64,000 nucleotides of DNA, taken from assembly GCA_963777505.1 (NCBI GenBank), contig CAVZQN010000004.1, forward strand, positions 928,001 to 992,000, given 5' to 3'. The notes beneath the pieces are model-generated. The model worked only from the letters and a program-made list of their open reading frames with translations, did no database searches and was not told the origin of the DNA. Source of the DNA: an uncultured bacterium. GTDB lineage: Bacteria; Acidobacteriota; HRBIN11; JAKEFK01. Below are positions 1 through 64,000 of this stretch, in pieces. The stretch's first letter is position 1, and each line of letters begins with the position of its first letter. The position numbers and the translations under genes were made by a program.

Positions 1-86
1 GTAAAGTATACCATTTGGTGCAAGAACGCAATTGGAGTTCGAGAGATCGTCTCCAAATTTTGAGGCCTTTTGAAACCCAGTAAGCT

Positions 87-849
87 ATGCCAGAAGCAGC
101 AATAGAAACCGAGGACTTATGTAAAACCTACCTTGACAGAGCCCGCGGTGTCGTCACTGCTGTACAGGATGTCTCATTTCATTTGTTCGTATGGCGAGAT
201 TGTTGGGCTTCTTGGCCCAAATGGCGCCGGAAAGACGACAACACTCCGGATGCTTGCAACTGTATTACAGCCAACTTCCGGAACTGCGCAGGTCGCTGGC
301 TTTGATGTTGTATCTGAATCATTGGAAGTGCGGCGCAAGCTTGGCTTCTTAACCGGCGGCACAGGACTCTATGGAAGACTCACACCTCTGGAGATTTTCA
401 GATTTTTTGGCAGGCTTCACGAAGTCTCCGATGAATACATTGCAAAGCGTTCCGCCGAACTTGTCAGTCTTTTTTCCATGGAGGCTTATCAGAATAGTCA
501 TTGCAGCAAGCTTTCAACAGGTCAACAACAGCGTGTGAATCTTGCGCGAACTTTGCTGCATGACCCGCCAGTTATCATTCTGGATGAACCGACCGCAGGT
601 CTGGATATTATCAGCAGCCGAACAATTCTGGATTTTATTCGCGAATCGAGAGCCGCAGGAAAATGTATTCTTTTTTCCACACATTACATGACAGAAGCGG
701 AGATGCTTTGTGACAGGATCGCTTTAATTCACGAAGGCCGGATCCTCGCATTTGATTCAATCGAACAATTAAAGTCTGCAACCGGACGCGACAATCTTGT
801 AGACGTCTTTTTCCATCTTGTTGAAGAGCATGAGACTCAGAAAGGTTAA
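87..849 (+). CDS. ABC transporter ATP-binding protein (NatA-like), split by an apparent +1 frameshift at ~177-180
   Basis: ORF 87 gives the expected N-terminus (IETEDLCKTY...AVQDVSF). ORF 133..849 continues with Walker A GPNGAGKT, signature LSTGQQQ, Walker B IILDEP and H-loop STH. Removing one T from TCATTTC joins them. Confidence 0.85.
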
Positions 850-2875
850 AGAAATTTTTCGTAAGGAAATTCTGGATACGCTGCGCGATCGCCGCACAAT
901 CTTAATGATGATCGTCATTCCGGTCTTGTTGTATCCAGCTTTACTGATTCTGATCACAGAAATGACAGCAGCACAGCAAGCGAAGTTGGAGCAGCGAACT
1001 GTAAAGATTGCATTGAAGGGTGTTCCTGATAATTCACCTCTGATAGAACGTTTGCGAAAAACTGAACGTGTAACCCTGGTTGAATCTCGCGATCCTTTGA
1101 AAGATGTGCAGGAAGGAAACGTTCTTTTTGTGATCGATATGCCGCCTGGCTCTGAACAAAAAATTCTAGAGAACGGCACCGCAGAGATACGCTTGCGTTA
1201 CGATCGCTCGAATGATGATGCCACCATCAATGCCGATCGCATTCGCAAAGTTATTGAAGATTATGGAAAAGAAATTCTGGATCAAAGGTTACGCGCCAAA
1301 CAGTTAAACAAAGAATACGTCCAACCGGTTCAAATTGAAGAGGTAAATGTCGCATCGCAACAGAAGATGGGCGGCTTCATTATTGGAAGATTTCTTCCCA
1401 TGATGCTTGTGGTTATGGTTCTGATGGGTGCGCTTTATCCTGCGATCGATATGACTGCTGGAGAAAAAGAGCGAGGAACGCTGGAAACAATTTTAACGAG
1501 CCCTGCGACTCGAACCGAAATCATAGCCGGTAAATTCCTGACAGTCACTTTAATCGCTCTGGTTACAGGGTTATTAAACATTGGCAGCATGGCCGGAACT
1601 TTTATTTTCGGCGTCTTCAAACAAGTTTCGGAATCTCTGCAGTTCAACATACCGGTACATTACATTTTGATCATGATCCTTTGTTTGATTCCGCTTGCTG
1701 TATTTTTCAGCGGAATGATGATTGCTGTTTCATGTTTTGCGAGATCTTTTAAAGATGCTTCAAGCCTTTTAACTCCGGTGTACATTGTTGCATCAGTCCC
1801 TGCGTTCATTTCAACTGTGCCTGGCATTCAGCTTGAAGGATTTTGGCTTACGGTTCCAATTGCTAACGTAGTTCTTTTATATAAGGAACTAATGATTGGT
1901 GTTTTTCGAGTCGATCATATTATTGCAGTCTTCTTGTGCACTGCATTTTTTGCAGGGGCAGCTCTTTTTGCAGCGGTGAAGCTTTTTGGCAGAGAAGAAG
2001 TTCTTTTCGGCGAAGCTTCATCATTAGGTTTGAGTTTCCGCAGATCAAATTTCCCTGCGCGTGAAGTCCCAGAACCATCCGAATCCATGTTTTACGCGAT
2101 GCTTGCAATGATTTGCCTGATCTACATCGGTATCCCTTTGCAAGGTCAAAATCTTCCGCTAGGTCTTGCTGTGACCGAATTGGGTTTTTTCATGGCTTTG
2201 CCTTTAGGGCTTGCCTATTACTTAAAACTCAATTTGAAAACGACGTTTTCATTGAGAGCGCCAACGCCATCGTCTCTTATCGCGGCGCTTTTGTTTGCTC
2301 TGGCTGTTCTTCTTGCAGCGGGAACAATTCTTTATCTTCAAAATCAATTCTTGCCGATGCCTCAAAAAGCGCTTGAGGCATTGGAAAAAATGATGAAAGC
2401 GACAAAAGAGTATCCGCTTCCGTTGGTTCTTTTGTTTGTTGCGGTGATGCCTGCGATTTGTGAAGAACTTGCTTTTCGAGGGCTAATTTTTTCAGGATTG
2501 ATCTCGCGTTACAAACCATTTGCGGCAATGGCAGCGACAGCCGCTTTTTTTGCAGCATTCCATTTGAGTTTGTACCGTTTCTTGCCTACATTTCTGATCG
2601 GATTGGCTGCTTGTTATTTAGTGTGGCGTTCAAGATCCATTGTTGCAGGGATGATTTTGCACTTATTGAACAATGCCACGATTACAATCCTTAGCAACTA
2701 CCCTCAACTAGACACATTTGGTCTGTCGCAAATGAAACCGTCATTAGTGTTATTTGTAGCAGGAGCTGCGTGCGCGGCAGCAGCGGTATTCTTATTAAGA
2801 TATTTTAGTCCGATTGTTACAGCCGAGGGCCAGAGGAGCCGAGGAGCAGAGGGAATCAAGACAACTTTGAAATGA
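830..2875 (+). CDS. ABC-2 permease (NatB-like) fused to a C-terminal CPBP/Abi (CAAX-like) intramembrane protease domain
   Basis: KEILDTLRDRRT and AGEKERGTLETIL motifs of NatB-type permeases; C-terminal EELAFRG, FAAFH and HLLNN CPBP motifs; many TM helices. ATG at 830 overlaps the ATPase gene. Confidence 0.85.
   Translation: MRLRKVKEIFRKEILDTLRDRRTILMMIVIPVLLYPALLILITEMTAAQQAKLEQRTVKIALKGVPDNSPLIERLRKTERVTLVESRDPLKDVQEGNVLFVIDMPPGSEQKILENGTAEIRLRYDRSNDDATINADRIRKVIEDYGKEILDQRLRAKQLNKEYVQPVQIEEVNVASQQKMGGFIIGRFLPMMLVVMVLMGALYPAIDMTAGEKERGTLETILTSPATRTEIIAGKFLTVTLIALVTGLLNIGSMAGTFIFGVFKQVSESLQFNIPVHYILIMILCLIPLAVFFSGMMIAVSCFARSFKDASSLLTPVYIVASVPAFISTVPGIQLEGFWLTVPIANVVLLYKELMIGVFRVDHIIAVFLCTAFFAGAALFAAVKLFGREEVLFGEASSLGLSFRRSNFPAREVPEPSESMFYAMLAMICLIYIGIPLQGQNLPLGLAVTELGFFMALPLGLAYYLKLNLKTTFSLRAPTPSSLIAALLFALAVLLAAGTILYLQNQFLPMPQKALEALEKMMKATKEYPLPLVLLFVAVMPAICEELAFRGLIFSGLISRYKPFAAMAATAAFFAAFHLSLYRFLPTFLIGLAACYLVWRSRSIVAGMILHLLNNATITILSNYPQLDTFGLSQMKPSLVLFVAGAACAAAAVFLLRYFSPIVTAEGQRSRGAEGIKTTLK
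2821..2853 (+). repeat. Short purine-rich tandem repeat (GCAGAGGA/GCCGAGGA-type ~8-mers)
   Basis: agccgagggccagaggagccgaggagcagaggg; related arrays at 13311-13345 and 28089-28146. Confidence 0.6.
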
Positions 2876-3132
2876 ACTCTGTGTCCCGGTGGCCAAAAAG
2901 AAAAGCAGCGGAGACTGGCGAATTTGGATCCAGTTGATTGTAGCTAGGAATATTGAGCTGTTTGCTTTTAGGCTCGGTCTGTTGATTTACTTTTTTAGGG
3001 CCGGAAAAGAAGCACTCTCCACGTTGCAAAGAACTTAGCAAACAGGGTGCATCATTCGCGGGACATCCTGTGACAGATGAAAAGAGAGCTCCAATTAAAT
3101 AACTCATTTTCGATTCAGAAAATCCCCTTCTA

Positions 3133-3174
3133 TTGACATGCATTTTTTCGGGACTAACGTTGTAATCGTTTACA
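3133..3174 (+). promoter_or_regulatory. Sigma70 promoter with LacI-family operator
   Basis: TTGACA (3133-3138), 16 nt spacer, TAACGT (3155-3160), followed at once by the near-palindrome TGTAATCGTTTACA (3161-3174) with the central CG typical of LacI/GalR operators. Confidence 0.7.
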
Positions 3175-3248
3175 GTAAGATTCACACCAACCGGGGGTAG
3201 GGCGGGAGGTGACGCCAGCATGCCCGGATGCGGCAGGAGAGGGCAACT

Positions 3249-3620
3249 GTGAACGTCACCATTAAACAAGTCGCAGAGGAAGCGAACCTTTCTGTAGCTG
3301 CAGTCTCTCGCGTTGTCAATGCGAAGAGTCAACTGAGTGATAAAGCCCGACGCCGCCTTTTAAAAGTCGCCAAACGGCTTCGCTATGTGCCCAACATAGC
3401 AGCCCGCAGCTTAACCACAAGCCACACAAACACAATCGGTGTGCTATTACCTGATTTGCAAGGTGAATTCTTTTCGGAAGTCTTGCGTGGAATGGAACTG
3501 ATTTCGCGCAAAGATGGTTACCATTTGTTGGTTTCCAGTATGTGGAGGGGCATCACCGATTTTGTCGATGTTTTACAGAACGTTTCGTTCAAAAACAGAA
3601 TAAATGATCCGTTGAACTAA
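3249..3620 (+). CDS. LacI-family regulator, C-terminally truncated (HTH, hinge and start of sugar-binding domain; ~123 aa)
   Basis: VTIKQVAEEANLSVAAVSRVVN HTH, YVPNIAARSL hinge, TIGVLLPDL...FFSEV. Ends 9 nt before the TBDR start. GTG start follows an AGGAG RBS. Confidence 0.8.
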   Translation: MNVTIKQVAEEANLSVAAVSRVVNAKSQLSDKARRRLLKVAKRLRYVPNIAARSLTTSHTNTIGVLLPDLQGEFFSEVLRGMELISRKDGYHLLVSSMWRGITDFVDVLQNVSFKNRINDPLN

Positions 3621-3629
3621 GGAGTCAAT

Positions 3630-6446
3630 ATGACAAATCAGGTGAAGACAATCAGGGTTGTGCGGTGGCCTGCACTCATCGTACTTTCACTACTTTTTTT
3701 CAGCCAGGCCAGTGCACAAATATCGACTTCAGCAATCCGGGGAACTGTAAGCGATGAAAAAGGTCCACTCCCAGGAGTTCAGGTTGCAGCAGTTGATAGT
3801 CAGACTGGATTTAATTACTCAGCTTATACAGACGAAGTGGGTCGTTTTAACCTTCCTGGATTAAAGCCTGGCACGTATGAAATTACAGTTTCTATGGAAG
3901 GCTTTGTGCCACAAACGCATACGGCCACCATTTTGGTAGGTCAATCCGTAACGCTGGATTTTCATGTTACGACAGACCGGTTGGTTGCGGAAAATGTAAC
4001 GGTCGTTGGTGATACTTTTGTGGAAACAAAAAATACAGATGTTTCAACGAACATTACCAGTCAGCAAATTGAAACGCTTCCACAAAGCAATCGAAATTTC
4101 TTAAATTTTGCGGCTCTCGCACCTGGCGTTCGCATTAACAATGATGAATTTCGCAAAGAAGTTCAAAGCGGTGGGCTTGGTTCGAATGCAACGAATGTCT
4201 TTATTGATGGCGTAAGCTACAAGAACGATATTTTGGAAGGCGGCGTCATCGGACAAGATGCGAGTCGTGGTAATCCATTTCCCCAAAATGCTGTTCAAGA
4301 ATTCCGCGTAGTCACTCAAAATTTCAAAGCTGAATATGAAAAAGCTGCAAGCTCCATCGTGACTGCGGTAACAAAATCAGGTGGAAATGCCTGGGCAGGC
4401 AATGCATTTCTGTTATATCAGGCAGATGCTCTGGTTGAACAAGATGATCTATCCAAAGATAGAGGCGATCCAAGACCTGAACTTACGCGATACCAGGCAG
4501 GCATAAGCCTTGGTGGACCATTGATCAAAAATAAACTTCACATGTTTGCGTCGTTTGAAGAAAATTATCAGGATCGCGAATCCACCGTTTTCCTTGGCGC
4601 ACCCCCACCGCCAGAATGGAATTTCCTTGTTCCGTTTGAAGGCACATTTGTAAGCCCATTTCGCGAACATCTTATTTTTGGAAAAATCTCTTATCAGCCC
4701 GCGGACGATCAAACATTGGATTTCACAATCAATACGCGCCGTGAAAGCGATGAACGCGGTTTCGGCGGACAAACCAGTTTTGAATCAGCTGAAGAAGTTG
4801 CGATCAACAACACGACGTTTCTTGCAAAACATCAATTGCTTCGTACGTATTGGTTCAATGAAGCAAGCTTTATCGTTCAGAGTTCACAATGGAATCCAAG
4901 GCCTCTGAATGAAGGCGAGGTCGGACTCGAATATCAAGGCTTCATGCGGATCGGTGGACGCGATACATCGCAGGATTTTATTCAAGATACAATTTCGATT
5001 CGCGATGACTTTTCATTTACACGATCATGGAAAGGGCAACATGGATTTAAAACCGGCGTGATTGTTGCCTTTAAAGATTACGAAGTAACTAAACTGCAAT
5101 TTGGAAATCCGGTCTTCCGCTTTCTCTCAAATATCAGTCTTGATTTTCCGGCCGAAGCAAACTTTGGCGCGGGGAATCCGGATCTCAGTGACTCCAATAC
5201 TCAATTTGGAATCTACTTTCAGGATGACTGGAATCCGACTCCACAACTTTCAATCAATGCTGGAATCCGTTGGGATTATGAAACGAACATGCTGAATAAT
5301 GATTACGTTACACCGGCGGATGTTCGTGCTGCTTTAACTGGATTGGTTGACGAACGGTATTTCACCGATGGAGATGACCGGCCGAAATTTACAAATGCGT
5401 TTCAGCCGCGATTCGGAATTTCTTATGATTTATCTGGTGATGCTACAACTGTTGCATTTGGCGGAATAGGCCGATACTACGATCGTGTTGTTTACAATCA
5501 AACACTCGATGAACGTTTCCGTTTGCAATACGGTGTACGGTTATTCCGTTTTTCTGCAGATGGCCAACCACGTGATGGTTTTCCAACAATTCAATGGGAT
5601 GACAGTTTTCTGAGTATCGATGGTTTGAATAACTTAATTGCCCAAGGTATTGCACCAAATCCAGAAGTGTTCTTAACCGCTAACGATACTGAACCACCGC
5701 ACACAGATCAATGGAATGCTGGTGTCAGGCATTCGTTTGGCGATGTGCTTGTCTCAGCAACGTATGCGGGAATCCGTGGAAGTAACATCCTGACATTCAT
5801 TTTTGGGAATCGGCGCGCGGATGGAACATGTTGTGAACCTGTGCCAGGCAATTTCAGCAACGTTCTTCTTTCGAGTAACAGAAAAACCTGGTACGATGCG
5901 CTGTACTTGACGCTTGAAAAGCCTTTCACAAGCGAATCCCGTTGGGCCGCAACAGTCACTTATACGCTTTCAAAAGCGGAAAAGATCGGCGGCGATTTAT
6001 TCAGCCTTGATGCCGTTAGCGTTGAAGCGTATCCGCGCCATCCTCAGCCAAACCTCGATGAACGGCATCGAATTGTACTGAGCGGGATCTATCAATTCCC
6101 TTATGAAATTACAGTCAGCGGGTTATTTACATATGGATCAGGTCTGGCCTACACAATTACTGATGCATCGCGCGGGTTTGGTCCAAACGAATTGGTATTT
6201 CGGTTCGGAGAAGGTGAAGGAGATCCGTATTCAAGTCTTGATCTTCGATTCCAAAAAGATTTTATGATCGGCGGATCACACAGAGTTGGCGGAATTATCG
6301 AAGTGTTTAATTTACTCGGACACGATAATTTTGCCGATTTCAACAGTTTCATACCACCGTTACCTGAAACAAATCCGAATCTTGGTGATCCCGGACGTCA
6401 ATTTGAAACACGCCGGTTCCAATTTGGGGTGAACTACATTTTCTAA
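3630..6446 (+). CDS. TonB-dependent outer-membrane receptor (Oar-like, N-terminal carboxypeptidase-regulatory-like domain)
   Basis: Signal peptide, GTVSD...PLPGV, plug motifs RNFLNFAALAPGV and AVQEFRV, beta-barrel pattern, C-terminal QFGVNYIF. Confidence 0.9.
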   Translation: MTNQVKTIRVVRWPALIVLSLLFFSQASAQISTSAIRGTVSDEKGPLPGVQVAAVDSQTGFNYSAYTDEVGRFNLPGLKPGTYEITVSMEGFVPQTHTATILVGQSVTLDFHVTTDRLVAENVTVVGDTFVETKNTDVSTNITSQQIETLPQSNRNFLNFAALAPGVRINNDEFRKEVQSGGLGSNATNVFIDGVSYKNDILEGGVIGQDASRGNPFPQNAVQEFRVVTQNFKAEYEKAASSIVTAVTKSGGNAWAGNAFLLYQADALVEQDDLSKDRGDPRPELTRYQAGISLGGPLIKNKLHMFASFEENYQDRESTVFLGAPPPPEWNFLVPFEGTFVSPFREHLIFGKISYQPADDQTLDFTINTRRESDERGFGGQTSFESAEEVAINNTTFLAKHQLLRTYWFNEASFIVQSSQWNPRPLNEGEVGLEYQGFMRIGGRDTSQDFIQDTISIRDDFSFTRSWKGQHGFKTGVIVAFKDYEVTKLQFGNPVFRFLSNISLDFPAEANFGAGNPDLSDSNTQFGIYFQDDWNPTPQLSINAGIRWDYETNMLNNDYVTPADVRAALTGLVDERYFTDGDDRPKFTNAFQPRFGISYDLSGDATTVAFGGIGRYYDRVVYNQTLDERFRLQYGVRLFRFSADGQPRDGFPTIQWDDSFLSIDGLNNLIAQGIAPNPEVFLTANDTEPPHTDQWNAGVRHSFGDVLVSATYAGIRGSNILTFIFGNRRADGTCCEPVPGNFSNVLLSSNRKTWYDALYLTLEKPFTSESRWAATVTYTLSKAEKIGGDLFSLDAVSVEAYPRHPQPNLDERHRIVLSGIYQFPYEITVSGLFTYGSGLAYTITDASRGFGPNELVFRFGEGEGDPYSSLDLRFQKDFMIGGSHRVGGIIEVFNLLGHDNFADFNSFIPPLPETNPNLGDPGRQFETRRFQFGVNYIF

Positions 6447-6457
6447 CCTATTCTTTG

Positions 6458-6489
6458 CTGGAGCTTCCTGTTGCCGCAGGAAGCTCCAG
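6458..6489 (+). terminator. 13-bp intergenic hairpin (partial terminator or mRNA-stabilising stem)
   Basis: ctggagcttcctg-ttgccg-caggaagctccag just after the TBDR stop; no clear U-tract. Confidence 0.55.
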
Positions 6490-6548
6490 TTCCACCTTTC
6501 TAATTTCGGAATGCGCAGTTTGCACAGTGCGACGGAGGTGTAAAGCTG

Positions 6549-7979
6549 ATGAAAATACGTAAGATTTTTTCACTGCTTGTTCTGTTCGTAGTTTTCTCCT
6601 GGCAAACCGTCGCGCTTGTTGGTTATCAAGCACTTCCGCAATCCGATGCAGATCCGTTTTTGGATGATGTTCAGCATAGAACGTTCCAATATTTTTGGGA
6701 TTTGGCGAATCCAAAAAACGGATTAGTGCCTGATCGCTATCCCACACCTTCTTTTTCCAGCATCGCAGCCGTTGGTTTTGCACTCACCGCTTATCCTGTG
6801 GGAGTCGAGCGCGGTTATATCACCCGAAAGCAAGCGCAAGAACGTGTTCTAAAAACGCTCGAATTTTTTGTGAAAGCTCCTTCCGGTAAAGATGCAAAAA
6901 ATATTTCAGGTTATCAGGGCTTCTTTTATCACTTCCTTGATATGGAAACCGGACATCGTTTCAAAGATGTTGAACTTTCCACAATCGATACAACTTTACT
7001 ATTAGCCGGCGCACTTTTTTGCCAATCCTATTTCGATCAACAAAGTCCCTCTGAAAAGTTGATCAGAGAACATGCTGAAACTCTTTATCGCCGAGCGAAT
7101 TGGAAATGGTTTCAAACTCGCAAACCTTTAATCTCAATGGGATGGTGGCCGGAAGGTGGTTTTATTGATGCTGACTGGCGTGGCTATAACGAAGCAATGA
7201 TCCTGCTTGTTTTAGCTTTAGCCTCACCTACGCATCCGGTTGAACCGGACGCATGGAAGAAATGGACAAGCTCTTATAAATGGAATGAATTTTACGGACA
7301 ACAATACGTTGGATTTGCTCCTTTATTTGGTCATCACTATTCACATGTGTGGATCGATTTTAAAGGAATTCAAGATTCTTACATGCGCGATCGCAAAATT
7401 GATTACTTCGAAAATACCCGCCGCGCTACATATGCTCAAAGAGAATATGCGATCAAAAATCCAATGGGATGGAAAGACTATGGCGAAAACATCTGGGGAT
7501 TAAGCGCCTGTGATGGACCATTGGATATCACGCTGCCGGTAAATGGAAAACCACGACAATTTTTTACATACTCTGCGCGCGGTACCAGTCACGATGAAGT
7601 CCGTGACGATGGCACAATCACACCATCTGCTGCAGCGGGCTCAATGCCATTTACGCCTGAAATTGTAATTCCTGCTTTGATGGAAATGCGCAAACGCTAC
7701 GGAGATGATCTGTTTACGAAATACGGCTTTCTTGATTCTTTCAATCCTACTTTTACATTTGATGTAAAAGTTCAGCATGGACGCGTCTTTCCAGGGAAAG
7801 GTTGGATCGATGGCGATTATATCGGGATCGATCAAGGTGTGTTATTTGCCATGATTGAAAATTATCGCAGCGGTCTCATCTGGGAAGTGATGAAAAAGAA
7901 TCCTCACATTGTGCGAGGTTTGCACCGCGCAGGATTTACTGGGGGATGGCTGGAAGGAAAGATGAAAGATGAAAAATAA
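6549..7979 (+). CDS. Glucoamylase-like family / GH144-type endo-beta-1,2-glucanase, secreted
   Basis: RTFQYFWD...NGLVPDR...SIAAVGFAL, ELSTIDT, GYNEAM, YGFLDSFN and YIGIDQG motifs; signal peptide. Confidence 0.75.
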   Translation: MKIRKIFSLLVLFVVFSWQTVALVGYQALPQSDADPFLDDVQHRTFQYFWDLANPKNGLVPDRYPTPSFSSIAAVGFALTAYPVGVERGYITRKQAQERVLKTLEFFVKAPSGKDAKNISGYQGFFYHFLDMETGHRFKDVELSTIDTTLLLAGALFCQSYFDQQSPSEKLIREHAETLYRRANWKWFQTRKPLISMGWWPEGGFIDADWRGYNEAMILLVLALASPTHPVEPDAWKKWTSSYKWNEFYGQQYVGFAPLFGHHYSHVWIDFKGIQDSYMRDRKIDYFENTRRATYAQREYAIKNPMGWKDYGENIWGLSACDGPLDITLPVNGKPRQFFTYSARGTSHDEVRDDGTITPSAAAGSMPFTPEIVIPALMEMRKRYGDDLFTKYGFLDSFNPTFTFDVKVQHGRVFPGKGWIDGDYIGIDQGVLFAMIENYRSGLIWEVMKKNPHIVRGLHRAGFTGGWLEGKMKDEK

Positions 7980-7989
7980 AAAATAAAAA

Positions 7990-10900
7990 ATGAAACGTTT
8001 AACGACGTCAGTGATGGCTTTGCTTCTTGCTTTGAGCTTGTATGCTTCAAAGGAACAAGTCCTGGACAATTTTGAAGAGATTTCATCCTGGGAGCCTGCA
8101 CCTGCCGAGGGCGTAAAGCTGGAACTTAATGAAGGTGAAGGATATTCAGGCAAAGCGTTAAAAATAGATTTCGATTATCAAGGAAATTCAGGCTGGGCTG
8201 CATTCCGGAAGAAATTTTCACTCAAGCTTCCTGAAAATTACGAATTCTCATTTTGGGTCCGCGCTGAGGCTCCTGTCACACATTTCGAATTTAAGTTGAT
8301 CGATTCAACCGGACAGAATGTATGGTGGGTTAACAAAAGAAATTTTGAGTACCCAAAAGATTGGAAGAAAGTAACGATTAAAAAACGACAGATTAGTTTT
8401 GCATGGGGACCTTCCGGTGGCGGAGAGATCCGTGAAATCTCCACGATTGAATTTGCCATCACTTCAGCTGCTGGAGGCAAAGGCACTGTATGGCTCGATG
8501 AATTAAGCTTCCGCGAGTTGCCGCCAGTGAAACCATATTCAAACGTTCCTGCCACTAGCGCTAGTTCTGATGTTGCGGGATTTCCAGCGAAAAATGCAAT
8601 GGATGGAAATCGTGAAACACTATGGAAAAGCGGATCCGGTTTGCAGCAATTTTATGAAATTGATTTTCATCAGGTGCGCGAACTCGGCGGAATGATCATT
8701 GATTGGGATGAACAGAATTTTGCACGAAAGTACGAAATTCAACTGAGCGAAGATAAATCAAATTGGACAACGCTCAGTACAATTCAAGATAGTAATGGAG
8801 GCCACGATTATTTATACCTTCCTGAAACTGAAACAAGATACTTGCGAATCCGATTGGTGGAAGGAAATTCACCAAAAGGATTTGGAATTCGTGAAATTGA
8901 GATTAAACCACTTGAGTTTGCATCAAGTCCGAATGCTTTTTTTTCTTCCATCGCGAAAGATGCACAGCGCGGATTTTATCCAAGAGGATTTTCAGGAGAG
9001 CTTGCCTATTGGACAGTAGTAGGTGTTGATCGTGCTCCGGATGAAGCGTTGTTGAACGAAGATGGCGCGTTTGAACCATCGATCGCGTCTTATTCGATCG
9101 AACCATTTGTATTTGTAAATAACAAACTGATTACCTGGAGTGATGTTAAGACCGAACAATCCTTGCTTGAAGAATATCTTCCGATTCCATCCGTTCGATG
9201 GATTCATGAAGGGTTCTTTTTGGACATTACTGCATCGGCTTCAAATGCGCAGACAGAAGTTCAATACCGTTTAACAAACAGGAAGAATAATGCGTCAACC
9301 ATGAAGCTTTTTTTAACGGTTCGTCCTTTTCAAGTCAACCCGCCCTCGCAATTTCTAAATACGCCAGGCGGTACCGTGCCGATTCATAATTTAAAGTGGG
9401 ATCAAAACAAGTTAGCGATTAATGAAAAACATTTTGTTTTTACAACGAGTCCGCCATCTGGCTTTGGCGCCTCATCGTTTCACTCAGGCGATATCAGCGA
9501 ATTCTTAAATGCTGGCAAATTACCGGCATCAAAAGATGTTTTGGATTCATTTGGATATGCTTCAGGCGCGTTTGAGTACGAATTTGCGTTAGAACCTGGC
9601 GCCAAGAAGGACATCACAATTTCAACTAGCCAATTTTTTTCAGAAACGAATCACGAGGACTTCAAAAATGTACTGAATCGCGTTCAAATTCGCTTGCCTG
9701 AAGAAGCTAAATCGTTTGTAAATACTTTGAAATCCAACCATGCATACATTTTGATCAATCGTGATGGTCCTGCCATTCAGCCTGGATCGCGGGCTTACGC
9801 TCGTTCCTGGATCCGCGATGGTTCCTTAACCTCAACTGCGTTGCTTCGATTGGGGAATGCGAAGGCTGCAAAAGAATTCATAGAATGGTACTCGAAGTTC
9901 CAATATCCAAACGGAAAAGTACCATGTTGCGTTGATGCACGCGGCGCGGATCCTGTCCCTGAACATGATAGTCACGGTGAATTCATCTATATCATTGCGG
10001 AATATTATCGTTATACAAAAGATCGTGAATTTCTGACGAAGCTCTGGCCTAATGTTGCGAAAGCGGTGCAGTACATTGATTCGTTGCGCAGAGAGCGGCG
10101 AACTCCCGAATTCCAAAAACCAGAAAAGCGGATGTTCTATGGATTGTTGCCTGAATCCATCAGTCATGAAGGTTACTCAGCAAAGCCTGTCCATTCCTAT
10201 TGGGATGATTTCTTTGCGTTGCGTGGGTTGAAAGATGCTGTAGAAATCGCTACAGCACTTGGAAAAGAAAAAGAGCAAAAAGAATTCAGTTTGATTCGTG
10301 ATGAATTTAAAGCAGATTTATACACATCACTTCAGCAAACAATTGCTCATCATAAAATTGATTACATTCCAGGTTCGGCCGATCTCGGTGATTTTGATCC
10401 AACAAGCACAACGATAGCGATCGCTCCAGGCGATGAACTCGAAAATTTACCGCAAAAGGAATTGCATCAAACATTCGAACGATATTATCAAGAATCGATG
10501 CAACGAGTGGCTGGATCAAAATGGGAAGGATATACACCTTATGAACTTCGGAATGTCGGAATTTTTATACGTTTAGGATGGAAGGAAAGAGCACACGAAC
10601 TGTTGCAATTTTTTATGCAACATCGCAGGCCTGCGGGATGGAATCATTGGGCTGAAGTTGTATTTCGCGACCCACGTGCAGCAAAATTTATCGGTGATAT
10701 GCCTCACACCTGGGTTGGCTCTGACTTCATTCGATCTTTTCTAGATTTTTTTACTTACGAACGCGGACACGATCAATCTTTGGTTCTTGGCGCCGGAGTT
10801 TTGGCTGAATGGGCTCAAAGTCCCGATGGTGTCTCAATTCAGAATCTTCAAACGGAGTATGGCCCGCTTACATATTCTCTGACTGCAACCTCGAATGAAG

Positions 10901-11031
10901 CACGATACAAAATCTCTGAAGGAATTCAAATTCCACCGGGTGGCATTATTTTGACCTCACCTCTCGGGGGGAAGGAAGTTGTAATCAAGGAAGTGCCTGC
11001 GGAAGTAGTATTACAGAATCATAGCAATTGA
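7990..11031 (+). CDS. Discoidin (F5/8, CBM32) domain protein with a C-terminal (alpha/alpha)6 glycoside hydrolase-like domain
   Basis: SASS...AMDGNRETLWKSG F5/8 motif; QPGSRAYARSWIRDG and ESISHEGY...HSYWDDF motifs; signal peptide; operonic with GH144 and GH3. Confidence 0.7.
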   Translation: MKRLTTSVMALLLALSLYASKEQVLDNFEEISSWEPAPAEGVKLELNEGEGYSGKALKIDFDYQGNSGWAAFRKKFSLKLPENYEFSFWVRAEAPVTHFEFKLIDSTGQNVWWVNKRNFEYPKDWKKVTIKKRQISFAWGPSGGGEIREISTIEFAITSAAGGKGTVWLDELSFRELPPVKPYSNVPATSASSDVAGFPAKNAMDGNRETLWKSGSGLQQFYEIDFHQVRELGGMIIDWDEQNFARKYEIQLSEDKSNWTTLSTIQDSNGGHDYLYLPETETRYLRIRLVEGNSPKGFGIREIEIKPLEFASSPNAFFSSIAKDAQRGFYPRGFSGELAYWTVVGVDRAPDEALLNEDGAFEPSIASYSIEPFVFVNNKLITWSDVKTEQSLLEEYLPIPSVRWIHEGFFLDITASASNAQTEVQYRLTNRKNNASTMKLFLTVRPFQVNPPSQFLNTPGGTVPIHNLKWDQNKLAINEKHFVFTTSPPSGFGASSFHSGDISEFLNAGKLPASKDVLDSFGYASGAFEYEFALEPGAKKDITISTSQFFSETNHEDFKNVLNRVQIRLPEEAKSFVNTLKSNHAYILINRDGPAIQPGSRAYARSWIRDGSLTSTALLRLGNAKAAKEFIEWYSKFQYPNGKVPCCVDARGADPVPEHDSHGEFIYIIAEYYRYTKDREFLTKLWPNVAKAVQYIDSLRRERRTPEFQKPEKRMFYGLLPESISHEGYSAKPVHSYWDDFFALRGLKDAVEIATALGKEKEQKEFSLIRDEFKADLYTSLQQTIAHHKIDYIPGSADLGDFDPTSTTIAIAPGDELENLPQKELHQTFERYYQESMQRVAGSKWEGYTPYELRNVGIFIRLGWKERAHELLQFFMQHRRPAGWNHWAEVVFRDPRAAKFIGDMPHTWVGSDFIRSFLDFFTYERGHDQSLVLGAGVLAEWAQSPDGVSIQNLQTEYGPLTYSLTATSNEARYKISEGIQIPPGGIILTSPLGGKEVVIKEVPAEVVLQNHSN

Positions 11032-11053
11032 CAGCTGGAGGTTCAGCCAGATT

Positions 11054-13310
11054 ATGAAACGTATCGCGATTACAATTTTTATTCTGATTGCATGCCTTAG
11101 TTTTTTTGCGCCTCAAAATTTTGCTAAGCCCGAAACCGCAACCGTAGCAGACACATCAATTGAAGAAAAAGTTAATGCGATTGTGTCAAAAATGACAATA
11201 GAGGAAAAACTCGGGCAGCTAAATCAACTGGCAGGAGGTGGTGAGTGGAATACGGAAAGAACTTCCATCGGAATTTCAAAGGAACAAGTTGAACTTCTGC
11301 GGAAGGGTCTGGTTGGTTCATTTCTGAGTGTTGCTGGTACTGAAACCTTGAAAGAAATCCAGCGGATTGCAATTGAAGAATCAAGATTGAAAATTCCCGT
11401 GATGTTTGCATTCGATGTGATTCATGGTTACAGAACGATTTTTCCGATCCCTCTTGCGGAGTCGTGCACCTGGGAGCCTGAATTATTGCAGCAGGCCGCA
11501 CGCGTTGCCGCACTTGAAGCATCCGCATCCGGATTGCATTGGACATTTGCTCCGATGGTTGATATTGCTCGCGATCCAAGATGGGGGCGGATCCTGGAAG
11601 GATCGGGTGAAGATCCTTATTTAGGATCTGTCATTGCAGCAGCGCGTGTAAAAGGTTTTCAAGGTGAGCGGCTCGATCAGCAGGGATCTATGTTGGCATG
11701 TGCAAAACATTTTGCTGGCCTACGGCGCAGCGGAAGCAGGACGCGATTATAACACTGTGGATATTTCCGAACGCACCTTATGGGAAATTTATTTACCTCC
11801 ATTTAAAGCTGCTGTTGATGCAGGTGTAGGAAGTTTTATGACTTCGTTTAACGAAATCGCTGGAGTTCCAAGCACATCAAACAAAACGTTGCTAACCACA
11901 ATCCTTCGCGATAAATGGAAATTTGATGGCCTTGTTGTGAGCGACTGGACTGCAGTGAAGGAACTAATGCAACACGGGGTTGCAGCAACAGGCGAGGAGG
12001 CAGGCCTTCTTGCACTGAATGCGGGCACTGATATTGATATGGTTAGCGAAATTTATGTAAAGGATTTGCCCGCATTGGTTCGTGCGAACCGGATTTCGAA
12101 TGCAATTGTTGACGAAGCGGTGCGTAGAGTGTTGCGCGCAAAATTCAGACTCGGCTTATTTGATAAACCCTATCAAAATGCCGATCTACATCGCGCGAAA
12201 CAATTGATCCTTCATCCTGACCACAGACAGCTCGCGCGTAAAGTTGCTCAAAAATCAATAGTGTTGCTGAAAAATCAAAATGCGCTTCTCCCATTGAGCA
12301 AAACTACAAAAACGATTGCGTTAATCGGTCCGTTGGCTGACAACAAAAAAGATTTGTTAGGCGGATGGGCCGCATTAGGAAAGCCTGATGATGTTGTTAC
12401 TGTTCTGGAAGGCATCCGCAAAAAGATTTCACCACAAACCAAAATTGAATACACAAAAGGATGCGATTTTCAGGGTGAGTGCGGTTCTTCGCTTTCGGAA
12501 GCAGAACAGCTTGCATCGCATTCCGATGTTGTAATCATCGTTGCTGGAGAAAATTCAGACATGAGTGCTGAAGCTGCGAGCCGATCTATGATCGATTTGC
12601 CTGGAAATCAAGAGCAACTGATTCGCGCGATTCACAAAACTGGAAAGCCGGTAATTGTCGTTTTAATGAATGGACGTCCCTTAACAATCCCGTGGATAGC
12701 AGAAAATATTCCGGCGATTCTTGAAACCTGGTTTTTAGGGGTTGAAGCAGGGAACGCAATTGCAGATGTTCTGTTCGGTGATGTGAACCCATCCGGAAAA
12801 CTGACTGCAACATTCCCGCGGAACGTCGGTCAAATTCCAATTTATTACAATCACAAAAATACAGGCCGTCCGTTATCAGAAGAGAAATACACATCAAAAT
12901 ATATTGATGTTCCTAACACGCCGCAGTATCCATTTGGATTTGGCTTAAGTTACACAACTTTTGAGTATCAAAATCTTCAGGTGAATCCAAAACAGATCAG
13001 CAGTAACCAAACTGTCTCAGTCACAGTTGATGTTAGGAACACGGGGAAGCGAGCAGGTGATGAGACTGTGCAGTTATATATTCAGGATAAAGTTGCTAAC
13101 GTAACTCGGCCGGTTAAAGAATTAAAAGCGTTCAAAAAAATTACTCTGACTCCCGAAGAGAAAACAACTGTTACATTCACCATTACACTGGAACAGCTTG
13201 CTTTTTATAATCTGGAAATGAAGCGTGTTACAGAACCAGGAATGTTCCGGGTATTTGTTGGTGGAAATTCACGGGAAGTTCTCAATGCGGAGTTCGAACT
13301 AAAGAACTAA
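11054..13310 (+). CDS. bglX: GH3 beta-glucosidase (BglX-like), split by an apparent +1 frameshift at ~11717
   Basis: MTIEEKLGQL, DVIHG, DPRWGR..EGSGED, KHF, VSDW nucleophile, Fn3-like tail. ttt gct ggcc tac should read F-A-A-Y; one extra G joins ORFs 11054..11752 and 11664..13310. Confidence 0.85.
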
Positions 13311-13345
13311 GGCCAGAGGGGCAGAGGAGCCGAGGAGCAGAGGGG
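13311..13345 (+). repeat. Short purine-rich tandem repeat; shares an exact 23-mer with 2831-2853
   Basis: cagaggagccgaggagcagaggg at 13322-13344 and 2831-2853. Confidence 0.65.
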
Positions 13346-13346
13346 A

Positions 13347-14045
13347 TTAAAAAACTTTCGGGATGAAGCCAGGAACGCGCTTTCGATAATCCAGATATTC
13401 TTGTCCGAAGTTTTTGACTAAATCACGTTCTTCAAAGTATGTGCCTAATAGCGCATAGATCGTGAACAAAGCATTCCATTGCAAACGCGATAAGGTCATT
13501 GATTCATGGGACCACATTGCAATGATCAACAACGATGTAAGCGGATGCCTGATCCGTCCGTAAAGACCGCTGGTTTGTAAGCCTTTGTCAGGCAATTCTA
13601 CTTTTTTCCAAAGTGCGTAGCCTTGCTTCAATCCAAACATTGAATTGTGGTTCAAGTTTCTTATTGCAAGCAGGATTAAGGTAATTGCAAAATAAAATGC
13701 CAGATCAAATGGCAATGATGTTTGGAATCGGTATAAGAAAGGTCCAAAGCGCTGCCATCCAAAAATGATAATCAACATTGCAATGCCTGAAGTTGCAACA
13801 TAAATCGGCCGTTCAAGTAGTGGAGGGCCCAGCTTCTGGATTTTTTCTTTTATGGATGTTCGTGCCAAAACAGAATGTTGAATCGGGAAAATCATAAACA
13901 ATGCTGTATTTGAAATCACCGCTTGCCAGGAAAAAGGCGCAACAGTCTGATCAATTCCAAACTGAATAAACCAGAAGAATAAAACCATCGAGCCGACGCC
14001 GGCGACATAACAAAGTATAGATACAATAAAATAAATCACGCGCAT
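13347..14045 (-). CDS. Isoprenylcysteine carboxyl methyltransferase family membrane protein (MddA/NnrU-like)
   Basis: QHSVLAR, ERPIYV, GLYGRIRHP and EERDLV..FG..Y..YR..VP motifs; multiple TM helices. Confidence 0.7.
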   Translation of the reverse strand: MRVIYFIVSILCYVAGVGSMVLFFWFIQFGIDQTVAPFSWQAVISNTALFMIFPIQHSVLARTSIKEKIQKLGPPLLERPIYVATSGIAMLIIIFGWQRFGPFLYRFQTSLPFDLAFYFAITLILLAIRNLNHNSMFGLKQGYALWKKVELPDKGLQTSGLYGRIRHPLTSLLIIAMWSHESMTLSRLQWNALFTIYALLGTYFEERDLVKNFGQEYLDYRKRVPGFIPKVF

Positions 14046-14088
14046 GATTTTACTTTAATTCTTTGCGGCTTTGTGGTTTATAAATCTT

Positions 14089-14937
14089 ATGAAGATAGTG
14101 ATTTTGGTCATCATAATAAGTGCAATCTTTTTATTGATCTATCGCTTGCTTAAGCGATATAGACGATGGATTCAAAAGATTTCAGCTTGCGGATTTTCTA
14201 ATCCGCCGAATCCCAAATCTTTTGCCTTCGCGGTTTGGCTCGTTCGAATCCTGACATTTATTCAAGTTGGTGAAGTTCGAGTGATCGGCCGGGAAAATTT
14301 AAAGAAGCAGGATCCGGTCATCATATGCCCGAATCATCCACATTACATCGACGCAGCCATCGTTCCAATTTTAATGGAGAGACAGGGACGATATATGCTT
14401 GATGAAGATGTCTTACGTTTTGGCTTCGGATTGGGAGCTCTTATTTGTGTACCCGCCGGCGGATTCCCCGTGCGCGATGGAACTCGCGGCAGCAATTTGC
14501 ACGCATGCGAGGCAGGAGCTCAATATCTCGCTTCCGGCTACACGCTATTGATTTTTCCTGAAGGCCACACAAATTTTAGTTTGAAAATGCAGCCTTTAAA
14601 AAAAGGTGCAATTCGCATCGCAAGATTGGCTGAGAACAAACTTGGAAGGCCGGTGTTTATTGTGCCGGCTCATATACGTTACGGACGATATCCTTCCGGA
14701 TGGATTCGAAAAATAAAGCCTCCATTACAATACTTTATTGTTTTTCTAGGATTTTTTTATTTCCGGCGCGGCGCAACCGTAATCTTTGGTGAACCTATAT
14801 CAACTTCTGATCTTCCAGCATCAGAAAAGTTAGCCTGCAATTTCCTGGCTGAAAAGATTCAGTCGTTGGATACAGGCGAACGGAGTTACGGAGTCGATAA
14901 AGGAATATACGATAGCTTTGCGTTAACCAAGCTATAA
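14089..14937 (+). CDS. Lysophospholipid acyltransferase (PlsC family)
   Basis: NHPHYID (HX4D) and LLIFPEG motifs; N-terminal TM helix. Confidence 0.8.
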   Translation: MKIVILVIIISAIFLLIYRLLKRYRRWIQKISACGFSNPPNPKSFAFAVWLVRILTFIQVGEVRVIGRENLKKQDPVIICPNHPHYIDAAIVPILMERQGRYMLDEDVLRFGFGLGALICVPAGGFPVRDGTRGSNLHACEAGAQYLASGYTLLIFPEGHTNFSLKMQPLKKGAIRIARLAENKLGRPVFIVPAHIRYGRYPSGWIRKIKPPLQYFIVFLGFFYFRRGATVIFGEPISTSDLPASEKLACNFLAEKIQSLDTGERSYGVDKGIYDSFALTKL

Positions 14938-15875
14938 GGGAATGCTTTATCCACAGCTTTCATTGATACTTCTAAAGACTCAGCAGTACCCGTTGCATTA
15001 ATCGTTGTAAATGGAAAACTTTGCGGCACAATCTGTCCGTTCGGTTGAACCCTTACCGTAAAACTTTCAGTCCATAAGACCTGTCCGTTTTTTGCATTTT
15101 TATGCTTAACCGTTGCACTTAATGTTGCTGGGATCGGTTCCGGATCAAAAGGCGTAATTTTCCCTTGAATTTTTACTGTGCCATTTAATTGAAATCCCGG
15201 CTGACCTTGAACTTTCAGAATGTAAGGTCCAAATGACTCTCCTTTCAATCTGTCTTCAATGTAATTCACATATGTGTAAACGATTTGCGGCCCAGCGGTT
15301 GGCGCTAAAGTTTCTTCTAATGATTCAGAATTTGCCAATGCTCCCAGAGTATGTGTTGCATTGAAAAGGATGCGTCCAGCGGGAAGCGGCTTGTCAACAG
15401 GGATAACGGTTATGTTCAGAACGTCTCTGACACTAAAGACCTGAAAATCCGTAACAGGAAGATTCTGCAAAAGAATATTCCCATCACTTTGAACGTTGAC
15501 ATCGTAAGAACTGGATGAAAGGGTTGCACCACCAGGATTGTTATGTTTTACAACAAGCCTGAGTTTCGTAGGTAAAGCTGCGCCCGCAGTTTGTGGCGTG
15601 ATTTTCCCTTTCACAATCAATCTTCCGATTAACAATATGGTTTGTGTTTCTTCATTAATTGATTGTGCAGAAATACCAAAGGCTACTTTGCCAATTCCAG
15701 TAGCTTTCACTGGAGCGGAGTATACAATTTGCGCTTTGCCGTTAGCCGCTAATTTGTAGGCTCTTTGCGCCCAGCGTTTCACTGATGAATAAGTTGACGA
15801 TTTTGAAAAACCTAACCAGAACAGTGACAGCAGAATTACAGTAACTGTGAGAAATTTACGATGTTTGAGAAACAT
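14886..15875 (-). CDS. Hypothetical secreted protein with two internally duplicated beta-rich domains
   Basis: ATG at 15875 with GGAGG RBS; signal-like N-terminus; the pattern QIVY...GKITP...P..L...VKH.N...V.VQ..G.I..Q..P occurs twice. Confidence 0.6.
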   Translation of the reverse strand: MFLKHRKFLTVTVILLSLFWLGFSKSSTYSSVKRWAQRAYKLAANGKAQIVYSAPVKATGIGKVAFGISAQSINEETQTILLIGRLIVKGKITPQTAGAALPTKLRLVVKHNNPGGATLSSSSYDVNVQSDGNILLQNLPVTDFQVFSVRDVLNITVIPVDKPLPAGRILFNATHTLGALANSESLEETLAPTAGPQIVYTYVNYIEDRLKGESFGPYILKVQGQPGFQLNGTVKIQGKITPFDPEPIPATLSATVKHKNAKNGQVLWTESFTVRVQPNGQIVPQSFPFTTINATGTAESLEVSMKAVDKAFPYSLVNAKLSYIPLSTP

Positions 15876-16059
15876 GCAGTAAGCCTCCGAAAAGGATAGG
15901 TGGGAAGGAAACCTCTTCACCCTCGCGGAAATTATAGCACCGAAGAGGTAAATAGAATCCGTTGATTTTTTCGAATACCAATTGAGGAGAGCTTTGCGGT
16001 GACAGGGGCGATTACTTATGTTAAGATGATGGCCTTTAAGTCCGAGGAACACTCTCTCC

Positions 16060-16572
16060 ATGTCCAAAGAACAAAATTCCTTTGATATCGTCTCAAAAAT
16101 TGAAACGCAGGAAGTGAATAATGCTGTCCAGCAGGCAATGAAAGAAATTGCTCAGCGGTTTGATTTTAAAGGCAGCAAAAGCAACATCACATTCGATGGT
16201 AAAGAAGAACTCGTTATTATTTCCGACAATGAGCAAAAATTGAAGAGCGTTGTCGATATTTTGAAGGAAAAGCTCGTAAAGAGAAAAGTTCCATTGAATG
16301 GGATTATTTATGAAAAATTTCAACCAGCTGCGGGGGATACAGTTCGTCAAGTCGCCAAACTTCAGCAAGGAATTCCTTCAGAAAAAGCAAAAGAAATCGT
16401 AAAAATCATAAAAAACAGTAAGCTGAGAAAAGTTCAGGCAAGTATTCAAGCGGATCAGGTTCGAATCACAAGCGCTAGCAGAGACGAATTGCAGGAAGTG
16501 ATTAAGATGCTTAGAGAGAGCGAAGCGAGTCTCGGGATTCCGCTGCAATATACGAATTACAGGTCGAATTAG
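16060..16572 (+). CDS. yajQ: YajQ family nucleotide/c-di-GMP-binding protein
   Basis: SFDIVSK...EVNNAVQQA.KEI.QRFDFKGS, VQASIQ.DQVR, C-terminal QYTNYR. Confidence 0.92.
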   Translation: MSKEQNSFDIVSKIETQEVNNAVQQAMKEIAQRFDFKGSKSNITFDGKEELVIISDNEQKLKSVVDILKEKLVKRKVPLNGIIYEKFQPAAGDTVRQVAKLQQGIPSEKAKEIVKIIKNSKLRKVQASIQADQVRITSASRDELQEVIKMLRESEASLGIPLQYTNYRSN

Positions 16573-16614
16573 TCACCGCGAAGACACTTTGTGACTTTGT
16601 GGTAAATAACAATC

Positions 16615-17622
16615 ATGATTAAGCAACTACCACAGGAAATGTCGTTTTTTTCGCCGGCTCTTACCACGCATATTGAGGAAAAATTAGGATCCGTTGAATT
16701 GGAGCTCGAAAAGTATATGAACTCCGAAATCGACATTATTTCCCGCATGGGACAGTATATTTTTCAAAGCGGGGGGAAGAGGATTCGTCCACTTGTCTTA
16801 ATCCTTAGTTCGAGAATTGCTGGCTATAAAGGCGATTACGATATTCTATTTGCTTCGATTGTGGAGTTCGTTCACACGGCTACTTTAATTCACGATGACA
16901 TCATCGATGAAGCAACACAACGCCGCGGCCAGGCATCAGTAAATTCCAAATGGGGCAACAGCCTGACCGTCTTAATGGGTGATTATCTTTACATTAAAGC
17001 GATGTCGCTTGCGCTAACACGTGAGAATATGCGCATTCTTCGTCTGATTTCGGATATTACTCTGCGGATGCTTGAAGGCGAAATGATTAGTCTTGAACGG
17101 GATGGTGATATTGAAGTCTCCGAACTGGATCATCTAAATCTAATACGCCGCAAAACTGCGTATCTGTTTTCTGGATGCGCTCAAATTGGCGGAATTCTAG
17201 GCCGCGTCACACATCAACAAGAAGCAGCATTACAAAATTTCGGACTCAATCTCGGAATGGCCTTTCAACTAATTGATGACTTGCTCGATTTTACTTCGAC
17301 TGAACACATTCTTGGAAAACCTGTAGGGCACGACTTGAAAGAAGGAAAAATCACGCTTCCTTTGATTTACTTGCTTGAACGTGCCGACGGAAATCAAGAT
17401 GTTCAAAACATCCGTACAGCTCTGATACAGAAAAAATACGATACTCTTACCCGCGAACAATTGATGGGTCATATGGTTCGCGTAAACGCGTTCTCTGATG
17501 CCGAACAAAAAGCTAAACACTTTGCTGCCCTGGCAAAAGAGGATCTATCAGTCTTTGAATCCTCCGATGCAAAGACTGCCATGCTGGATCTTCTCGATTT
17601 TGTTATTCAGCGTAGCTGGTAA
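16615..17622 (+). CDS. Polyprenyl diphosphate synthase (IspB/HepT-like)
   Basis: GGKRIRP, HDDIID...RRG, RKTA and FQLIDDLLD aspartate-rich motifs. Confidence 0.9.
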   Translation: MIKQLPQEMSFFSPALTTHIEEKLGSVELELEKYMNSEIDIISRMGQYIFQSGGKRIRPLVLILSSRIAGYKGDYDILFASIVEFVHTATLIHDDIIDEATQRRGQASVNSKWGNSLTVLMGDYLYIKAMSLALTRENMRILRLISDITLRMLEGEMISLERDGDIEVSELDHLNLIRRKTAYLFSGCAQIGGILGRVTHQQEAALQNFGLNLGMAFQLIDDLLDFTSTEHILGKPVGHDLKEGKITLPLIYLLERADGNQDVQNIRTALIQKKYDTLTREQLMGHMVRVNAFSDAEQKAKHFAALAKEDLSVFESSDAKTAMLDLLDFVIQRSW

Positions 17623-17646
17623 CAGTCTTATAATCGGCGCGACTCC

Positions 17647-18411
17647 ATGAAAGCCTGGTTCACTTCAGCCTGGCGAATTTTCAAGAATATTCTCGGTTTC
17701 TTTCTCATCTTCTGGTTTGCTTTTACGATTTATTGCCTGTTCTCAGTTCCAGAACTCTGTACACTGAAGACAAAGAATCCCAAAACGACTGCATTTCAGG
17801 AACTTCGCAAAAAACAATGGGAAGCGAAAAAAAAGAAACGCAAAATTGTTCAATACTGGGTTCCGCTTTCTAAAATTTCTAGAAATCTAAGAAATGCGGT
17901 TCTGGTTGCTGAAGATCCTAATTTTTACAAACATGGCGGACTCGACTTTTATCAAATCAAACTTGCATTTGAAGAAAATTGGGAGGAGAAAAGCATTGTT
18001 CGTGGCGCGAGCACAATTACACAGCAACTAATTAAGAATCTCTATTTATCGCCTTCCCAAAATCCGTTGCGCAAATGGAAGGAAGCCATTCTGGCGCTCC
18101 GTATCGAACGTTGTGTTTCAAAAGATAGATTGTTTGAAACGTATTTGAACGTGATTGAGTGGGGCGAATCAACGTATGGAGCTGAAGCCGCCTCGCGCAG
18201 ATACTTTGGGAAATCTACCTCAACCTTGACGCCTGCGGAATCGGCGTTACTTGCAGCGATGATTCCGAATCCAATTGCTCGAAATCCTTACAAGTGGAAT
18301 CCAAAGCTTCACCGGAAGAAAAACATTATATTGAAGCTGATGCGGCAGTCAGGCAAAATTACAAGATCTGAATATGATGCCGCCGTGAATGAAAAGATTG
18401 GATTGCGTTAG
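17647..18411 (+). CDS. mtgA: Monofunctional peptidoglycan transglycosylase
   Basis: GT51 motifs EDPNFYKHGG, RGASTITQQLIKNL, RKWKE, YLNVIEWG...YGAEAASR.YF. Confidence 0.9.
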   Translation: MKAWFTSAWRIFKNILGFFLIFWFAFTIYCLFSVPELCTLKTKNPKTTAFQELRKKQWEAKKKKRKIVQYWVPLSKISRNLRNAVLVAEDPNFYKHGGLDFYQIKLAFEENWEEKSIVRGASTITQQLIKNLYLSPSQNPLRKWKEAILALRIERCVSKDRLFETYLNVIEWGESTYGAEAASRRYFGKSTSTLTPAESALLAAMIPNPIARNPYKWNPKLHRKKNIILKLMRQSGKITRSEYDAAVNEKIGLR

Positions 18412-18414
18412 GAA

Positions 18415-18466
18415 GGCGGACCAGAGGTCCGCGGTCCCCGAGGCGGACGGGACGTCTGCGGTCCCT
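18415..18466 (+). repeat. Two REP-like palindromic units of the RAYT-associated family
   Basis: gcggaccagaggtccgcggtccc and gcggacgggacgtctgcggtccc; same family as the repeats flanking 26160-26855. Confidence 0.8.
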
Positions 18467-18510
18467 TTAGTCTCCAGTGCTATAATTTCATGTTTTGGTA
18501 GGTAAGATTC

Positions 18511-19152
18511 ATGTCAAAAGACAATCTCGTGTTTGGTTTGGGTGGAGTTGTACTCGGAATCATTGTTGGTGTTTTGATTGCAAACTTTAGCGGAAGCTCG
18601 AGAAATCAGAGCGGGTTTGCTCAAAATATGACACCGGCGCAACAAGCTCCGCAAATGCAGTCTCAGGGACAACAAATCCCTGCTCAAGGGGAATTGCCGG
18701 AAGGTCATCCGGCTATCGATGAAAATGCCTTGCGTGAACAGCTTGTAAAACAAGAAGAGATTTTGAAAACGAAACCAGGCGATCAAGATGCGCTTGTTTC
18801 GGCAGCAAACTTAAATTTCGATTTGAAGAATTATGAAAAGGCTGCAGAGCTTTATGATCGGGCTGTTAAGAACGATCCAAACAATGTGAATTTGATTACA
18901 GACTTGGGAAGCAGCTGGTTATGGATGAATCAACCGGTGAAGGCGATTGAGTATTATGATCGTTCTTTGAAGCTTGATCCAAATCATTTTCAAACATTGA
19001 TGAATCTTGGAATTGCACGTATGAGTTCAGGCAATCGGCCTGGTGCAGCTGAAGCCTGGGAGAAACTCGTTTCTGTTTATCCGGATCACCCAGAAGCTCA
19101 GATGCTGCGTGATGCGATTAAACGTTTAAGGGAGAAACCATCAGGATCATGA
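18511..19152 (+). CDS. Membrane-anchored TPR protein with LPEGHP motif
   Basis: N-terminal TM, Gln/Pro-rich linker, LPEGHPAI, several TPR repeats. Confidence 0.75.
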   Translation: MSKDNLVFGLGGVVLGIIVGVLIANFSGSSRNQSGFAQNMTPAQQAPQMQSQGQQIPAQGELPEGHPAIDENALREQLVKQEEILKTKPGDQDALVSAANLNFDLKNYEKAAELYDRAVKNDPNNVNLITDLGSSWLWMNQPVKAIEYYDRSLKLDPNHFQTLMNLGIARMSSGNRPGAAEAWEKLVSVYPDHPEAQMLRDAIKRLREKPSGS

Positions 19153-19925
19153 GCAGCTTTGATGAAGAAAAAATCAGACGCGATATAGTTGAAGTAGGGC
19201 GCCGCATGTACGCTCGTGCACTCATAGCTGGTGGTGACGGCAACATCAGCGTTTTGCGGGAAGATGGCTTGATCATGGCCACACCGACAGGTATGAGCAA
19301 AGGTTTCTTAGAAGCCGACGATATTGTTGTAACGGATCGCAACGGCAAAAAAGTAAAAGGAAAGCGTGAGCCCTCAACCGAGTTGTTGATGCATCTTGTG
19401 TGTTATAAGAATCGTCCGGATGTTCGTGCCGTAGTCCATGCTCATCCCCAAACATGTACCGGTTTTGCCGTAGCAGGCATACCACTGGATAAAGCGCTTC
19501 TTGCCGAAGTAGTTGTTACGTTTGGTTGTATTCCCATAGCGCCTTACGGTACTCCGTCAACGGAAGAATTGGCGACCAGTATTGATGATTACATCAAGAA
19601 ACATGATGCGCTTTTGCTGGCTAATCATGGAGCCCTTACGGTAGGCCATGAACTTTATGCGACTTATTTCAAAATGGAAACGTTGGAACATTTTGCCAAA
19701 ATAAATCTTGTTGCACGGATGTTAGGTCAAGAAAATATCTTGCCCGCAAACGAAGTTGCAAAACTAGCAGCTCTTCGCTCTCGTTACGGCTTGACAGGCC
19801 CCGATCCTTTTGCGGAGGGTTGTCCCATTCCGTTGGAGACTTCAGGCACGGGTGAAGAGCGAATCACACTGACACGGTCCCAGCTTATTTCTCTCATCTC
19901 TGAAGCCATAAAAGCCCTGAATTAA
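19149..19925 (+). CDS. Class II aldolase/adducin family protein (FucA-like)
   Basis: GDGNIS, TPTG.SK, PSTE...H, VVHAHP and LLANHG Zn-binding motifs. Confidence 0.85.
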   Translation: MSSFDEEKIRRDIVEVGRRMYARALIAGGDGNISVLREDGLIMATPTGMSKGFLEADDIVVTDRNGKKVKGKREPSTELLMHLVCYKNRPDVRAVVHAHPQTCTGFAVAGIPLDKALLAEVVVTFGCIPIAPYGTPSTEELATSIDDYIKKHDALLLANHGALTVGHELYATYFKMETLEHFAKINLVARMLGQENILPANEVAKLAALRSRYGLTGPDPFAEGCPIPLETSGTGEERITLTRSQLISLISEAIKALN

Positions 19926-20000
19926 GACGATTCTCCTCGTGAAACCTTTCGTGCATTCCTGAAAAAATTGTTGTATTCTTTTTTGATGAGGTGGTCGTCT

Positions 20001-20609
20001 ATGAAAAAGTTGTTTCAACTGGCGGTTTTAGCCATTTTTCTAATTACAGGATCACTGGTCTACAGCCAGCAAACTCAAACTCAACCACAGACTTCTGAGG
20101 CATCTACAGATTCTCCGCTCATGGAAGCCGCGAAAAAAGAAAGAGAGCGACGCGAAAAATCAAAGGACGTTGGAAAACCGGTCAAATCATTTACGAACCA
20201 GGATATTGAAGAGTTCAAAATCAAAAATAAGGACTATGAATCATCATCCGCCGAAAGTGAACCGGTCGAAGAGGTAACTGATCCTTCAACAACTCCAGAA
20301 TCAACGACACCTGATCCTGCTCAAGATGAAGAGCAGTGGAGAAAACGGTCTCGAGACCTGGCGGAACGTACGAAAAATGCCGAAGAAAAACTTGAAAAAT
20401 TACAATCCGATGTAAACGCTTTAACACAAGCTTTTTATGCTGAATCGGATGGTGTTGCTCAGCGCGGACAAATAGACGCTGAAAGAACAGCCCGTTTAAA
20501 TGAACTTGAAGCCACAAAAAAAGAATTAGAATCCTCCAGGCAAGCACAGGAAGATTTGCGCGATGAAGCACGAAGAGCCGGCGCACTCCCTGGTTGGATC
20601 GAAGATTAA
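20001..20609 (+). CDS. Hypothetical secreted coiled-coil protein
   Basis: Signal peptide, FTNQDI motif, coiled coil ending ARRAGALPGW. Confidence 0.65.
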   Translation: MKKLFQLAVLAIFLITGSLVYSQQTQTQPQTSEASTDSPLMEAAKKERERREKSKDVGKPVKSFTNQDIEEFKIKNKDYESSSAESEPVEEVTDPSTTPESTTPDPAQDEEQWRKRSRDLAERTKNAEEKLEKLQSDVNALTQAFYAESDGVAQRGQIDAERTARLNELEATKKELESSRQAQEDLRDEARRAGALPGWIED

Positions 20610-20803
20610 ATAAATTCGGCACACTTTGTTTTTTTTGTGCTGATTTCGGACTTGATTTTAGGACTAAAACTGAGTAGATTTGATATTGAAGATTTTGGCG
20701 AAATCTAGGGCAGGCTTTGAGGCCAAAACTCATGCGCTAGGTCGCACGAAGGTGCTAATGGTTTTGCCAAAATCTTTTTCTATTTTAGCCTTCATTATTT
20801 CTC

Positions 20804-21040
20804 ATGACCCGCAATAAGAAACCACTTCCTCCATCTCCTTTCGGAGATCTAGATGCTTTTGCTAATGACATGAATTTCGATTCAATCGAAGAAAAAATTC
20901 GCGGCGATGAACTTCTTCAGAACGAAAATCTAAAGAAAATAAAAGAAGAGCGAGATGTCAAAAAGAAAATAGACGAAATTGAAGTCGATAAACGATTGGC
21001 TGAACTGAAAAAGAAAATCAAGCCTAAGACTCAGCGCTGA
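20804..21040 (+). CDS. Small hypothetical charged coiled-coil protein
   Basis: 78-aa ORF filling the intergenic gap; ends EVDKRLAELKKKI, similar to PspA C-terminal tails. Confidence 0.5.
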   Translation: MTRNKKPLPPSPFGDLDAFANDMNFDSIEEKIRGDELLQNENLKKIKEERDVKKKIDEIEVDKRLAELKKKIKPKTQR

Positions 21041-21058
21041 GATCCAAAAACAGTGATC

Positions 21059-23323
21059 CTACTTGACCGTGAAGTAAACTATTTTTGATTCAGTACGATT
21101 ACCACCCCAATCTTCTCCTATTGCTCGAAATGAGTGACTTCCTTTTTTTAATGGTTTTTCTATTTTGAGAGTTGCAAGATTGCGATCCGGATCATAATCC
21201 GCTGGATAGGCGACGCCATCAACATAAAAAGAGATTTTGTCGTCATTTACATCCATTCCTGAATCGCGAATTTCTGCAGCAAGCTTTGGGGTGTCATTGC
21301 GGGTAGTACTATTTTTGCGCGGAAAGATTTGCTTGATAGTAGGGGCAACGTTGTCATACAAGAGTGCATATAAATCCAGATAGCCGATTTGAGTTTCAAC
21401 AGTCCGATTCGCAACATTCACTGTTGATGGAAGGCTTACCCATGATTGACCGAATCGGTTCCAGCGATAAATGCTCAAACGTTCGGGGTGTAAGGTTCGA
21501 TCAGGATAACTAAAACGGAGTGCGGAACTTTTTTTCAACGGCAACCCACGTGGGCCAAACTCAACCATTGGACCAACTAAATAAAGATACTTTGCCGTGT
21601 AAGCCGGAATTGTTTTAGACCATATAAATGAGTTCCGATAAAGACTGTCAGCCTGAAGAGTCAAGTCATAGTTTTCGCGCGCGATCCGTTTGAATTGCCC
21701 TGCAGTTGCATAGTCCACTGGTATTGTTGTTTGCGTTCCTCCATCTAGCGTTACAGTGATATAGGTTTCGTTTACAGGCGCAGGTAGAACTGCATGATAC
21801 GAAGTAAGATTCCAGGATTGCATCGGATAGATAACGGAGCTTGTGCTGGACTTAACTTGAAGTGGATATGTGATCAGTTCTGTTGTGTCATAAATAACTC
21901 GCAGCCCATTTCCATAAGGCGTAATTTTGAAATTTCCTTTTGGAATATTTGTTGTTGAAGGTATCGCAGGCGTTTGCGCCGAAGTTAGGGGGAATACGAC
22001 ATAGGGTGAATATTCAACGCCATCAAAACCTCGTGCTTTGATCAAAACGTTCGCATTCCCGATCGATGCGAGTGGAACTTTAGATAAAATTTGAACCTCA
22101 CCTGGTCCAGATGCAAGCTGAACTGAATTCATAGGAAACAGCACGAAGGTTTGTCCATTGTCCAGAGAATATTCAACTTCGCCAGCAAATCCGCTTGGCA
22201 TTTTCACTTTCCAATCAGGATCATCAATGATTGCACTGACGACTAAATCATTTGCATCTGTTGACACTTTTTTCAATTCAAAGGACGGAGGCTGATTCAC
22301 AATAAATTCCATCATTGCAGTCGAAACATTTTTCCCAGCATCTGTGGCCTGTAGTTCCATCCGATGAAGACCCGGAGTCAATGCTTCGACTGAAATAGCA
22401 GATCTGCGCACAAAAGGCGGTGATACTTCGATCGATGTAGTCATTATGATTGGAAGCTCATAATACGAAGGGCCCGGCTTTCCTTGATCATAAATGAGTC
22501 CGAAATATTCAGGCTCTGAATATGAAAACTGATCAAATTCAATTTGAGAAACAGACTTTCCATCGATTAATAAAGTCATGCGATGCGGAACACGACGGTA
22601 TGGCCGTAACGCAGAATCATAAACACTTACGGACATAAAGAAGTCGCCACGAACAATGGGAACATGATCTGATTTATAAATACCGGAGTTCCCTTCAAAC
22701 TTCACAGTGTGAGTTTCGAGTGCCCCATCCACAGCCGAAGTAGAATTCGCAGGATATAAGTAAGCAGCCTGGAAAGCGGGTGGCACCGGGTCTGTTTGAT
22801 CAATGAAACCATTAACGAGCGGGTTGATTGGTTTGTTTTCTTCGCGACGTAACTCAAGATGAAGATGCGGTAGGCCTGCTCCTGTTTCTCCGGAGTATGC
22901 GATTAGAGTGCCTTGTTGAACAGGCACAGGAGGTTCCAAAAAAATATCACCGACATAACGATTTCCAGTTTCAATAACACGTTGTTGATATTTCTGTTCC
23001 AACCCAAGGTCGGAAGAATAACCATCGAGATGCGCATACACAGAAACCATTCCATCGGAATGCCGGACGTAAATTGCTTTGCCGTATCCCCGTTTTTGTA
23101 CTTTTAAGCGGTAGATCTGCCCATCTGCTACAGCTAAAACCGGGAGACCTATATCGCCATTCGTGCTCAGGTCGATGCCGGCATGAAAGTGATCCCCGCG
23201 CGATTCACCAAAAGTGGCAGAAACGCCGAAGTTTTCTTTCAACGGCCAGCCATAAGTGAGAGAAAAGGCAGGAGTTGAACCAACCAACGCTAATAAAATG
23301 ATGACTAAAAACCAGGAAAACAT
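21059..23323 (-). CDS. M23 family metallopeptidase with long C-terminal Ig-like extension
   Basis: FGESRGDHFHAGIDL (HxxxD), YAHL, SGETG...PHLHLE (HxH); signal peptide. Confidence 0.85.
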   Translation of the reverse strand: MFSWFLVIILLALVGSTPAFSLTYGWPLKENFGVSATFGESRGDHFHAGIDLSTNGDIGLPVLAVADGQIYRLKVQKRGYGKAIYVRHSDGMVSVYAHLDGYSSDLGLEQKYQQRVIETGNRYVGDIFLEPPVPVQQGTLIAYSGETGAGLPHLHLELRREENKPINPLVNGFIDQTDPVPPAFQAAYLYPANSTSAVDGALETHTVKFEGNSGIYKSDHVPIVRGDFFMSVSVYDSALRPYRRVPHRMTLLIDGKSVSQIEFDQFSYSEPEYFGLIYDQGKPGPSYYELPIIMTTSIEVSPPFVRRSAISVEALTPGLHRMELQATDAGKNVSTAMMEFIVNQPPSFELKKVSTDANDLVVSAIIDDPDWKVKMPSGFAGEVEYSLDNGQTFVLFPMNSVQLASGPGEVQILSKVPLASIGNANVLIKARGFDGVEYSPYVVFPLTSAQTPAIPSTTNIPKGNFKITPYGNGLRVIYDTTELITYPLQVKSSTSSVIYPMQSWNLTSYHAVLPAPVNETYITVTLDGGTQTTIPVDYATAGQFKRIARENYDLTLQADSLYRNSFIWSKTIPAYTAKYLYLVGPMVEFGPRGLPLKKSSALRFSYPDRTLHPERLSIYRWNRFGQSWVSLPSTVNVANRTVETQIGYLDLYALLYDNVAPTIKQIFPRKNSTTRNDTPKLAAEIRDSGMDVNDDKISFYVDGVAYPADYDPDRNLATLKIEKPLKKGSHSFRAIGEDWGGNRTESKIVYFTVK

Positions 23324-23438
23324 CGTCTCCGGTGCGGCGTAAAAAAGATTATATCAGAATAAAGATGTTATAACCTGTCTTTCCGAGGCTCAATATCGCT
23401 GTTTGACGTCTGATTGGCAATAGTACTAACATTGTCGT

Positions 23439-23918
23439 ATGCAAATAGTCCCTCAGGGCAATGCTCGCCTTCAATTTGTCATTTTTCAGGTGGGTGTCCA
23501 GATATTTGGGGTTGAGATCAAGCGGGTCAAAGAAATCCAACGCTATCGTGAAATCACTCCATTGCCGAAAGCTCCAGCCTTTCTCGAGGGAGTAATCGAA
23601 GTTCGCGGGACTCTCGTTCCTGTAGTTGATTTACGGAAGCGTTTTGAGATTTCAGACTTTAAGAATGACGCGCGAACGCGAATCATTATTCTGCGCTCAA
23701 TCGGGCGAAGGATTGGTATTGTTGTGGACTCTGTACACCGGGTCTTACCAATTCCGCTGAGCGATATTAAAGCACCACCAGCAATCGCTCATGCTCATGA
23801 TTCAAACCCGATCATGGCAGTAGCGAAACACAAAAACGAATTGTATGTCATACTCGATCTGGATCACATACTCTCTTCTGCCGAAAAGTTGACCCTATCT
23901 AAAGTTAAACTTGCTTAG
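23439..23918 (+). CDS. cheW: CheW-like chemotaxis coupling protein
   Basis: VKEI...ITPLPKAP.FLEGVI.VRG.LVPVVDL.KRF...GIVVDSV motif. Confidence 0.85.
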   Translation: MQIVPQGNARLQFVIFQVGVQIFGVEIKRVKEIQRYREITPLPKAPAFLEGVIEVRGTLVPVVDLRKRFEISDFKNDARTRIIILRSIGRRIGIVVDSVHRVLPIPLSDIKAPPAIAHAHDSNPIMAVAKHKNELYVILDLDHILSSAEKLTLSKVKLA

Positions 23919-23964
23919 CTATTTGTTCATTGTGACCATTGTGTCTTTGTGGTGAAATTCCTAT

Positions 23965-24684
23965 ATGTATCTTTACGTAGCGGCTGACACTCCATTTCAA
24001 AAGCTGCATCCGCTCACCAAACTTGCATTACTTCTATTGATGATTGCGTTGCCGTTTTTTGCTCCGGGATTGATCGGCATTGTCATTGTCTTTTTTGTCT
24101 ATCTTGGCTTGCTAATTTGGGCAGGCGGTCTAAGAAATCTAAAAAAGATGACAAAGTTGATGATTTTGTTCTGGATTTTTACATTCTTAATCTGGATCAT
24201 CATTCCTTATCTTCGCAAAGCTCCATGGAGTCTTGAGAGCTCCGCAATTCTGGCGACACGGATTGTTACGTTCGTTCTAGCGGCACTTGTGTTTGTCACA
24301 ATCACACGGATCGAAGAATTTACGTATGCTCTGACCCGTCTTGGGGTTCCGTATAAGGGTGCTTTTGCGTTATCTCTGGGCTTTCGACTTGTCCCTTTGT
24401 TTTATCAAAATCTTCAGACCATCGTTGAAGCACAAAAGTCGCGAGGGGTTGATCTTGATAATGCAGGATTGATTCGCAAAGCGGGGCTGTACTTGCCTGT
24501 AATCAGCATTTTGATTTCCTATGGTTTGCGCAATGCAGACATTATGGCGATGGCACTTGAAGCAAAAGGATTTGGATACTCAAAAGACCGGACATACCTG
24601 CTTCAGCCCAGGTTTAACATGACTGATGCTGCAACGCTGTTGGTCGCAGCCGGCATAGTCGTTGCTCTTTCCCTGTTACACTGA
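23965..24684 (+). CDS. ECF transporter T component (EcfT/CbiQ)
   Basis: LHPLTKL, RLVP...EAQKSRG, AMALEAKGF coupling-helix motifs. Confidence 0.85.
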   Translation: MYLYVAADTPFQKLHPLTKLALLLLMIALPFFAPGLIGIVIVFFVYLGLLIWAGGLRNLKKMTKLMILFWIFTFLIWIIIPYLRKAPWSLESSAILATRIVTFVLAALVFVTITRIEEFTYALTRLGVPYKGAFALSLGFRLVPLFYQNLQTIVEAQKSRGVDLDNAGLIRKAGLYLPVISILISYGLRNADIMAMALEAKGFGYSKDRTYLLQPRFNMTDAATLLVAAGIVVALSLLH

Positions 24685-24688
24685 ATTC

Positions 24689-26014
24689 ATGGAGTTTCCG
24701 ATTTGTTTATCAGTGTATGGGGATACGCAATCAGTTTCCGAAGTTTTGCAAAAGCAGACAGATGCGGATCTATTTGAAATTCGTCTGGATTTAAGCGAAA
24801 AATTGAATTTCGAATCCGTCCGTGCTGCAACTTCCAGGCCTCTTATTTTTGCTTCACATACAAAACCTGAATTGCTTAAGGATGCGATTGCTTTTGCTGA
24901 CTATTTGGACGTCGGCTCATACACTCTTGAAGCTGGACCTTCCGCACAGAAAACGATTGTTTCTTTTCATGGTGACGAGGAAGATCCCTTTCTGATTTGG
25001 GATAAGTTACGCGGAAATTCAATCACAAAAATTGTTTTAGAAACTTCAGATTATAAGAAAATTTCAAACCTGCTTGAGTTGAATCAAAAATCCCGCGGTG
25101 ACGCGATCTGTTTTGCGATGGGTGAAATCGGAGCTTTCAGCCGCATACTTTCTGTATTCAGAGGCGCACCCTGGATTTATGCTTCACTTCCTGGACAGCC
25201 AACAGCGGCCGGACAATTTACGATTGATGAGCTAATCCATACATATAACGTAAAGCGCTTTTCTACTGACCCAGTGACATTCGGTATCCTTGGAAATCCA
25301 GTGGCACACAGTCATTCTCCTGCGTTCCATAACCGGAAGTTCGCTGAAAATAATCTTCCATGGATATATCTTCGTTTTCCTTGCACCGACTTGATGTCGT
25401 TGATGTCACACACTGCACAATTTGGAATCAAGGGCTTGAGTGTGACTCATCCTTTTAAAGAAGAGTGTATTAGTTATCTGCAATCAAAATCGAAAGAAGT
25501 TGAACTCCTTCGTTCTTGCAATACACTCTACAAAAAAAATGAAGGGTGGGTTGGAATTAATACGGATGTAGTGGGCTTTGAAGAATTGCTTAGAAAAAAC
25601 AGTCTCAGTCTTCAAGGCTTGCGAGTTGCAATTCTTGGCGCGGGTGGAGCCGCCCGTGCTGCCGCTTATATCGCGTTGAAAGATGGAGCTCAATTAATTT
25701 TCTTAAATAGAACTCAGTCAAAGGCAGAAACTCTTGCAACTATTTTTAATGGCACGGCCATTCCACTTTCTGAATTTTCATCACTGGAATACGATGTTTT
25801 AGTTCAGTCGACGCCTGTCGGCATGCAAAATGATGAGTGTCCAGTGAATCCTGAAAGCCTTCGCCCTCGAACCACCGTCATCGATGTCATCTACGAACCG
25901 AGCGAAACTCTTTTATTAAGAAAAGCTCGAGCCCTCGGTTGTAGAACGATTAATGGAGAACAGTGGTTTTTGTCGCAAGCGGAAGCACAATTGAGATGGT
26001 GGATGGAGCAATAA
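24689..26014 (+). CDS. aroE: Bifunctional type I 3-dehydroquinate dehydratase / shikimate dehydrogenase
   Basis: EIRLD, IVSFH, TKIV, AMGEIG..SR (AroD); GNPVAHSHSP, SVTHPFK, NTD, GAGGAA, NRT..KA (AroE). Confidence 0.85.
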   Translation: MEFPICLSVYGDTQSVSEVLQKQTDADLFEIRLDLSEKLNFESVRAATSRPLIFASHTKPELLKDAIAFADYLDVGSYTLEAGPSAQKTIVSFHGDEEDPFLIWDKLRGNSITKIVLETSDYKKISNLLELNQKSRGDAICFAMGEIGAFSRILSVFRGAPWIYASLPGQPTAAGQFTIDELIHTYNVKRFSTDPVTFGILGNPVAHSHSPAFHNRKFAENNLPWIYLRFPCTDLMSLMSHTAQFGIKGLSVTHPFKEECISYLQSKSKEVELLRSCNTLYKKNEGWVGINTDVVGFEELLRKNSLSLQGLRVAILGAGGAARAAAYIALKDGAQLIFLNRTQSKAETLATIFNGTAIPLSEFSSLEYDVLVQSTPVGMQNDECPVNPESLRPRTTVIDVIYEPSETLLLRKARALGCRTINGEQWFLSQAEAQLRWWMEQ

Positions 26015-26081
26015 GGGACCGCGGACGAAGGGACCGCGGACCTCTGGTCCGCATCAGGGACCGCAGGCGTCTCGCCTGCAT
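26014..26081 (-). repeat. REP cluster left of the RAYT gene (about 3 units, inverted relative to the right cluster)
   Basis: The reverse complement of atcagggaccgcaggcgtctcgcctgca matches the right-hand unit exactly. Confidence 0.85.
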
Positions 26082-26159
26082 TTGCTCGTTTATTTTCTGC
26101 TTCCAATCCTTTCTGTATTTATGCTACAACTATCAGAAAGGCGGGAAGGAGCATGCTTT

Positions 26160-26855
26160 ATGGATTCCCGCACTCGCGGTTACTTACCTCATCTAGAAGT
26201 TTCCAAAGGAACGTATTTTCTTACCTTTCGATTAGACGATAGTCTTCCAATATCTTTACTTCAAAAATGGAAGGCCGAATTAATTTCTAAACAATCTCAT
26301 CAACAGCAGACTTACAGACCTGCAGATGAATATGAAAAAAAGATTCAATCATATTTAGACACCAATTCAGGAAATTGTTGGCTTCAAAATCCAGATATTG
26401 CTGATCTTGTTGCCAATGCCCTACGATACTTTGATGGCGCACGGTATGTTCTTCATGCTTGGACGATTATGCCAAATCACGTGCATGTCCTGTTTACTTT
26501 AATAGAACCGTATAAGCTGCCATCAATAATTCATAGTTGGAAAAGCTTTACTGCACATAAAGCCAATCATTTTCTGAAGCGAACGGGACGTTTCTGGCAA
26601 CCTGAATACTTCGATCGCTCCGTAAAGACTTCACGACAGTTTGAGTATTGCGTTCGATACATTCTTAACAATCCTGTCAAAGCAGGTTTATGTAACGAGT
26701 TTTATCAATGGCCCTGGTCAAAAACATCGATTGAATTGGAGGGTATGGTAAATCGATTTTTTAGATTCCAGGAAGGTGGAGAAGAGGGTGGGATCCTTGA
26801 TGCAGACGGGACGTCTGCGGTCCCTGATGCAGGCGAAGACGCCTGCGGTCCCTGA
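26160..26855 (+). mobile_element. REP-associated tyrosine transposase (RAYT, IS200/IS605 Y1 HUH family)
   Basis: RGYLPH, YFLTFRL, IMPNHVH (HUH), WKSFTA, FWQ.EYFDR, YILNNPVKAGL, WPWS; AAGGAG RBS; flanked by inverted REP clusters. Confidence 0.9.
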
Positions 26856-26900
26856 TGCAGGCGAGACGCCTGCGGTCCCTGATGCGGACAGGTCACGTCT
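26799..26900 (+). repeat. REP cluster right of the RAYT gene (three 27-28 bp palindromic units plus a partial one)
   Basis: gatgcagacgggacgtctgcggtccct / gatgcaggcgaagacgcctgcggtccct / gatgcaggcgagacgcctgcggtccct. Confidence 0.85.
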
Positions 26901-26938
26901 CTATCATGATCCAGAATCTTGTGATGAAATAAGGTTCG

Positions 26939-28090
26939 ATGAATTCGGCCAGGCGCACGTTTTTGCGATATGTAGCACTTTCTCCGTTTGCGGGTTATTT
27001 CACCCTGCCGGAACTATTTGCAGAATCACAGCTCATTTCACCTGATGATGCTTTGAATGTCTTTCAATTCGAGCAGGCGATTCAAAAGAAGCTTCCAAAA
27101 GATGTTTACGAATTTATTTCAGGCGGCGCCGATGATCAAAAAACAATCCAGGCAAACCTTAACGCTTTTGACTCCGTTCAAATCCGGGCACGCCGTCTGA
27201 TAGATGTTTCCAAAATTGACACTCAGATTGAGCTGCTGGGTCAAACGATGGAAACGCCAATTCTGATTGCGCCGGTTGGATTTCAGAAAGCATTTCACAC
27301 AGAGGGAGAATTGGCAGTTGCGCGTGCCGCTGCCTCGAAGAAACATTCAATGATTGTTTCGACAGTTTCAAGTTACTCAGTCGAAGAAGTTTGCCGCGAG
27401 CATCCGTCAAAAGTTTGGTTTCAGCTATATCCGACATCGAATCGCGATGTTGCACGCACACTTCTTCAGCGCGCTGAATCCGCGGGTTGTCCAGCTGTCG
27501 CATTAACTGTTGATACTCCTGTACTCGGAAATAGAGAAAATCAGGCAGGATTTTTAAACAAAGTTTTGCAGTCAGATCAAGGATATTTAGGAAACTTCAA
27601 AGATATTGATCTGCGGAATGCGCTCTCCGATCCCTCAATGACATGGGACACGATTTCCTGGATGAAAGCGAACACAAAAATGAAGATTGTAATTAAAGGA
27701 ATCGTAACCGGTGAAGATGCAAGATTGTGTGTAGAGAATGGAGCAGATGCAATTATTGTTTCGAATCATGGAGGTAGACAGGAAGAGAGCAATCGCGGAA
27801 CTCTGGAATGTCTTCCTGAAGTTGTTGAGGGTGCGCAAGGAAAAATTCCTGTCTTGATCGATGGAGGATTCCGTCGAGGAACAGACATTTTTAAAGCACT
27901 CGCCATGGGTGCGAAAGCTATCTGCATTGGTAGGCCTTATGTTTGGGGATTAGGAGCATTTGGACAGCCTGGTGTAGAAAAAGTCCTGGATTTGTTACGA
28001 GCAGAATTGGTTCGAATTATGAGGCTTGCCGGGACACCTTCGATCGGCAGTATTACACCGAAGCATGTAACTGTGAACCTTTGTGATTAG
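26939..28090 (+). CDS. FMN-dependent alpha-hydroxy acid oxidase/dehydrogenase with Tat signal peptide
   Basis: SARRTFL twin-arginine motif; WFQLY, LTVDTP, IKGI, SNHGGRQ, DGGFRRGTD, IGRPY. Confidence 0.88.
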   Translation: MNSARRTFLRYVALSPFAGYFTLPELFAESQLISPDDALNVFQFEQAIQKKLPKDVYEFISGGADDQKTIQANLNAFDSVQIRARRLIDVSKIDTQIELLGQTMETPILIAPVGFQKAFHTEGELAVARAAASKKHSMIVSTVSSYSVEEVCREHPSKVWFQLYPTSNRDVARTLLQRAESAGCPAVALTVDTPVLGNRENQAGFLNKVLQSDQGYLGNFKDIDLRNALSDPSMTWDTISWMKANTKMKIVIKGIVTGEDARLCVENGADAIIVSNHGGRQEESNRGTLECLPEVVEGAQGKIPVLIDGGFRRGTDIFKALAMGAKAICIGRPYVWGLGAFGQPGVEKVLDLLRAELVRIMRLAGTPSIGSITPKHVTVNLCD

Positions 28091-28146
28091 GCGGATAGGC
28101 GAAGAGCAGAGGGGCGGAAGGAGCGAAGGGGCAGAGGGCGGAGGAG
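28089..28146 (+). repeat. Degenerate GCAGAGGG/GCGGAAGG ~8-mer tandem array
   Basis: aggcggataggcgaagagcagaggggcggaaggagcgaaggggcagagggcggaggag, lying between genes. Confidence 0.55.
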
Positions 28147-28166
28147 ACGCATGTTACACTAACGCA

Positions 28167-28913
28167 ATGAATTGGCTGTCACTTGCATGCGCTTTGTTAG
28201 CTGCATCCGCAACTGTTTTAGGTGGATCGCTCATTCTTGTGAAGCGCCGCTTCGATGAACATTTCTTAAAGTATTCGATTGCCTTCGGAGCCGGATTCAT
28301 GTTGGGAGCTTCTGCACTTGCGATGCTTCCAGAGAGCTTCAAAGTCAATCCGCGAGCACCATTATGGTTTCTAGCAGGTTATCTTACGATTCATTTTTTT
28401 GAGCATACAATCATTTCACATTTTCATTTTGGCGAAGAAACCCATTCAGATGCTGTCGTAAATCCGATTGTTGGTTATACATCCATGTTCGGTCTGAGCA
28501 TTCATAATATCTTTGATGGAATTTCAATTGGGTCAGGCTTTTTAATCTCACCTATTTTAGGTCTTTTGATTTTTGGCGCTGTTGTTCTTCATAAAGTTCC
28601 GGATGGATTTACGATTGCTTCCATTATGCTTGCAAGCGGGCGGACACCACGGAAAGCATTTTATGCTTCTGCAATTTTGGGGCTGAGTACTCTCGCGGGT
28701 GCGGTCGTAATCGGGTTATTCAAGACTGCCGTTTCAGCAGCTCTTCCGTTTTCGGCTGGCGTAACTTTCTATATTGCGGCAACCGATCTGCTGCCCGTGA
28801 TCAATGAACATAAGCGTCTGAGATATTCTTTTGCTTTTTTTGCCGGGATTCTTGTGTTTTATTTAAGTGAATTATTGTTGTCTTCTTTTTATCGCGGAGC
28901 CGCTAAGATATAG
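28167..28913 (+). CDS. ZIP family metal transporter
   Basis: FGAGFML, His-rich loop HFHFGEETH, HNIFDG, LHKVPDG. Confidence 0.85.
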   Translation: MNWLSLACALLAASATVLGGSLILVKRRFDEHFLKYSIAFGAGFMLGASALAMLPESFKVNPRAPLWFLAGYLTIHFFEHTIISHFHFGEETHSDAVVNPIVGYTSMFGLSIHNIFDGISIGSGFLISPILGLLIFGAVVLHKVPDGFTIASIMLASGRTPRKAFYASAILGLSTLAGAVVIGLFKTAVSAALPFSAGVTFYIAATDLLPVINEHKRLRYSFAFFAGILVFYLSELLLSSFYRGAAKI

Positions 28914-29704
28914 AAACTCCGTGCGGGAACAGATTGCTTCCAATGTAAGAAGGAGTATGCGACATAACCTTTGTCAAAATAATTTGTAAAAACGTCGCGT
29001 GTCTTAAACCGCCACCGCAAAGCCTCATCCGGTAATTTCATTTTTAACTGCTGCATATTCTCCGGAATTTCTAAAAACAGGAATGGTTCCTTGCAATCAA
29101 GATCTACGTCTTGAATACGCAGAAATCCATCATCGCCGCGCACAACACGTGTGACTAATTCAGGCTGTTGTGGAAGCGTGTTCCAATTTTCATCCTTATT
29201 GAATGGCGGAATCTGCCAATGGGCTATGAGTCTATCTGTGGGACTTCCACTGTGGAGCGGACTGGATGTTTCTCCATAGATATTGATTTCATACTCTTTT
29301 GCAATACAACCAAGTTTACGCAAATTGAAATGTGCATTCCGGCTCTCAAGCGGATCATAAGTCCATTCAATCACCTCATATCCTTTTTCCTGGGACATGG
29401 AGTATTGAGCTTTCTTCAATTTATAACCAATATCAGAATTTTGATAAGCAGGATAAACCGCAAGCATGTGGGACCATTGAACCTTTTGGCCTTTATGTGT
29501 TCCAGGCAACCCATACACGAATCCAATCATTTCATCTTTGTTAAAAGCGCCAAGGACAACACCATCGTTGCGCGCCGAAATCATAAGCAACGGCAGCGGA
29601 ACGATGTCATAAGGATCGTCAAATCCCCAAATAACTCTTTGGAGTTGCACACAATCCTGGAAATCTTTTAAGGTTGTTAGCTCTCGAATTTGTATGTCCA
29701 TCAA
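28889..29704 (-). CDS. GNAT family N-acyltransferase
   Basis: WSHMLAV...IGYKLK..Q, WTYDPLESRNAHFN..KLG, N.YG...L..G.PTDR motifs. Confidence 0.8.
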   Translation of the reverse strand: MMDIQIRELTTLKDFQDCVQLQRVIWGFDDPYDIVPLPLLMISARNDGVVLGAFNKDEMIGFVYGLPGTHKGQKVQWSHMLAVYPAYQNSDIGYKLKKAQYSMSQEKGYEVIEWTYDPLESRNAHFNLRKLGCIAKEYEINIYGETSSPLHSGSPTDRLIAHWQIPPFNKDENWNTLPQQPELVTRVVRGDDGFLRIQDVDLDCKEPFLFLEIPENMQQLKMKLPDEALRWRFKTRDVFTNYFDKGYVAYSFLHWKQSVPARSFYILAAPR

Positions 29705-29724
29705 TCCATTAATCCTTTAAATTA

Positions 29725-29775
29725 GCAGTCGAGACGCCTGCGGTCCCTAATGCGGACGAGACGTCCGCGCTCCCT
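29725..29775 (+). repeat. Two REP-like units of the RAYT-associated family
   Basis: gcagtcgagacgcctgcggtccct aa tgcggacgagacgtccgcgctccct. Confidence 0.8.
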
Positions 29776-30731
29776 TAAGAGCGTATAAAACGGCTTTCCA
29801 GAATGTTACCTCTATCATCCATCTTAATACGCAACACAAAAGGTTTTCTCAATTTCAGAACTTTGAGTGCCTTGAAGCGCATATGAAATCTCAGATCCGT
29901 AAATTCTACTATATGAAACCTTCCTTCAATACGCTCAGTAACGGTTGGGTATCTTGCAAACCAGTAAAACAAAATGCCAAGTTCAGATTCTCGTGCTTTT
30001 TGTTCGAAAAGTGAACCATTGGTTTTGTTAAATACTTGAAATGAGTCTTGAGGCTTCTTAAAACTCCAGAATCGTGACTGGTAATAATGCGTATCATTGT
30101 CAATAATTCCTGACCACCAGAGAGGCAATCCAAATTGTGGCATAGCGGCGGCTGAACGATATGAAATTCTTTGTTCATCTGCACTTTGTTTCAAATTGTG
30201 CAGTGCCAGTGTGTGATTCATTGCACAAAAAATAACGTAGGTAGCAGCCGCTGCGATTCCGATTGCTGCCCGGCGTCGGGCAAAATCAACATTCTGTCGC
30301 GCAAAAAAGACCGCGAGTAGAAGGATCAAGCTGAAAAAAACATCAATAACGAAGACCCAATCAAAGTAGTACCGCGTTTTGCTGAATGGATATAGAACCA
30401 TCGTTCCATAGGATGTAAACAAGTCGAGGAGTTGATGGCTCAAAAGAGCAACCCAGCAGGCGCAGATCCACGGAAAGTAACGGCGTTCGCGATCGAATCG
30501 TCCAAAGACTGTTCCGGTCAGGATTCCCAGAAATAAAATTCCAGCGAAAGAATGGGTAACACCGCGATGTTGTTCGAGATACGTAGCAATCCCATTAAGC
30601 CTGTAAACGATGTCAAGATCAGGCATCATTGCTGTGCCCGCCATGACCCAACGTGCGCGCCGGCCCAGATGCTGCGCAAATCCTGCTTCAGCAATCAATG
30701 CTCCAGCAAAACTGTGCGTCAGAGAGTCCAT
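29775..30731 (-). CDS. Metal-dependent membrane hydrolase (YdjM-like)
   Basis: MDSLTH, PDLD, HRGVTHS, SHQLLD..TSYGT motifs. Confidence 0.85.
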   Translation of the reverse strand: MDSLTHSFAGALIAEAGFAQHLGRRARWVMAGTAMMPDLDIVYRLNGIATYLEQHRGVTHSFAGILFLGILTGTVFGRFDRERRYFPWICACWVALLSHQLLDLFTSYGTMVLYPFSKTRYYFDWVFVIDVFFSLILLLAVFFARQNVDFARRRAAIGIAAAATYVIFCAMNHTLALHNLKQSADEQRISYRSAAAMPQFGLPLWWSGIIDNDTHYYQSRFWSFKKPQDSFQVFNKTNGSLFEQKARESELGILFYWFARYPTVTERIEGRFHIVEFTDLRFHMRFKALKVLKLRKPFVLRIKMDDRGNILESRFIRS

Positions 30732-30816
30732 AATGTTCGAATAAAACCAGTTATGATATCAGATTTTCCTTGAACCCTTTCGTTACATTCCTATTCTTAT
30801 GGTTAAATAAACACCT

Positions 30817-32196
30817 ATGAATCTTCATGTTTGTATTCTTGCTGCAGGTCAGAGCAAAAGAATGCAGTCAAAATTATCGAAGGTGCTGCATCCTTTATGT
30901 GGAAGACCGGTTCTTTTACATGTACTCAAGGCTGTTGAAGCGCTATCACCTTCAAGTGTCTCAGTTGTGCTGGGACATCAGCGTGATGAAATTCTGGAAA
31001 CACTTGGATCGAAACAGATTGATGTTGTCATTCAGCATGAGCAAAAAGGAACGGCACATGCTCTTCATGAATATTTGAATCAAAAGCCCGACATTACAGG
31101 TACACTTCTCGTTTTGAATGGTGATACGCCTCTTGTTACAACGGATCTTTTGCGCCATCTGGTTCAAGCGGCGCACGATCAGAATGCTTCTCTTGCATTT
31201 TTTACCGCTGAACTTCACGATCCTACTGGTTATGGAAGAGTTTTCAGAAAAGGAAACGCGGTTGAAAGAATCGTTGAAGATGCTGATGCAACCCCGGAAC
31301 AAAGAAAAATCCGGGAGATTAATGCAGGCATTTATTTGTTTAATATTGATTTACTGAGAGATTGGATCCCCCGAGTACAACCTTCCAATAAACAAAGAGA
31401 ATTGTATTTGACTGATGTGGTATCGCTTGCATTGGAAGACAAAAAGAATGTGATCGCAGTGCGAGGAAAGTCTGAGGAATTGATTGGAATCAATACTCGT
31501 GCTGAACTTGCACAAGCGGCCCGGGAAATGCGCCGGCGAATTAATCGTGAATGGATGTTAAAGGGCATTACGATGATTGATCCCGAGACAACTTACATCG
31601 ATGCCGATGTGCGTCTGGCTGCAGATACTGTGTTGTATCCAAATGTTTATTTGGAAGGGGAATGTATGATCGGTGGAAGTGTAACGATTTATCCGAATTG
31701 CAGAATTACAAATAGTTGGATAAACGTTGGATGCGTGATTTACGAAAATACTTCAATCGATTCATCGCATCTTGAAACTGGTGTGAAAATCGGACCTTTC
31801 GCACGCGTTCGACCGGATACTGTTCTTGGAGCCAACGTACGGATTGGAAATTTTGTGGAATTGAAAAAGACCTCCGTAGGCGATGGGACGAAAGCGAATC
31901 ACCTTTCTTACCTGGGTGATGCAGAGATCGGAAAGAATGTAAATATTGGCGCGGGTACGATCACATGTAATTATGACGGTGAAAAAAAGTATAAGACCAT
32001 CATTGAAGATGACGTTTTTGTCGGGAGTGATACTCAGTTAGTTGCGCCCGTCAGTATTGGAAAGGGTGCCTATATTGCAGCCGGTTCAAGCATCACAGAA
32101 GATGTCCCAGCCGAGTCTCTAGCCATTGCGCGATCCCGCCAAACAAACAAAGAAGGCTGGGCCAAGAAGAAATCAAAAATCAAAGATAAAAAATAA
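30817..32196 (+). CDS. glmU: Bifunctional UDP-GlcNAc pyrophosphorylase / glucosamine-1-P acetyltransferase
   Basis: ILAAGQSKRM.S...KVLH, GYGR, EINAG, YLTD, hexapeptide region with GNFVE.K, HLSYLGD, TCNYDG. Confidence 0.97.
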   Translation: MNLHVCILAAGQSKRMQSKLSKVLHPLCGRPVLLHVLKAVEALSPSSVSVVLGHQRDEILETLGSKQIDVVIQHEQKGTAHALHEYLNQKPDITGTLLVLNGDTPLVTTDLLRHLVQAAHDQNASLAFFTAELHDPTGYGRVFRKGNAVERIVEDADATPEQRKIREINAGIYLFNIDLLRDWIPRVQPSNKQRELYLTDVVSLALEDKKNVIAVRGKSEELIGINTRAELAQAAREMRRRINREWMLKGITMIDPETTYIDADVRLAADTVLYPNVYLEGECMIGGSVTIYPNCRITNSWINVGCVIYENTSIDSSHLETGVKIGPFARVRPDTVLGANVRIGNFVELKKTSVGDGTKANHLSYLGDAEIGKNVNIGAGTITCNYDGEKKYKTIIEDDVFVGSDTQLVAPVSIGKGAYIAAGSSITEDVPAESLAIARSRQTNKEGWAKKKSKIKDKK

Positions 32197-32211
32197 AAAA
32201 TGTAATGATCG

Positions 32212-33597
32212 CTACGGACGCCACGTTTCACCCATACGCCAATCGATAATTTCCGTTCGTGCTTCAGAAATCGCAGGTTCAATACCGAGCGCTTGCAGCA
32301 TGCTTGATTCGTTCGAAGGAGCATTTCCAATCTCGCACCACAAATGTGAATAGGGAAGGAATGTTTTTGCTCCGGTAATTCTGCAAATCTCAGCGACACC
32401 GTCTGGCCCTAATGTAATCAGGTCAGATATTTGCGGGAATTTTGCAATTTGATCCGCGGTTAAGGAGAGCCAATAGAGTCCGTTGCCTGTAACGTAAAAT
32501 GGGTTTCCACAGCCAACGCCTACCTGGAATTCCTGTAAATTGCTTAACACCACATCCACTCTTCCATAGTGATGTTTTACGTATTCAGCAACCTGATTCA
32601 TCGAACCATTCGCATCTGATCCCGAATCAATCAAACAAAAAGCAGAAAAAAACGGCGTTCGGAAAAAATAAGAATTGCCCCAGTTTCTCAGGCGCTTATC
32701 GCGTGGATACTCATATCTCAATGGTTGTTCACCGTAAAATGGAAGCGCCGAAATTTCAATGTCATCAACGTATACAGGATCTGAATACCAATCAAGATCA
32801 ATAACATTTTTGAACCCCATGGCGCGAAGTTCTTTGGCGAAATCAGGACTCAGAATAGTTGCTTCATTTACACGAGGTACGATGATGAGGATGTCACGCG
32901 GGAGTGTTAGCAATGAAGGAATATGATAATGATCTCTATGGGAGTGAGTTATTAAAACGGCGTCAACTATTCCAATGAAATTTTGGGGCAACATCCGTGA
33001 AGTAGTTTGAAGATTAGAGCTATAGCCGGAAACAAAATGAGGATCAACGATAATCCGTGCCTTAAGAGTGTTAAGCAAGAATGAGGCGTGCTGTAATCGG
33101 ACGATTCCGACTTCTTGAGGCTGAAGTCTCCAATTCGTTTCAACAAGATCTTCGACAAATATTTCCGCATCGAAAAGCGCTTGAATCAGTTTTTGATAAG
33201 GACTCTTGCTGAACAGGTCAGTTCTTTGATTTGCTTTTTCCAGAAGAAGAATTGTTTCGCCAACTTCGAAAACCTCCTTGTCGGTAAGATGATTCAGAGA
33301 AACACATTTTCCTGAAAAATTATTGCGAAATACAAACGTGTCAATTCTGTTGTTCTTATCAAAAAGTAAGCAGGACTTAAGCCCGAAATCGGATGAAACG
33401 TTTTCAAAAGATTCGGCTGCTTCAGGGAAAGGTTTTGATGCAGCATCAACAGCAGCCTGGATTGATATTCCTGAACGGATGTCGCGGGCTACTTTCGAAA
33501 TAAATGGTCTTAACGATGCAATGAGCCGGTCTGAAATCTTTCTCTCAGCATGAATCGTTGCGTTTGTTGAAATCATACAGCACCTGAATGTAAGCAT
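32212..33597 (-). CDS. Metallo-beta-lactamase-fold protein, putative RiPP tailoring enzyme (possibly CmlA-like diiron hydroxylase)
   Basis: HAS.L.....IIVDP, LITHSHRDH (HxHxDH), LPFYGEQ, LIDSG, PYSH; ~160-aa N-terminal extension; divergent from the precursor gene. Confidence 0.75.
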   Translation of the reverse strand: MLTFRCCMISTNATIHAERKISDRLIASLRPFISKVARDIRSGISIQAAVDAASKPFPEAAESFENVSSDFGLKSCLLFDKNNRIDTFVFRNNFSGKCVSLNHLTDKEVFEVGETILLLEKANQRTDLFSKSPYQKLIQALFDAEIFVEDLVETNWRLQPQEVGIVRLQHASFLLNTLKARIIVDPHFVSGYSSNLQTTSRMLPQNFIGIVDAVLITHSHRDHYHIPSLLTLPRDILIIVPRVNEATILSPDFAKELRAMGFKNVIDLDWYSDPVYVDDIEISALPFYGEQPLRYEYPRDKRLRNWGNSYFFRTPFFSAFCLIDSGSDANGSMNQVAEYVKHHYGRVDVVLSNLQEFQVGVGCGNPFYVTGNGLYWLSLTADQIAKFPQISDLITLGPDGVAEICRITGAKTFLPYSHLWCEIGNAPSNESSMLQALGIEPAISEARTEIIDWRMGETWRP

Positions 33598-33619
33598 AAC
33601 CTGAAAGGCTCTTCAGGTT
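33598..33619. promoter_or_regulatory. Inverted repeat in the divergent MBL/precursor promoter region
   Basis: AACCTGAA-aggctc-TTCAGGTT; an extra half-site CACCTGAA at 33581-33588. Confidence 0.4.
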
Positions 33620-33678
33620 TGATTCAATTGGCATCTGCGATATGATGAACTTACCAAAACACCAGGAGGGGTTGAAGT

Positions 33679-34584
33679 ATGTCGGACCCTATTTCAAAAG
33701 GTGGATCCAAGCCACCATCTCAAGTCAACAAGCAAACCGAAATATCATCCACTCCGGAATCAACAGCGAAAGATTCCGCACAGATTCAAAAGAGTTCCAC
33801 TCCTCAAGAAACGCAAGATCCCAAGAAGTTAGCAAAGGCTAAAGGAGAACTCGCTTCGACCAAGAAATTTGATATGCAGCTGCAATCAATGAGTCAAAAA
33901 CTTGCGGCTGAACTTCCCAAAAAGGAAGCAACCGATCTAAGCTCATTGCCTGGACAAGTTCCAGGAAAGGTGTTGGACCAAAAGCTTGATGTCGCAGCGC
34001 CTGCATGTACAGGAACTTTGTTGTCCACATGCGGAGTGACTGATACGAAACCAACTGTATGCGATACGCTGTCAGGCTGTACAAAACCAACAACGGATCT
34101 GGGTTCAATCCCTGGCCGCACGCCTGGCACTATATTGGACCAAAAGCTTGATGTAGCAGCGCCAGCATGTACAGGAACTTTGTTGTCCACATGCGGAGTG
34201 ACTGATACGAAGCCAACTGTATGCGATACGCTGTCAGGCTGTACAAAACCAACAACGGATCTGGGTTCAATCCCTGGCCGCACGCCTGGCACTATATTGG
34301 ATCAAAAGCTTGATGTCGCAGCGCCAGCATGTACAGGAACTTTGTTGTCCACTTGCGGAGTGACTGATACGAAACCAACTGTATGCGATACGCTTTCAGG
34401 CTGCACAAAACCAACAACGGATCTGGGTTCAATCCCTGGCCGTACGCCTGGAACTATATTGGATCAAAAGCTTGATGTAGCAGCGCCAGCATGTACAGGA
34501 ACTTTGTTATCCACTTGTGGAGTGACTGATACAAAGCCGACAGTATGCGATACATTGTCAGGCTGCACCGGTTCTTTGAGGTAA
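33679..34584 (+). CDS. Putative multi-core lanthipeptide (RiPP) precursor: 84-aa N-terminal region plus four 54-aa repeats
   Basis: AGGAGG RBS; core ACTGTLLSTCGVTDTKPTVCDTLSGCT repeated four times; stop codon 21 nt from the stop of a lanthionine synthetase. Confidence 0.8.
   Translation: MSDPISKGGSKPPSQVNKQTEISSTPESTAKDSAQIQKSSTPQETQDPKKLAKAKGELASTKKFDMQLQSMSQKLAAELPKKEATDLSSLPGQVPGKVLDQKLDVAAPACTGTLLSTCGVTDTKPTVCDTLSGCTKPTTDLGSIPGRTPGTILDQKLDVAAPACTGTLLSTCGVTDTKPTVCDTLSGCTKPTTDLGSIPGRTPGTILDQKLDVAAPACTGTLLSTCGVTDTKPTVCDTLSGCTKPTTDLGSIPGRTPGTILDQKLDVAAPACTGTLLSTCGVTDTKPTVCDTLSGCTGSLR
33931..34569 (+). repeat. Coding tandem repeat, 162-bp period, four copies (last one truncated)
   Basis: The DQKLD codons recur at 33976, 34138, 34300 and 34462, exactly 162 bp apart. 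Confidence 0.97.
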
Positions 34585-34605
34585 TTTTGTCCGTGAATGG
34601 TGGCT

Positions 34606-37600
34606 TTATTCAAGCCACCATTCGATTTTTCCTTCCGATGCAACTTTGCAGACAAGACGTTTTTGATCCAGCACAACAATAATCACAACACGGTTATCGC
34701 TCTCTGTTCTGACAACTCGAATGCCAAGATCTGGTTCGTGAAAATCGAATGGTCCTTTCGGAACGATTTGCCAAACTATATCTACGACAGCACGTACAAG
34801 ACGATTTGGCTCCGCTTGATTTTCAACAACTGACCAAAATGGCGTGACGGTTTTTATTTCAGGAAAACTCCGCTCTAGAACTGGCCCACGATTTTGTTGA
34901 TCGATCCAGTAAATATTCCCATCTTCTCCGAGAATCCTAAAATAATACGGAATATCAAAACGATCGAGTTGTTTGATTTCGGAAGAGACAAGTGGCCGCG
35001 CTAGAAGAAAAGATTGGGTCATAGCGATTCCAGCAATAGGAAAGCCTCCGAGTTTTCGATCCAGCAGCGCAGCGAAATAACTTCGCGTAGGGTTGAGAAC
35101 AATCCGCATCGAAGCCCCTGTCAATTTTTCTTTCAGGTGATCCGCAATTTCTTTTGCATGAGCCTGGACCATCAACCATTGATCAGCGAAGCCACGCAAA
35201 ATTGTACAGACATGCTTTGTATATCCAAATGATCCATCCGAATTTTGCGCAAGATGCGGCCAGATCCAGTTGACTGCTTTCCAGGGTTTTGTAACAGGCT
35301 TAGGCCCATCCGATGTAATTTCAATTACCCAATCCTCAGAATTCAATCCACAATAAAGCGATGGTAAGGATAAAGGTGAGTGAGAATGAGGCACGACTTC
35401 GACACCCCAACGAGGTCCTTCAAGTAATTGCGTATCTTCCAGATCAATCACATTTCCAAACGCCATTTCTAAATCCACTGCATGAATTGAAATAAGAGGA
35501 GTGGATTGAGTGGTGCCGCTAACTACATTTTCTGAATGTAGATCAAATACTCCAAGACTAAAGGCATATCCCGCTAAGAGTCCTGCCGAATACCAGAATC
35601 GTTTTTCATCATGCTCTTTGAGCCGTGAAACTTGAGGCAGTGGAAAGTTGCCAGACTGTGAAAGCGGATTTAACTCGTCATCAAGTGGAAAAGTAACAAT
35701 GTCTGTGCTGTTTATTTGCTCCACATAACCATGTTTTGGACCAGCAACGATGATCCGATGTGTCGGTAACTGGGCGTTTGCAAAAGCAGGGCGAAGCCAC
35801 GCACGGCATTTTTCGGCAAGCGTCTCACCGTCATTACCAGCGGATGCGCCAGCTAACTCTCGATCGATCGCAACTGAGCGTCCTTTGTATAAAAATTGTG
35901 CTCCGTTTTCAAACAAAAGTGAGACGACACGATGCCCTCCAAAGTGTGGATCGCTTCCAAGCACTTGTATTCTGGTTAAGCGGCCTCCAATCTGTTGAGC
36001 AAGGACGCCTTGACGATCTGTCTCAAGCCGTTGAAACATGACTTCAAGTGCACTGATCGCCCCCGCAGTTAATTGCTTTGCAGCGCGTTTAACATTTGAA
36101 GCATTCCCTTCTGGATGCAAAACAATACCGGCAATCTCCCTAAGTACTCGTCCCATGATTGCAGGAGTCAATGCCTCTTTATTAACGAAACTTCCGTAAC
36201 GCTTGCTCCATTGGTGACATGATTTCTTTACTTCGTCCAGAGCTTGAAAATATGAATCCCCAGCAGGACAATTGGAAATTTGTTTCAGAATCGAATGCGC
36301 GTCATTCGGTTGCAGTTGGCCTACAACTAAAAAGTTTGCGTCGTTCTTAAATCGAATTCCGCCGGGTGGCAAAAGTTCAGCAGGAATTTGATATGACGAA
36401 AACTTTTTACCGGCTTTTTTGTTTAATCGTTTGGTCGATCTCAATAAAATTGGATCGCGATTCATTGTTAAGATTGGAAAAACAGGATAGCCGGATAATC
36501 TCAGCATTTGCCTGACGATTCCGCCTGTGCCCAGACCAAGTGAGGGGCCTCCACCTTCAGGCTTCAACGCATCTCGCCTGACTGCGGCGCGATTCTTCAT
36601 TCTGTTCGCGATGGACTGCGCACGTTTCGTCCAAATCTCGGAACCAGTTTCATCTGCCATATCTAAAAAGAGTTCAATCGCGCCTGTCAGGCCATGACAA
36701 TGACAAAATGGTTCATCATGATTGTCGGCCAGCGAATTCCATGTTGCATGAGCTGCAGATTCTGCAATTTCAAGCGCTGATGGATCCTTCAAAAGCCGAT
36801 GACGCGCTAGATATGCGTGACTGATTCCTGTGGAACCATGACACCAATGATCTTGAATCACACGATGTTCATCGCTGCGAGGCCATGCTGTTCCATTTCG
36901 GATACGAAATGATCTTGAATTCAACCAATCAAATGCTCCATCTAAAAGTGTTTTTGTAGCGGGATCTTTGGTTACGTGGAACAACTCAAGAAGAAACAAA
37001 CAGATTCCTGCAGCCCCATGGGCAAGGCCAGTGTGGGTCTGTGTCGCTAATTCACCATACGTTTGATCATTTGGAGGAAGCGGTTGTCTTCGATCTCGCA
37101 CAGGCCAGGCGAACATTCCACCAAAGTCGATTCGAGTCTCTTCAAGGAAAGAAGCTGCCTTCTTCGCATGTTCAAGAAACGATGCATCATGAGTTGCATA
37201 ATATAGTGCCAGAAATAGCCATCCTGTTCCCGCAGCACCTCTAAAGAGATCAGTATCTACGTGAGAAGTTTGTGAGAGAAGATTTCCGGCATGAATGGCA
37301 TAATCTAAATATCGTTGATCTTTAAGAACCCTCGCACAGGCAAGATGGAAAAGACCAACTCCTGCAAAACCGCTGTACAGGCCGTTAGCAATCGAGTCGG
37401 ATTCAGGAGTGCTTATCACCAACCCATAGGAAATTTCCTCAACTGTCTTTGCATAGCGAGAATCTCCGGTTGCACTGTAAAGATCCAATAACACGATTCC
37501 AATTCCAGCAGAGCCATCATATAACTTGAATTCATACCTTCCTTCAGTTCCAGTCTTTAGATCAGCAGGAAATCGAAGTCCCAGCGTAGTCGCGGTTCTT

Positions 37601-37680
37601 CGTTTCAGAATTTCGTCGCCTCCTTGAAGCGCCATCTTAAAATATGAATTTGTATTCTTCTGTTTTTTCTTGATACGCAT
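34606..37680 (-). CDS. Lanthionine synthetase with inverted architecture: N-terminal LanC cyclase plus C-terminal LanM-type (DUF4135) dehydratase
   Basis: N-half: YDGSAG, LYSGFAG, DLFRGAAG, GLAHGAAG, WCHG, CHG (LanC GxxG repeats and Zn ligands). C-half: SDPH..G, LYKGR, GYVE, DLHSEN, VDLE, RIVLNPT..Y, E..QL...DIPYY (LanM dehydratase motifs). Confidence 0.88.
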   Translation of the reverse strand: MRIKKKQKNTNSYFKMALQGGDEILKRRTATTLGLRFPADLKTGTEGRYEFKLYDGSAGIGIVLLDLYSATGDSRYAKTVEEISYGLVISTPESDSIANGLYSGFAGVGLFHLACARVLKDQRYLDYAIHAGNLLSQTSHVDTDLFRGAAGTGWLFLALYYATHDASFLEHAKKAASFLEETRIDFGGMFAWPVRDRRQPLPPNDQTYGELATQTHTGLAHGAAGICLFLLELFHVTKDPATKTLLDGAFDWLNSRSFRIRNGTAWPRSDEHRVIQDHWCHGSTGISHAYLARHRLLKDPSALEIAESAAHATWNSLADNHDEPFCHCHGLTGAIELFLDMADETGSEIWTKRAQSIANRMKNRAAVRRDALKPEGGGPSLGLGTGGIVRQMLRLSGYPVFPILTMNRDPILLRSTKRLNKKAGKKFSSYQIPAELLPPGGIRFKNDANFLVVGQLQPNDAHSILKQISNCPAGDSYFQALDEVKKSCHQWSKRYGSFVNKEALTPAIMGRVLREIAGIVLHPEGNASNVKRAAKQLTAGAISALEVMFQRLETDRQGVLAQQIGGRLTRIQVLGSDPHFGGHRVVSLLFENGAQFLYKGRSVAIDRELAGASAGNDGETLAEKCRAWLRPAFANAQLPTHRIIVAGPKHGYVEQINSTDIVTFPLDDELNPLSQSGNFPLPQVSRLKEHDEKRFWYSAGLLAGYAFSLGVFDLHSENVVSGTTQSTPLISIHAVDLEMAFGNVIDLEDTQLLEGPRWGVEVVPHSHSPLSLPSLYCGLNSEDWVIEITSDGPKPVTKPWKAVNWIWPHLAQNSDGSFGYTKHVCTILRGFADQWLMVQAHAKEIADHLKEKLTGASMRIVLNPTRSYFAALLDRKLGGFPIAGIAMTQSFLLARPLVSSEIKQLDRFDIPYYFRILGEDGNIYWIDQQNRGPVLERSFPEIKTVTPFWSVVENQAEPNRLVRAVVDIVWQIVPKGPFDFHEPDLGIRVVRTESDNRVVIIVVLDQKRLVCKVASEGKIEWWLE

Positions 37681-37778
37681 AAGACAATCCGAAATGAGGA
37701 TTATAATTGGTTTTGTTCCTGAACTGCGGATTCTAACCGGTGAAGGCTATTTACCGGTTATATTGTGTCATTGATTCT

Positions 37779-38363
37779 ATGAAAATATTTAACCACCAGC
37801 TCCCACTTGATTTGTGCAAGAACATTTGTGATTTTGCATTGAACCAGATCCTGAATGTTGATTTCAAAAAGGCTCCGGTAACAATGTGGACTAATTTTGG
37901 ATGGCCTCAGCACATTGTCAAAGACAGTACGGCCGTATTGATCTTTCTTACTCCGCGGCAATTTCTAGAAGAGATTCAAAGCTGTCTCGAAGAATTAGCA
38001 ATTTTTAATGCAGAGGTCGATTTACCTTTTATCAATGAAAGTAATCCTGATTTGTGTTCTCTTTGTTTGACTTACGTGTGGACTCGAAATTCGTACATCC
38101 CGGTTCATCGTGATGGAAAGCATAGAAAAACCGTGACTATTTATTGCAATGAGAAGTGGACTCCTGAGATGGGTGGAGTCTTACAATGGTTCGATTCTGA
38201 AAAGAATGCATGGGATGAGGTTGTCCCATCCTGCGGAACTATTGTGTTCAATGATAAAGATGAAGCACATGCTACAACTCCTGTGCTCGCTCACAATGAT
38301 TTCAGGATCAGTCTTCAAATTTTTATATTGTCTTCAGGGCAGGCGGGGTCTATTCAATATTGA
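37779..38363 (+). CDS. 2OG-Fe(II) oxygenase (prolyl 4-hydroxylase-like)
   Basis: IPVHRD (HxD), W....GG.L, distal H in EAHATTPV, RIS 2OG-binding motif. Start may instead be GTG at 37740. Confidence 0.8.
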   Translation: MKIFNHQLPLDLCKNICDFALNQILNVDFKKAPVTMWTNFGWPQHIVKDSTAVLIFLTPRQFLEEIQSCLEELAIFNAEVDLPFINESNPDLCSLCLTYVWTRNSYIPVHRDGKHRKTVTIYCNEKWTPEMGGVLQWFDSEKNAWDEVVPSCGTIVFNDKDEAHATTPVLAHNDFRISLQIFILSSGQAGSIQY

Positions 38364-38369
38364 GCAGCA

Positions 38370-39026
38370 TCATTTCCAGTTTGGCCCTTCCATCCATGCA
38401 ACAAGAGAGTGCCTCGTCCCTTTTGTTACAGGCGTGACTTCATGTTCAAGAAATGAAGGAAAGATAATTGCAGCGAGGAATTCCCTTCTTTGTTGAATGT
38501 TCTTCGAATAATTTGCCTGGTTGAGAATCAAGTCATTTTTATCGCCAAACAGGAGCAAATCTCCGCCTTCATAATTTTCGGGAGGAGTGAGTTGTATTGT
38601 AAGAGACAGTTTGCGCTGAGTATCAATCCATCCTGTCAAGCATGTATCAATATGAGATTTGTAAAATTGGCCGCTCTCATCGTTCACTCCAGCAGTGTAC
38701 TCCGCTAACTGGATCGTTTGGATTGTATCAATCGCAAAATGATATTTTTGTGAATTGATAGCGTTGAGTAATGCCGAAATTTTATCGTATATCCAGGATG
38801 TATCTTCGGAACGATTCACCCAGCAAACTGTATTATTTCTAATATACTCAGGGCGCGGTTGATCGTTTTGTTGATCGCTAACTTTAGTGCCCGCTCTGCG
38901 TAATTTTCCGGACTCCTTTTCGCCTGTCTGAAAATACTGCAATAAACGATCCCGTTCTTCAATTGTGAGAAATTGGAGTACGACTACAGGATTGATGTCG
39001 AAAAGTTCATGTTTTTCAGAAGTCAC
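38370..39026 (-). CDS. 2OG-Fe(II) oxygenase (PKHD/YbiX-like)
   Basis: FYKSHID (HxD), RKLSLTIQL, YEGGDL, IFPSFLEHEVTPVTKGTRHSLVAW. Confidence 0.88.
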   Translation of the reverse strand: MTSEKHELFDINPVVVLQFLTIEERDRLLQYFQTGEKESGKLRRAGTKVSDQQNDQPRPEYIRNNTVCWVNRSEDTSWIYDKISALLNAINSQKYHFAIDTIQTIQLAEYTAGVNDESGQFYKSHIDTCLTGWIDTQRKLSLTIQLTPPENYEGGDLLLFGDKNDLILNQANYSKNIQQRREFLAAIIFPSFLEHEVTPVTKGTRHSLVAWMEGPNWK

Positions 39027-39038
39027 GCTATTGAAATT

Positions 39039-39422
39039 TCAGTTCTTTTTAGGAGTCTTGAAAAATTTGTTCAATTCCCATTTTCGGTAGAGACCGCGGA
39101 AGGCAAAACCGGCGCTTTTTGATGTTGACTTTGGGTGGTCCAATGGTCGTTGAAATAAACCTTTGACTACCATCGTAACGCTATTATCTGCTACCACGCT
39201 GGCCGGGTTACTTCGAACAACCAGATTCTGAGATTCAAAATCGCCCAACTCTACTGTTACACCATTTACCGTAATAGAAAGGCTGCCATTTGCTTCACTG
39301 AGGAATAGAATATCGTCTTCATGAGCATCGAGTAAAATTGCGCCATTTTCAATCCGCAATTCTGAACCCGATCCGATAACGCCTCCGGGAAATTCGTTAT
39401 CCGGATCTGATTTCAATTTCAT
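39039..39422 (-). CDS. Hypothetical protein (beta-rich, ~127 aa)
   Basis: ATG at 39422 with GGGAGG RBS; ends 12 nt before the oxygenase start, so probably co-transcribed with it. Confidence 0.5.
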   Translation of the reverse strand: MKLKSDPDNEFPGGVIGSGSELRIENGAILLDAHEDDILFLSEANGSLSITVNGVTVELGDFESQNLVVRSNPASVVADNSVTMVVKGLFQRPLDHPKSTSKSAGFAFRGLYRKWELNKFFKTPKKN

Positions 39423-39548
39423 TCGATGATCGCCCTCCCGCTCTCGTCGGTCTAAGGATATCATAAGCCTACTGAACGCTGAGTTTCAGTCGATGATTAG
39501 GGCAATGATGTTTGTTTGAGGGGGACGGATCACGTAAGAAAAATAAAG

Positions 39549-39575
39549 GGAGATTCACAATTAGTGAATCTCCCA
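39549..39575 (-). terminator. Rho-independent terminator of the 39603-40013 gene
   Basis: gggagattcac-aatta-gtgaatctccc, an 11-bp stem followed on the minus strand by a U-rich tract. Confidence 0.8.
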
Positions 39576-39602
39576 TGACTTCTTGACTAAGCCACCAAGT
39601 GT

Positions 39603-40013
39603 TTATTGCTTGTTTTCAGGCGGAGTCGCATCATCAGGAGGTGTTATTTCCATTTTCGTTACAAGGTTCTGAGAATCTACTTCCAATGAAACCTTGTCGC
39701 CTTTTTGTAGTTGGTCTACAGTAATCGACTGTCCTGCCTTGTTGAAAGTTGTTGTCTCGTTGAACTCGAGATCCTGGGTTGTTCTTGAACGCTCATCTTT
39801 CAGCGTAATTGTCTTCTTTACAAGATCAATCTTTTGAATGACGCCGGTGAGCTGCTGGTTTTGGCTTGTTGGAGCCTGTAGCTGATCCTGAGGCATCATC
39901 TGCTGCTGCTCTTCAGGTTTTTGCTGATCTTCAGGTCTCTGTTGATCTGTCTGTGCGAACGCAAATGCGGAGCATACAAACAGAAATAAAAAAGCAAATA
40001 AAGTTTTGTTCAT
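39603..40013 (-). CDS. Small secreted protein with an OB-fold-like (DUF5666/CusF-like) domain
   Basis: Signal peptide AFA, Gln-rich linker, G.I.KID....ITL...T.F......I....L.KGDKV.L. Confidence 0.6.
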   Translation of the reverse strand: MNKTLFAFLFLFVCSAFAFAQTDQQRPEDQQKPEEQQQMMPQDQLQAPTSQNQQLTGVIQKIDLVKKTITLKDERSRTTQDLEFNETTTFNKAGQSITVDQLQKGDKVSLEVDSQNLVTKMEITPPDDATPPENKQ

Positions 40014-40184
40014 AGTTACCTCCAGTGGAAATTAACTCAGGAGGTTCACCATGGACGCCACTATTAAAGTTAGGTTTGAACTCCGTATATTCAACCTGTC
40101 ATCAATACTTTGTTGCTCGTTCCCACTTGAAGCAGAGAGCGTTAAAATGTGCAATGAAAGGTTAGGTTGCATCAAGGAGGAGGA

Positions 40185-40706
40185 ATGAAATCTGCTATTG
40201 GGTTCATTGCGGTTCTGCTGCTGATTGGATGTTCATCCAAACATCCGAACATTTCCGAATTTCCCGCACCAGTCACTCTTACCAAAGATGTATGCAGCCG
40301 CGAACCGGAGCTTTGCGAAAAATCTTGCGCAGATTGTAAAGATCGCAAAGATTGCATGTTGAATAACGGAGTGTGCAAAACAGGCGGACTACACTTTAAT
40401 GACTCCGGAGATACGGGTAACGATATCTGGACACCCGGATGTCATTACGAATATAAAGATGCTGCTTGCGCGCAAAACCAGAATTTTTTTCTGGGTGATA
40501 TCTGCGGGACGAAAAATCCTAAGGAAATCATCGAGTGGACTGTTTCGGCTTGCCATGGTGCGATCGGAGATCGGGAAATATTTGACTGTGATAAAGAATG
40601 CAAGCGTGCGGATCTAGGAAGGGGTACATGCGTCGTTGTACCAAATGTCTGCGCAGGAAAGGACAGTGCTGCGTGCAAATGTGATAAGCCGTTACCGACT
40701 CCGTAA
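40185..40706 (+). CDS. Cysteine-rich lipoprotein
   Basis: AGGAGG RBS, lipobox LLIG-C, 16 further Cys; C-terminal CxxxC...GxC...CxC. Confidence 0.7.
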   Translation: MKSAIGFIAVLLLIGCSSKHPNISEFPAPVTLTKDVCSREPELCEKSCADCKDRKDCMLNNGVCKTGGLHFNDSGDTGNDIWTPGCHYEYKDAACAQNQNFFLGDICGTKNPKEIIEWTVSACHGAIGDREIFDCDKECKRADLGRGTCVVVPNVCAGKDSAACKCDKPLPTP

Positions 40707-40729
40707 TTAATTAATGCAGCTTTCTGGGA

Positions 40730-40771
40730 GACGTTTCATAACGTGAAACATGTTTCACAACATGAAACGTC
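40730..40771. promoter_or_regulatory. 42-bp near-perfect palindrome with two GTTTCA-N5-TGAAAC sites
   Basis: gacgtttcat-aac-gtgaaacatgtttcac-aac-atgaaacgtc, upstream of the 40873 gene. Confidence 0.55.
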
Positions 40772-40872
40772 TTGCACCAACTAAAGTTAGGTCTAAAACC
40801 CTGTCCATGGGACCAGCCTGCTTCTTGTTCGTGCCTCGATAATGAGAAGTGTTGAATTTCTTTGGAGGTAAC

Positions 40873-41778
40873 ATGAACAAGGTTGGATCAACGTCATCAA
40901 GTCCTTATACAGGTCAGATTCCAGGTGCCGAAACAAACGAGAAAATCAAAAGCCCGGCGCAATCACCCGCTGAATCTCCAATAACGCTAGATAAGAGCGT
41001 CAAACAAGAAGCTAAAACACGCGAAAGTGATTCTGATTTGCAGGCATCAGTTCGGAAAGAAACTTTGTTTGCTCAAGTAGATAAGCCCAAAACCGGAGGC
41101 GCAAGCGAAGCAAAATTCGTTGAAAGAAACTTAAAGAGCGATGCAGAGGTTAGAAAATTTGCCACTGAAAAAGCTTTTCCCGCAATTATGAAAGGGCTGG
41201 AGAAATCAGGTTTAGGAACCACCGAAGAAACCTGTAATCTTGCAGCAGGAATGCTCATGACGGCATTGAAAAAACAAGGAATCGAAGGAGCAAAGATCCG
41301 TTTCACAGCCAATCATGCATTCGTTGAAGTTCCTACAAAAAAGGGAACATTGATTCTCGATCCGACTGCAGGTCAGTTTTTTAAAGAAGGAAGTGAAATC
41401 AAATCAAAATTGAAAGCAGAAGGTTTTGTTGGAACGAAAGAAGAATTAAAAAAGACGATCCGTGAAAATATTATGGATTGGAAACATGAGTCGAATTTAG
41501 AGTTCCATCCAAACGTAGTAAAAGTAATTCAGGGAGAACGAATGGATAAGGAAAGTACCAGGGTTGCGGAAGCGCAAATCGACGACTTAGCTCATGTTGC
41601 TGAATTACGATATTTTTCAGGAGTAGATTATAGCGGCCCCGGTGATGACGCGATCAAGCAACACGAATGGTATGAAAAGGGCGACTTGGATCAGCCTTTC
41701 ATTAATAAGCTCAAGTCCGACATGGGCCCAACATTAAAGACCGCATATGAAACGATGGAGAAGGAACTGCTGAAATAA
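40873..41778 (+). CDS. Papain/transglutaminase-like Cys-His-Asp protein with disordered N-terminus
   Basis: ETCNLAA (Cys at helix start), NHAFVEV (His), LILDPTAGQF (Asp); GGAGG RBS before ATG 40873. Confidence 0.6.
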   Translation: MNKVGSTSSSPYTGQIPGAETNEKIKSPAQSPAESPITLDKSVKQEAKTRESDSDLQASVRKETLFAQVDKPKTGGASEAKFVERNLKSDAEVRKFATEKAFPAIMKGLEKSGLGTTEETCNLAAGMLMTALKKQGIEGAKIRFTANHAFVEVPTKKGTLILDPTAGQFFKEGSEIKSKLKAEGFVGTKEELKKTIRENIMDWKHESNLEFHPNVVKVIQGERMDKESTRVAEAQIDDLAHVAELRYFSGVDYSGPGDDAIKQHEWYEKGDLDQPFINKLKSDMGPTLKTAYETMEKELLK

Positions 41779-41845
41779 CTGTTTTCTTTCGACGAAGAAG
41801 TTGTTGCTTTGCCTGGCGGGCATATAGTAGTTACAATATTGCTCC

Positions 41846-43675
41846 ATGTGTGGAATCGTCGGGTATATCGGGAAGAAGGAAGTTGTTCCAGTTTTAATCG
41901 ATAGCTTAAAGCGATTGGAATATCGCGGCTACGATTCAGCAGGTATTGCTGTAGTAAATGATGGCGAATTGGTTATTCGCCGTGCCGCTGGCAAACTTAC
42001 CAATCTTGAAGATGTCTTAAAGACGAATCCCGTGCGTGGTCTATACGGAATTGGACATACGCGCTGGGCTACACATGGGCGTCCAACCGAAGAGAATGCC
42101 CATCCTCATCGTGATTGTAAGAATCGCATCGTCGTTGTTCATAACGGCATCATTGAAAATTATCTTGAGTTGAAGCATGCGCTGATAAAAGATGGCCATC
42201 GTTTTGTAACTGAAACCGATACGGAAATCGTCGCGCATTTAATCGAAAAATATTACGAAGGCAATTTACAAAAAGCAGTTTTGAAAGCGTTTGCGGAAAT
42301 TCGTGGCGTTTATGCGATCGTGGCTTTAAGTGTCGATGAGCCCAACATGATTATTGGAGTGCGGAATGGCCCTCCACTCGTAATTGGAATTGGAAAGGAT
42401 GAATATTTTATTGCGAGTGATGTTTCTGCGCTATTGCAGCATACGCGGGAATTTATTTTCCTGGACAATCAGGAAATGGCAATCATTAGTCCGGAAGGTT
42501 CACGCATCGTATCGCTCAATGGTGAGGCCGTGAACCGTGAACCGCACCAGGTTAATTGGGATCCTGTTCAAGCTGAAAAAGGTGGATATAAACATTACAT
42601 GCTCAAAGAAATTTTTGAGCAGCCCCGCGCGATTCGTGAAACAATTGTCGATCGATTTTCACTCGAATCAGGCAAAATTCATCTGAATGGATTTCAATTC
42701 AGTGAAGCAGATCTTGCTGCAGTCCAAAAAATTAATCTAATCGCTGCCGGAACTTCATGGCATGCGGCACTTGTTGGTAAATTCTTACTGGAAGAACTGA
42801 CGCGTATTCCTACTGAAGTCGATATCTCTTCCGAATTTCGATATCGCAAGCCAATCATTCAACCCGGAACGCTTACAGTTGCAATTACTCAATCTGGTGA
42901 AACGGCAGATACGATTGCTGCGATTCGTGAAGCAAAAAAACTTGGCTCATTAACTTTGTCGATTACGAATGTTGCAGAAAGTATGATTGTTCGCGAAACG
43001 CAAGGTGCTTTGCTGACTCATGCCGGACCCGAAATCGGAGTTGCATCTACAAAAGCATTCACAACTCAACTCACTGCATTTTATCTTTTGGCACTCTATT
43101 TGGCTGAGCTGCGGAATACTTTGAGTGTGCAAGAACGGGTTGAAAGAATCCAGGGTCTGACAACGATTGCGAATCTTGTTGAAGCAATTTTGGAAAGACA
43201 CGAATCGCTTGAAGAAATTGCAAAGAAATATCACAACTGCACCGATTTCCTTTATCTTGGACGCGGCCTGAATTATCCAATCGCATTGGAAGGCGCTCTC
43301 AAACTGAAAGAAATTTCATATATCCATGCGGAAGGATATCCAGCCGGTGAAATGAAACATGGTCCTATTGCATTGATCGATGAGAAAATGCCTGTTGTGG
43401 CATTAATGCCGAAAGACAGACATTTTGAAAAAATCTGCAGCAATGTAAATGAAGCGCGTTCGCGTGAAGGGAAAATAATAGCCATTGCAACTGAAGGTGA
43501 AGAAAGTGTCCGTGATATCGCTCATGATGTTTTCTTTATTCCTGATACGGATCCGCTTCTGACTCCAATTTTGACTGTCATTCCTCTCCAACTCCTTGCG
43601 TATTACATTGCAATCCGCCGCGGTTGCGATGTGGATCAACCACGCAATTTGGCGAAGTCCGTAACTGTCGAGTAA
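41846..43675 (+). CDS. glmS: Glutamine--fructose-6-phosphate aminotransferase
   Basis: MCGIVG, LEYRGYDSAG, GHTRWATHG, QSGETAD, C-terminal PRNLAKSVTVE. Confidence 0.98.
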   Translation: MCGIVGYIGKKEVVPVLIDSLKRLEYRGYDSAGIAVVNDGELVIRRAAGKLTNLEDVLKTNPVRGLYGIGHTRWATHGRPTEENAHPHRDCKNRIVVVHNGIIENYLELKHALIKDGHRFVTETDTEIVAHLIEKYYEGNLQKAVLKAFAEIRGVYAIVALSVDEPNMIIGVRNGPPLVIGIGKDEYFIASDVSALLQHTREFIFLDNQEMAIISPEGSRIVSLNGEAVNREPHQVNWDPVQAEKGGYKHYMLKEIFEQPRAIRETIVDRFSLESGKIHLNGFQFSEADLAAVQKINLIAAGTSWHAALVGKFLLEELTRIPTEVDISSEFRYRKPIIQPGTLTVAITQSGETADTIAAIREAKKLGSLTLSITNVAESMIVRETQGALLTHAGPEIGVASTKAFTTQLTAFYLLALYLAELRNTLSVQERVERIQGLTTIANLVEAILERHESLEEIAKKYHNCTDFLYLGRGLNYPIALEGALKLKEISYIHAEGYPAGEMKHGPIALIDEKMPVVALMPKDRHFEKICSNVNEARSREGKIIAIATEGEESVRDIAHDVFFIPDTDPLLTPILTVIPLQLLAYYIAIRRGCDVDQPRNLAKSVTVE

Positions 43676-43700
43676 TTTTTTACCGCAGAGACCAAAGGAA

Positions 43701-43726
43701 TGAGGCGGGCACTAAGGCCCGCCTCA
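43701..43726. terminator. Hairpin between convergent glmS and S8 protease genes
   Basis: tgaggcgggc-actaag-gcccgcctca, a perfect 10-bp stem. Confidence 0.7.
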
Positions 43727-43740
43727 CAAAATTAAGAACG

Positions 43741-46700
43741 CTACTCAGTTACTCGGATTTCTTCGATGGTTGCGGTTGTTTGCACAACTTTGAAACTAAC
43801 ATTGGATGAGGCCGGCACGGGTCCGGCGGGGACAGTCATTATTACCTGTCCGTTTACTGAAATCACAAACGCGGTGCCATCGTATTGGAGGCCGACTGTA
43901 TAAGTGACTCCGGGATCAAGCTGGAATGGTGCGGATTTCTTGGCCACGAGTACTCCGCCGGATCTTTGCCTGAACATCACCTTGTTAAGTCGTTCCCTAA
44001 GAATCAGCGAAACGCCATTCTGTTTGTCCTGTCTCCAATCCAAAATGATTTTGTCGAATATGCCGCCGGATGACTGGAGATCTACTTCAACGGTGCACGT
44101 GCTGCAGCCGAACACTCCTGATGGACTCCATGGTAGGGGCGCGAAGACCTGCGCCCTGCTGGAGCCGGTGCAAACAAGCGCGCCGGAATTTTCCTGGCAC
44201 GAACCTTTAACGACGTCCCAATCCATTACACCATCTTCGAAGTCATCGAAAAGCAGGTATGGAATAGTTTCAAACTCGGCCGTGACTGTTGTATCGGAGC
44301 TTAAGGTCACATTGCAGATTTCGTTGTTGGCTCCCGATGTGGAATCGCATCCGGTCCAACCATCAAAAAAGGAGTTGCTATCCGGTGATGCGGTAATCGC
44401 GAAGACTGTGCCGCTGTCTGCCTGTTGACTGCAATCTCCTGATTCTGTACCAGCGGTACTGCTACAGTTGATCGTTCCGCCTGGTGTTGTGTCCACCATC
44501 GTTCCGTTTCCGGTGCCTGTGCCGGCCGTTGTGAGAATCGGGTGTAGGGTGAAGGTAGCCGTTATGGTAAGGCTGCTCTGATTCACGGCAATGTTGCATG
44601 TGTCATTTGTTATATTTGTAGTACTAAGCAGAATCGCAGCCGGTCCATCCGCCGAATTCGAAGCCGAGATCAGGTGTGGCAACGACGGCGTAGTTGGCGC
44701 TGATAGCAGTGGTTTCGGTACAGTCGTTGGATGTGATTCCTCCGGTGCTGGTGCAGTTGATCGTGCCGCCGGGTGTGGTGTCCGTCATGGTTCCGTTGCC
44801 TGCGCCGGCTCCGGCGACTGTGAGAACGGATGGAGGAGTTGTGTCGATCGTGAAAGACCACACGGTAGACCACGCGCTGAAGGCGCCCGCTGCGAACGCG
44901 CGCACGCGCCAGAAGTATGTGTTATCAGCAAGCGCGCTTCCAGGCGTGAATGTGGAGACAGCAACGTTGGTATCGATTTCCGGACTGGAGAAATCGTTGT
45001 TGTTATCTACCTGGATCTGGTATTGCGTTGCACCACCGCCGCCGGTGGAATCAGTCCAATCAAATGTCGGAGTTGAATCGTTTATTGTTGCGCCATTTGC
45101 GGGAGAAAGCAGGACCGGCACGGAAGGCGGCGCTTGAATCGTGACGAGGTCCGCGCGATCACCGGACTGGTTATAGTGATGGAGCATCAGGATATCAGCA
45201 TTCCCATCCGGCTCGCCGGAAAGATTGAAAATCCAATCGAAAGCGGTTGCGTTAAGGTCATCCACGATCGGGATCATCCGTCCGGCAACGCCGAAGAACC
45301 CCTCATTCGGGGAAAATTTTGAATTGGTCGGATCAAAGGTCAACAACGGTGTCGTATCCGTGAATACAGTCGGAGGATTCGCCAGGGGATCGTTAAAATC
45401 AAATGTCATTAGCTTGAAATCGAAAGCCTGACCAGGATCTGTTGTATTTCCGCCTGTGTATTTTACGGTCCCAGCTCCTATTAGAGTATTCCAATAGGCC
45501 GGCGTGGTTCCTGAAGCCAGGAACATCACGTTGTTGTTGAAGATGTTGGTATCCATAACAGATGGATTGATCTGCTGATACTCGGTTATGCTGAATTCTG
45601 CACCTGCCCCGGAGCCAAGAAAATTGTTGATGTCCCGGAGAAAAACCATGAAAGTATCGCGGGAGCTGGATCCGCTAACGTTCGGTCTTGCTACCATGCA
45701 CCAATCAGTGCCGTCTCCAAACGCGCCGCCGGTTCCGTCCTGATTCAGATCGAGGCATAGCCACACATGTCGCATCGCGGGTGTATCCCAGTTTCCATAC
45801 ATGGAGAGACCGAAATACGTGCGGGTGCCCCCGACCGGGACATCGCTGCTGACTCCGACATACTGTATATCACCGCCATCCCATGCGTCAGGTCCGGGAT
45901 TCACTTCTGGACTTGTGTGCAAAAGCTCATACGCGCTGACGCGGCTGCGATACGTAGTTGTGCCCGCGCCCTGGTTCACCTGAACGCCAGTGAGTGGAAT
46001 GCTGACAACTCCCGTGGACGCGCCAGTATTCACTTGTGTTGGGGAATCCATATCAGACGCCGGGCGCGGCGCAGAATAAAGTGGAACTCGTAAATCTACA
46101 GTTGCTCCGGACACAGCATCGAGTACCGCATATCCCGTTTCTTCGGTGATCCAATGACGGAAAAAGGTATCTTGCTGGGTGGCGCTATTCACATCCATGA
46201 CATGGGTCATTGCGGATGGTGTGAAAGTAGTCGTCACGGTAAAAGTATTCGTGCTCATTGCGCCCACAGTAACGGAGCTGGGACTTACACTGAAAGCAAC
46301 ACCAGTGGCATCGTTGACCGTGTCGATAGAGAGGTTATACGTCACCGAAGTCCCTGTATTGTTTTCGACCGTGATGGTTTTATTTTCTGTTTGGGGACCT
46401 GCGTTGTTCAGAAAGAGATCTCCGGCGAATGTAACTCCCACAGCTGCCGGATTATCAGTGCCGTACGCGATGACTTCTTCAGTTGTTGCGTTTTCGACAT
46501 CGACTCTGCCTGCTCCGATACGGCTCGTTCCAAACCGTGCTATCAATCCGCCCGTGACAGTGCTCAACGAAAACACGTCATGTGTTGCGGTGCTCATCAC
46601 CAGGGCTTTCAGGTCCTCAACAGACCATGTGGGATATTGTTCGCGTAGTAATGCCATAACTCCTGCTACATGCGGTGAAGCCATGGACGTTCCGCTATTG

Positions 46701-48475
46701 AAAGCGCCTTCATTTCCAGCACAGGTACCTGTGTAACAGGTGCGCGTTGAAAGGATATTGGATCCGGGAGCAGTAATATCGGGCTTTAGCAGCAATTCTC
46801 CGGTAAGATTTCTGCGGCGAGGTCCGCGGGACGAGAAGGCTGCAAGAATGTCCGCGGAGTTTCCTCCGTTTTCAATAAGTTGGCCTTTTGCAGTGCCGAT
46901 GAAAGGATTGATTGCAGTGCCTGAGTCCAATGCAATCATTACAACCGGAATCGTGACCGGGTCTACAGCACCGTCGTCCGCCAACGATACGGGATTATTA
47001 TCGGTGTTCACGATCACCACGGCAGTTGCGCCGGCTGTCTGGGCGTTGAAAGCTTTTAGTTTTCCGCTGCAGGTGCCCCTGTTTATGAAAGCGACATTCC
47101 CTGCAGTAAACGTTGCAAAGTCTATAGCGTTGCAACCAAGTACGTTGGTTGGCTTCTGAAGCAGTGTAAGCGCTGGCGGAGCCGTTCCTGGAATCGCAGG
47201 AGAATAATTTGACTGATGCAAAGCATAGTACCTGTTATCCACAACGTTATCTGCATTCGTGTCAACATCCAGCGCGTTGTTCAACAATCCGCTGTCCAAT
47301 GATGCGGCAACGCTGATCGATTCTGTGACGGAGCCCGGCGTGCCGGTAATGTAGTGAGTGTCGCCGGAGTTGCCGGCCGAAGTTACTACGATTACACCCA
47401 CAGCCACAGCATTGGGGATCGCTGTTTCATATCCCGCAAAGCCATAGCTTGAACCAAGTGACATATTGATCACATCGTAGTGATCGCTGAAATCATCATC
47501 GCCATTCGGGTCCACGGCACGGTCGATTGCCTGGAGAACGAGATTGGTCGATCCTGAACAACCGAAGACTTTCAGAGCTACGATCGAAGCCTCCGGCGCA
47601 ACACCCGGACCGATCTCGAAGCCGGCAAGAGTGGCTGGAGTGAGATTATCGTAGCCGCCAGTGTAGGTGACGCCCCCATCCACGCCGGTGCCGGCAGCGG
47701 ATCCTGCGACGTGTGATCCGTGACCGTTGCAATCGGTGGGATCCGAATCCGGAACCGGAATATTAGAGCCATTATAGCTGTCACCTGCGAAATCAAATCC
47801 ATCAATTACTTTTGCTGTGGGAAATGTAATGCCATCAGAGTTGATCACATTAGGATCTTGTCCGGTGTAATTCACAGTACCTGCGAAATTTGCATGTACA
47901 TAATCGACGCCGGTATCGATCACTGCGATTGTAATTCCATTGCCTGTGAGCCCAAGTGTCGAAAGAGTCCCGGTTGAGTCCCACACCGTGTTCGCGCCGA
48001 TAAAAGGGACGCTCGTGGAATTCTCGATATAGTGTACGGGGGCAAGGCTGACCTTTTTGACGCCTGGCAGTTTCTGAAGCTCGCGAACTTTGCTCGCGTC
48101 CACTCTGATTACGATCGCATTCAGCACGCGCTGCACTGCATATAACTCGACTGCTCCAAGTTTCGTAAAGTTCTTCCGCAGCGCATCCTGCTGAGTGCGA
48201 ATCTCTTGCATCGATTTTGCAACAGCGGTGGCAGCGGCCGCCCTCCGCGCTCCATTGCGCATCTTCTCGGCGTAAACTTGTGCCGCCGGCTTCCCCTGAA
48301 GCTCGACTAGCAGTGTCAAGTTGCCGTCCGGCGCGTTTGGCGGAACTTCCGGTTTCCCTAGCTTTACGTCTTCCGACGCGTCGTTGCGCAACTTGATGTC
48401 CTCTTGTGCAAAGCAGAGAAACGGCGCAATGATAACCAAAACAAAACAAATCAGGCGTACTTGAATTTGAAACAT
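43741..48475 (-). CDS. Large secreted S8 subtilase (I9 propeptide, PA domain, Fn3/Ig-like and repeated beta domains), split by an apparent +1 frameshift at ~44629
   Basis: VIDTG, GHGSHVAG, SAGNSG and GTSMASPHVAG catalytic motifs; PA domain (RGTC...KAFNAQ.AGA). Removing one base after GWTGCDS reads on into ORF 43741..44682 (LSTTNITNDTC). Confidence 0.85.
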
Positions 48476-48697
48476 GAATCCCCCACAGTTTGAATTTTGA
48501 TTGACGAATAAGGATGGATATGACGATGCCCGGTTTCCCGGTGACAGAAACTTCCCCCCCTTCCCAATGTGGGAAAGAGTTTACAATCTTCCCGGACGCT
48601 ATGTCAACACTTTGAAGAGGAAAATAAATTACGCCAAAGAGGATTCTTCGTTTATCATATTAGTATGTAGGTATTAGTTTATTGTACGAATAAATCT

Positions 48698-51053
48698 TTA
48701 CCGCAGAGACTCAGAGGGTTTTGCCGCTATTAGGTACAACTGGTAAGCGGTTGCAAGATAGAGCGTATCGCCGATGAGCGCCGGACGCGAATAAAGCGGG
48801 GCATCCATTTCCATTTGCGCTAACAATTCTTTTCGCCGTCCGGCACGAAGAACGGTCATGCTGCCTTCAACGTTTCCAACATAAAGCCGGTCGCCGGCAA
48901 GGAGGAGACATCCCCAGATGGCCTCGTTCGTCTCATGCTTCCAGACAAGTGCACCAGTAGCTGCGTCCAGACAATGAACTGTTCCACCCAGATCTCCAAC
49001 GTACAGCAGACCGTCCTTCACGATTGGCGTTCCCACGACCCGGCCGACCTCGCGAGAAGTCCAGAGGAGCCTGCTCTCGGTGACATCGCCTTGGCCGTTG
49101 GGATTGATCGCATGAATCAAACGAAGGACCGTTGCCGTGTCGAGGATCCTGCCCCATCGCAATGAAGATGCGGCCGTCGGCGAATACCGGTGAAGCAATA
49201 ATAGAGCTGCGCGAAAGAACGCCGGGGCGAGGAAGCCAGCGGGAGTCTTTCGGATTGCCGTCAAATCGCCAGACTTCGTGACCTGACGCCGCGTCGTAAC
49301 CGCGCAGCCAGCCATCTCCTCCACCGAAAAGTACCTGCATTCGTCCGTTGACGTTGGCTGCAACAGGGCTGGACCACTGGCCGTGCAGCACGTTTTTGCC
49401 CGGGCCGATGGCGCGCCAGACCACTTCGCCTGAGTGCTTGTTCACCGCGATCAGACTTGGGGCGCGCGGCGATGGAACAAGCGTATGACCTTCATTCTGG
49501 CCGTTAGAAGTACACACCATTAAAAGATCACCCACCGATAGCACTTCGCTGTTGGAAGCTTCGTGCGGAAAAACACCCAGGCGGCCGCACATGTCCAGTT
49601 CCCAAACGATGTCGGCAGCAGCGTCGTCTTGGAACGCCTCTTCTCGATACGGACCATTGTTCTCGCCATCGCGAAAGCCTTGCGTATCGAGGGAACGGAG
49701 TTGGCACTCGGCAGTGACATAGTACAACCGGTTCTCTTCCACATACGGCGCACTTGTAGTCGAAGGCAGCAGGAACTCCCGCAGGCCGCGCTCCACTCGC
49801 GGGGCCACATCCTGCCAAAGGAACGTGCCATCCGACATCTGAAATGCCATGAGCACGCCGGATTCTTCCTGAAAGTTTGGGTTCATTTGCCTTGCGTTGT
49901 CGGTACCGACATAGACAACATTGCCAGCAACCACGGGACGGCCAAACGTGTCATTTCCCAACTCGACGCTCCAAGCTATATTCCGTCCTGTGGCCGTATC
50001 CCAGTCAACTGGAGGATTGCCCGTTTGAGCTACCATGGTGGGGGGTTGGGGCGCGCTAGCGGGAGGCGCGGGAACAGCGGGTGAGATGACAGGCCTTCCA
50101 GACTCTATGCCTGCAATTCGATTCAAAGCCCACTCAGCTTCGTTACGAAGTGTGGGATCTTTTGCTGCTGTTTTCAACGCGTCCCGGGCCGAATGTGCTT
50201 TCGGTCCAATGCTTCCCAATGCACCGGCCGCGAAGATGCGTACGTAGAGGAATTCATCCTTCAATGCTTCGATCAACTGCGGCACAGCGGATTGCGCGGC
50301 CGGTCCGATGTTTGCGAGTGCTTCACACGCCGCCCATCGAACTCCGGGAATCGGATCGCCCACAGCTTTTGCGAGGTCCTTGGTCGCTGAGTCCGCCTTC
50401 GGACCGATGGACGCCAATGCCTCAGCTGCATAGATGCGAACGTATGGATCCCTGTGCGAAAGAGTTTTTATTAAAGCATCTACCGAAGGACTGGCCTTGT
50501 TTCCCAACGCGCCCAGGGCGCGTGCAGCATCGCCTGCGACGTAGGAATCCTCGTCGGTCAGTGCCAGTCTTAACGCCGGTTGAATCCGTTCTGTATCGGG
50601 TGCCAGATCGATCAAGGCATCAACGGCGCTGCGCCGGAAGGACGCCCACTCGTGCCGAAGCAAATCCTCCAGGAGCGGAATTGCCGGCGGACCGATCCGC
50701 CTGATGATTTCAAAAGTCGCCAGATGCAGGTCGTTATCATGCCGGTTGAGGAATTGTCTCAGCATGGGCAGCGATCGCTCCGACCCTTGGACCAGCGCCG
50801 CTTCTGCAATTGCGCGAACCTTTGGGTCGTTGGCCATCACGCGATTTGCCCACTCATCCACTTCCGCTTCGCTTGTCTGAGGCTCGGAACCGCCACCCTG
50901 CTGCTCTTCTATTTCTGCAGCACCAGATTGCACAAATACTATCGGTGAAGTCATCAGTATCATGATCAGCAACAATCTGTAAAGGAAATCGCGCGCCAAC
51001 CCGCACATATGTGCCTCCAAAGGACCTGCCACTGTTGAAGATTTACTTTGCAC
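48698..51053 (-). CDS. HEAT-repeat plus PQQ-like beta-propeller protein, split by an apparent +1 frameshift at ~49119-49121
   Basis: Repeated VR..AA.AL..IGP HEAT units, then NIAWSVELG, WSSP, SPV..DGRIF and TPIV.DG.LYV propeller blades. One extra T after HGNGPS joins the two ORFs. Confidence 0.8.
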
Positions 51054-51112
51054 TCATAGCGGAAGGCCGATCTTTTTTATCATAGCCACATAGCGTGGAG
51101 GGAGCCAGAAGA

Positions 51113-51562
51113 TTAAGAAGAGGTTGTTATCCTTCTGTAATAATTGACCTGTCCAAGATGATAATTTAAATGACCGTAGGTAATAAAGAGAATTTCAATC
51201 GTGGGACGGATTTTGTCCAAGAAAGGAATTGGAAAATCTTTTTGTAAATCCTCATCAGATAATTTCGGCAGCGTGGTTTTTACGATTTCAAGAGCTTCAA
51301 GCAGTCCCTTCAATAAATTCTCTCTGGATACGTTTCTGTCCGAAAACTCTTTATCACGTTGCCGCACATACCCCGTTTTCCCGAGTTGCGCGCCGATAAA
51401 ATGCTTCAGGTTGCCAGTGATATGCAACGTCAGCGTTCCCGGAGAATTGGCAATTCCTTCTTTCAATTGCCACAAATCCTCTTCGTTCCTAAACAGTGAG
51501 ATTTCTTGAACCAGATTGTTGATACCGTTTTCATAATAATTGAGTAAAAGCTTTGATGTCAT
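51113..51562 (-). CDS. DinB/DUF1572-like protein
   Basis: NSPGTLTLHITGNL, Y.RQRDKEF, H..YHLGQ..Y motifs. Confidence 0.8.
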   Translation of the reverse strand: MTSKLLLNYYENGINNLVQEISLFRNEEDLWQLKEGIANSPGTLTLHITGNLKHFIGAQLGKTGYVRQRDKEFSDRNVSRENLLKGLLEALEIVKTTLPKLSDEDLQKDFPIPFLDKIRPTIEILFITYGHLNYHLGQVNYYRRITTSS

Positions 51563-51715
51563 TTTGTAGTGAACTCCATTGTTCTTATTGAGTGCATCTT
51601 TAGAGTATTTTAATTCGTCTCCGGCTACTCGTCGAACTCGGCGTTAAACAGATTCATAGTAGGCCCTCTCACTGGATGTGGTTACAATAAATCTTTAAAA
51701 ACCTGGAGGCGATCC

Positions 51716-53275
51716 ATGTTGAAAAAAGTATCAGCGTACTTTTGCATCATATTTCTATTTGCCGGAATTTCCGCAGCCGCAGCCGATCAATTTGAAAAAA
51801 AGCTTCAGCAGATTATGGAGCGGACTGCATTTCGGCATGCATTTTTTGGAATTCAGTTCATCTCAGTTGAAAACAAAAAATCGCTTTATTCGATGAATGC
51901 GGACAAATTTTTTATCCCTGCTTCAACAACGAAACTGATTACAGCTGGCAGCGCTCTTGAATTGTTCGGTCCTGATCATCGTTTTACTACACGCGTCTAC
52001 CGTACCGGCCCAATCACCGCTGATGGAATCCTGGAAGGCGATCTGATTCTTGTTGCAAGCGGCGATCCCAATCTGTCAGGAAGGATCATGGAAGATGGTT
52101 CGCTAGCATTTGAAAATCAGGATCATTCATACGGCGGCGAACACAGCCGGGGTATAGGTGATCCATTGCAAGTGATTCGTAAACTAGCAAAGCAAGTTGC
52201 AGACAAAAAAATCAAAAGAATTTCAGGGCGAGTCATCGTGGATGCAACACTATTTCCGCAAGGGGAACGTGAATTAGGTACGGGCGTAGTTCTTTCACCG
52301 ATTGTTGTAAACGATAATGTTGTCGATCTACTTATTTCCCCCGGCGCGACCGAGAATGCTCCCGCCGTAGTTACAGTTTCACCAATTACTTCTTATCTGA
52401 GGGTTATCAACAAAGTTGTGACAGCGAAGAATGATTCTAATGCAGACTTTAGTCGCGATTCCGACGTTGAAAATAGTGACGGATCCAGGACTGTAACAAT
52501 TACAGGAAGCACACCGGCCGGTGGGCCTACAATTTTGGATAGTCACGCGGTTGAGGATCCAACCAGATTTGCGGAAATCGTTTTGAGTGAAGCATTGCGT
52601 GAAGCAGGAGTCATCGCGAATCCAAGATTGAAAGAAGATCAACCTGATTTCAAAGCAACATCTGCATTCTACTCTTCCGAAAATCAAGTTGCTGAACACG
52701 TGTCAGCTCCAATGTCAGAGGAAGCAAAAGTAATTTTGAAAGTAAGCCAAAATCTTCACGCCAGTATGATGCCGTATCTTTTTGCATCATTGATCGCAAA
52801 AAAAGAAGCGCCTCAAGCTGGGTTTGATTTGATGCGTGAGTTCCTTTCTAAGGCGAAACTGAACGTAGATGGCGCGTCACAAGGCGATGGTGCTGGAGGT
52901 TCAGCGAACTTTACTCCGGAATTTATGACGAATTACCTCGCATACATGAGTGAAGGAAAAAATTCCCAGATCTTTCATCAAGCTCTTCCTATCCTTGGGA
53001 AAGATGGAACATTGTTTCAAATTCAAATTGATTCACCGGCAGCAGGTCATGTTTTCGCAAAAACCGGAACATATACACGGTCAGATCTATTGCATGACGG
53101 AGTGCTGGTGGATAGCAAAGCTCTCGCAGGTTATATGATTACAAAAAGTGGAAAACGTCTGGCGTTTGCTCTGTTTGTGAATTTTGTGCCAGTCGGTTCA
53201 GAACCAAATGCGGTTCGTGATATTTGCGGGCAAGCATTGGGTGAGATTGCTGCGGCAGCGTATGAATTGTTTTGA
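51716..53275 (+). CDS. dacB: D-alanyl-D-alanine carboxypeptidase/endopeptidase (S13, PBP4)
   Basis: PASTTK (SxxK), SGDP, SQN (SxN), KTG; signal peptide. Confidence 0.88.
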   Translation: MLKKVSAYFCIIFLFAGISAAAADQFEKKLQQIMERTAFRHAFFGIQFISVENKKSLYSMNADKFFIPASTTKLITAGSALELFGPDHRFTTRVYRTGPITADGILEGDLILVASGDPNLSGRIMEDGSLAFENQDHSYGGEHSRGIGDPLQVIRKLAKQVADKKIKRISGRVIVDATLFPQGERELGTGVVLSPIVVNDNVVDLLISPGATENAPAVVTVSPITSYLRVINKVVTAKNDSNADFSRDSDVENSDGSRTVTITGSTPAGGPTILDSHAVEDPTRFAEIVLSEALREAGVIANPRLKEDQPDFKATSAFYSSENQVAEHVSAPMSEEAKVILKVSQNLHASMMPYLFASLIAKKEAPQAGFDLMREFLSKAKLNVDGASQGDGAGGSANFTPEFMTNYLAYMSEGKNSQIFHQALPILGKDGTLFQIQIDSPAAGHVFAKTGTYTRSDLLHDGVLVDSKALAGYMITKSGKRLAFALFVNFVPVGSEPNAVRDICGQALGEIAAAAYELF

Positions 53276-53316
53276 TCTAGAACATCGACGTCATTGCGAC
53301 GTAATATAATGAACAT

Positions 53317-54573
53317 ATGAGCCGAAAAAAGAAGCTAGACGAACATCAATATACAGTGATCGAAAAACATGGTGGGACTGCTGTTGTGGGATTCATTGCT
53401 TTCATGGGCGCTATCATGTATGGCAAGCATGGCGAAAGTAGCATCCTCTTCTACACCTTCTTTATGGCTTTGATCGTGCTTCTAATTCCCAGGATAACCG
53501 AACTCTTCCGCAGCCAACCAAAAACACAAGACAGTCAAGAATTGAAAGCTATGACTGAACGGCTTGAAAATCTGGAATCACTTGTCTGCCGTCTTGATAC
53601 TGAAATTAATGTTCAGCTTGAAAAATCACTCTCCTCAGGTAAATTGGTCACGTTTGATGCTGGTGAAAATAGTCAGCTTCCAACTTCATTCCTGAACATT
53701 ACATCGGTGCTTGAGAGCCGCTACCAAATTTTAAAAGAACTCGGAAGAGGTGGGATGGGAATTGTATTTCAAGCGCATGATAAACAACTTCGCGAGCAAG
53801 TTGCGATTAAGATACTTTCGCCGATTCTCAGTACAAATTCAGAAGCGCTTGAAAGGATGAAGCGGGAAGTTTCTGCAGCACGCCGTGTTACTCATCCTAA
53901 TGTCATTCGAATTCACGATATCTTTGAAACAGGCGGGTTGAATTATGTTTCAATGGAATATTTTCATGGTTCAAACTTAAAGGAAGTAATCCGGAAAAAT
54001 GGCGCAATGTCGATGATCGAAGGCTTTCAAATTGCTGCACAAATTTGTGATGGAGTTGAAGCCGCTCACAAACAGGGTGTCATCCACCGTGATCTGAAAT
54101 CTCAAAATATTATTGTAGATGCTGCAGGACAGCTAAAAATCATCGACTTTGGTCTGGCTTCAACAACTCACGCGGAAGGAATGACTGCAACTGGATTGAT
54201 TATGGGGACTCCTGAATACATGGCTCCAGAACAAGTCGCAGGCAAAAAGGTGGATGAAAGGGCAGATCTTTATTCAATAGGAATTATCCTTTATGAACTG
54301 TTCACTGGATCTGTGCCATTTACCGGAGAATCTGCAATTGCAATCGGGTTCAAGCAGATTAAAGAGAATCCCGTGACGCCTTCTGAAAGAAACAAAAGTA
54401 TTTCACCGGAGCTGGACCAAATCATCCACAAATTGTTAGAAAAAAATCCAGCGGATCGATACCGGTCTGTTTCTGAATTGAAGAAAGATCTCGAACGTAT
54501 CTTTAGCAGCGAAATTCCTGCCGCTCAAAAAGATTCAACCGCATTGCGACAAGTTCAATCAACTCGCCAATAG
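53317..54573 (+). CDS. Hanks-type Ser/Thr protein kinase with N-terminal TM segments
   Basis: LGRGGMG, VAIK, HRDLK, DFG, GTPEYMAPE. Confidence 0.92.
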   Translation: MSRKKKLDEHQYTVIEKHGGTAVVGFIAFMGAIMYGKHGESSILFYTFFMALIVLLIPRITELFRSQPKTQDSQELKAMTERLENLESLVCRLDTEINVQLEKSLSSGKLVTFDAGENSQLPTSFLNITSVLESRYQILKELGRGGMGIVFQAHDKQLREQVAIKILSPILSTNSEALERMKREVSAARRVTHPNVIRIHDIFETGGLNYVSMEYFHGSNLKEVIRKNGAMSMIEGFQIAAQICDGVEAAHKQGVIHRDLKSQNIIVDAAGQLKIIDFGLASTTHAEGMTATGLIMGTPEYMAPEQVAGKKVDERADLYSIGIILYELFTGSVPFTGESAIAIGFKQIKENPVTPSERNKSISPELDQIIHKLLEKNPADRYRSVSELKKDLERIFSSEIPAAQKDSTALRQVQSTRQ

Positions 54574-54574
54574 A

Positions 54575-56086
54575 CTAACGGCAAACCACATTGGGATTGC
54601 AATCGAATTGCGGCCAGACGTAAGTATTTCTTTCGCCAACTTCAACCCAGTCTTTTCCATCACGAAGATGGATGCGGAATGTGTTATTTCCCAGGTCATA
54701 CATTTCGCAAATTACACCGATCCAATATCCTTTATCGACATCATTAATTCCGCCCCGGCGTACGTCACCACAAAGGTAAAACACATCGCTGCAGGTTACC
54801 GGTTCAAGAAAACGGCCCGTGACAATCTTCGCATCTTCATCTTCGCTGATGACTTCAAATAAATGATAGTCTCGTCCCTCTGCTGGGGTGGTACATTTGC
54901 CTTCGACGGGACCAGGTTCATCATCGTCATCATCTTTTGCTCTCACATCTAAAGTTCTTGTGAAAGTATCCGTTTCGCCATCCTCATCAGTGACAGTTAG
55001 CGCGATTTCAAAAGTTCCTTCTCTAGTGAAACTATACTGGGGAGTTCGATTCGTAAACGTATTGTTTTCGATTAACCAACGGAATTCGACGATTGTTCCA
55101 TCCGTATCGCTGCTCGGTGTTGAATCAAACGTAAATACGGTTTCAGTTGTCCCCGTTGTAGGGATGATATTAAAGTTTGCATTCGGCGGATCTCCAATTA
55201 TCTGCAAACTTTTTTCTTTTGATGATTCGAGCCCGTCATTATCTGTTACTGTTAGAACTACCGAAAAGTCGCCTTTTTCTGAAAAGCGATGCGTGACTCT
55301 CGATCCACTTGCAATACCGCCGTCACCAAATTCCCATTCATAACTTTGAACACGGCCATCGCTATCCGTACTTGTCGATCCATCAAATTCAAATAAGGTG
55401 TTTGTATTTCCTTCTTGCGGCTGAACATTTAAATGTGCAACCGGAGGAAATGCATTTTCAATTCTTATCTGGCGGGTTGAATTCGTTTTACTTTGTCGAT
55501 TATCGGTTACAGTCAACGTTGTAGTGAACATCCCGGCTGACTCATAACGATGCGTTACAACTTTGCCCTCAGACCTGGCTCCGTCGCCAAAATCCCATTG
55601 ATAAAGTTGAATCGTTCCATCATTGTCACGCGATCCGGAAGCATCAAAAGTAATCTCTGTTCCTTTGTTCCCGTTTGGCGGGTTAGCCGAAAAAATTGCT
55701 TGTGGTGGAACATTTTCAGCAACAGAAAAAGTATCTTCCAACTCGCCCACTCCAGCCATAGTTGAAACTGAAATTGTTCGAGACCCAGAAGATGCGCCAG
55801 GGCTAACAGTAAAACGAATTGCAATTTCTGTGCTGCTAACCAGTTTCGTTTTCAGAATTTCTATACCTGGCCCCAAATTGACAGATTCAAAGCCAGTGAA
55901 GTTGGAGCCCACAATAATTGCGCGAATGTTTGTCTGACCGGGAAATACTTGAGATGGAGTAATCGAATTGATTCTCGGTCGTGAGCCAGAACCTGAAGTG
56001 CTGTCATCTTCCATGCAAGCCATCAAAGCTATCAATGAAGAGGCAGCCAATAACAATATACAAAGCCTCAAAAGTACGATCATCAT
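54575..56086 (-). CDS. Lipoprotein with an IPT/TIG-like domain, three PKD domains and a Cys-rich C-terminal domain
   Basis: Lipobox LMAC; FDAS.S.D.DG....Y.WDFGDG...LTVTD pattern three times. Confidence 0.8.
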   Translation of the reverse strand: MMIVLLRLCILLLAASSLIALMACMEDDSTSGSGSRPRINSITPSQVFPGQTNIRAIIVGSNFTGFESVNLGPGIEILKTKLVSSTEIAIRFTVSPGASSGSRTISVSTMAGVGELEDTFSVAENVPPQAIFSANPPNGNKGTEITFDASGSRDNDGTIQLYQWDFGDGARSEGKVVTHRYESAGMFTTTLTVTDNRQSKTNSTRQIRIENAFPPVAHLNVQPQEGNTNTLFEFDGSTSTDSDGRVQSYEWEFGDGGIASGSRVTHRFSEKGDFSVVLTVTDNDGLESSKEKSLQIIGDPPNANFNIIPTTGTTETVFTFDSTPSSDTDGTIVEFRWLIENNTFTNRTPQYSFTREGTFEIALTVTDEDGETDTFTRTLDVRAKDDDDDEPGPVEGKCTTPAEGRDYHLFEVISEDEDAKIVTGRFLEPVTCSDVFYLCGDVRRGGINDVDKGYWIGVICEMYDLGNNTFRIHLRDGKDWVEVGERNTYVWPQFDCNPNVVCR

Positions 56087-56244
56087 CTCCTTTACCTCTT
56101 TTCTATTACTATGTCTGTAATATTTTTTGTAGAGAACGATTCTTACGTACTATTTGTATCATATTATAAAAAGAAAAATCAACACGAGCTGGCTTCACAA
56201 GCGACAGGATTAGTTGCGGAGCACTTAGACTGCGAGTTCCAATT

Positions 56245-58662
56245 CTATTTGCTTGCAGAGACCGGCAGATGTTTTTGCAATATGGGACGAAACAACAAAA
56301 AGCCTGTTGCATAAATGAGGGCAGCAAGTAAGAAAACATTCCTGAAACCCAATTGCATACTTAACACAACTGAAAGAAGAGAGCCAAAGACTGTCATGAA
56401 GGAATTAGTTCCCCATGCGAGAGGAATCCAATTCGACTGCCTATGATCAAGAATATGAATTCCCGCAGGGAATGGCATTCCCAGGAGTAAAGCGATTGGA
56501 GCAATTATTATTACCGTCAGCACAATACGGGCAAACATGGAAAGACCGAGACCCCATCGAATCAACCAATTCAACGCAAATGACTCAAGTACAATCAATA
56601 GGATCAAAACAAGCATAAGAATCGGAAGACGATGTTCAACTTCTCCCATCCAGCGTTTCGCTACATAACTGCCAATACCGGAGAACAAAAGAAGTGAAAA
56701 AAGCGTGATACAAATCGAATACGTAGGCCCACCTAAAAACACAGTCAATTTTTGTATCAAAGCAATTTCAACAAAAATAAAGCCTAATCCCAGCGCACCA
56801 AAGTATGCGATTACATGGGAGATACCACGTTCACGCGGAACAGCTCCCGATTGAATGAGTGGATATAGGATTCCCACTAAAGCAAGAAGGAGAACCAGAA
56901 CCAAACTTTGACCAAGTGTAATCAAGCCTACAGGTGTATTGTACAAACCTTCACTTTCATTCTCTCTGTGAAAAAGACTGGACCACTTGTAATAGTTAAA
57001 GAAAAAAGGCTTATCATCGGTTGAGGGTCTGACATCGAAAACATACTGTTCGTAAAATACTTCTCGTTCTTGGGGCGATGCGCGAATTAGCCGATTAAAT
57101 TCATTGTCAGTTGGAGAAAATGGATCATAAAGAATCTCAAAATCATTCTGTACAGCCCAACTGCGAAGATTTTCCATCTCCTGAACGGTAAATGGAGATC
57201 GTTTCAGAATCGTCTCGGCCCAATGATCACTCTTAAGAACCACGATCTGGTTCTTTGCAGCAGCTGCGCCGCTTTGCTCAAGTGCCTGCACCATCATTGC
57301 TGCGAGTCTGAGATTCTCGCGCGGCGGCTTAATGTGCCAGCGCGAAAAAGACAAAACGCCATTTGCAGTCAGATGTTTCATATAATCTTGAATCGCTTCG
57401 AAGGTATATAGATAATTTTCAGAAAGAGAATATGCGCCAAGCGAAAGCGCTGTAAAAGTATCCACACCGCTTAACTGAATTACATCGTAAAGATTTCCAT
57501 CCCTTGATAAAAAGTGCCTGCCTTCCGCAGCATGAATATCTACATTTGGACGATCAAAATAACCTCCGGAATACTCTTTATATCGATTGCGAACCGCATC
57601 AACCATCAAAGAATTGATTTCTGCTCCTGTGACATGCGATGCACCATTGTAAAGAGCGATTAAAACATCGACTCCTCCACCTACACCGATGATCAGAACT
57701 TTCGGATTGTCTTTAATCATGTAAGGAGCAGCATGTATTAATTTGTCCAAATAGGTTAGTTTCTTGATCTCACCATCGGATCTCAAAATGGAAGTGGGTG
57801 CGGCTCCATCTTGATACACAATGCGGGTCTCCGCAGTAGGAAGAAATTTATTGCTCATACTGCCGCCAAATGTGAGCAAAGGTCCCACGTATGAACGTGA
57901 AATATCCAGACGTGCAACAATACTCCACTTGCTCCACTCAATTCCTACCGGCCCTTCATTCGCATTTGCAAGTGCGGAGAGTTCCTTTGATCGCGGAGGA
58001 TAAACTAAATATGGGTCACGATAGAGTCCAATCGCAAGAATACTTCCAAGAATCAGGACGCTTATGATCTGCCGAAAAGTAAATTTTTTCTCCACTTCAA
58101 TTTGAAACAAAAGAGCGGAAATTCCCGCCATTAGACCTACCAAAAATACGGTGTTTGTTGCGCCAAGATAATGGATTGCTGGAACACTCATCAAACTTCC
58201 GATTGCAGCTCCAGCAAGATCTGCAAAATAGACGCGCGTGATATGTGCGCTATAGGTGGAGACAATGCTTACAAGACAAAGTCCGGCAAAATAAAATGGC
58301 ACGGAGAGAGCAACAAAATAAATCACCAGACTAATGATTTGAATGTTGTCTTTACCAATATTGAGCGGTTCAAAAACGACACGAATTACGATAAAAAAAC
58401 AAAAAATAACTGCATATGCGTACAGCGATGCATTTCGTGAAAGTTTATTAATGCCGAGAGTTTCACCCTTTCTTGCCCGCGACATCAAATAGGAGCCTGC
58501 GGCTCCGTAACCCAGCAAAGCGATACTGATAATCATGGTAGTGAAATGATGCCAGGTCAGGACGGCAAAAATTCGGGTGATAGCAATTTGAAGCTGCAAA
58601 ACGGACGCTGCAATTAAAAAAGTGCTTACAAGCAGCAATCTGGAGGGCGATTGGGCGCTCAT
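56245..58662 (-). CDS. Membrane protein with a central spermidine-synthase-like SAM-binding domain
   Basis: TM bundles on both sides; VLIIGVGGG, AEIN, EGRHFL, YDVI, ENYLYT.EA. Confidence 0.8.
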   Translation of the reverse strand: MSAQSPSRLLLVSTFLIAASVLQLQIAITRIFAVLTWHHFTTMIISIALLGYGAAGSYLMSRARKGETLGINKLSRNASLYAYAVIFCFFIVIRVVFEPLNIGKDNIQIISLVIYFVALSVPFYFAGLCLVSIVSTYSAHITRVYFADLAGAAIGSLMSVPAIHYLGATNTVFLVGLMAGISALLFQIEVEKKFTFRQIISVLILGSILAIGLYRDPYLVYPPRSKELSALANANEGPVGIEWSKWSIVARLDISRSYVGPLLTFGGSMSNKFLPTAETRIVYQDGAAPTSILRSDGEIKKLTYLDKLIHAAPYMIKDNPKVLIIGVGGGVDVLIALYNGASHVTGAEINSLMVDAVRNRYKEYSGGYFDRPNVDIHAAEGRHFLSRDGNLYDVIQLSGVDTFTALSLGAYSLSENYLYTFEAIQDYMKHLTANGVLSFSRWHIKPPRENLRLAAMMVQALEQSGAAAAKNQIVVLKSDHWAETILKRSPFTVQEMENLRSWAVQNDFEILYDPFSPTDNEFNRLIRASPQEREVFYEQYVFDVRPSTDDKPFFFNYYKWSSLFHRENESEGLYNTPVGLITLGQSLVLVLLLALVGILYPLIQSGAVPRERGISHVIAYFGALGLGFIFVEIALIQKLTVFLGGPTYSICITLFSLLLFSGIGSYVAKRWMGEVEHRLPILMLVLILLIVLESFALNWLIRWGLGLSMFARIVLTVIIIAPIALLLGMPFPAGIHILDHRQSNWIPLAWGTNSFMTVFGSLLSVVLSMQLGFRNVFLLAALIYATGFLLFRPILQKHLPVSASK

Positions 58663-58744
58663 CCTTAGGTAGCATCATAATACGTAAAGAGTAGTACGTA
58701 AACACACAAAGATCCGAGCTCAGGATTATTGGCATTGCGAGAAG

Positions 58745-59398
58745 TCAGCTTTGGGCAATTTTTCCGCGGGCTTTTTGCAAGAAGTCGATTACGGCATCAT
58801 CGGATGTTTGAGTAAAATCCATGTACCAACTGCCAACACCATAAAATGGCTCAGGCGTTACTCCACAAACCACATGATCGACCTCTGATTCAAACTCTTT
58901 GCACGTGGAGGGAGCGGCAACCGGGACTGCAACTACAATTTGCTTAACACGCCGATGTCTAAGGGCTTCAGCAGCGGCTCGCATCGTTGCGCCTGTAGCG
59001 AGCCCATCATCAATTAAGATGACCGTTTTGTTTCTAACATCGATTGGCGATTCTTCCTGCCTGTAATATTTTTCCCTTCGTTCTAATTCAGCCTGCTCTA
59101 ATGCTGCTACCGAATCGATGACAGTTTGTGGAATTCCTAATGAGCGAACAATATCTTCATTCAGAACACGAATGCTACCACTTGCAATTGCACCCATCGC
59201 AAGTTCTTCATGACCCGGAACTCCTAATTTCCGGACAAGGTAGATATCAAGAGGCAAATCAAGCTCTGTGGCAACTTGATATGCGACCGGTACTCCGCCT
59301 CTTGGAAGCGCTAAAACAACAACATCGGGGCGGCTGCGGTATTTGCCTAATTTCGCAGCAAGAAATTTCCCTGCTTCGACCCGGTCATGGAATAACAT
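58745..59398 (-). CDS. Phosphoribosyltransferase family protein
   Basis: LALPRGGVPV, RKLGVP..EELAMGA, VILIDDGLATGAT PRPP loop. Confidence 0.9.
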   Translation of the reverse strand: MLFHDRVEAGKFLAAKLGKYRSRPDVVVLALPRGGVPVAYQVATELDLPLDIYLVRKLGVPGHEELAMGAIASGSIRVLNEDIVRSLGIPQTVIDSVAALEQAELERREKYYRQEESPIDVRNKTVILIDDGLATGATMRAAAEALRHRRVKQIVVAVPVAAPSTCKEFESEVDHVVCGVTPEPFYGVGSWYMDFTQTSDDAVIDFLQKARGKIAQS

Positions 59399-59516
59399 AC
59401 CAATTTGTAATCCTTACTTTGGAAGCTATTCCTCCTGTCAGGATTATCAATGTAATTCTTGCAATTAGAGTGTTATGGAATAACCTTAAAGCGCTCGACT
59501 TCACGTTCGGAGTGTT

Positions 59517-60446
59517 ATGGGTATGCACACAATCCTTGGAACTACTGGCACCATCGGAAAAGAGCTTACAAAGGAACTTGTAAAGAAAGGAAAACCTGTC
59601 CGTGTTGTAAGCCGCAATCCGAAAGTTATTCCTGGAGCTACTGAACTTGCAACAGCCAACATAATTGACCCAAATCAAACGATGGAAGCAGTTGCAGGTT
59701 CAGCGATTGTATATTTGGTTATCGGACTGAAGTACGATACGAAAATCTGGCGGCAGCAATGGCCTCTTATTATGAGGAACACAATTGAAGCATGTAAAAA
59801 GGCAAGAGCGAAGCTCATTTTTTTTGACAATGTTTATATGTACGGAAAAGTGCATGGTGCGATGACTGAAGAAACTCCGTTTCGACCCGTTAGCAAGAAA
59901 GGAGAAGTTCGCGCCCAGATTGCTCAAATGCTTTTAGATGAAATCAAAGCCGGTAATATTACTGGAATGATCGCGCGCTCTGCTGATTTTTATGGACCGA
60001 AAGTCAAAAACAGCGTGTTCAATATTCTGGTGTTTGAGAAATTTGCGAAAGGTCAAAAAGCAAACTGGCTTGTGAATGATACAGTTCGACATTCGTTTAC
60101 ATTTACTTCGGATGCATCGAAAAGCCTGATTGTTCTTGCAGAAAGCGAGGAAGCATGGAACCAGACCTGGCATCTTCCAACAGCGCCAAACCCTTTAACA
60201 GGAAAGGAATATATTCAACTCGCAGCTAATCAATTTGGTGTTCCGCCAAGATATCAAGTGTTAAACAAGATGATGCTGCGGCTTGGTGGATTGTTTGACT
60301 CAAATATTCGTGAAAGTTATGAAATGAATTATCAATATGAGTTTGATTACATCTTTGACTCATCGAAATACAACAAGAAGTTCAATTTCAATCCGGTTCC
60401 CTATACTGAAGGCGTGAAAATAACGGCGGCATCATACAAGAACTGA
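59517..60446 (+). CDS. NAD-dependent epimerase/dehydratase family protein
   Basis: ILGTTGTIG Rossmann motif, DNVYMYG, KKG..R, RSADFYGP. Confidence 0.85.
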   Translation: MGMHTILGTTGTIGKELTKELVKKGKPVRVVSRNPKVIPGATELATANIIDPNQTMEAVAGSAIVYLVIGLKYDTKIWRQQWPLIMRNTIEACKKARAKLIFFDNVYMYGKVHGAMTEETPFRPVSKKGEVRAQIAQMLLDEIKAGNITGMIARSADFYGPKVKNSVFNILVFEKFAKGQKANWLVNDTVRHSFTFTSDASKSLIVLAESEEAWNQTWHLPTAPNPLTGKEYIQLAANQFGVPPRYQVLNKMMLRLGGLFDSNIRESYEMNYQYEFDYIFDSSKYNKKFNFNPVPYTEGVKITAASYKN

Positions 60447-60455
60447 TTGATAACA

Positions 60456-60529
60456 GAAGGGGCGGCCCTTGTGGCCGCCCTGCGAATCCAGTTCACGAAT
60501 ATACGGGCGACCACAAGGGTCGCCCCTAC
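60456..60529. repeat. Inverted pair of GTAG-family REP elements between convergent genes
   Basis: gaaggggcggcccttgtggccgccc ... gggcgaccacaagggtcgcccctac (reverse complement begins GTAGGGGCGACCC). Confidence 0.8.
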
Positions 60530-60537
60530 TTAAAATA

Positions 60538-62295
60538 TTAACTCTGCTTTGCGATCCAGGAATCGATGCGTTGTTCTAGAACTGTAAGCGGTACAGGGCC
60601 TGCACCTAACACTTGATCGTGAAACCCACGAATATTAAATCGATCTCCTAATTCTTTTTTTGCATGTTCGCGCAGTTCGAGTATTTTCAGCTGTCCAACC
60701 TTATAAGAGACAGCTTGTCCTGGCGTTGAGATATAGCGATTGGTTTCACTTTGAACATCGATTTCATCTAATGCTGAATGCTGACGGATATAGTCAACAA
60801 CCTGTTCACGATTCCATTTCTTGAAATGCAAACCGGAATCAACCACTAGGCGGATTGCGCGAAGTATTTCATCTTGTAAACGTCCATAGTCATTGTATGG
60901 ATCTTTATAGAGTCCGACTTCTTTTCCAAGTGCTTCCGAATACAATCCCCATCCTTCAATGAATGAACCGAAATAAAGATTCTGTCTGTAAGGCGGAAGT
61001 TCGGGCAATTCTTGTTGAATTGCGATCTGTAAATGATGACCTGGATGACCTTCATGAAACGCAGTGGATTCAACGCTGATTGTGCTGCGTTCTTCAGGTT
61101 TGTATGTATTGATCTGAACACGTCCTGGCCGGCTTCCATCCGGAGCTGGAGGTTGATATTGCGCTGCTGCTGCGTCTTTTTCGCGGAACTGTTCTACTTC
61201 TACGATCTCAAGTTTTGCTTTCGGAAGAGTTCCAAACAATTGAGGCAGCAATTTTTCCATATTGGAAATGTGCATGCGATACAACTCTAACAAATGTTCA
61301 CGTGTATTCGCTTTTAAGTTTTGATTTTCTTTAATCGAAGCATTCAAAGATTTCAAATCGTTGAAACCTAATTTCTTTGCAATTCCCAGCATTTCAGTTT
61401 CAATCCGAGCCACTTCTTTCAAGCCGAGCTGATGAATTTCTTCCGGTGTCATACTTGTTGTTGTGCTTAACCGGACTGCTCTTGCGTACCGGGCATCACC
61501 ATCAGGAAGCGACCAGATGCCAACTTCTGTCCGGCCGGCGGGAGCATAATCTTTTTCAACAAAGTCTGCGAATTTCATATAAGCGGGAGATACCGCAGTA
61601 CGAATCGTTTCAAGCATGGATTCACGAATCCGTTTTTGATCCGATTCCGATATTTCTTTTGGAAAGTTTTTTAAAGGTTCAGCAAATGGTGATTCCTCCA
61701 CATTTTTTTGAGCGATCCCACGTGACTGTTCAACTACCTTTTCCAAAAGGAATCGAGGCGGTATTAATTTCTTTTGCATTCCTAAACGCATCCGCTCAAT
61801 GGTTTGATCAAACAAAAGCGGCAATCCTTTTAGCCGTGTTATGTAATCTTCATAATCTTTTACTGTAGTGAATGGAAGTTGTGAAACAACTTGTGGTGTT
61901 GCAAGATGAATTCCAGATCTCTGATTCACGGGCATTAAGTAATTTTCGAACTTCTCACCCTCAACTAAATTTTTCAAATCAATAACCATCAACTCTTTAT
62001 TCAGCACTTCTTGTTCACTAAAGCCAGAAGTATCAATCGCTTCGAATCGTTTCAGGAATTCACGAGTTTTTTCGTAGTCTTTTTTAATGCCTGAAATCGA
62101 TTCGTCCGACAGTTTATCGTTCCATCGTTTGTCACCGATCACGGAAGCGTAGACAGGATCAGCTTCAAGTGAGTAATCCCATTGCTCTTTTAAAAGATCA
62201 TTGAGCAGTTTACGGCGGGTTTCCAGATCCTTCGATTGTCCAAACAAGGACGTAAAAGACAGAACGAAAATCAGACAAATAACGATTTTTTTCAT
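60538..62295 (-). CDS. DUF885 family secreted protein
   Basis: HEGHPGHHLQ, EGWGLYSE, RAIRLVVDSGLH, RY...PGQA.SYKVG. Confidence 0.9.
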   Translation of the reverse strand: MKKIVICLIFVLSFTSLFGQSKDLETRRKLLNDLLKEQWDYSLEADPVYASVIGDKRWNDKLSDESISGIKKDYEKTREFLKRFEAIDTSGFSEQEVLNKELMVIDLKNLVEGEKFENYLMPVNQRSGIHLATPQVVSQLPFTTVKDYEDYITRLKGLPLLFDQTIERMRLGMQKKLIPPRFLLEKVVEQSRGIAQKNVEESPFAEPLKNFPKEISESDQKRIRESMLETIRTAVSPAYMKFADFVEKDYAPAGRTEVGIWSLPDGDARYARAVRLSTTTSMTPEEIHQLGLKEVARIETEMLGIAKKLGFNDLKSLNASIKENQNLKANTREHLLELYRMHISNMEKLLPQLFGTLPKAKLEIVEVEQFREKDAAAAQYQPPAPDGSRPGRVQINTYKPEERSTISVESTAFHEGHPGHHLQIAIQQELPELPPYRQNLYFGSFIEGWGLYSEALGKEVGLYKDPYNDYGRLQDEILRAIRLVVDSGLHFKKWNREQVVDYIRQHSALDEIDVQSETNRYISTPGQAVSYKVGQLKILELREHAKKELGDRFNIRGFHDQVLGAGPVPLTVLEQRIDSWIAKQS

Positions 62296-62358
62296 GAAAT
62301 CTCCCAAAAACGAAAGTTGGCAAATAACTAGACGTAATTCAGCATCAAAAAGTTGGCT

Positions 62359-63222
62359 TTAGCCAAAAACTGTAATTAAAACGATACCCATAACGACAAA
62401 GGCTGACGCCATCACACGCAGCCAGCCCCCTTGTTCTGACAAAAATTGAATTCCGATCCAGGCTCCAATCACAACAGAAACCTCGCGAACCGGCCCGACA
62501 TAACTTAAGGGACTGATCTTGAGAGCAGCTAAGACAAGCGTGTAGCCTGCCGTACCGAAAATAGCGCCTGCAAAAATTGCAAATATCCTGCGCTTTTTTG
62601 GTTCCTCTATCAAAGCTGCACGACCTTCTGGAATGAACCAGAGTATCGACAAACAGATCAAAGCAACGAACAAAACGAAATAGATATATATAAATGGAGG
62701 GAAATAACGGATCCCAACCTTATCGACGGCCGTATAAGTTGATATCAAAATTCCCGTAAGCAAAGCCCAACGAGAGGCGCGACTTCGAAAAGCTTGTAGT
62801 GGACGCCGCCAATCATGAATCGAACGAAGGTTGATTAAATACAAGCCGAGAATTACGCAAACAATTCCACAAAGTGCGACCCATGTTGGACGCTCTTTAA
62901 GAAAGAGGACTGCCCAGAGCAGAAGGAAAAGTTGAGCAGATCCGCGGGCAATTGGGTAAACAAGTGATAAATCGCCAGACGTATAAGCTCTGGTCAAGGT
63001 AAAGAAATAGAGCGCTTCTAAAACACCGCTTATTGCCAGAATTGCCCATGGAAGAGGTTGCGTGTGCGGAATGAAAAAAAATGCTGGAGAGCCTATCACA
63101 ACAGTAACTGCAAGCATCCACCATGCGAACGCAATCTTGTCACGCGACTTCTTCATCAATACGTTGGCAAGCGCATGAAGAGCCGCCGCAAGCAATAACA
63201 GCAATAGACTGCTTAGCAGCAT
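62359..63222 (-). CDS. EamA/DMT family transporter
   Basis: About 10 TM helices; AY..GDLSLVYPIARG and YV.PVRE.SVV motifs. Confidence 0.88.
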   Translation of the reverse strand: MLLSSLLLLLLAAALHALANVLMKKSRDKIAFAWWMLAVTVVIGSPAFFFIPHTQPLPWAILAISGVLEALYFFTLTRAYTSGDLSLVYPIARGSAQLFLLLWAVLFLKERPTWVALCGIVCVILGLYLINLRSIHDWRRPLQAFRSRASRWALLTGILISTYTAVDKVGIRYFPPFIYIYFVLFVALICLSILWFIPEGRAALIEEPKKRRIFAIFAGAIFGTAGYTLVLAALKISPLSYVGPVREVSVVIGAWIGIQFLSEQGGWLRVMASAFVVMGIVLITVFG

Positions 63223-63882
63223 TTACTTTTCTTCGTCCATTTGTGGTTTGGGTATATAGACTCGCCGTTCGAGTTTGGGTGGACGTTTACCATGACGGAC
63301 AGCGCCAGCAAGCGGGACATAATCAAGTTCTTCTCCGGAATCGCTGCAGCGCAACATCAAACCGCCACGGCTCATGTCACCGCGTCCAACAAAGGAAGGA
63401 GGAAAAAGTAATCGTTCTCCAAATACTTTTACTAACAATTCCACGTATTTTTTTGAACTGATACTTCCTAGCAAAACAATTTCGCAATTCTTTGGAAGTG
63501 TTTTTGCCAGAGCAATTGCGGAGGCCTGTAAAGCGTCAAAATAACGCTTATCCGATGGGTCAATTGGAACTTTACCAAAAGCTGCCAATTCTTCAGCGGT
63601 GACCACAGTATCAACTGGTATCAATCCGCGATTAGTCGTGATCACTAAAACGCCGGACATTTTTTTTGGGGGACGAGCAAATTGTGTTGAATATACTAGC
63701 TTGCCGCGGAAATAGAGACCGCTTAAGAATGCGAATACTTCACCAAGTGTTGCGCCAACATCTCTTAATCGATTTGCAAGATCAAATTTTGCGCGCTCGC
63801 TTAAAAGCATCCCTGCGCGCTTACCATCTAATCTCGCCGGCGATAATATGAAAATTCTATGAGGCGATCCAGCTTTAACCAT
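63223..63882 (-). CDS. Conserved hypothetical protein
   Basis: Long ORF with RIFILSPA, FLSGLYFRGK, LLGSI...KY and FVGRGDMSRGGL; adjoins the EamA gene. Confidence 0.6.
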   Translation of the reverse strand: MVKAGSPHRIFILSPARLDGKRAGMLLSERAKFDLANRLRDVGATLGEVFAFLSGLYFRGKLVYSTQFARPPKKMSGVLVITTNRGLIPVDTVVTAEELAAFGKVPIDPSDKRYFDALQASAIALAKTLPKNCEIVLLGSISSKKYVELLVKVFGERLLFPPSFVGRGDMSRGGLMLRCSDSGEELDYVPLAGAVRHGKRPPKLERRVYIPKPQMDEEK

Positions 63883-64000
63883 GATTGAGCAAACGTTCAA
63901 GGTATACAAATTTTTACTGTAAAACAATCAAAAAAATGCCAAACTACTTAATAGCCAAGTAAAGATCGTTTTGGAGGAAAAATGAATCAAGAGAACATAA

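What the first reader, a model, noticed from the sequence alone, without database searches (positions are those of the whole stretch)
32212..41778. Candidate new RiPP system: multi-core lanthipeptide precursor, inverted synthetase and three metalloenzymes
Seen: tightly packed genes for an MBL-fold enzyme (-), a four-repeat Cys/Ser/Thr-rich precursor (+), a LanC-plus-LanM-dehydratase fusion (-) and two 2OG-Fe(II) oxygenases (+,-), then small exported proteins and a Cys-His-Asp enzyme. Established: LanM-type domains dehydrate Ser/Thr by phosphorylation-elimination and Zn-dependent LanC adds Cys to form (methyl)lanthionine; 2OG oxygenases tailor some lanthipeptides (CinX hydroxylates Asp in cinnamycin). 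Inference: the product is a lanthipeptide with up to four rings and extra oxidations, made in four copies per precursor. I know of no described cluster with this combination.
Basis: partly seen in the sequence, partly recalled or inferred. Interest (0 to 1): 0.95.

Follow-up and report, generated by a model that had tools for sequence, protein, structure and literature searches.

The report
Reversed-order lanthipeptide synthetase, four-core precursor
A small gene island encodes a peptide precursor carrying four copies of one Cys/Thr-rich core, a ring-forming lanthipeptide enzyme whose two halves sit in the opposite order to all described ones, and three iron oxygenases, which together look like an undescribed variant of a well-known antibiotic-type pathway.

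Summary
Window 32212-39464 is a compact RiPP cluster in a variable gap between glmU and glmS. It holds a 301-aa precursor with four 54-aa units. Their 37-aa core segment is identical in protein although 15 DNA columns vary, all silently. Next to it lies a 1024-aa synthetase with LanC at the N-terminus and the LanM-type dehydratase (DUF4135) at the C-terminus, the reverse of LanM. All CylM catalytic residues that I could align, and the LanC zinc motifs, are invariant in the family. Two prolyl-hydroxylase-like 2OG oxygenases follow. The "MBL-fold enzyme" is best matched, by sequence profile and predicted fold, to the diiron beta-hydroxylases CmlA and FrsH, known only from NRPS pathways.

The reversed synthetase is a rare family: 12 full-length representatives among 1.84 billion proteins, and 2 of 401 genomes of its own phylum. 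In 11 of 12 loci fetched it lies beside a Cys plus Ser/Thr-rich peptide gene (the 12th is cut by its contig end). The two closest loci also have multi-core precursors (five and three units). A July 2026 paper states that multi-core precursors are unreported for lanthipeptides. My searches found no description of the reversed order.

Genes at 39603-41778 are not conserved with the cluster. Everything is computational; no chemistry is shown.

The parts
32212..33597 (-). CmlA/FrsH-like MBL-fold protein, putative diiron oxygenase (461 aa); N-terminal domain of about 165 aa plus MBL domain
   Evidence: A profile of 37 homologues (A3) hits CmlA 4jo0 at E=1.1e-22 and 8a90 at 2.4e-21; the next hit is NAPE-PLD at 3.4e-11. 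The AF2 model has pLDDT 92.1. Foldseek ranks 1-5 are FrsH and CmlA (E 7e-19 to 7e-18, TMq 0.56-0.60); generic MBL hydrolases start at 1.8e-11. H170, D185, H218, H220, D222, H223, E290 and D324 are invariant in A3.
33619..33646 (+). Promoter-like site upstream of the precursor gene (weak)
   Evidence: 9 of 12 consensus match. The total count in the region is not above the shuffles, so only the position is suggestive.
33679..33930 (+). Precursor N-terminal leader region (aa 1-84), hydrophilic, no Cys
   Evidence: Translation. It is homologous to the N-terminal parts of the L001 and L011 precursors (tblastn; sequences).
33931..34581 (+). Four tandem 54-aa units (33931-34092, 34093-34254, 34255-34416, 34417-34581). 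Each is a spacer/recognition stretch ending in LDQKLDVAAP, followed by a core beginning ACTGTLLSTC with 4 Cys
   Evidence: The 37-aa segment is identical in all four units despite 15 variable nucleotide columns, all synonymous.
34594..34624 (+). Terminator-like hairpin (13-bp stem plus T-run) just after the precursor stop codon, overlapping the 3' end of the synthetase gene
36496..37533 (-). LanC-like cyclase domain of the synthetase (aa 50-395)
   Evidence: PF05147 E=2.4e-47. H221, C280 (WCHG) and C328-H329 (CHG) are invariant in 12 family members and align with the corresponding LicM2 motifs. This part of the AF2 model is confident, and its Foldseek hits are LanCL2, CuvL, NisC and LicM2.
34609..36393 (-). 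LanM-type dehydratase (DUF4135, kinase-like) domain of the synthetase (aa 430-1024)
   Evidence: PF13575 E=4.8e-22. Profile A2 hits CylM 5dzt at E=6.1e-9 in three collinear pieces. D577/H579, K599, D713/H715/N718 and R859/T865 fall on CylM D252/H254, K274, D347/H349/N352 and R506/T512. The roles of these residues come from passages of PMC4550811.
37740..38363 (+). 2OG-Fe(II) oxygenase A (207 aa), prolyl-hydroxylase-like superfamily
   Evidence: PF13640 E=2.1e-7. Orthologues lie in the L001 (68%) and L011 (61%) clusters.
38370..39026 (-). 2OG-Fe(II) oxygenase B (218 aa), PKHD-type hydroxylase-like
   Evidence: PF13640 E=1.9e-13. PDB 3dkq, a PKHD-type hydroxylase, at 2.8e-5. Orthologues in L001 (72%) and L011 (58%).
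39039..39464 (-). 141-aa protein of no known family, same strand as and 12 bp from oxygenase B; probable cluster member
   Evidence: No Pfam or NCBIfam family and no Atlas hit. A 65%-identical 127-aa orthologue lies inside the L001 cluster.
39603..41778 (.). Three further genes (136-aa exported, 179-aa Cys-rich lipoprotein-like, 309-aa); probably neighbours, not cluster members
   Evidence: No tblastn match in the 12 loci searched (L001-L004, L011-L018), which include the related clusters L001 and L011, nor in L032/L033 from two relatives' genomes. The whole glmU-glmS gap is variable.

Best explanation
Window 32212-39464 is a lanthipeptide-type RiPP biosynthetic cluster lying in a variable gap between glmU and glmS.

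The 301-aa precursor carries an N-terminal leader of about 84-98 aa. Four tandem units follow. Each unit is a short conserved stretch ([LI][DQ]QKxx[VA]A[AE]P), which I infer to be a per-core recognition or cleavage sequence, followed by a core of about 30 aa with 4 Cys and 12 Ser/Thr.

The 1024-aa synthetase is a single-polypeptide, class-II-like enzyme in reversed order. Its C-terminal DUF4135 domain is inferred to phosphorylate core Ser/Thr with ATP and eliminate phosphate, giving dehydroalanine or dehydrobutyrine. Its N-terminal zinc LanC domain is inferred to add the Cys thiols, giving up to four (methyl)lanthionine rings per core.

Two prolyl-hydroxylase-like 2OG/Fe(II) oxygenases and a CmlA/FrsH-like diiron oxygenase are inferred to hydroxylate side chains of the peptide. 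The conserved Asp-Thr, the Pro residues and the Leu-Leu are candidate sites.

Release of four copies by a protease encoded elsewhere is likely but unshown.

Shown here: gene content, domain order, conserved catalytic residues, selection on the core, and conserved linkage of synthetase and precursor. Inferred: every chemical step.

The dehydratase domain belongs to a DUF4135 lineage separate from the sampled canonical LanMs. The reversed enzyme therefore probably arose by a separate fusion, not by permutation of a lanM gene.
For: 1. Domain order. LANC_like lies at aa 50-395 and DUF4135 from about aa 531. TIGR03897 profile positions 592-930 match aa 50-396. Four of 4 other family members tested show the same order.

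2. Catalytic residues. They are invariant in A1 (12 sequences) and A2 (7 sequences at 25-52% identity), and they align to the mutagenised CylM residues. The LanC motifs WCHG and CHG are invariant.

3. Selection on the core. The 37-aa segment has 15 variable nucleotide columns and no amino-acid change among the four units. Units 1 and 4 differ at 14 of 111 nt.

4. Linkage. A Cys plus Ser/Thr-rich peptide gene lies beside the synthetase in 11 of 12 loci, with a truncated candidate in the 12th, L018. L012, L013, L014 and L017 are near-identical, so this is about 8 independent clusters. L013 also has a C39-peptidase/ABC-type exporter and a GG leader.

5. Multi-core precursors recur. L001 has five units (synthetase 67% identical) and L011 has three (50%). 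Both share the motif and the core start AC[TS]GT..STC.

6. Accessory genes. Oxygenases A and B are conserved in L001 and L011. The CmlA-like gene is present twice in L001, and the 141-aa gene once.

7. The MBL protein's best matches are CmlA and FrsH, by profile and by fold.

8. Tree of DUF4135 domains (57 rows, quick IQ-TREE). Fifteen sampled canonical LanMs lie on one side of a branch with 100% support. The reversed family lies on the other side with the DUF4135-DUF6624 and stand-alone forms. The HMM E-value tiers agree.
Against: - No experimental chemistry exists, and no RNA run holding the locus was listed.
- The synthetase scores below NCBI's LanM cut-off (193.5 against 304 bits).
- Its dehydratase domain is so divergent that single-sequence phmmer finds no LanM in the PDB.
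- AlphaFold gave the C-terminal domain pLDDT below 50 over much of its length, so the fold is not confirmed structurally.
- D736 as the counterpart of CylM D364 rests on the VDLE motif, not on a printed alignment.
- No protease or exporter lies in the cluster in the window, L001 or L011, so release of separate cores is unshown.
- The first Cys of each core has no Ser/Thr upstream of it within the core, so its partner is unclear.
- The copy in the same-genus genome carries an in-frame TGA or frameshift. It could be a decaying gene or an assembly error.
- The tree is a quick search without an outgroup. Its canonical LanMs were only those among the best 150 hits of A2.
Confidence: 0.75

Rival explanations
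1. The 301-aa product is modified by the same enzymes but is not cut into four peptides. It would function as one large protein with up to 16 thioether rings, for example a stapled secreted or structural repeat protein.
For: No protease or exporter gene lies in the cluster in the window, L001 or L011. The spacers between cores are themselves conserved. The precursor is long, at 301, 333 and at least 227 aa.
Against: Each core is preceded by the same short motif, as in known multi-core RiPP precursors; that comparison is recalled, not tested. More distant family members act on ordinary short GG-leader peptides with an exporter-peptidase nearby. The precursor has no evident signal peptide (sequence reading only).
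Confidence: 0.15
2. The MBL-fold protein is a hydrolase, for example the peptidase that excises the cores, rather than an oxygenase.
For: Pfam and NCBIfam see only generic MBL hydrolase families. Sources name the homologues 'MBL fold metallo-hydrolase' or 'UlaG'. The cluster lacks any other protease candidate.
Against: The best sequence-profile and fold matches are the diiron monooxygenases CmlA and FrsH, by 7 to 11 orders of magnitude over any hydrolase. The fold match covers both domains. An invariant Glu (E290, in FYGEQP) aligns with the Glu of CmlA's LPFLGEH. That this Glu is an iron ligand (E377) is recalled; PDB entry 5kil is titled 'E377D mutant'.
Confidence: 0.1
3. The cluster is a decaying or silent remnant, and the reversed synthetase is not a working lanthionine synthetase. 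For example it may only phosphorylate, or the LanC domain may add a small thiol.
For: The same-genus copy has an internal stop or frameshift. The score is below the LanM cut-off. No expression data exist.
Against: All genes in the window are intact. Phosphorylation and elimination residues and the zinc motifs are invariant across family members down to 25-29% identity. The precursor core is under clear purifying selection. Linkage to Cys-rich peptides is conserved across at least three phyla named in the record titles or by a source.
Confidence: 0.07

Closest known systems
Class II lanthipeptide synthetases (LanM; e.g. CylM 5dzt, LicM2 6st5)
   Same: One polypeptide holds a DUF4135 kinase-like dehydratase and a zinc LanC cyclase. 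The P-loop D/H, catalytic K, D-x-H-x-x-N, and elimination R/T residues are conserved, as are the WCHG and CHG motifs. It is encoded beside a Cys plus Ser/Thr-rich precursor.
   Different: The domain order is reversed (LanC N-terminal). The score is below the TIGR03897 cut-off. The dehydratase domain lies on the other side of a fully supported branch from the sampled LanMs, together with DUF4135-DUF6624 proteins. In the window's subclade the precursor is multi-core.
Multi-core RiPP precursors of other classes (cyanobactins, microviridins, plant and fungal RiPPs; recalled)
   Same: Tandem core peptides are each preceded by a short conserved recognition or cleavage stretch. Unit number varies between relatives: 3, 4 and 5 units.
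   Different: The chemistry here is lanthionine formation. [quoted passage not shown]
CmlA / FrsH non-haem diiron beta-hydroxylases (4jo0, 5kik, 8a90)
   Same: An MBL fold with an extra N-terminal domain. HxHxDH, a Glu and an Asp are conserved. These are the best sequence-profile and fold matches.
   Different: Known members act on amino acids tethered to NRPS carrier domains (PMC7794379 passages). No NRPS was seen among the window ORFs scanned, and the gene sits in a RiPP cluster. The N-terminal domain is shorter, and Pfam's CmlA_N is not detected. Sequence identity in the fold alignment is 13-15%.
Lanthipeptide tailoring by 2OG/Fe(II) hydroxylases (CinX in cinnamycin; recalled, not from a call)
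   Same: 2OG/Fe(II) oxygenases are encoded in a lanthipeptide cluster, and the cores hold a conserved Asp.
   Different: The enzymes here are PKHD/prolyl-hydroxylase-like. There are two of them, and three in L001 and L011. Their substrates are unknown.

Membership tests
Class II lanthipeptide synthetase (LanM, NCBIfam TIGR03897) | DUF4135 dehydratase domain with the phosphorylation residues (CylM K274, D347, H349, N352, D364) | tested here: met
   PF13575 E=4.8e-22. K599, D713, H715 and N718 align to CylM K274, D347, H349 and N352. D736 is inferred from the VDLE motif. K599, D713, N718 and D736 are invariant in A2; position H715 varies (L002 DLNQEN, L003 DQHAEN). Residue roles come from PMC4550811 passages.
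Class II lanthipeptide synthetase (LanM, NCBIfam TIGR03897) | Phosphate-elimination residues (CylM D252, H254, R506, T512) | tested here: met
   D577, H579, R859 and T865 align to them and are invariant in A2.
Class II lanthipeptide synthetase (LanM, NCBIfam TIGR03897) | LanC cyclase domain with Cys-Cys-His zinc ligands | tested here: met
   PF05147 E=2.4e-47. C280, C328 and H329 are invariant and align with LicM2's WCHG and CHG. That these residues are the zinc ligands is recalled.
Class II lanthipeptide synthetase (LanM, NCBIfam TIGR03897) | Order: N-terminal dehydratase, C-terminal cyclase | tested here: not met
   LanC lies at aa 50-395 and the dehydratase at about aa 430-1024. The same holds in 4 of 4 relatives tested and in 12 full-length representatives, judged by the position of the match.
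Class II lanthipeptide synthetase (LanM, NCBIfam TIGR03897) | Score at or above the curated family cut-off | tested here: not met
   193.5 bits against a cut-off of 304.
Class II lanthipeptide synthetase (LanM, NCBIfam TIGR03897) | Dehydration and thioether cyclisation of a precursor peptide | not testable with these tools
   Needs co-expression and mass spectrometry.
Lanthipeptide precursor (LanA) | Leader plus a core rich in Ser/Thr and Cys, encoded beside the synthetase | tested here: met
   A comparable neighbour is present in 11 of 12 related loci, plus one truncated candidate.
CmlA-type diiron beta-hydroxylase | MBL fold with an N-terminal domain, closest to CmlA/FrsH | tested here: met
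   Foldseek ranks 1-5, E 7e-19 to 7e-18, TMq 0.56-0.60. Profile E=1.1e-22.
CmlA-type diiron beta-hydroxylase | Metal-ligand set with carboxylates (HxHxDH, Glu, Asp) | tested here: inconclusive
   H218, H220, D222, H223, E290 and D324 are invariant and align with CmlA's HNHQDH, GEH and ADS stretches. Which CmlA residues bind iron is recalled, not read in a call.
CmlA-type diiron beta-hydroxylase | Substrate is an amino acid on an NRPS carrier domain | tested here: not met
   No NRPS domain was found in the 27 window ORFs scanned with Pfam. The gene is conserved next to a RiPP precursor. The rest of the genome was not searched for NRPS genes.
2OG-Fe(II) oxygenase (PF13640) | Pfam score above the gathering cut-off | tested here: met
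   32.2 and 51.6 bits against a cut-off of 27.

The most novel reading that the evidence does not exclude
This would be an independently assembled kind of lanthionine synthetase. A LanC domain is fused in front of a divergent DUF4135 dehydratase lineage whose other members are stand-alone or fused to DUF6624. The enzyme works down a poly-core precursor, guided by a recognition motif repeated before every core. That would be the first multi-core lanthipeptide. The rings would then be decorated by a CmlA/FrsH-type diiron hydroxylase acting directly on a ribosomal peptide, a substrate class not known for that enzyme family.
Probability: 0.45. Interest if true: 0.85.

Novelty: new variant of a known kind. 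Interest (0 to 1): 0.8.

Why it matters
Lanthipeptides are a much-mined class of peptide natural products, and their synthetases are used for peptide engineering.

- **Reversed order.** A natural enzyme with the two catalytic domains swapped tests how far leader binding and hand-over between the dehydratase and cyclase sites depend on domain arrangement.
- **Multi-core precursor.** A precursor with a motif before each core would be the first for this class. It offers a way to make several ring peptides per translation product.
- **Diiron hydroxylase.** A CmlA-type enzyme acting on a free ribosomal peptide would extend that family beyond NRPS-tethered substrates and add a tool for beta-hydroxylation.
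- **Source.** The cluster comes from little-studied, mostly uncultured lineages. The nearest named homologues are from Acidobacteriota MAGs.

Tried and rejected
**Searches and models that gave nothing usable**
- Single-sequence phmmer of the C-terminal domain against the PDB gave only a chance beta-lactamase hit (E=1.6). A family profile was needed.
- The AlphaFold model of the whole synthetase, from a 12-row alignment, had mean pLDDT 61.2 and most of aa 598-952 below 50. Its Foldseek search therefore matched only through the LanC domain, over about 420-450 columns. This is no structural test of the dehydratase fold or of the relative position of the two domains.
- The hmmalign-based FastTree left canonical LanMs with only 21-25% of columns filled. 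I set it aside for a MAFFT and IQ-TREE quick tree of 57 of the 112 rows. The rows kept were the first 16 per group by name with at least 380 aa, and at least 480 aa for the 'alone' group. One row labelled canonical by length (P0046) is in fact DUF4135+DUF6624.
- ESM Atlas gave no usable hit for the 141-aa protein.
- Sequencing runs: no RNA holder was listed. Two runs held only 0.05-0.06 of the words.
- Complex prediction was not used. An enzyme-substrate pair, and a poorly modelled domain, made it unlikely to be informative.

**Literature**
- Searches for a reversed LanM found nothing relevant. One search was badly designed and returned unrelated papers.
- paired 'lanthipeptide' with 'C-terminal dehydratase domain', 'N-terminal cyclase domain' and 'N-terminal LanC'. 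It returned 0 papers.
- These searches cover only the open-access library and exact phrases. Subscription papers and supplements were not seen and may hold such a report.
- Papers seen:
  - PMC4550811: passages.
  - PMC13343206: passages.
  - PMC7268733: passages.
  - PMC11251773: passages.
  - PMC7785958 and PMC7794379: passages.
  - All other papers: search listings only.

**Ideas considered and rejected**
- Genes 39603-41778 belong to the cluster. They have no counterpart in L001 or L011.
- The S8 subtilase at 44624-48475 is the dedicated protease. It lies beyond glmS in a higher-GC stretch, and I did not test its conservation near L001.

Full report
**What is there.**
Between glmU (30817-32196) and glmS (41846-43675) the window holds nine tightly packed ORFs. 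Pfam and NCBIfam give the following.

| Coordinates | Strand | Size | Assignment |
|---|---|---|---|
| 32212-33597 | - | 461 aa | MBL-fold protein |
| 33679-34584 | + | 301 aa | no family |
| 34606-37680 | - | 1024 aa | LANC_like at aa 50-395 (E=2.4e-47), DUF4135 from about aa 531 (E=4.8e-22) |
| 37740-38363 | + | 207 aa | 2OG-FeII_Oxy_3 |
| 38370-39026 | - | 218 aa | 2OG-FeII_Oxy_3 |
| 39039-39464 | - | 141 aa | no family |

Three further ORFs follow at 39603-41778. The LanM model TIGR03897 matches aa 50-396 with its C-terminal positions 592-930 of 932. The total score is 193.5 bits, below the cut-off of 304. The cyclase therefore comes first and the dehydratase second, the reverse of LanM.

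**The precursor.**
Tandem Repeats Finder reports a 162-bp unit, 3.7 copies, at 33973-34565. In protein terms there are four 54-aa units at aa 85-138, 139-192, 193-246 and 247-301. An N-terminal region without Cys precedes them.

Each unit ends its spacer with LDQKLDVAAP and continues with a core that starts ACTGTLLSTC and holds four Cys. The 37-aa segment from LDQK to the fourth Cys plus Thr is identical in all four units. At the DNA level 15 columns vary, 14 at third codon positions and one at a first position, and none changes the protein. Units 1 and 4 differ at 14 of 111 nt. This shows purifying selection on the peptide, not merely a recent duplication.

A 13-bp-stem hairpin with a T-run lies right after the stop codon, and a promoter-like site lies upstream. 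The overall counts of such sites in the region are not above chance.

**The synthetase is catalytically complete.**
Twelve family members (A1) keep H221, C280 (WCHG) and C328-H329 (CHG). These align with the corresponding LicM2 motifs.

A seven-member alignment of the C-terminal domain alone (A2, 25-52% identity to the window) hits CylM (5dzt) at E=6.1e-9 in three collinear pieces. The correspondences are:

| Window residues | CylM residues | Role in CylM |
|---|---|---|
| D577, H579 | D252, H254 | phosphate elimination (P-loop) |
| K599 | K274 | phosphorylation |
| D713, H715, N718 | D347, H349, N352 | phosphorylation |
| R859, T865 | R506, T512 | phosphate elimination |

All of these are invariant in A2 except position H715, which varies in L002 (DLNQEN) and L003 (DQHAEN). 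They are the residues whose mutation abolishes phosphorylation or phosphate elimination in CylM (passages of PMC4550811). D736, in the motif VDLE, is the likely counterpart of D364, but that stretch was not in the printed alignment.

The structural test failed. The AlphaFold model is confident only for the LanC half.

**The family and its neighbours.**
Only 13 proteins matched in the 5.8-billion-sequence index. One is named as coming from an Acidobacteriota MAG.

An exhaustive HMM search with A2 over 1.84 billion representatives gave 58 hits below 1e-30. Twelve of them are full-length proteins of 1003-1061 aa with the domain starting at aa 405-475. Four of 4 tested have LANC_like first.

In the window's own phylum, 2 of 401 genomes searched carry the domain at E<=1e-20. 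These are the window's genome, where it is single-copy, and one same-genus genome.

Twelve loci encoding relatives were fetched. L001-L004 came from genomes whose titles name an uncultured bacterium, Thermodesulfovibrio and Gemmatimonadota. L011-L018 came from metagenomes.

In 11 of the 12 a small gene with a Cys plus Ser/Thr-rich C-terminus lies directly beside the synthetase. In the 12th (L018) only the last 19 residues of such a peptide are on the contig. L012, L013, L014 and L017 are near-identical, so this is about eight independent clusters.

The distant clusters look like ordinary class II systems. They have GG-type leaders, and in L013 a C39-peptidase/ABC exporter and an HlyD-like protein.

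**Multi-core precursors recur in the window's subclade.**
L001 (synthetase 67% identical) has a 333-aa precursor with five units. L011 (50% identical) has at least 227 aa with three units. All share [LI][DQ]QKxx[VA]A[AE]P followed by AC[TS]GT..STC, and their leaders are homologous. Cores differ between and within precursors. L001 holds three core variants.

**The accessory enzymes.**
Oxygenases A and B have orthologues in both L001 and L011, each of which has a third paralogue. The MBL-fold gene occurs twice in L001. L011's contig ends where it would lie. The 141-aa gene has a 65%-identical orthologue in L001.

The three genes at 39603-41778 have no counterpart in those clusters. I regard them as neighbours.

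Oxygenase B resembles PKHD-type hydroxylases (3dkq, 2.8e-5). Oxygenase A has only a weak match (4iw3, E=0.31).

The MBL-fold protein is the surprise.
- A profile of 37 homologues hits CmlA (E=1.1e-22) and 8a90 (2.4e-21), well ahead of any hydrolase at 3.4e-11.
- The AlphaFold model (pLDDT 92.1) finds FrsH and CmlA as Foldseek ranks 1-5 (E about 1e-18, TMq 0.56-0.60). Generic MBL hydrolases start at 1.8e-11.
- An Atlas neighbour cluster carries CmlA_N in 92% of its members.
- HxHxDH, a Glu (E290) and an Asp (D324) are invariant.

CmlA and FrsH are non-haem diiron beta-hydroxylases acting on NRPS-tethered amino acids (passages of PMC7794379 and PMC7785958). No NRPS was seen among the 27 window ORFs scanned.

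**Genomic setting.**
In a same-family genome, glmU and glmS are 2.3 kb apart with unrelated genes between them. In the same-genus genome the cluster sits elsewhere, next to truB, lgt and rluD, and its synthetase carries an internal TGA or frameshift. The cluster is therefore an island in a variable spot, with a patchy distribution that suggests horizontal transfer.

**Origin of the reversed order.**
The HMM tiers and a 57-row quick IQ-TREE give the same picture. The reversed family groups with DUF4135-DUF6624 fusions and stand-alone DUF4135 proteins. This group lies on the far side of a 100%-supported branch from 15 sampled canonical LanMs.

That favours a separate fusion of LanC to a divergent dehydratase over permutation of a lanM gene. 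The tree is unrooted, it was a quick search, and its LanM sample is limited to the best 150 hits.

**Most likely mechanism** (inferred from the families).
1. The C-terminal domain phosphorylates Ser/Thr and eliminates phosphate.
2. The N-terminal LanC domain adds Cys thiols, giving up to four rings per core and 16 per precursor.
3. The three iron enzymes hydroxylate side chains.
4. A protease encoded elsewhere may release the cores.

The first Cys of each core has no Ser/Thr before it within the core, so its fate is unexplained.

**Verdict.**
It is a new variant of a known kind, of high interest to RiPP specialists, and it rests entirely on computation.

Noticed in passing
Proteins P0035, P0038, P0042, P0046, P0057; about 29 rows: The nearest relatives of the dehydratase domain outside the reversed family are proteins of about 720-860 aa. 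They have DUF4135 at the N-terminus and DUF6624 at the C-terminus (5 of 5 tested). Stand-alone forms of about 570 aa also exist. DUF6624 could be a non-LanC partner domain of a LanM-type dehydratase.
   Followed up: partly
L013 9659-18102, L002 3813-12258, L014: The distant clusters hold several further small genes that share the leader 'MARIKIKDLP...GG' but have unrelated cores. Beside them lie B12/radical-SAM-like and YcaO-like genes. One leader type appears to serve several modification systems.
   Followed up: no
L001 9959-13040 (= G041:C4): The same-genus copy of the synthetase is split into two ORFs (one TGA or frameshift) in a long-contig MAG. This is either a pseudogene or an assembly error. 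Its cluster has two CmlA-like genes and three 2OG oxygenases.
   Followed up: partly
window 44624-48475 (-): A 1283-aa secreted S8 subtilase with a PA domain lies 2.8 kb beyond the cluster, in a stretch of higher GC (0.52-0.54 against about 0.43). Lanthipeptide leader proteases are often S8 enzymes (recalled), but no link to the cluster was tested.
   Followed up: no
window 33597-39464: The cluster genes alternate in strand (-, +, -, +, -, -) with gaps of 6-81 bp. The convergent precursor/synthetase pair and the divergent synthetase/oxygenase pair are kept in L001 and L011.
   Followed up: partly
window 34003-34008 and the same position in each unit (core residue 2): The first Cys of every core (in PAC[TS]GT) is invariant in all 12 units of the three precursors, yet it has no Ser/Thr upstream within the core. 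Its ring partner or other fate is unexplained.
   Followed up: no
window 26082-26855 (+): An IS200-like Y1 transposase domain (PF01797, E=6.9e-10) lies about 5 kb upstream of the island.
   Followed up: no
L033 11709-13928 (G108): In a same-family genome the glmU-glmS gap holds a 271-aa protein and small genes that look, by eye only and untested, like a toxin-antitoxin pair. This shows that the gap is a variable insertion spot.
   Followed up: partly
window 40167-40706 (+): A 179-aa lipoprotein-like ORF with many Cys has no family in Pfam or NCBIfam and is not conserved with the cluster.
   Followed up: no

What the first reader, a model, noticed from the sequence alone, without database searches (positions are those of the whole stretch)
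33679..34584. Four-cassette precursor in which each core has its own leader-like spacer
Seen: 84-aa N-terminal region, then four units of spacer (TDLGSIPGRTPGTILDQKLDVAAP) plus core (ACTGTLLSTCGVTDTKPTVCDTLSGCT; 4 Cys, 8 Thr, 2 Ser). The first spacer is diverged (TDLSSLPGQVPGKV) but LDQKLDVAAP and the core are invariant; the last unit ends CT-GSLR. There is no double-Gly site before the cores. Established: multi-core precursors are typical of cyanobactins, graspetides and fungal/plant RiPPs, while lanthipeptide precursors normally have one core. Inference: LDQKLD is a repeated recognition or cleavage element, or the protein stays whole as a multivalent thioether-stapled polypeptide.
Basis: partly seen in the sequence, partly recalled or inferred. 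Interest (0 to 1): 0.9.

Follow-up and report, generated by a model that had tools for sequence, protein, structure and literature searches.

The report
Four-core lanthipeptide precursor protein
A 301-residue protein carries four identical cysteine- and threonine-rich peptide cassettes, each behind the same ten-residue tag, next to an unusual lanthionine synthetase, and it looks like a lanthipeptide precursor that encodes several products in one gene, which the literature I could search does not describe.

Summary
ORF 33679-34584 (+) encodes an 84-aa N-terminal region followed by four 54-aa cassettes. The four cores are identical in protein. All 15 variable DNA columns among them are synonymous.

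The gene converges on a 1024-aa lanthionine synthetase. That enzyme has LanM-type domains in reversed order: the LanC cyclase comes first and the DUF4135 dehydratase second. It is the only LanC-like gene in the genome.

About 20 relatives, two labelled Acidobacteriota, carry 3-5 cassettes, often different within one protein. The element L(D/Q)QKxxVAxP before each core is the most conserved part, together with the first core half ACTGTLLSTC.

Single-core relatives of the same core exist. More distant cyclase-first synthetases sit beside ordinary single-core, double-Gly precursors. The multi-core form is therefore derived.

Two or three 2OG/Fe(II) oxygenases and a CmlA-like metallo-beta-lactamase-fold (MBL-fold) protein are conserved neighbours. 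No protease or transporter is.

My best reading is a multi-core, hydroxylated lanthipeptide precursor with a duplicated mini-leader before each core, cut after the invariant Pro. Whether it is cut or stays whole is untested. A 2026 paper states that multi-core precursors are unreported for lanthipeptides.

The parts
33619..33646 (+). Promoter-like site upstream of the precursor gene. This is weak evidence.
   Evidence: TTGATT, 16 nt, TATGAT, 9 of 12 matches. The number of such sites in the region (2) is not above the shuffled expectation (1.7).
33664..33669 (+). Ribosome-binding site AGGAGG, 9 nt before the ATG.
   Evidence: Read directly.
33679..34584 (+). Precursor gene (P0001, 301 aa): N-terminal region plus four cassettes.
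   Evidence: Homologues. Only synonymous differences among the repeats.
33679..33930 (+). N-terminal region, residues 1-84. Residues about 46-81 (QDPKKLAKAKGELASTKKFDMQLQSMSQKLAAELPK) are almost invariant in the family. I take this to be the primary leader.
   Evidence: Alignment A2. The only helices in the low-confidence AF2 model are 50-56 and 60-77. No Pfam or NCBIfam leader family matched.
33931..34083 (+). Cassette 1: diverged spacer TDLSSLPGQVPGKV (33931-33972), element LDQKLDVAAP (33973-34002), core 1 (34003-34083).
34084..34245 (+). Cassette 2: tail and spacer KPT-TDLGSIPGRTPGTI (34084-34134), element (34135-34164), core 2 (34165-34245).
34246..34407 (+). Cassette 3: tail and spacer (34246-34296), element (34297-34326), core 3 (34327-34407).
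34408..34581 (+). Cassette 4: tail and spacer (34408-34458), element (34459-34488), core 4 (34489-34569), C-terminal GSLR (34570-34581).
34594..34624 (+). Terminator-like hairpin (13 pairs, then a T-run) directly after the precursor stop codon. It overlaps the 3' end of the convergent synthetase gene.
34606..37680 (-). Synthetase P0002, 1024 aa. LanC-like cyclase domain at residues 50-395 (window 36496-37533). DUF4135/LanM-type dehydratase region at residues about 411-1024 (window 34609-36450). The order is reversed relative to LanM.
   Evidence: Pfam and NCBIfam. Invariant residues. Profile against LicM2 and CylM. It is the only LANC_like match in the genome.
32212..33597 (-). MBL-fold protein, 461 aa, with HSHRDH at residues 218-223. 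It is closest to CmlA-type non-heme diiron monooxygenases. I take it to be a putative hydroxylase.
   Evidence: (8a90 E 4.5e-11; CmlA 9e-9). Conserved in L002, two copies at 68% and 49% identity.
37740..38363 (+). 2OG/Fe(II) oxygenase 'a' (PF13640). The true start is probably at the internal MKIF, as in its orthologues.
   Evidence: 68% identity in L002, 61% in L004; HxD...H...R retained.
38370..39026 (-). 2OG/Fe(II) oxygenase 'b' (PF13640, PKHD-type).
   Evidence: (72% identity in L002, 58% in L004).
39039..39464 (-). Conserved 141-aa protein of no known family.
   Evidence: 65% identical in L002. No match in Pfam or NCBIfam, PDB or the Atlas.

Best explanation
P0001 is a multi-core precursor of a ribosomally synthesized, post-translationally modified peptide (RiPP). 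Its substrate enzyme is the neighbouring cyclase-first LanM-like synthetase.

Proposed steps (all are inferred; none is shown experimentally):
1. The conserved N-terminal region, and above all the 10-residue element L(D/Q)QKxxVAxP in front of every core, dock the modifying enzymes. The element acts as a portable mini-leader that was duplicated together with the core.
2. The C-terminal DUF4135 domain phosphorylates and eliminates Ser/Thr.
3. The N-terminal zinc LanC domain adds the four Cys of each cassette to the resulting dehydro residues. This would give up to four thioether rings per cassette.
4. The two 2OG/Fe(II) oxygenases and the CmlA-like MBL-fold protein hydroxylate core residues. Candidates are the conserved Asp, Pro and Lys.
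5. An unclustered protease cuts after the invariant Pro at position -1, and the variable tail after the last Cys is trimmed. In this genome that releases four copies of one peptide of about 27-30 aa. In relatives it releases a mixture of two to four different peptides.
For: Coding and selection:
- All 15 variable nucleotide columns among the four cassettes are synonymous.

Substrate-enzyme link:
- The precursor lies convergent to, and 22 nt from, the synthetase.
- The pair is adjacent in 3 of 3 loci where I hold DNA: the window, L002 and L004.
- In the phylum sample, precursor and synthetase dehydratase domain are each found in the same 2 of 401 genomes, both of one genus.
- P0002 is the only LANC_like match in the genome.

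Enzyme looks competent. These residues are invariant in 16 of 16 family members:
- Zn ligands C280, C328 and H329, plus H221.
- D713-L-H715-x-E717-N718, D736/E738 and K599. (H715 is listed as nearly invariant in that call.)
- These line up with LicM2 motifs.

Family anatomy (20 proteins, 71 cassettes; 69 kept, 52 distinct):
- The element and the first core half are 80-100% conserved.
- The tail after the last Cys is 30-70% conserved.
- Cassettes differ within one protein.
- The 13 apparently complete proteins have 3-5 cassettes. Each ends 1-5 residues after the last Cys and has no trailing element.

The core is an autonomous unit:
- Single-core relatives carry a related core behind unrelated leaders. 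These are P0037 and the 68-aa L008 peptide with ...EEISGG.

Tailoring enzymes:
- The oxygenases are conserved in all three loci and keep the HxD...H...R residues.
- The MBL-fold protein keeps HxHxDH.
Against: - No protease and no transporter is in the conserved gene set.
- No Peptidase_C39 domain was found in the genome, which is 95.9% complete. Release and export therefore have no named agent.
- Cys2 of the core has no conserved Ser/Thr upstream. It would need a reverse-direction ring or would stay free.
- No cyclase-first LanM has been characterised in any paper I could find. Activity is inferred from conserved residues only.
- The dehydratase half of the AF2 model is poor. Foldseek confirmed only the LanC half.
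- The L002 synthetase carries a 1-nt frameshift, which may be real or a sequencing error.
- There are no expression or product data.
Confidence: 0.55

Rival explanations
1. The chemistry is the same, but the protein is not cut between cassettes. The mature product is one polypeptide carrying four thioether-stapled, hydroxylated modules joined by Pro/Gly-rich linkers, with or without removal of the N-terminal region. It would be a multivalent binder or inhibitor.
For: - No protease or transporter is conserved in the cluster.
- No C39 peptidase domain is in the genome.
- The four modules are identical, which suits multivalency.
- From memory, not checked here: the graspetide plesiocin keeps four repeated bicyclic units in one peptide.
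Against: - Relatives mix different cassette types in one protein, and the copy number varies from 3 to 5.
- Single-core relatives exist.
- The linker length is not conserved: 16 aa in L004 against 27 aa here.
- The most conserved linker part abuts the next core and ends in an invariant Pro. That looks more like a processing or recognition signal than a passive tether.
Confidence: 0.2
2. It is a multi-core precursor that is cut, but the per-cassette element is only a protease signal. The single N-terminal leader alone guides the synthetase, which walks distributively along the cassettes, as shown for the multi-core microviridin AMdnA/AMdnC.
For: - The N-terminal region is almost invariant among the close relatives.
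- Single-core relatives lack the element yet keep the core.
- Distributive processing of three cores behind one leader is documented (PMC5934393, abstract seen).
Against: - Ten conserved residues is long for a cleavage signal.
- Across the deepest split (L004, whose synthetase is 50% identical) the N-terminal region has diverged strongly, while the element is kept as LQQKINVAEP.
- Three or four different enzyme types need docking sites.
Confidence: 0.15
3. It is not a synthetase substrate. It is a repeat protein whose Cys form disulfides or metal sites, and the adjacency is coincidental.
For: - No product data exist.
- The AF2 model of the protein is uninformative (mean pLDDT 38).
Against: - Adjacency holds in 3 of 3 loci.
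- Precursor and synthetase share the same narrow distribution, 2 of 401 genomes each.
- There is no signal peptide by eye.
- The core is Ser/Thr/Cys-rich and disorder-like.
- Single-core homologues have typical leader-plus-core form.
Confidence: 0.05

Closest known systems
Class II lanthipeptide systems (LanM synthetase plus LanA precursor; structures CylM 5dzt and LicM2 6st5)
   Same: - DUF4135-type dehydratase domain (Pfam E 4.8e-22).
- LanC-like cyclase domain (E 2.4e-47) with Cys-Cys-His zinc ligands.
- Both domains are in one polypeptide.
- The precursor core is rich in Ser, Thr and Cys.
   Different: - The domain order is reversed: cyclase at 50-395, dehydratase after about 430.
- The precursor has four cores instead of one.
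- There is no GG/GA site and no C39 transporter.
- Several oxygenases are in the cluster.
Prochlorosins (one ProcM, many ProcA precursors). Recalled from memory, not tested here.
   Same: One promiscuous LanM-type enzyme with conserved recognition sequences in front of diverse cores. This is a combinatorial logic.
   Different: - There the cores are in separate genes, each with a full leader. Here they are concatenated in one ORF behind a 10-residue element.
- The cyclase here has CHG, not CCG.
Cyanobactin precursors of the PatE type. Recalled from memory.
   Same: Several core cassettes in one ORF, each flanked by short conserved recognition sequences. Cassette number and content vary between relatives.
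   Different: - No subtilisin-like PatA/PatG proteases or heterocyclase are in the conserved cluster.
- The chemistry is thioether and hydroxylation, not azoline formation and N-to-C macrocyclisation.
Multi-core microviridin AMdnA with ATP-grasp ligase AMdnC (PMC5934393, abstract seen)
   Same: A bacterial RiPP with three cores in one precursor, processed by one enzyme.
   Different: - There is no ATP-grasp ligase here.
- Microviridin has one leader for all cores. Here an extra conserved element precedes every core.
Multicore burpitide precursors (ArbA2 with ArbB2; PMC12186524, passages seen)
   Same: A recognition sequence guides modification, and multiple cores on one peptide are processed.
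   Different: That system is from plants, uses a copper-dependent BURP cyclase, and makes aromatic cross-links.
Cinnamycin/duramycin group. Recalled from memory.
   Same: A class II-type synthetase together with a 2OG/Fe(II) hydroxylase. The conserved Cys-Asp pair and a Lys near the core end are reminiscent.
   Different: - Homology of the oxygenases to CinX/DurX was not tested.
- No DurN-like protein was found.
- That group has a single core and canonical LanM domain order.

Membership tests
Class II lanthipeptide system (LanM/LanA) | Synthetase contains a DUF4135-type (lipid-kinase-like) dehydratase domain with catalytic Asp/His/Asn/Lys residues. | tested here: met
   - PF13575 E 4.8e-22.
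- D713, E717, N718, D736, E738 and K599 are invariant in 16 of 16.
- These align with LicM2 198-230, 273-305 and 493-525.
Class II lanthipeptide system (LanM/LanA) | LanC-like cyclase domain with zinc ligands Cys, Cys and His. | tested here: met
   - PF05147 E 2.4e-47.
- C280, C328 and H329 are invariant.
- The confident AF2 LanC fold matches the LanC domains of CuvL, LanCL2, NisC and LicM2.
Class II lanthipeptide system (LanM/LanA) | Domain order is dehydratase at the N-terminus and cyclase at the C-terminus. | tested here: not met
   - LANC_like lies at 50-395 and DUF4135 from 531.
- The TIGR03897 LanM model's positions 592-930 match residues 50-396.
- The same reversed order is seen against LicM2.
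Class II lanthipeptide system (LanM/LanA) | The precursor has one leader and one C-terminal core. | tested here: not met
   Four cores here. Relatives have 3-5.
Class II lanthipeptide system (LanM/LanA) | Double-Gly-type leader end, removed by a C39 peptidase-ABC transporter (LanT). This is typical but not universal. | tested here: not met
   - Pro-Ala-Cys precedes every core, with no GG.
- PF03412 gave 0 matches in the genome, which is 95.9% complete. The control search matched 7 of 14 control genomes.
Class II lanthipeptide system (LanM/LanA) | Lanthionine or methyllanthionine rings in the product. | not testable with these tools
   This needs mass spectrometry of the co-expressed precursor.
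Cassette-type multi-core RiPP precursors (cyanobactin PatE-like) | Several cores in one ORF, each flanked by conserved recognition sequences. | tested here: met
Cassette-type multi-core RiPP precursors (cyanobactin PatE-like) | Subtilisin-like N- and C-terminal proteases (PatA/PatG) in the cluster. | tested here: not met
   - None is in the conserved gene set.
- The S8 gene at 44624-48475 has no counterpart in L002 or L004.
Multi-core graspetides (microviridin, plesiocin) | An ATP-grasp ligase as the modifying enzyme. | tested here: not met
   No ATP-grasp family was found among the cluster proteins scanned.
Cinnamycin/duramycin-type lanthipeptides | A 2OG/Fe(II) hydroxylase that tailors the core. 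| tested here: inconclusive
   Two or three PF13640 oxygenases with intact HxD...H...R are conserved. Their substrate and any relation to CinX/DurX were not tested.
Cinnamycin/duramycin-type lanthipeptides | A DurN/Cinorf7-like lysinoalanine-forming protein. | tested here: inconclusive
   The conserved 141-aa protein has no PDB sequence match at E up to 10. No fold comparison was made.

The most novel reading that the evidence does not exclude
This is an undescribed branch of lanthipeptide biosynthesis with three linked features.
1. A cyclase-first LanM-type synthetase.
2. Recognition reduced to a portable 10-residue element, L(D/Q)QKxxVAxP, that travels with each core. Cassettes can then be duplicated and shuffled within one ORF, giving a natural combinatorial library.
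3. Each released peptide is polycyclic and multiply hydroxylated by 2OG and diiron oxygenases.

If the element alone suffices for modification, it would be a minimal, leader-independent tag for lanthionine installation.
Probability: 0.35. Interest if true: 0.85.

Novelty: new variant of a known kind. Interest (0 to 1): 0.77.

Why it matters
Lanthipeptides are among the best-studied RiPPs, and the accepted rule is one leader and one core per precursor. [quoted passage not shown]

This family would be the first case. It comes with two further oddities:
- A synthetase whose two domains are in the opposite order to every LanM I could find described.
- A set of three to five oxygenases in the cluster.

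It makes several questions directly testable:
- How does one synthetase handle tandem cores?
- Can a 10-residue tag replace a leader? That would be useful for engineering.
- What do heavily hydroxylated thioether peptides from uncultured Acidobacteriota-like soil bacteria do?

Tried and rejected
**Binding and structure**
- Complex prediction was run with the LanC domain (residues 1-410), Zn and precursor residues 46-135. The verdict was no answer (score 0.00, controls not run). I do not use it either way.
- AF2 of the precursor gave mean pLDDT 38 and no usable fold.
- AF2 of the synthetase was confident only in the LanC half. Foldseek therefore confirmed only that half, and the dehydratase assignment rests on sequence.

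**Expression**
- The look-up of sequencing runs listed no RNA holder. It listed two DNA runs with small shares (0.06 and 0.05), which I did not lay.

**Candidate proteases**
- The S8 subtilase at 44624-48475 has no counterpart near the L002 or L004 clusters.
- The 309-aa protein at 40849-41778 has weak papain-fold toxin hits (E 0.007, below cut-off). It also has no counterpart there.
- S9 peptidases are plentiful in the genome (18 matches), but none is clustered, so this is uninformative.

**The 141-aa conserved protein**
- No match in Pfam or NCBIfam, PDB or the Atlas.

**Leader family**
- No NHLP, Nif11 or other leader model matched P0001.

**Genomic island idea**
- The cluster lies between glmU and glmS, but its GC (0.41-0.47) does not differ from the flanks.

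**Literature**
- The search was swamped by optical-fibre papers.
- Searches found no multi-core lanthipeptide.
- Searches found no cyclase-first LanM.
- Class VI refers to LanKCb of streptococci.
- The main text of Walker et al. 2020 (PMC7268733) has no occurrence of repeat, Acidobacteria or hydroxylase.
- Supplements are closed. Their precursor tables could list such proteins and I could not see them.

**Inferred pairings**
- I paired P0005 with P0022, and P0013 with P0020, only because their 'longest contig' values are equal (13571 and 4243). I did not see the DNA.

**Tree**
- The tree is the quick one. The careful search did not finish.
Full report
**Observation**

Window 33679-34584 (+) is an open frame of 301 codons. 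AGGAGG lies 9 nt upstream of the ATG, and a 13-pair terminator-like hairpin follows directly after the stop.

- An 84-residue hydrophilic N-terminal region.
- A first spacer, TDLSSLPGQVPGKV.
- Four copies of LDQKLDVAAP plus ACTGTLLSTCGVTDTKPTVCDTLSGCT, each core with 4 Cys, 8 Thr and 2 Ser.
- A C-terminal GSLR.

The period is 54 residues. Tandem Repeats Finder reports period 162 nt, 3.7 copies, 95% matches and score 1046. No Gly-Gly precedes a core.

**Is it a real coding repeat?**

The four copies of the shared 111 nt differ at 15 columns, and all 15 differences are synonymous. The expected synonymous fraction is 0.26, so P is about 2e-9. Copy 4 differs from the others at 11-14 positions yet encodes the same peptide. 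The identity of the cores is thus maintained by selection on the peptide, not only by recent duplication. The 132-codon ORF on the opposite strand (33894-34292) is thereby disfavoured.

**The neighbour**

The precursor gene converges on a 1024-codon gene, 34606-37680 (-), P0002. Its stop lies 22 nt from the precursor's stop.

- Pfam finds LANC_like at residues 50-395 (E 2.4e-47) and DUF4135 from residue 531 (E 4.8e-22).
- The NCBIfam LanM model's C-terminal positions 592-930 match residues 50-396.
- This is the reverse of the LanM order.
- A profile of 16 family members matches LicM2 (6st5) in permuted order. Profile 575-608 pairs with LicM2 198-230, 690-722 with 273-305, 887-919 with 493-525, and the LanC part 90-401 with 636-974. 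It also matches CylM 216-276. The individual dehydratase stretches are weak there; the Pfam hit carries the significance.
- Invariant in all 16 are the zinc ligands C280, C328 and H329, plus H221, D713, E717, N718, D736, E738 and K599. H715 is nearly invariant.
- The AF2 model is confident for the LanC half and poor for much of the dehydratase half. Foldseek matches only LanC domains.
- P0002 is the only LANC_like match in the 5.2-Mb genome.

**The precursor family**

Searches found the following:
- 14 relatives of similar length.
- 4 shorter relatives.
- 11 hits among 1.84 billion cluster representatives. By inspection, 7 are family members, 2 are unrelated repeat proteins, and 2 I did not inspect.

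Two relatives carry the source label Acidobacteriota. No tool named the window's own taxon.

Among species-representative genomes:
- The precursor was found in 2 of 7 genomes of the family.
- It was found in 2 of 401 sampled from the phylum, both in one genus.
- The synthetase's dehydratase half has exactly the same distribution, 2 of 401.

In 20 proteins I counted 71 cassettes. I dropped two, one frameshifted in P0007 and one cut by a contig end in P0034. The remaining 69 give 52 distinct sequences. The 13 apparently complete proteins carry 3-5 cassettes.

Conservation is highest in two places, at 80-100% per column:
- The element L(D/Q)QKxxVAxP.
- The first core half, ACTGTLLSTC.

CDTLSGC is also high. 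The loop V(P/T)DTKxx(x) is intermediate. The tail after the last Cys is lowest, at 30-70%.

Cassettes of different type occur within one protein. Examples are the NVPDTKELCDTLSGCKRE type, the GVPDTKPTVCDTLSGCTKPT type, three-Cys truncated forms, and divergent last cassettes.

Every complete protein ends 1-5 residues after the last Cys. The element always precedes a core and never follows the last one. In L004 the inter-core stretch is only TRPQGT plus LQQKINVAEP. The TDL..PG..PG part is therefore dispensable and the element is not.

**Single-core relatives and polarity**

- P0037 (71 aa) has a Gly-rich leader and one core, ACTSGLLSTCGVKDTTKVLCDTLSGCT.
- L008 has a 68-aa ORF just downstream of a cyclase-first synthetase. 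It has a ...EEISGG leader end and a CATGLLTTC core.

One search examined seven loci with more distant cyclase-first synthetases, 29-37% identical to P0002.
- Five of them (L005, L006, L011, L012, L013) have an ORF of 70-93 aa directly upstream. It has a leader of the type M(A/P)RIKIKDL...IRGG and one Cys-containing core.
- L008 is described above.
- L014, a 2.2-kb contig, showed none.

In a quick maximum-likelihood tree of 22 synthetases, the four rows I could tie to multi-core precursors lie on one side of a branch with SH-aLRT 99. The five rows tied to single-core precursors lie on the other side. Two of the four multi-core ties rest only on equal contig lengths. The careful search did not finish, and the root is midpoint only. 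The multi-core form thus looks derived within a wider family of cyclase-first synthetases that otherwise serve ordinary precursors.

**The rest of the cluster**

The cluster lies between glmU (30817-32196) and glmS (41846-43675).

Conserved with the precursor and synthetase:
- Two PF13640 2OG/Fe(II) oxygenases are present in the window, L002 and L004. L002 and L004 carry a third paralogue. All keep HxD...H...R.
- An MBL-fold protein is present in the window, with two copies in L002. L004 ends at a contig edge on that side. It has HSHRDH. Its best PDB matches are non-heme diiron monooxygenases of the CmlA type (8a90 E 4.5e-11; CmlA about 9e-9).
- A 141-aa protein of no known family is present in the window and L002.

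No protease or transporter is conserved. The genome has no Peptidase_C39 match.

**Mechanism, with what is shown and what is inferred**

Shown:
- A selected, repeated, Ser/Thr/Cys-rich ORF.
- Its exclusive association with a synthetase that keeps all catalytic residues of both LanM domains.
- Conservation of a pre-core element and of several intact oxygenases.

Inferred:
- The synthetase dehydrates and cyclises each cassette.
- The oxygenases hydroxylate core residues.
- The element works as a duplicated mini-leader whose terminal Pro marks the N-terminal cut.
- The cassettes are released as separate peptides.

I give the whole chain 0.55. That it is a substrate of P0002 I put at about 0.85. 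Given that, I put release as separate peptides at about 0.65.

Arguments for release:
- Different cassettes occur within one protein.
- Copy number varies.
- Single-core homologues exist.
- Linker length is not conserved.

Arguments against release:
- No protease or exporter is clustered.
- The four modules here are identical.

**Comparison with what is known**

- It works like a class II lanthipeptide system. It fails three membership features: domain order, one core per precursor, and double-Gly/LanT processing.
- Its precursor logic resembles cyanobactin cassettes and multicore burpitides with a recognition sequence (PMC12186524, passages). It resembles less the single-leader multi-core microviridin (PMC5934393, abstract).
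- The pairing with 2OG oxygenases and the conserved Cys-Asp and terminal Lys recall cinnamycin-type peptides. The KKFDMQLQ stretch of the N-terminal region recalls the F-N-L-D-type box of class I leaders. Both are recalled resemblances and were not tested.

**Novelty**

- My searches found no counter-example.
- They found no description of a cyclase-first LanM.
- I rate it a new variant of a known kind.

**Limits**

- All functional statements are inferences from sequence.
- The complex prediction gave no answer.
- No RNA data were found.

Noticed in passing
window 34606-37680 (-); L004 4755-7865; L005 383-3493; L006 and L013 7995-11105; L008 659-3844; L011 2547-5630: There is a family of about 1000-1060-aa synthetases with the LanC cyclase at the N-terminus and the DUF4135 dehydratase at the C-terminus. 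This is the reverse of LanM. I saw 16 database members at 33-71% identity, plus metagenome loci. I found no paper describing this order.
   Followed up: partly
window 32212-33597 (-); L002 8526-9977 (-) and 15969-17372 (+): An MBL-fold protein with HxHxDH is conserved in the cluster. Its best PDB matches are CmlA-type diiron beta-hydroxylases. Such enzymes are known to me from NRPS-tethered substrates, not from RiPP clusters (this is recalled).
   Followed up: partly
L002 14136-14696 (+); L004 4093-4737 (-); window core residue 13 of each cassette: A third 2OG oxygenase paralogue is present in L002 and L004, whose cores read VPDT. The window genome has no orthologue: the only match is the 2OG 'b' gene at 34% identity. 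Its cores read VTDT. This is a three-locus hint that this paralogue hydroxylates that Pro.
   Followed up: partly
L002 about 11737-11741: The L002 synthetase is split into 800-aa and 199-aa ORFs by a 1-nt indel relative to the window gene. It could be a real pseudogene or a long-read assembly error.
   Followed up: partly
L005 3627-3815 and 3955-6048; L006 11239-11430 and 11567-13702; L013 11239-11427 and 11528-13660: Just downstream of the distant cyclase-first synthetases lies a second small ORF. It has the same MARIKIKDL-type leader ending in GG but a Cys-free, Pro-rich core. It is followed by a Cys-rich ORF of about 700 aa that I did not annotate. This may be a second RiPP pathway sharing the leader type.
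   Followed up: no
window 40167-40706 (+): A 179-aa protein with a lipoprotein-like N-terminus (LLIGC) and many Cys. It matched no family and is not conserved in L002.
   Followed up: no
window 40849-41778 (+): A 309-aa protein with weak, sub-threshold hits to papain-fold toxin domains (Tox-PLDMTX, E 0.007). Its low-complexity N-terminus is somewhat like that of the precursor. It is not conserved in L002 or L004.
   Followed up: partly
window 44624-48475 (-): A 1283-aa S8 subtilase with PA and Ig-like domains lies in a stretch of higher GC (0.53-0.54 against about 0.44). It has no counterpart near the related clusters.
   Followed up: partly
window 26082-26855 (+): An IS200-like (Y1_Tnp) transposase lies about 5 kb upstream of the cluster. 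The cluster itself sits between glmU and glmS, with no GC difference from the flanks.
   Followed up: no
L008 4649-11113 (-): A 2154-aa repeat-rich, secreted-looking protein lies next to the L008 synthetase locus.
   Followed up: no
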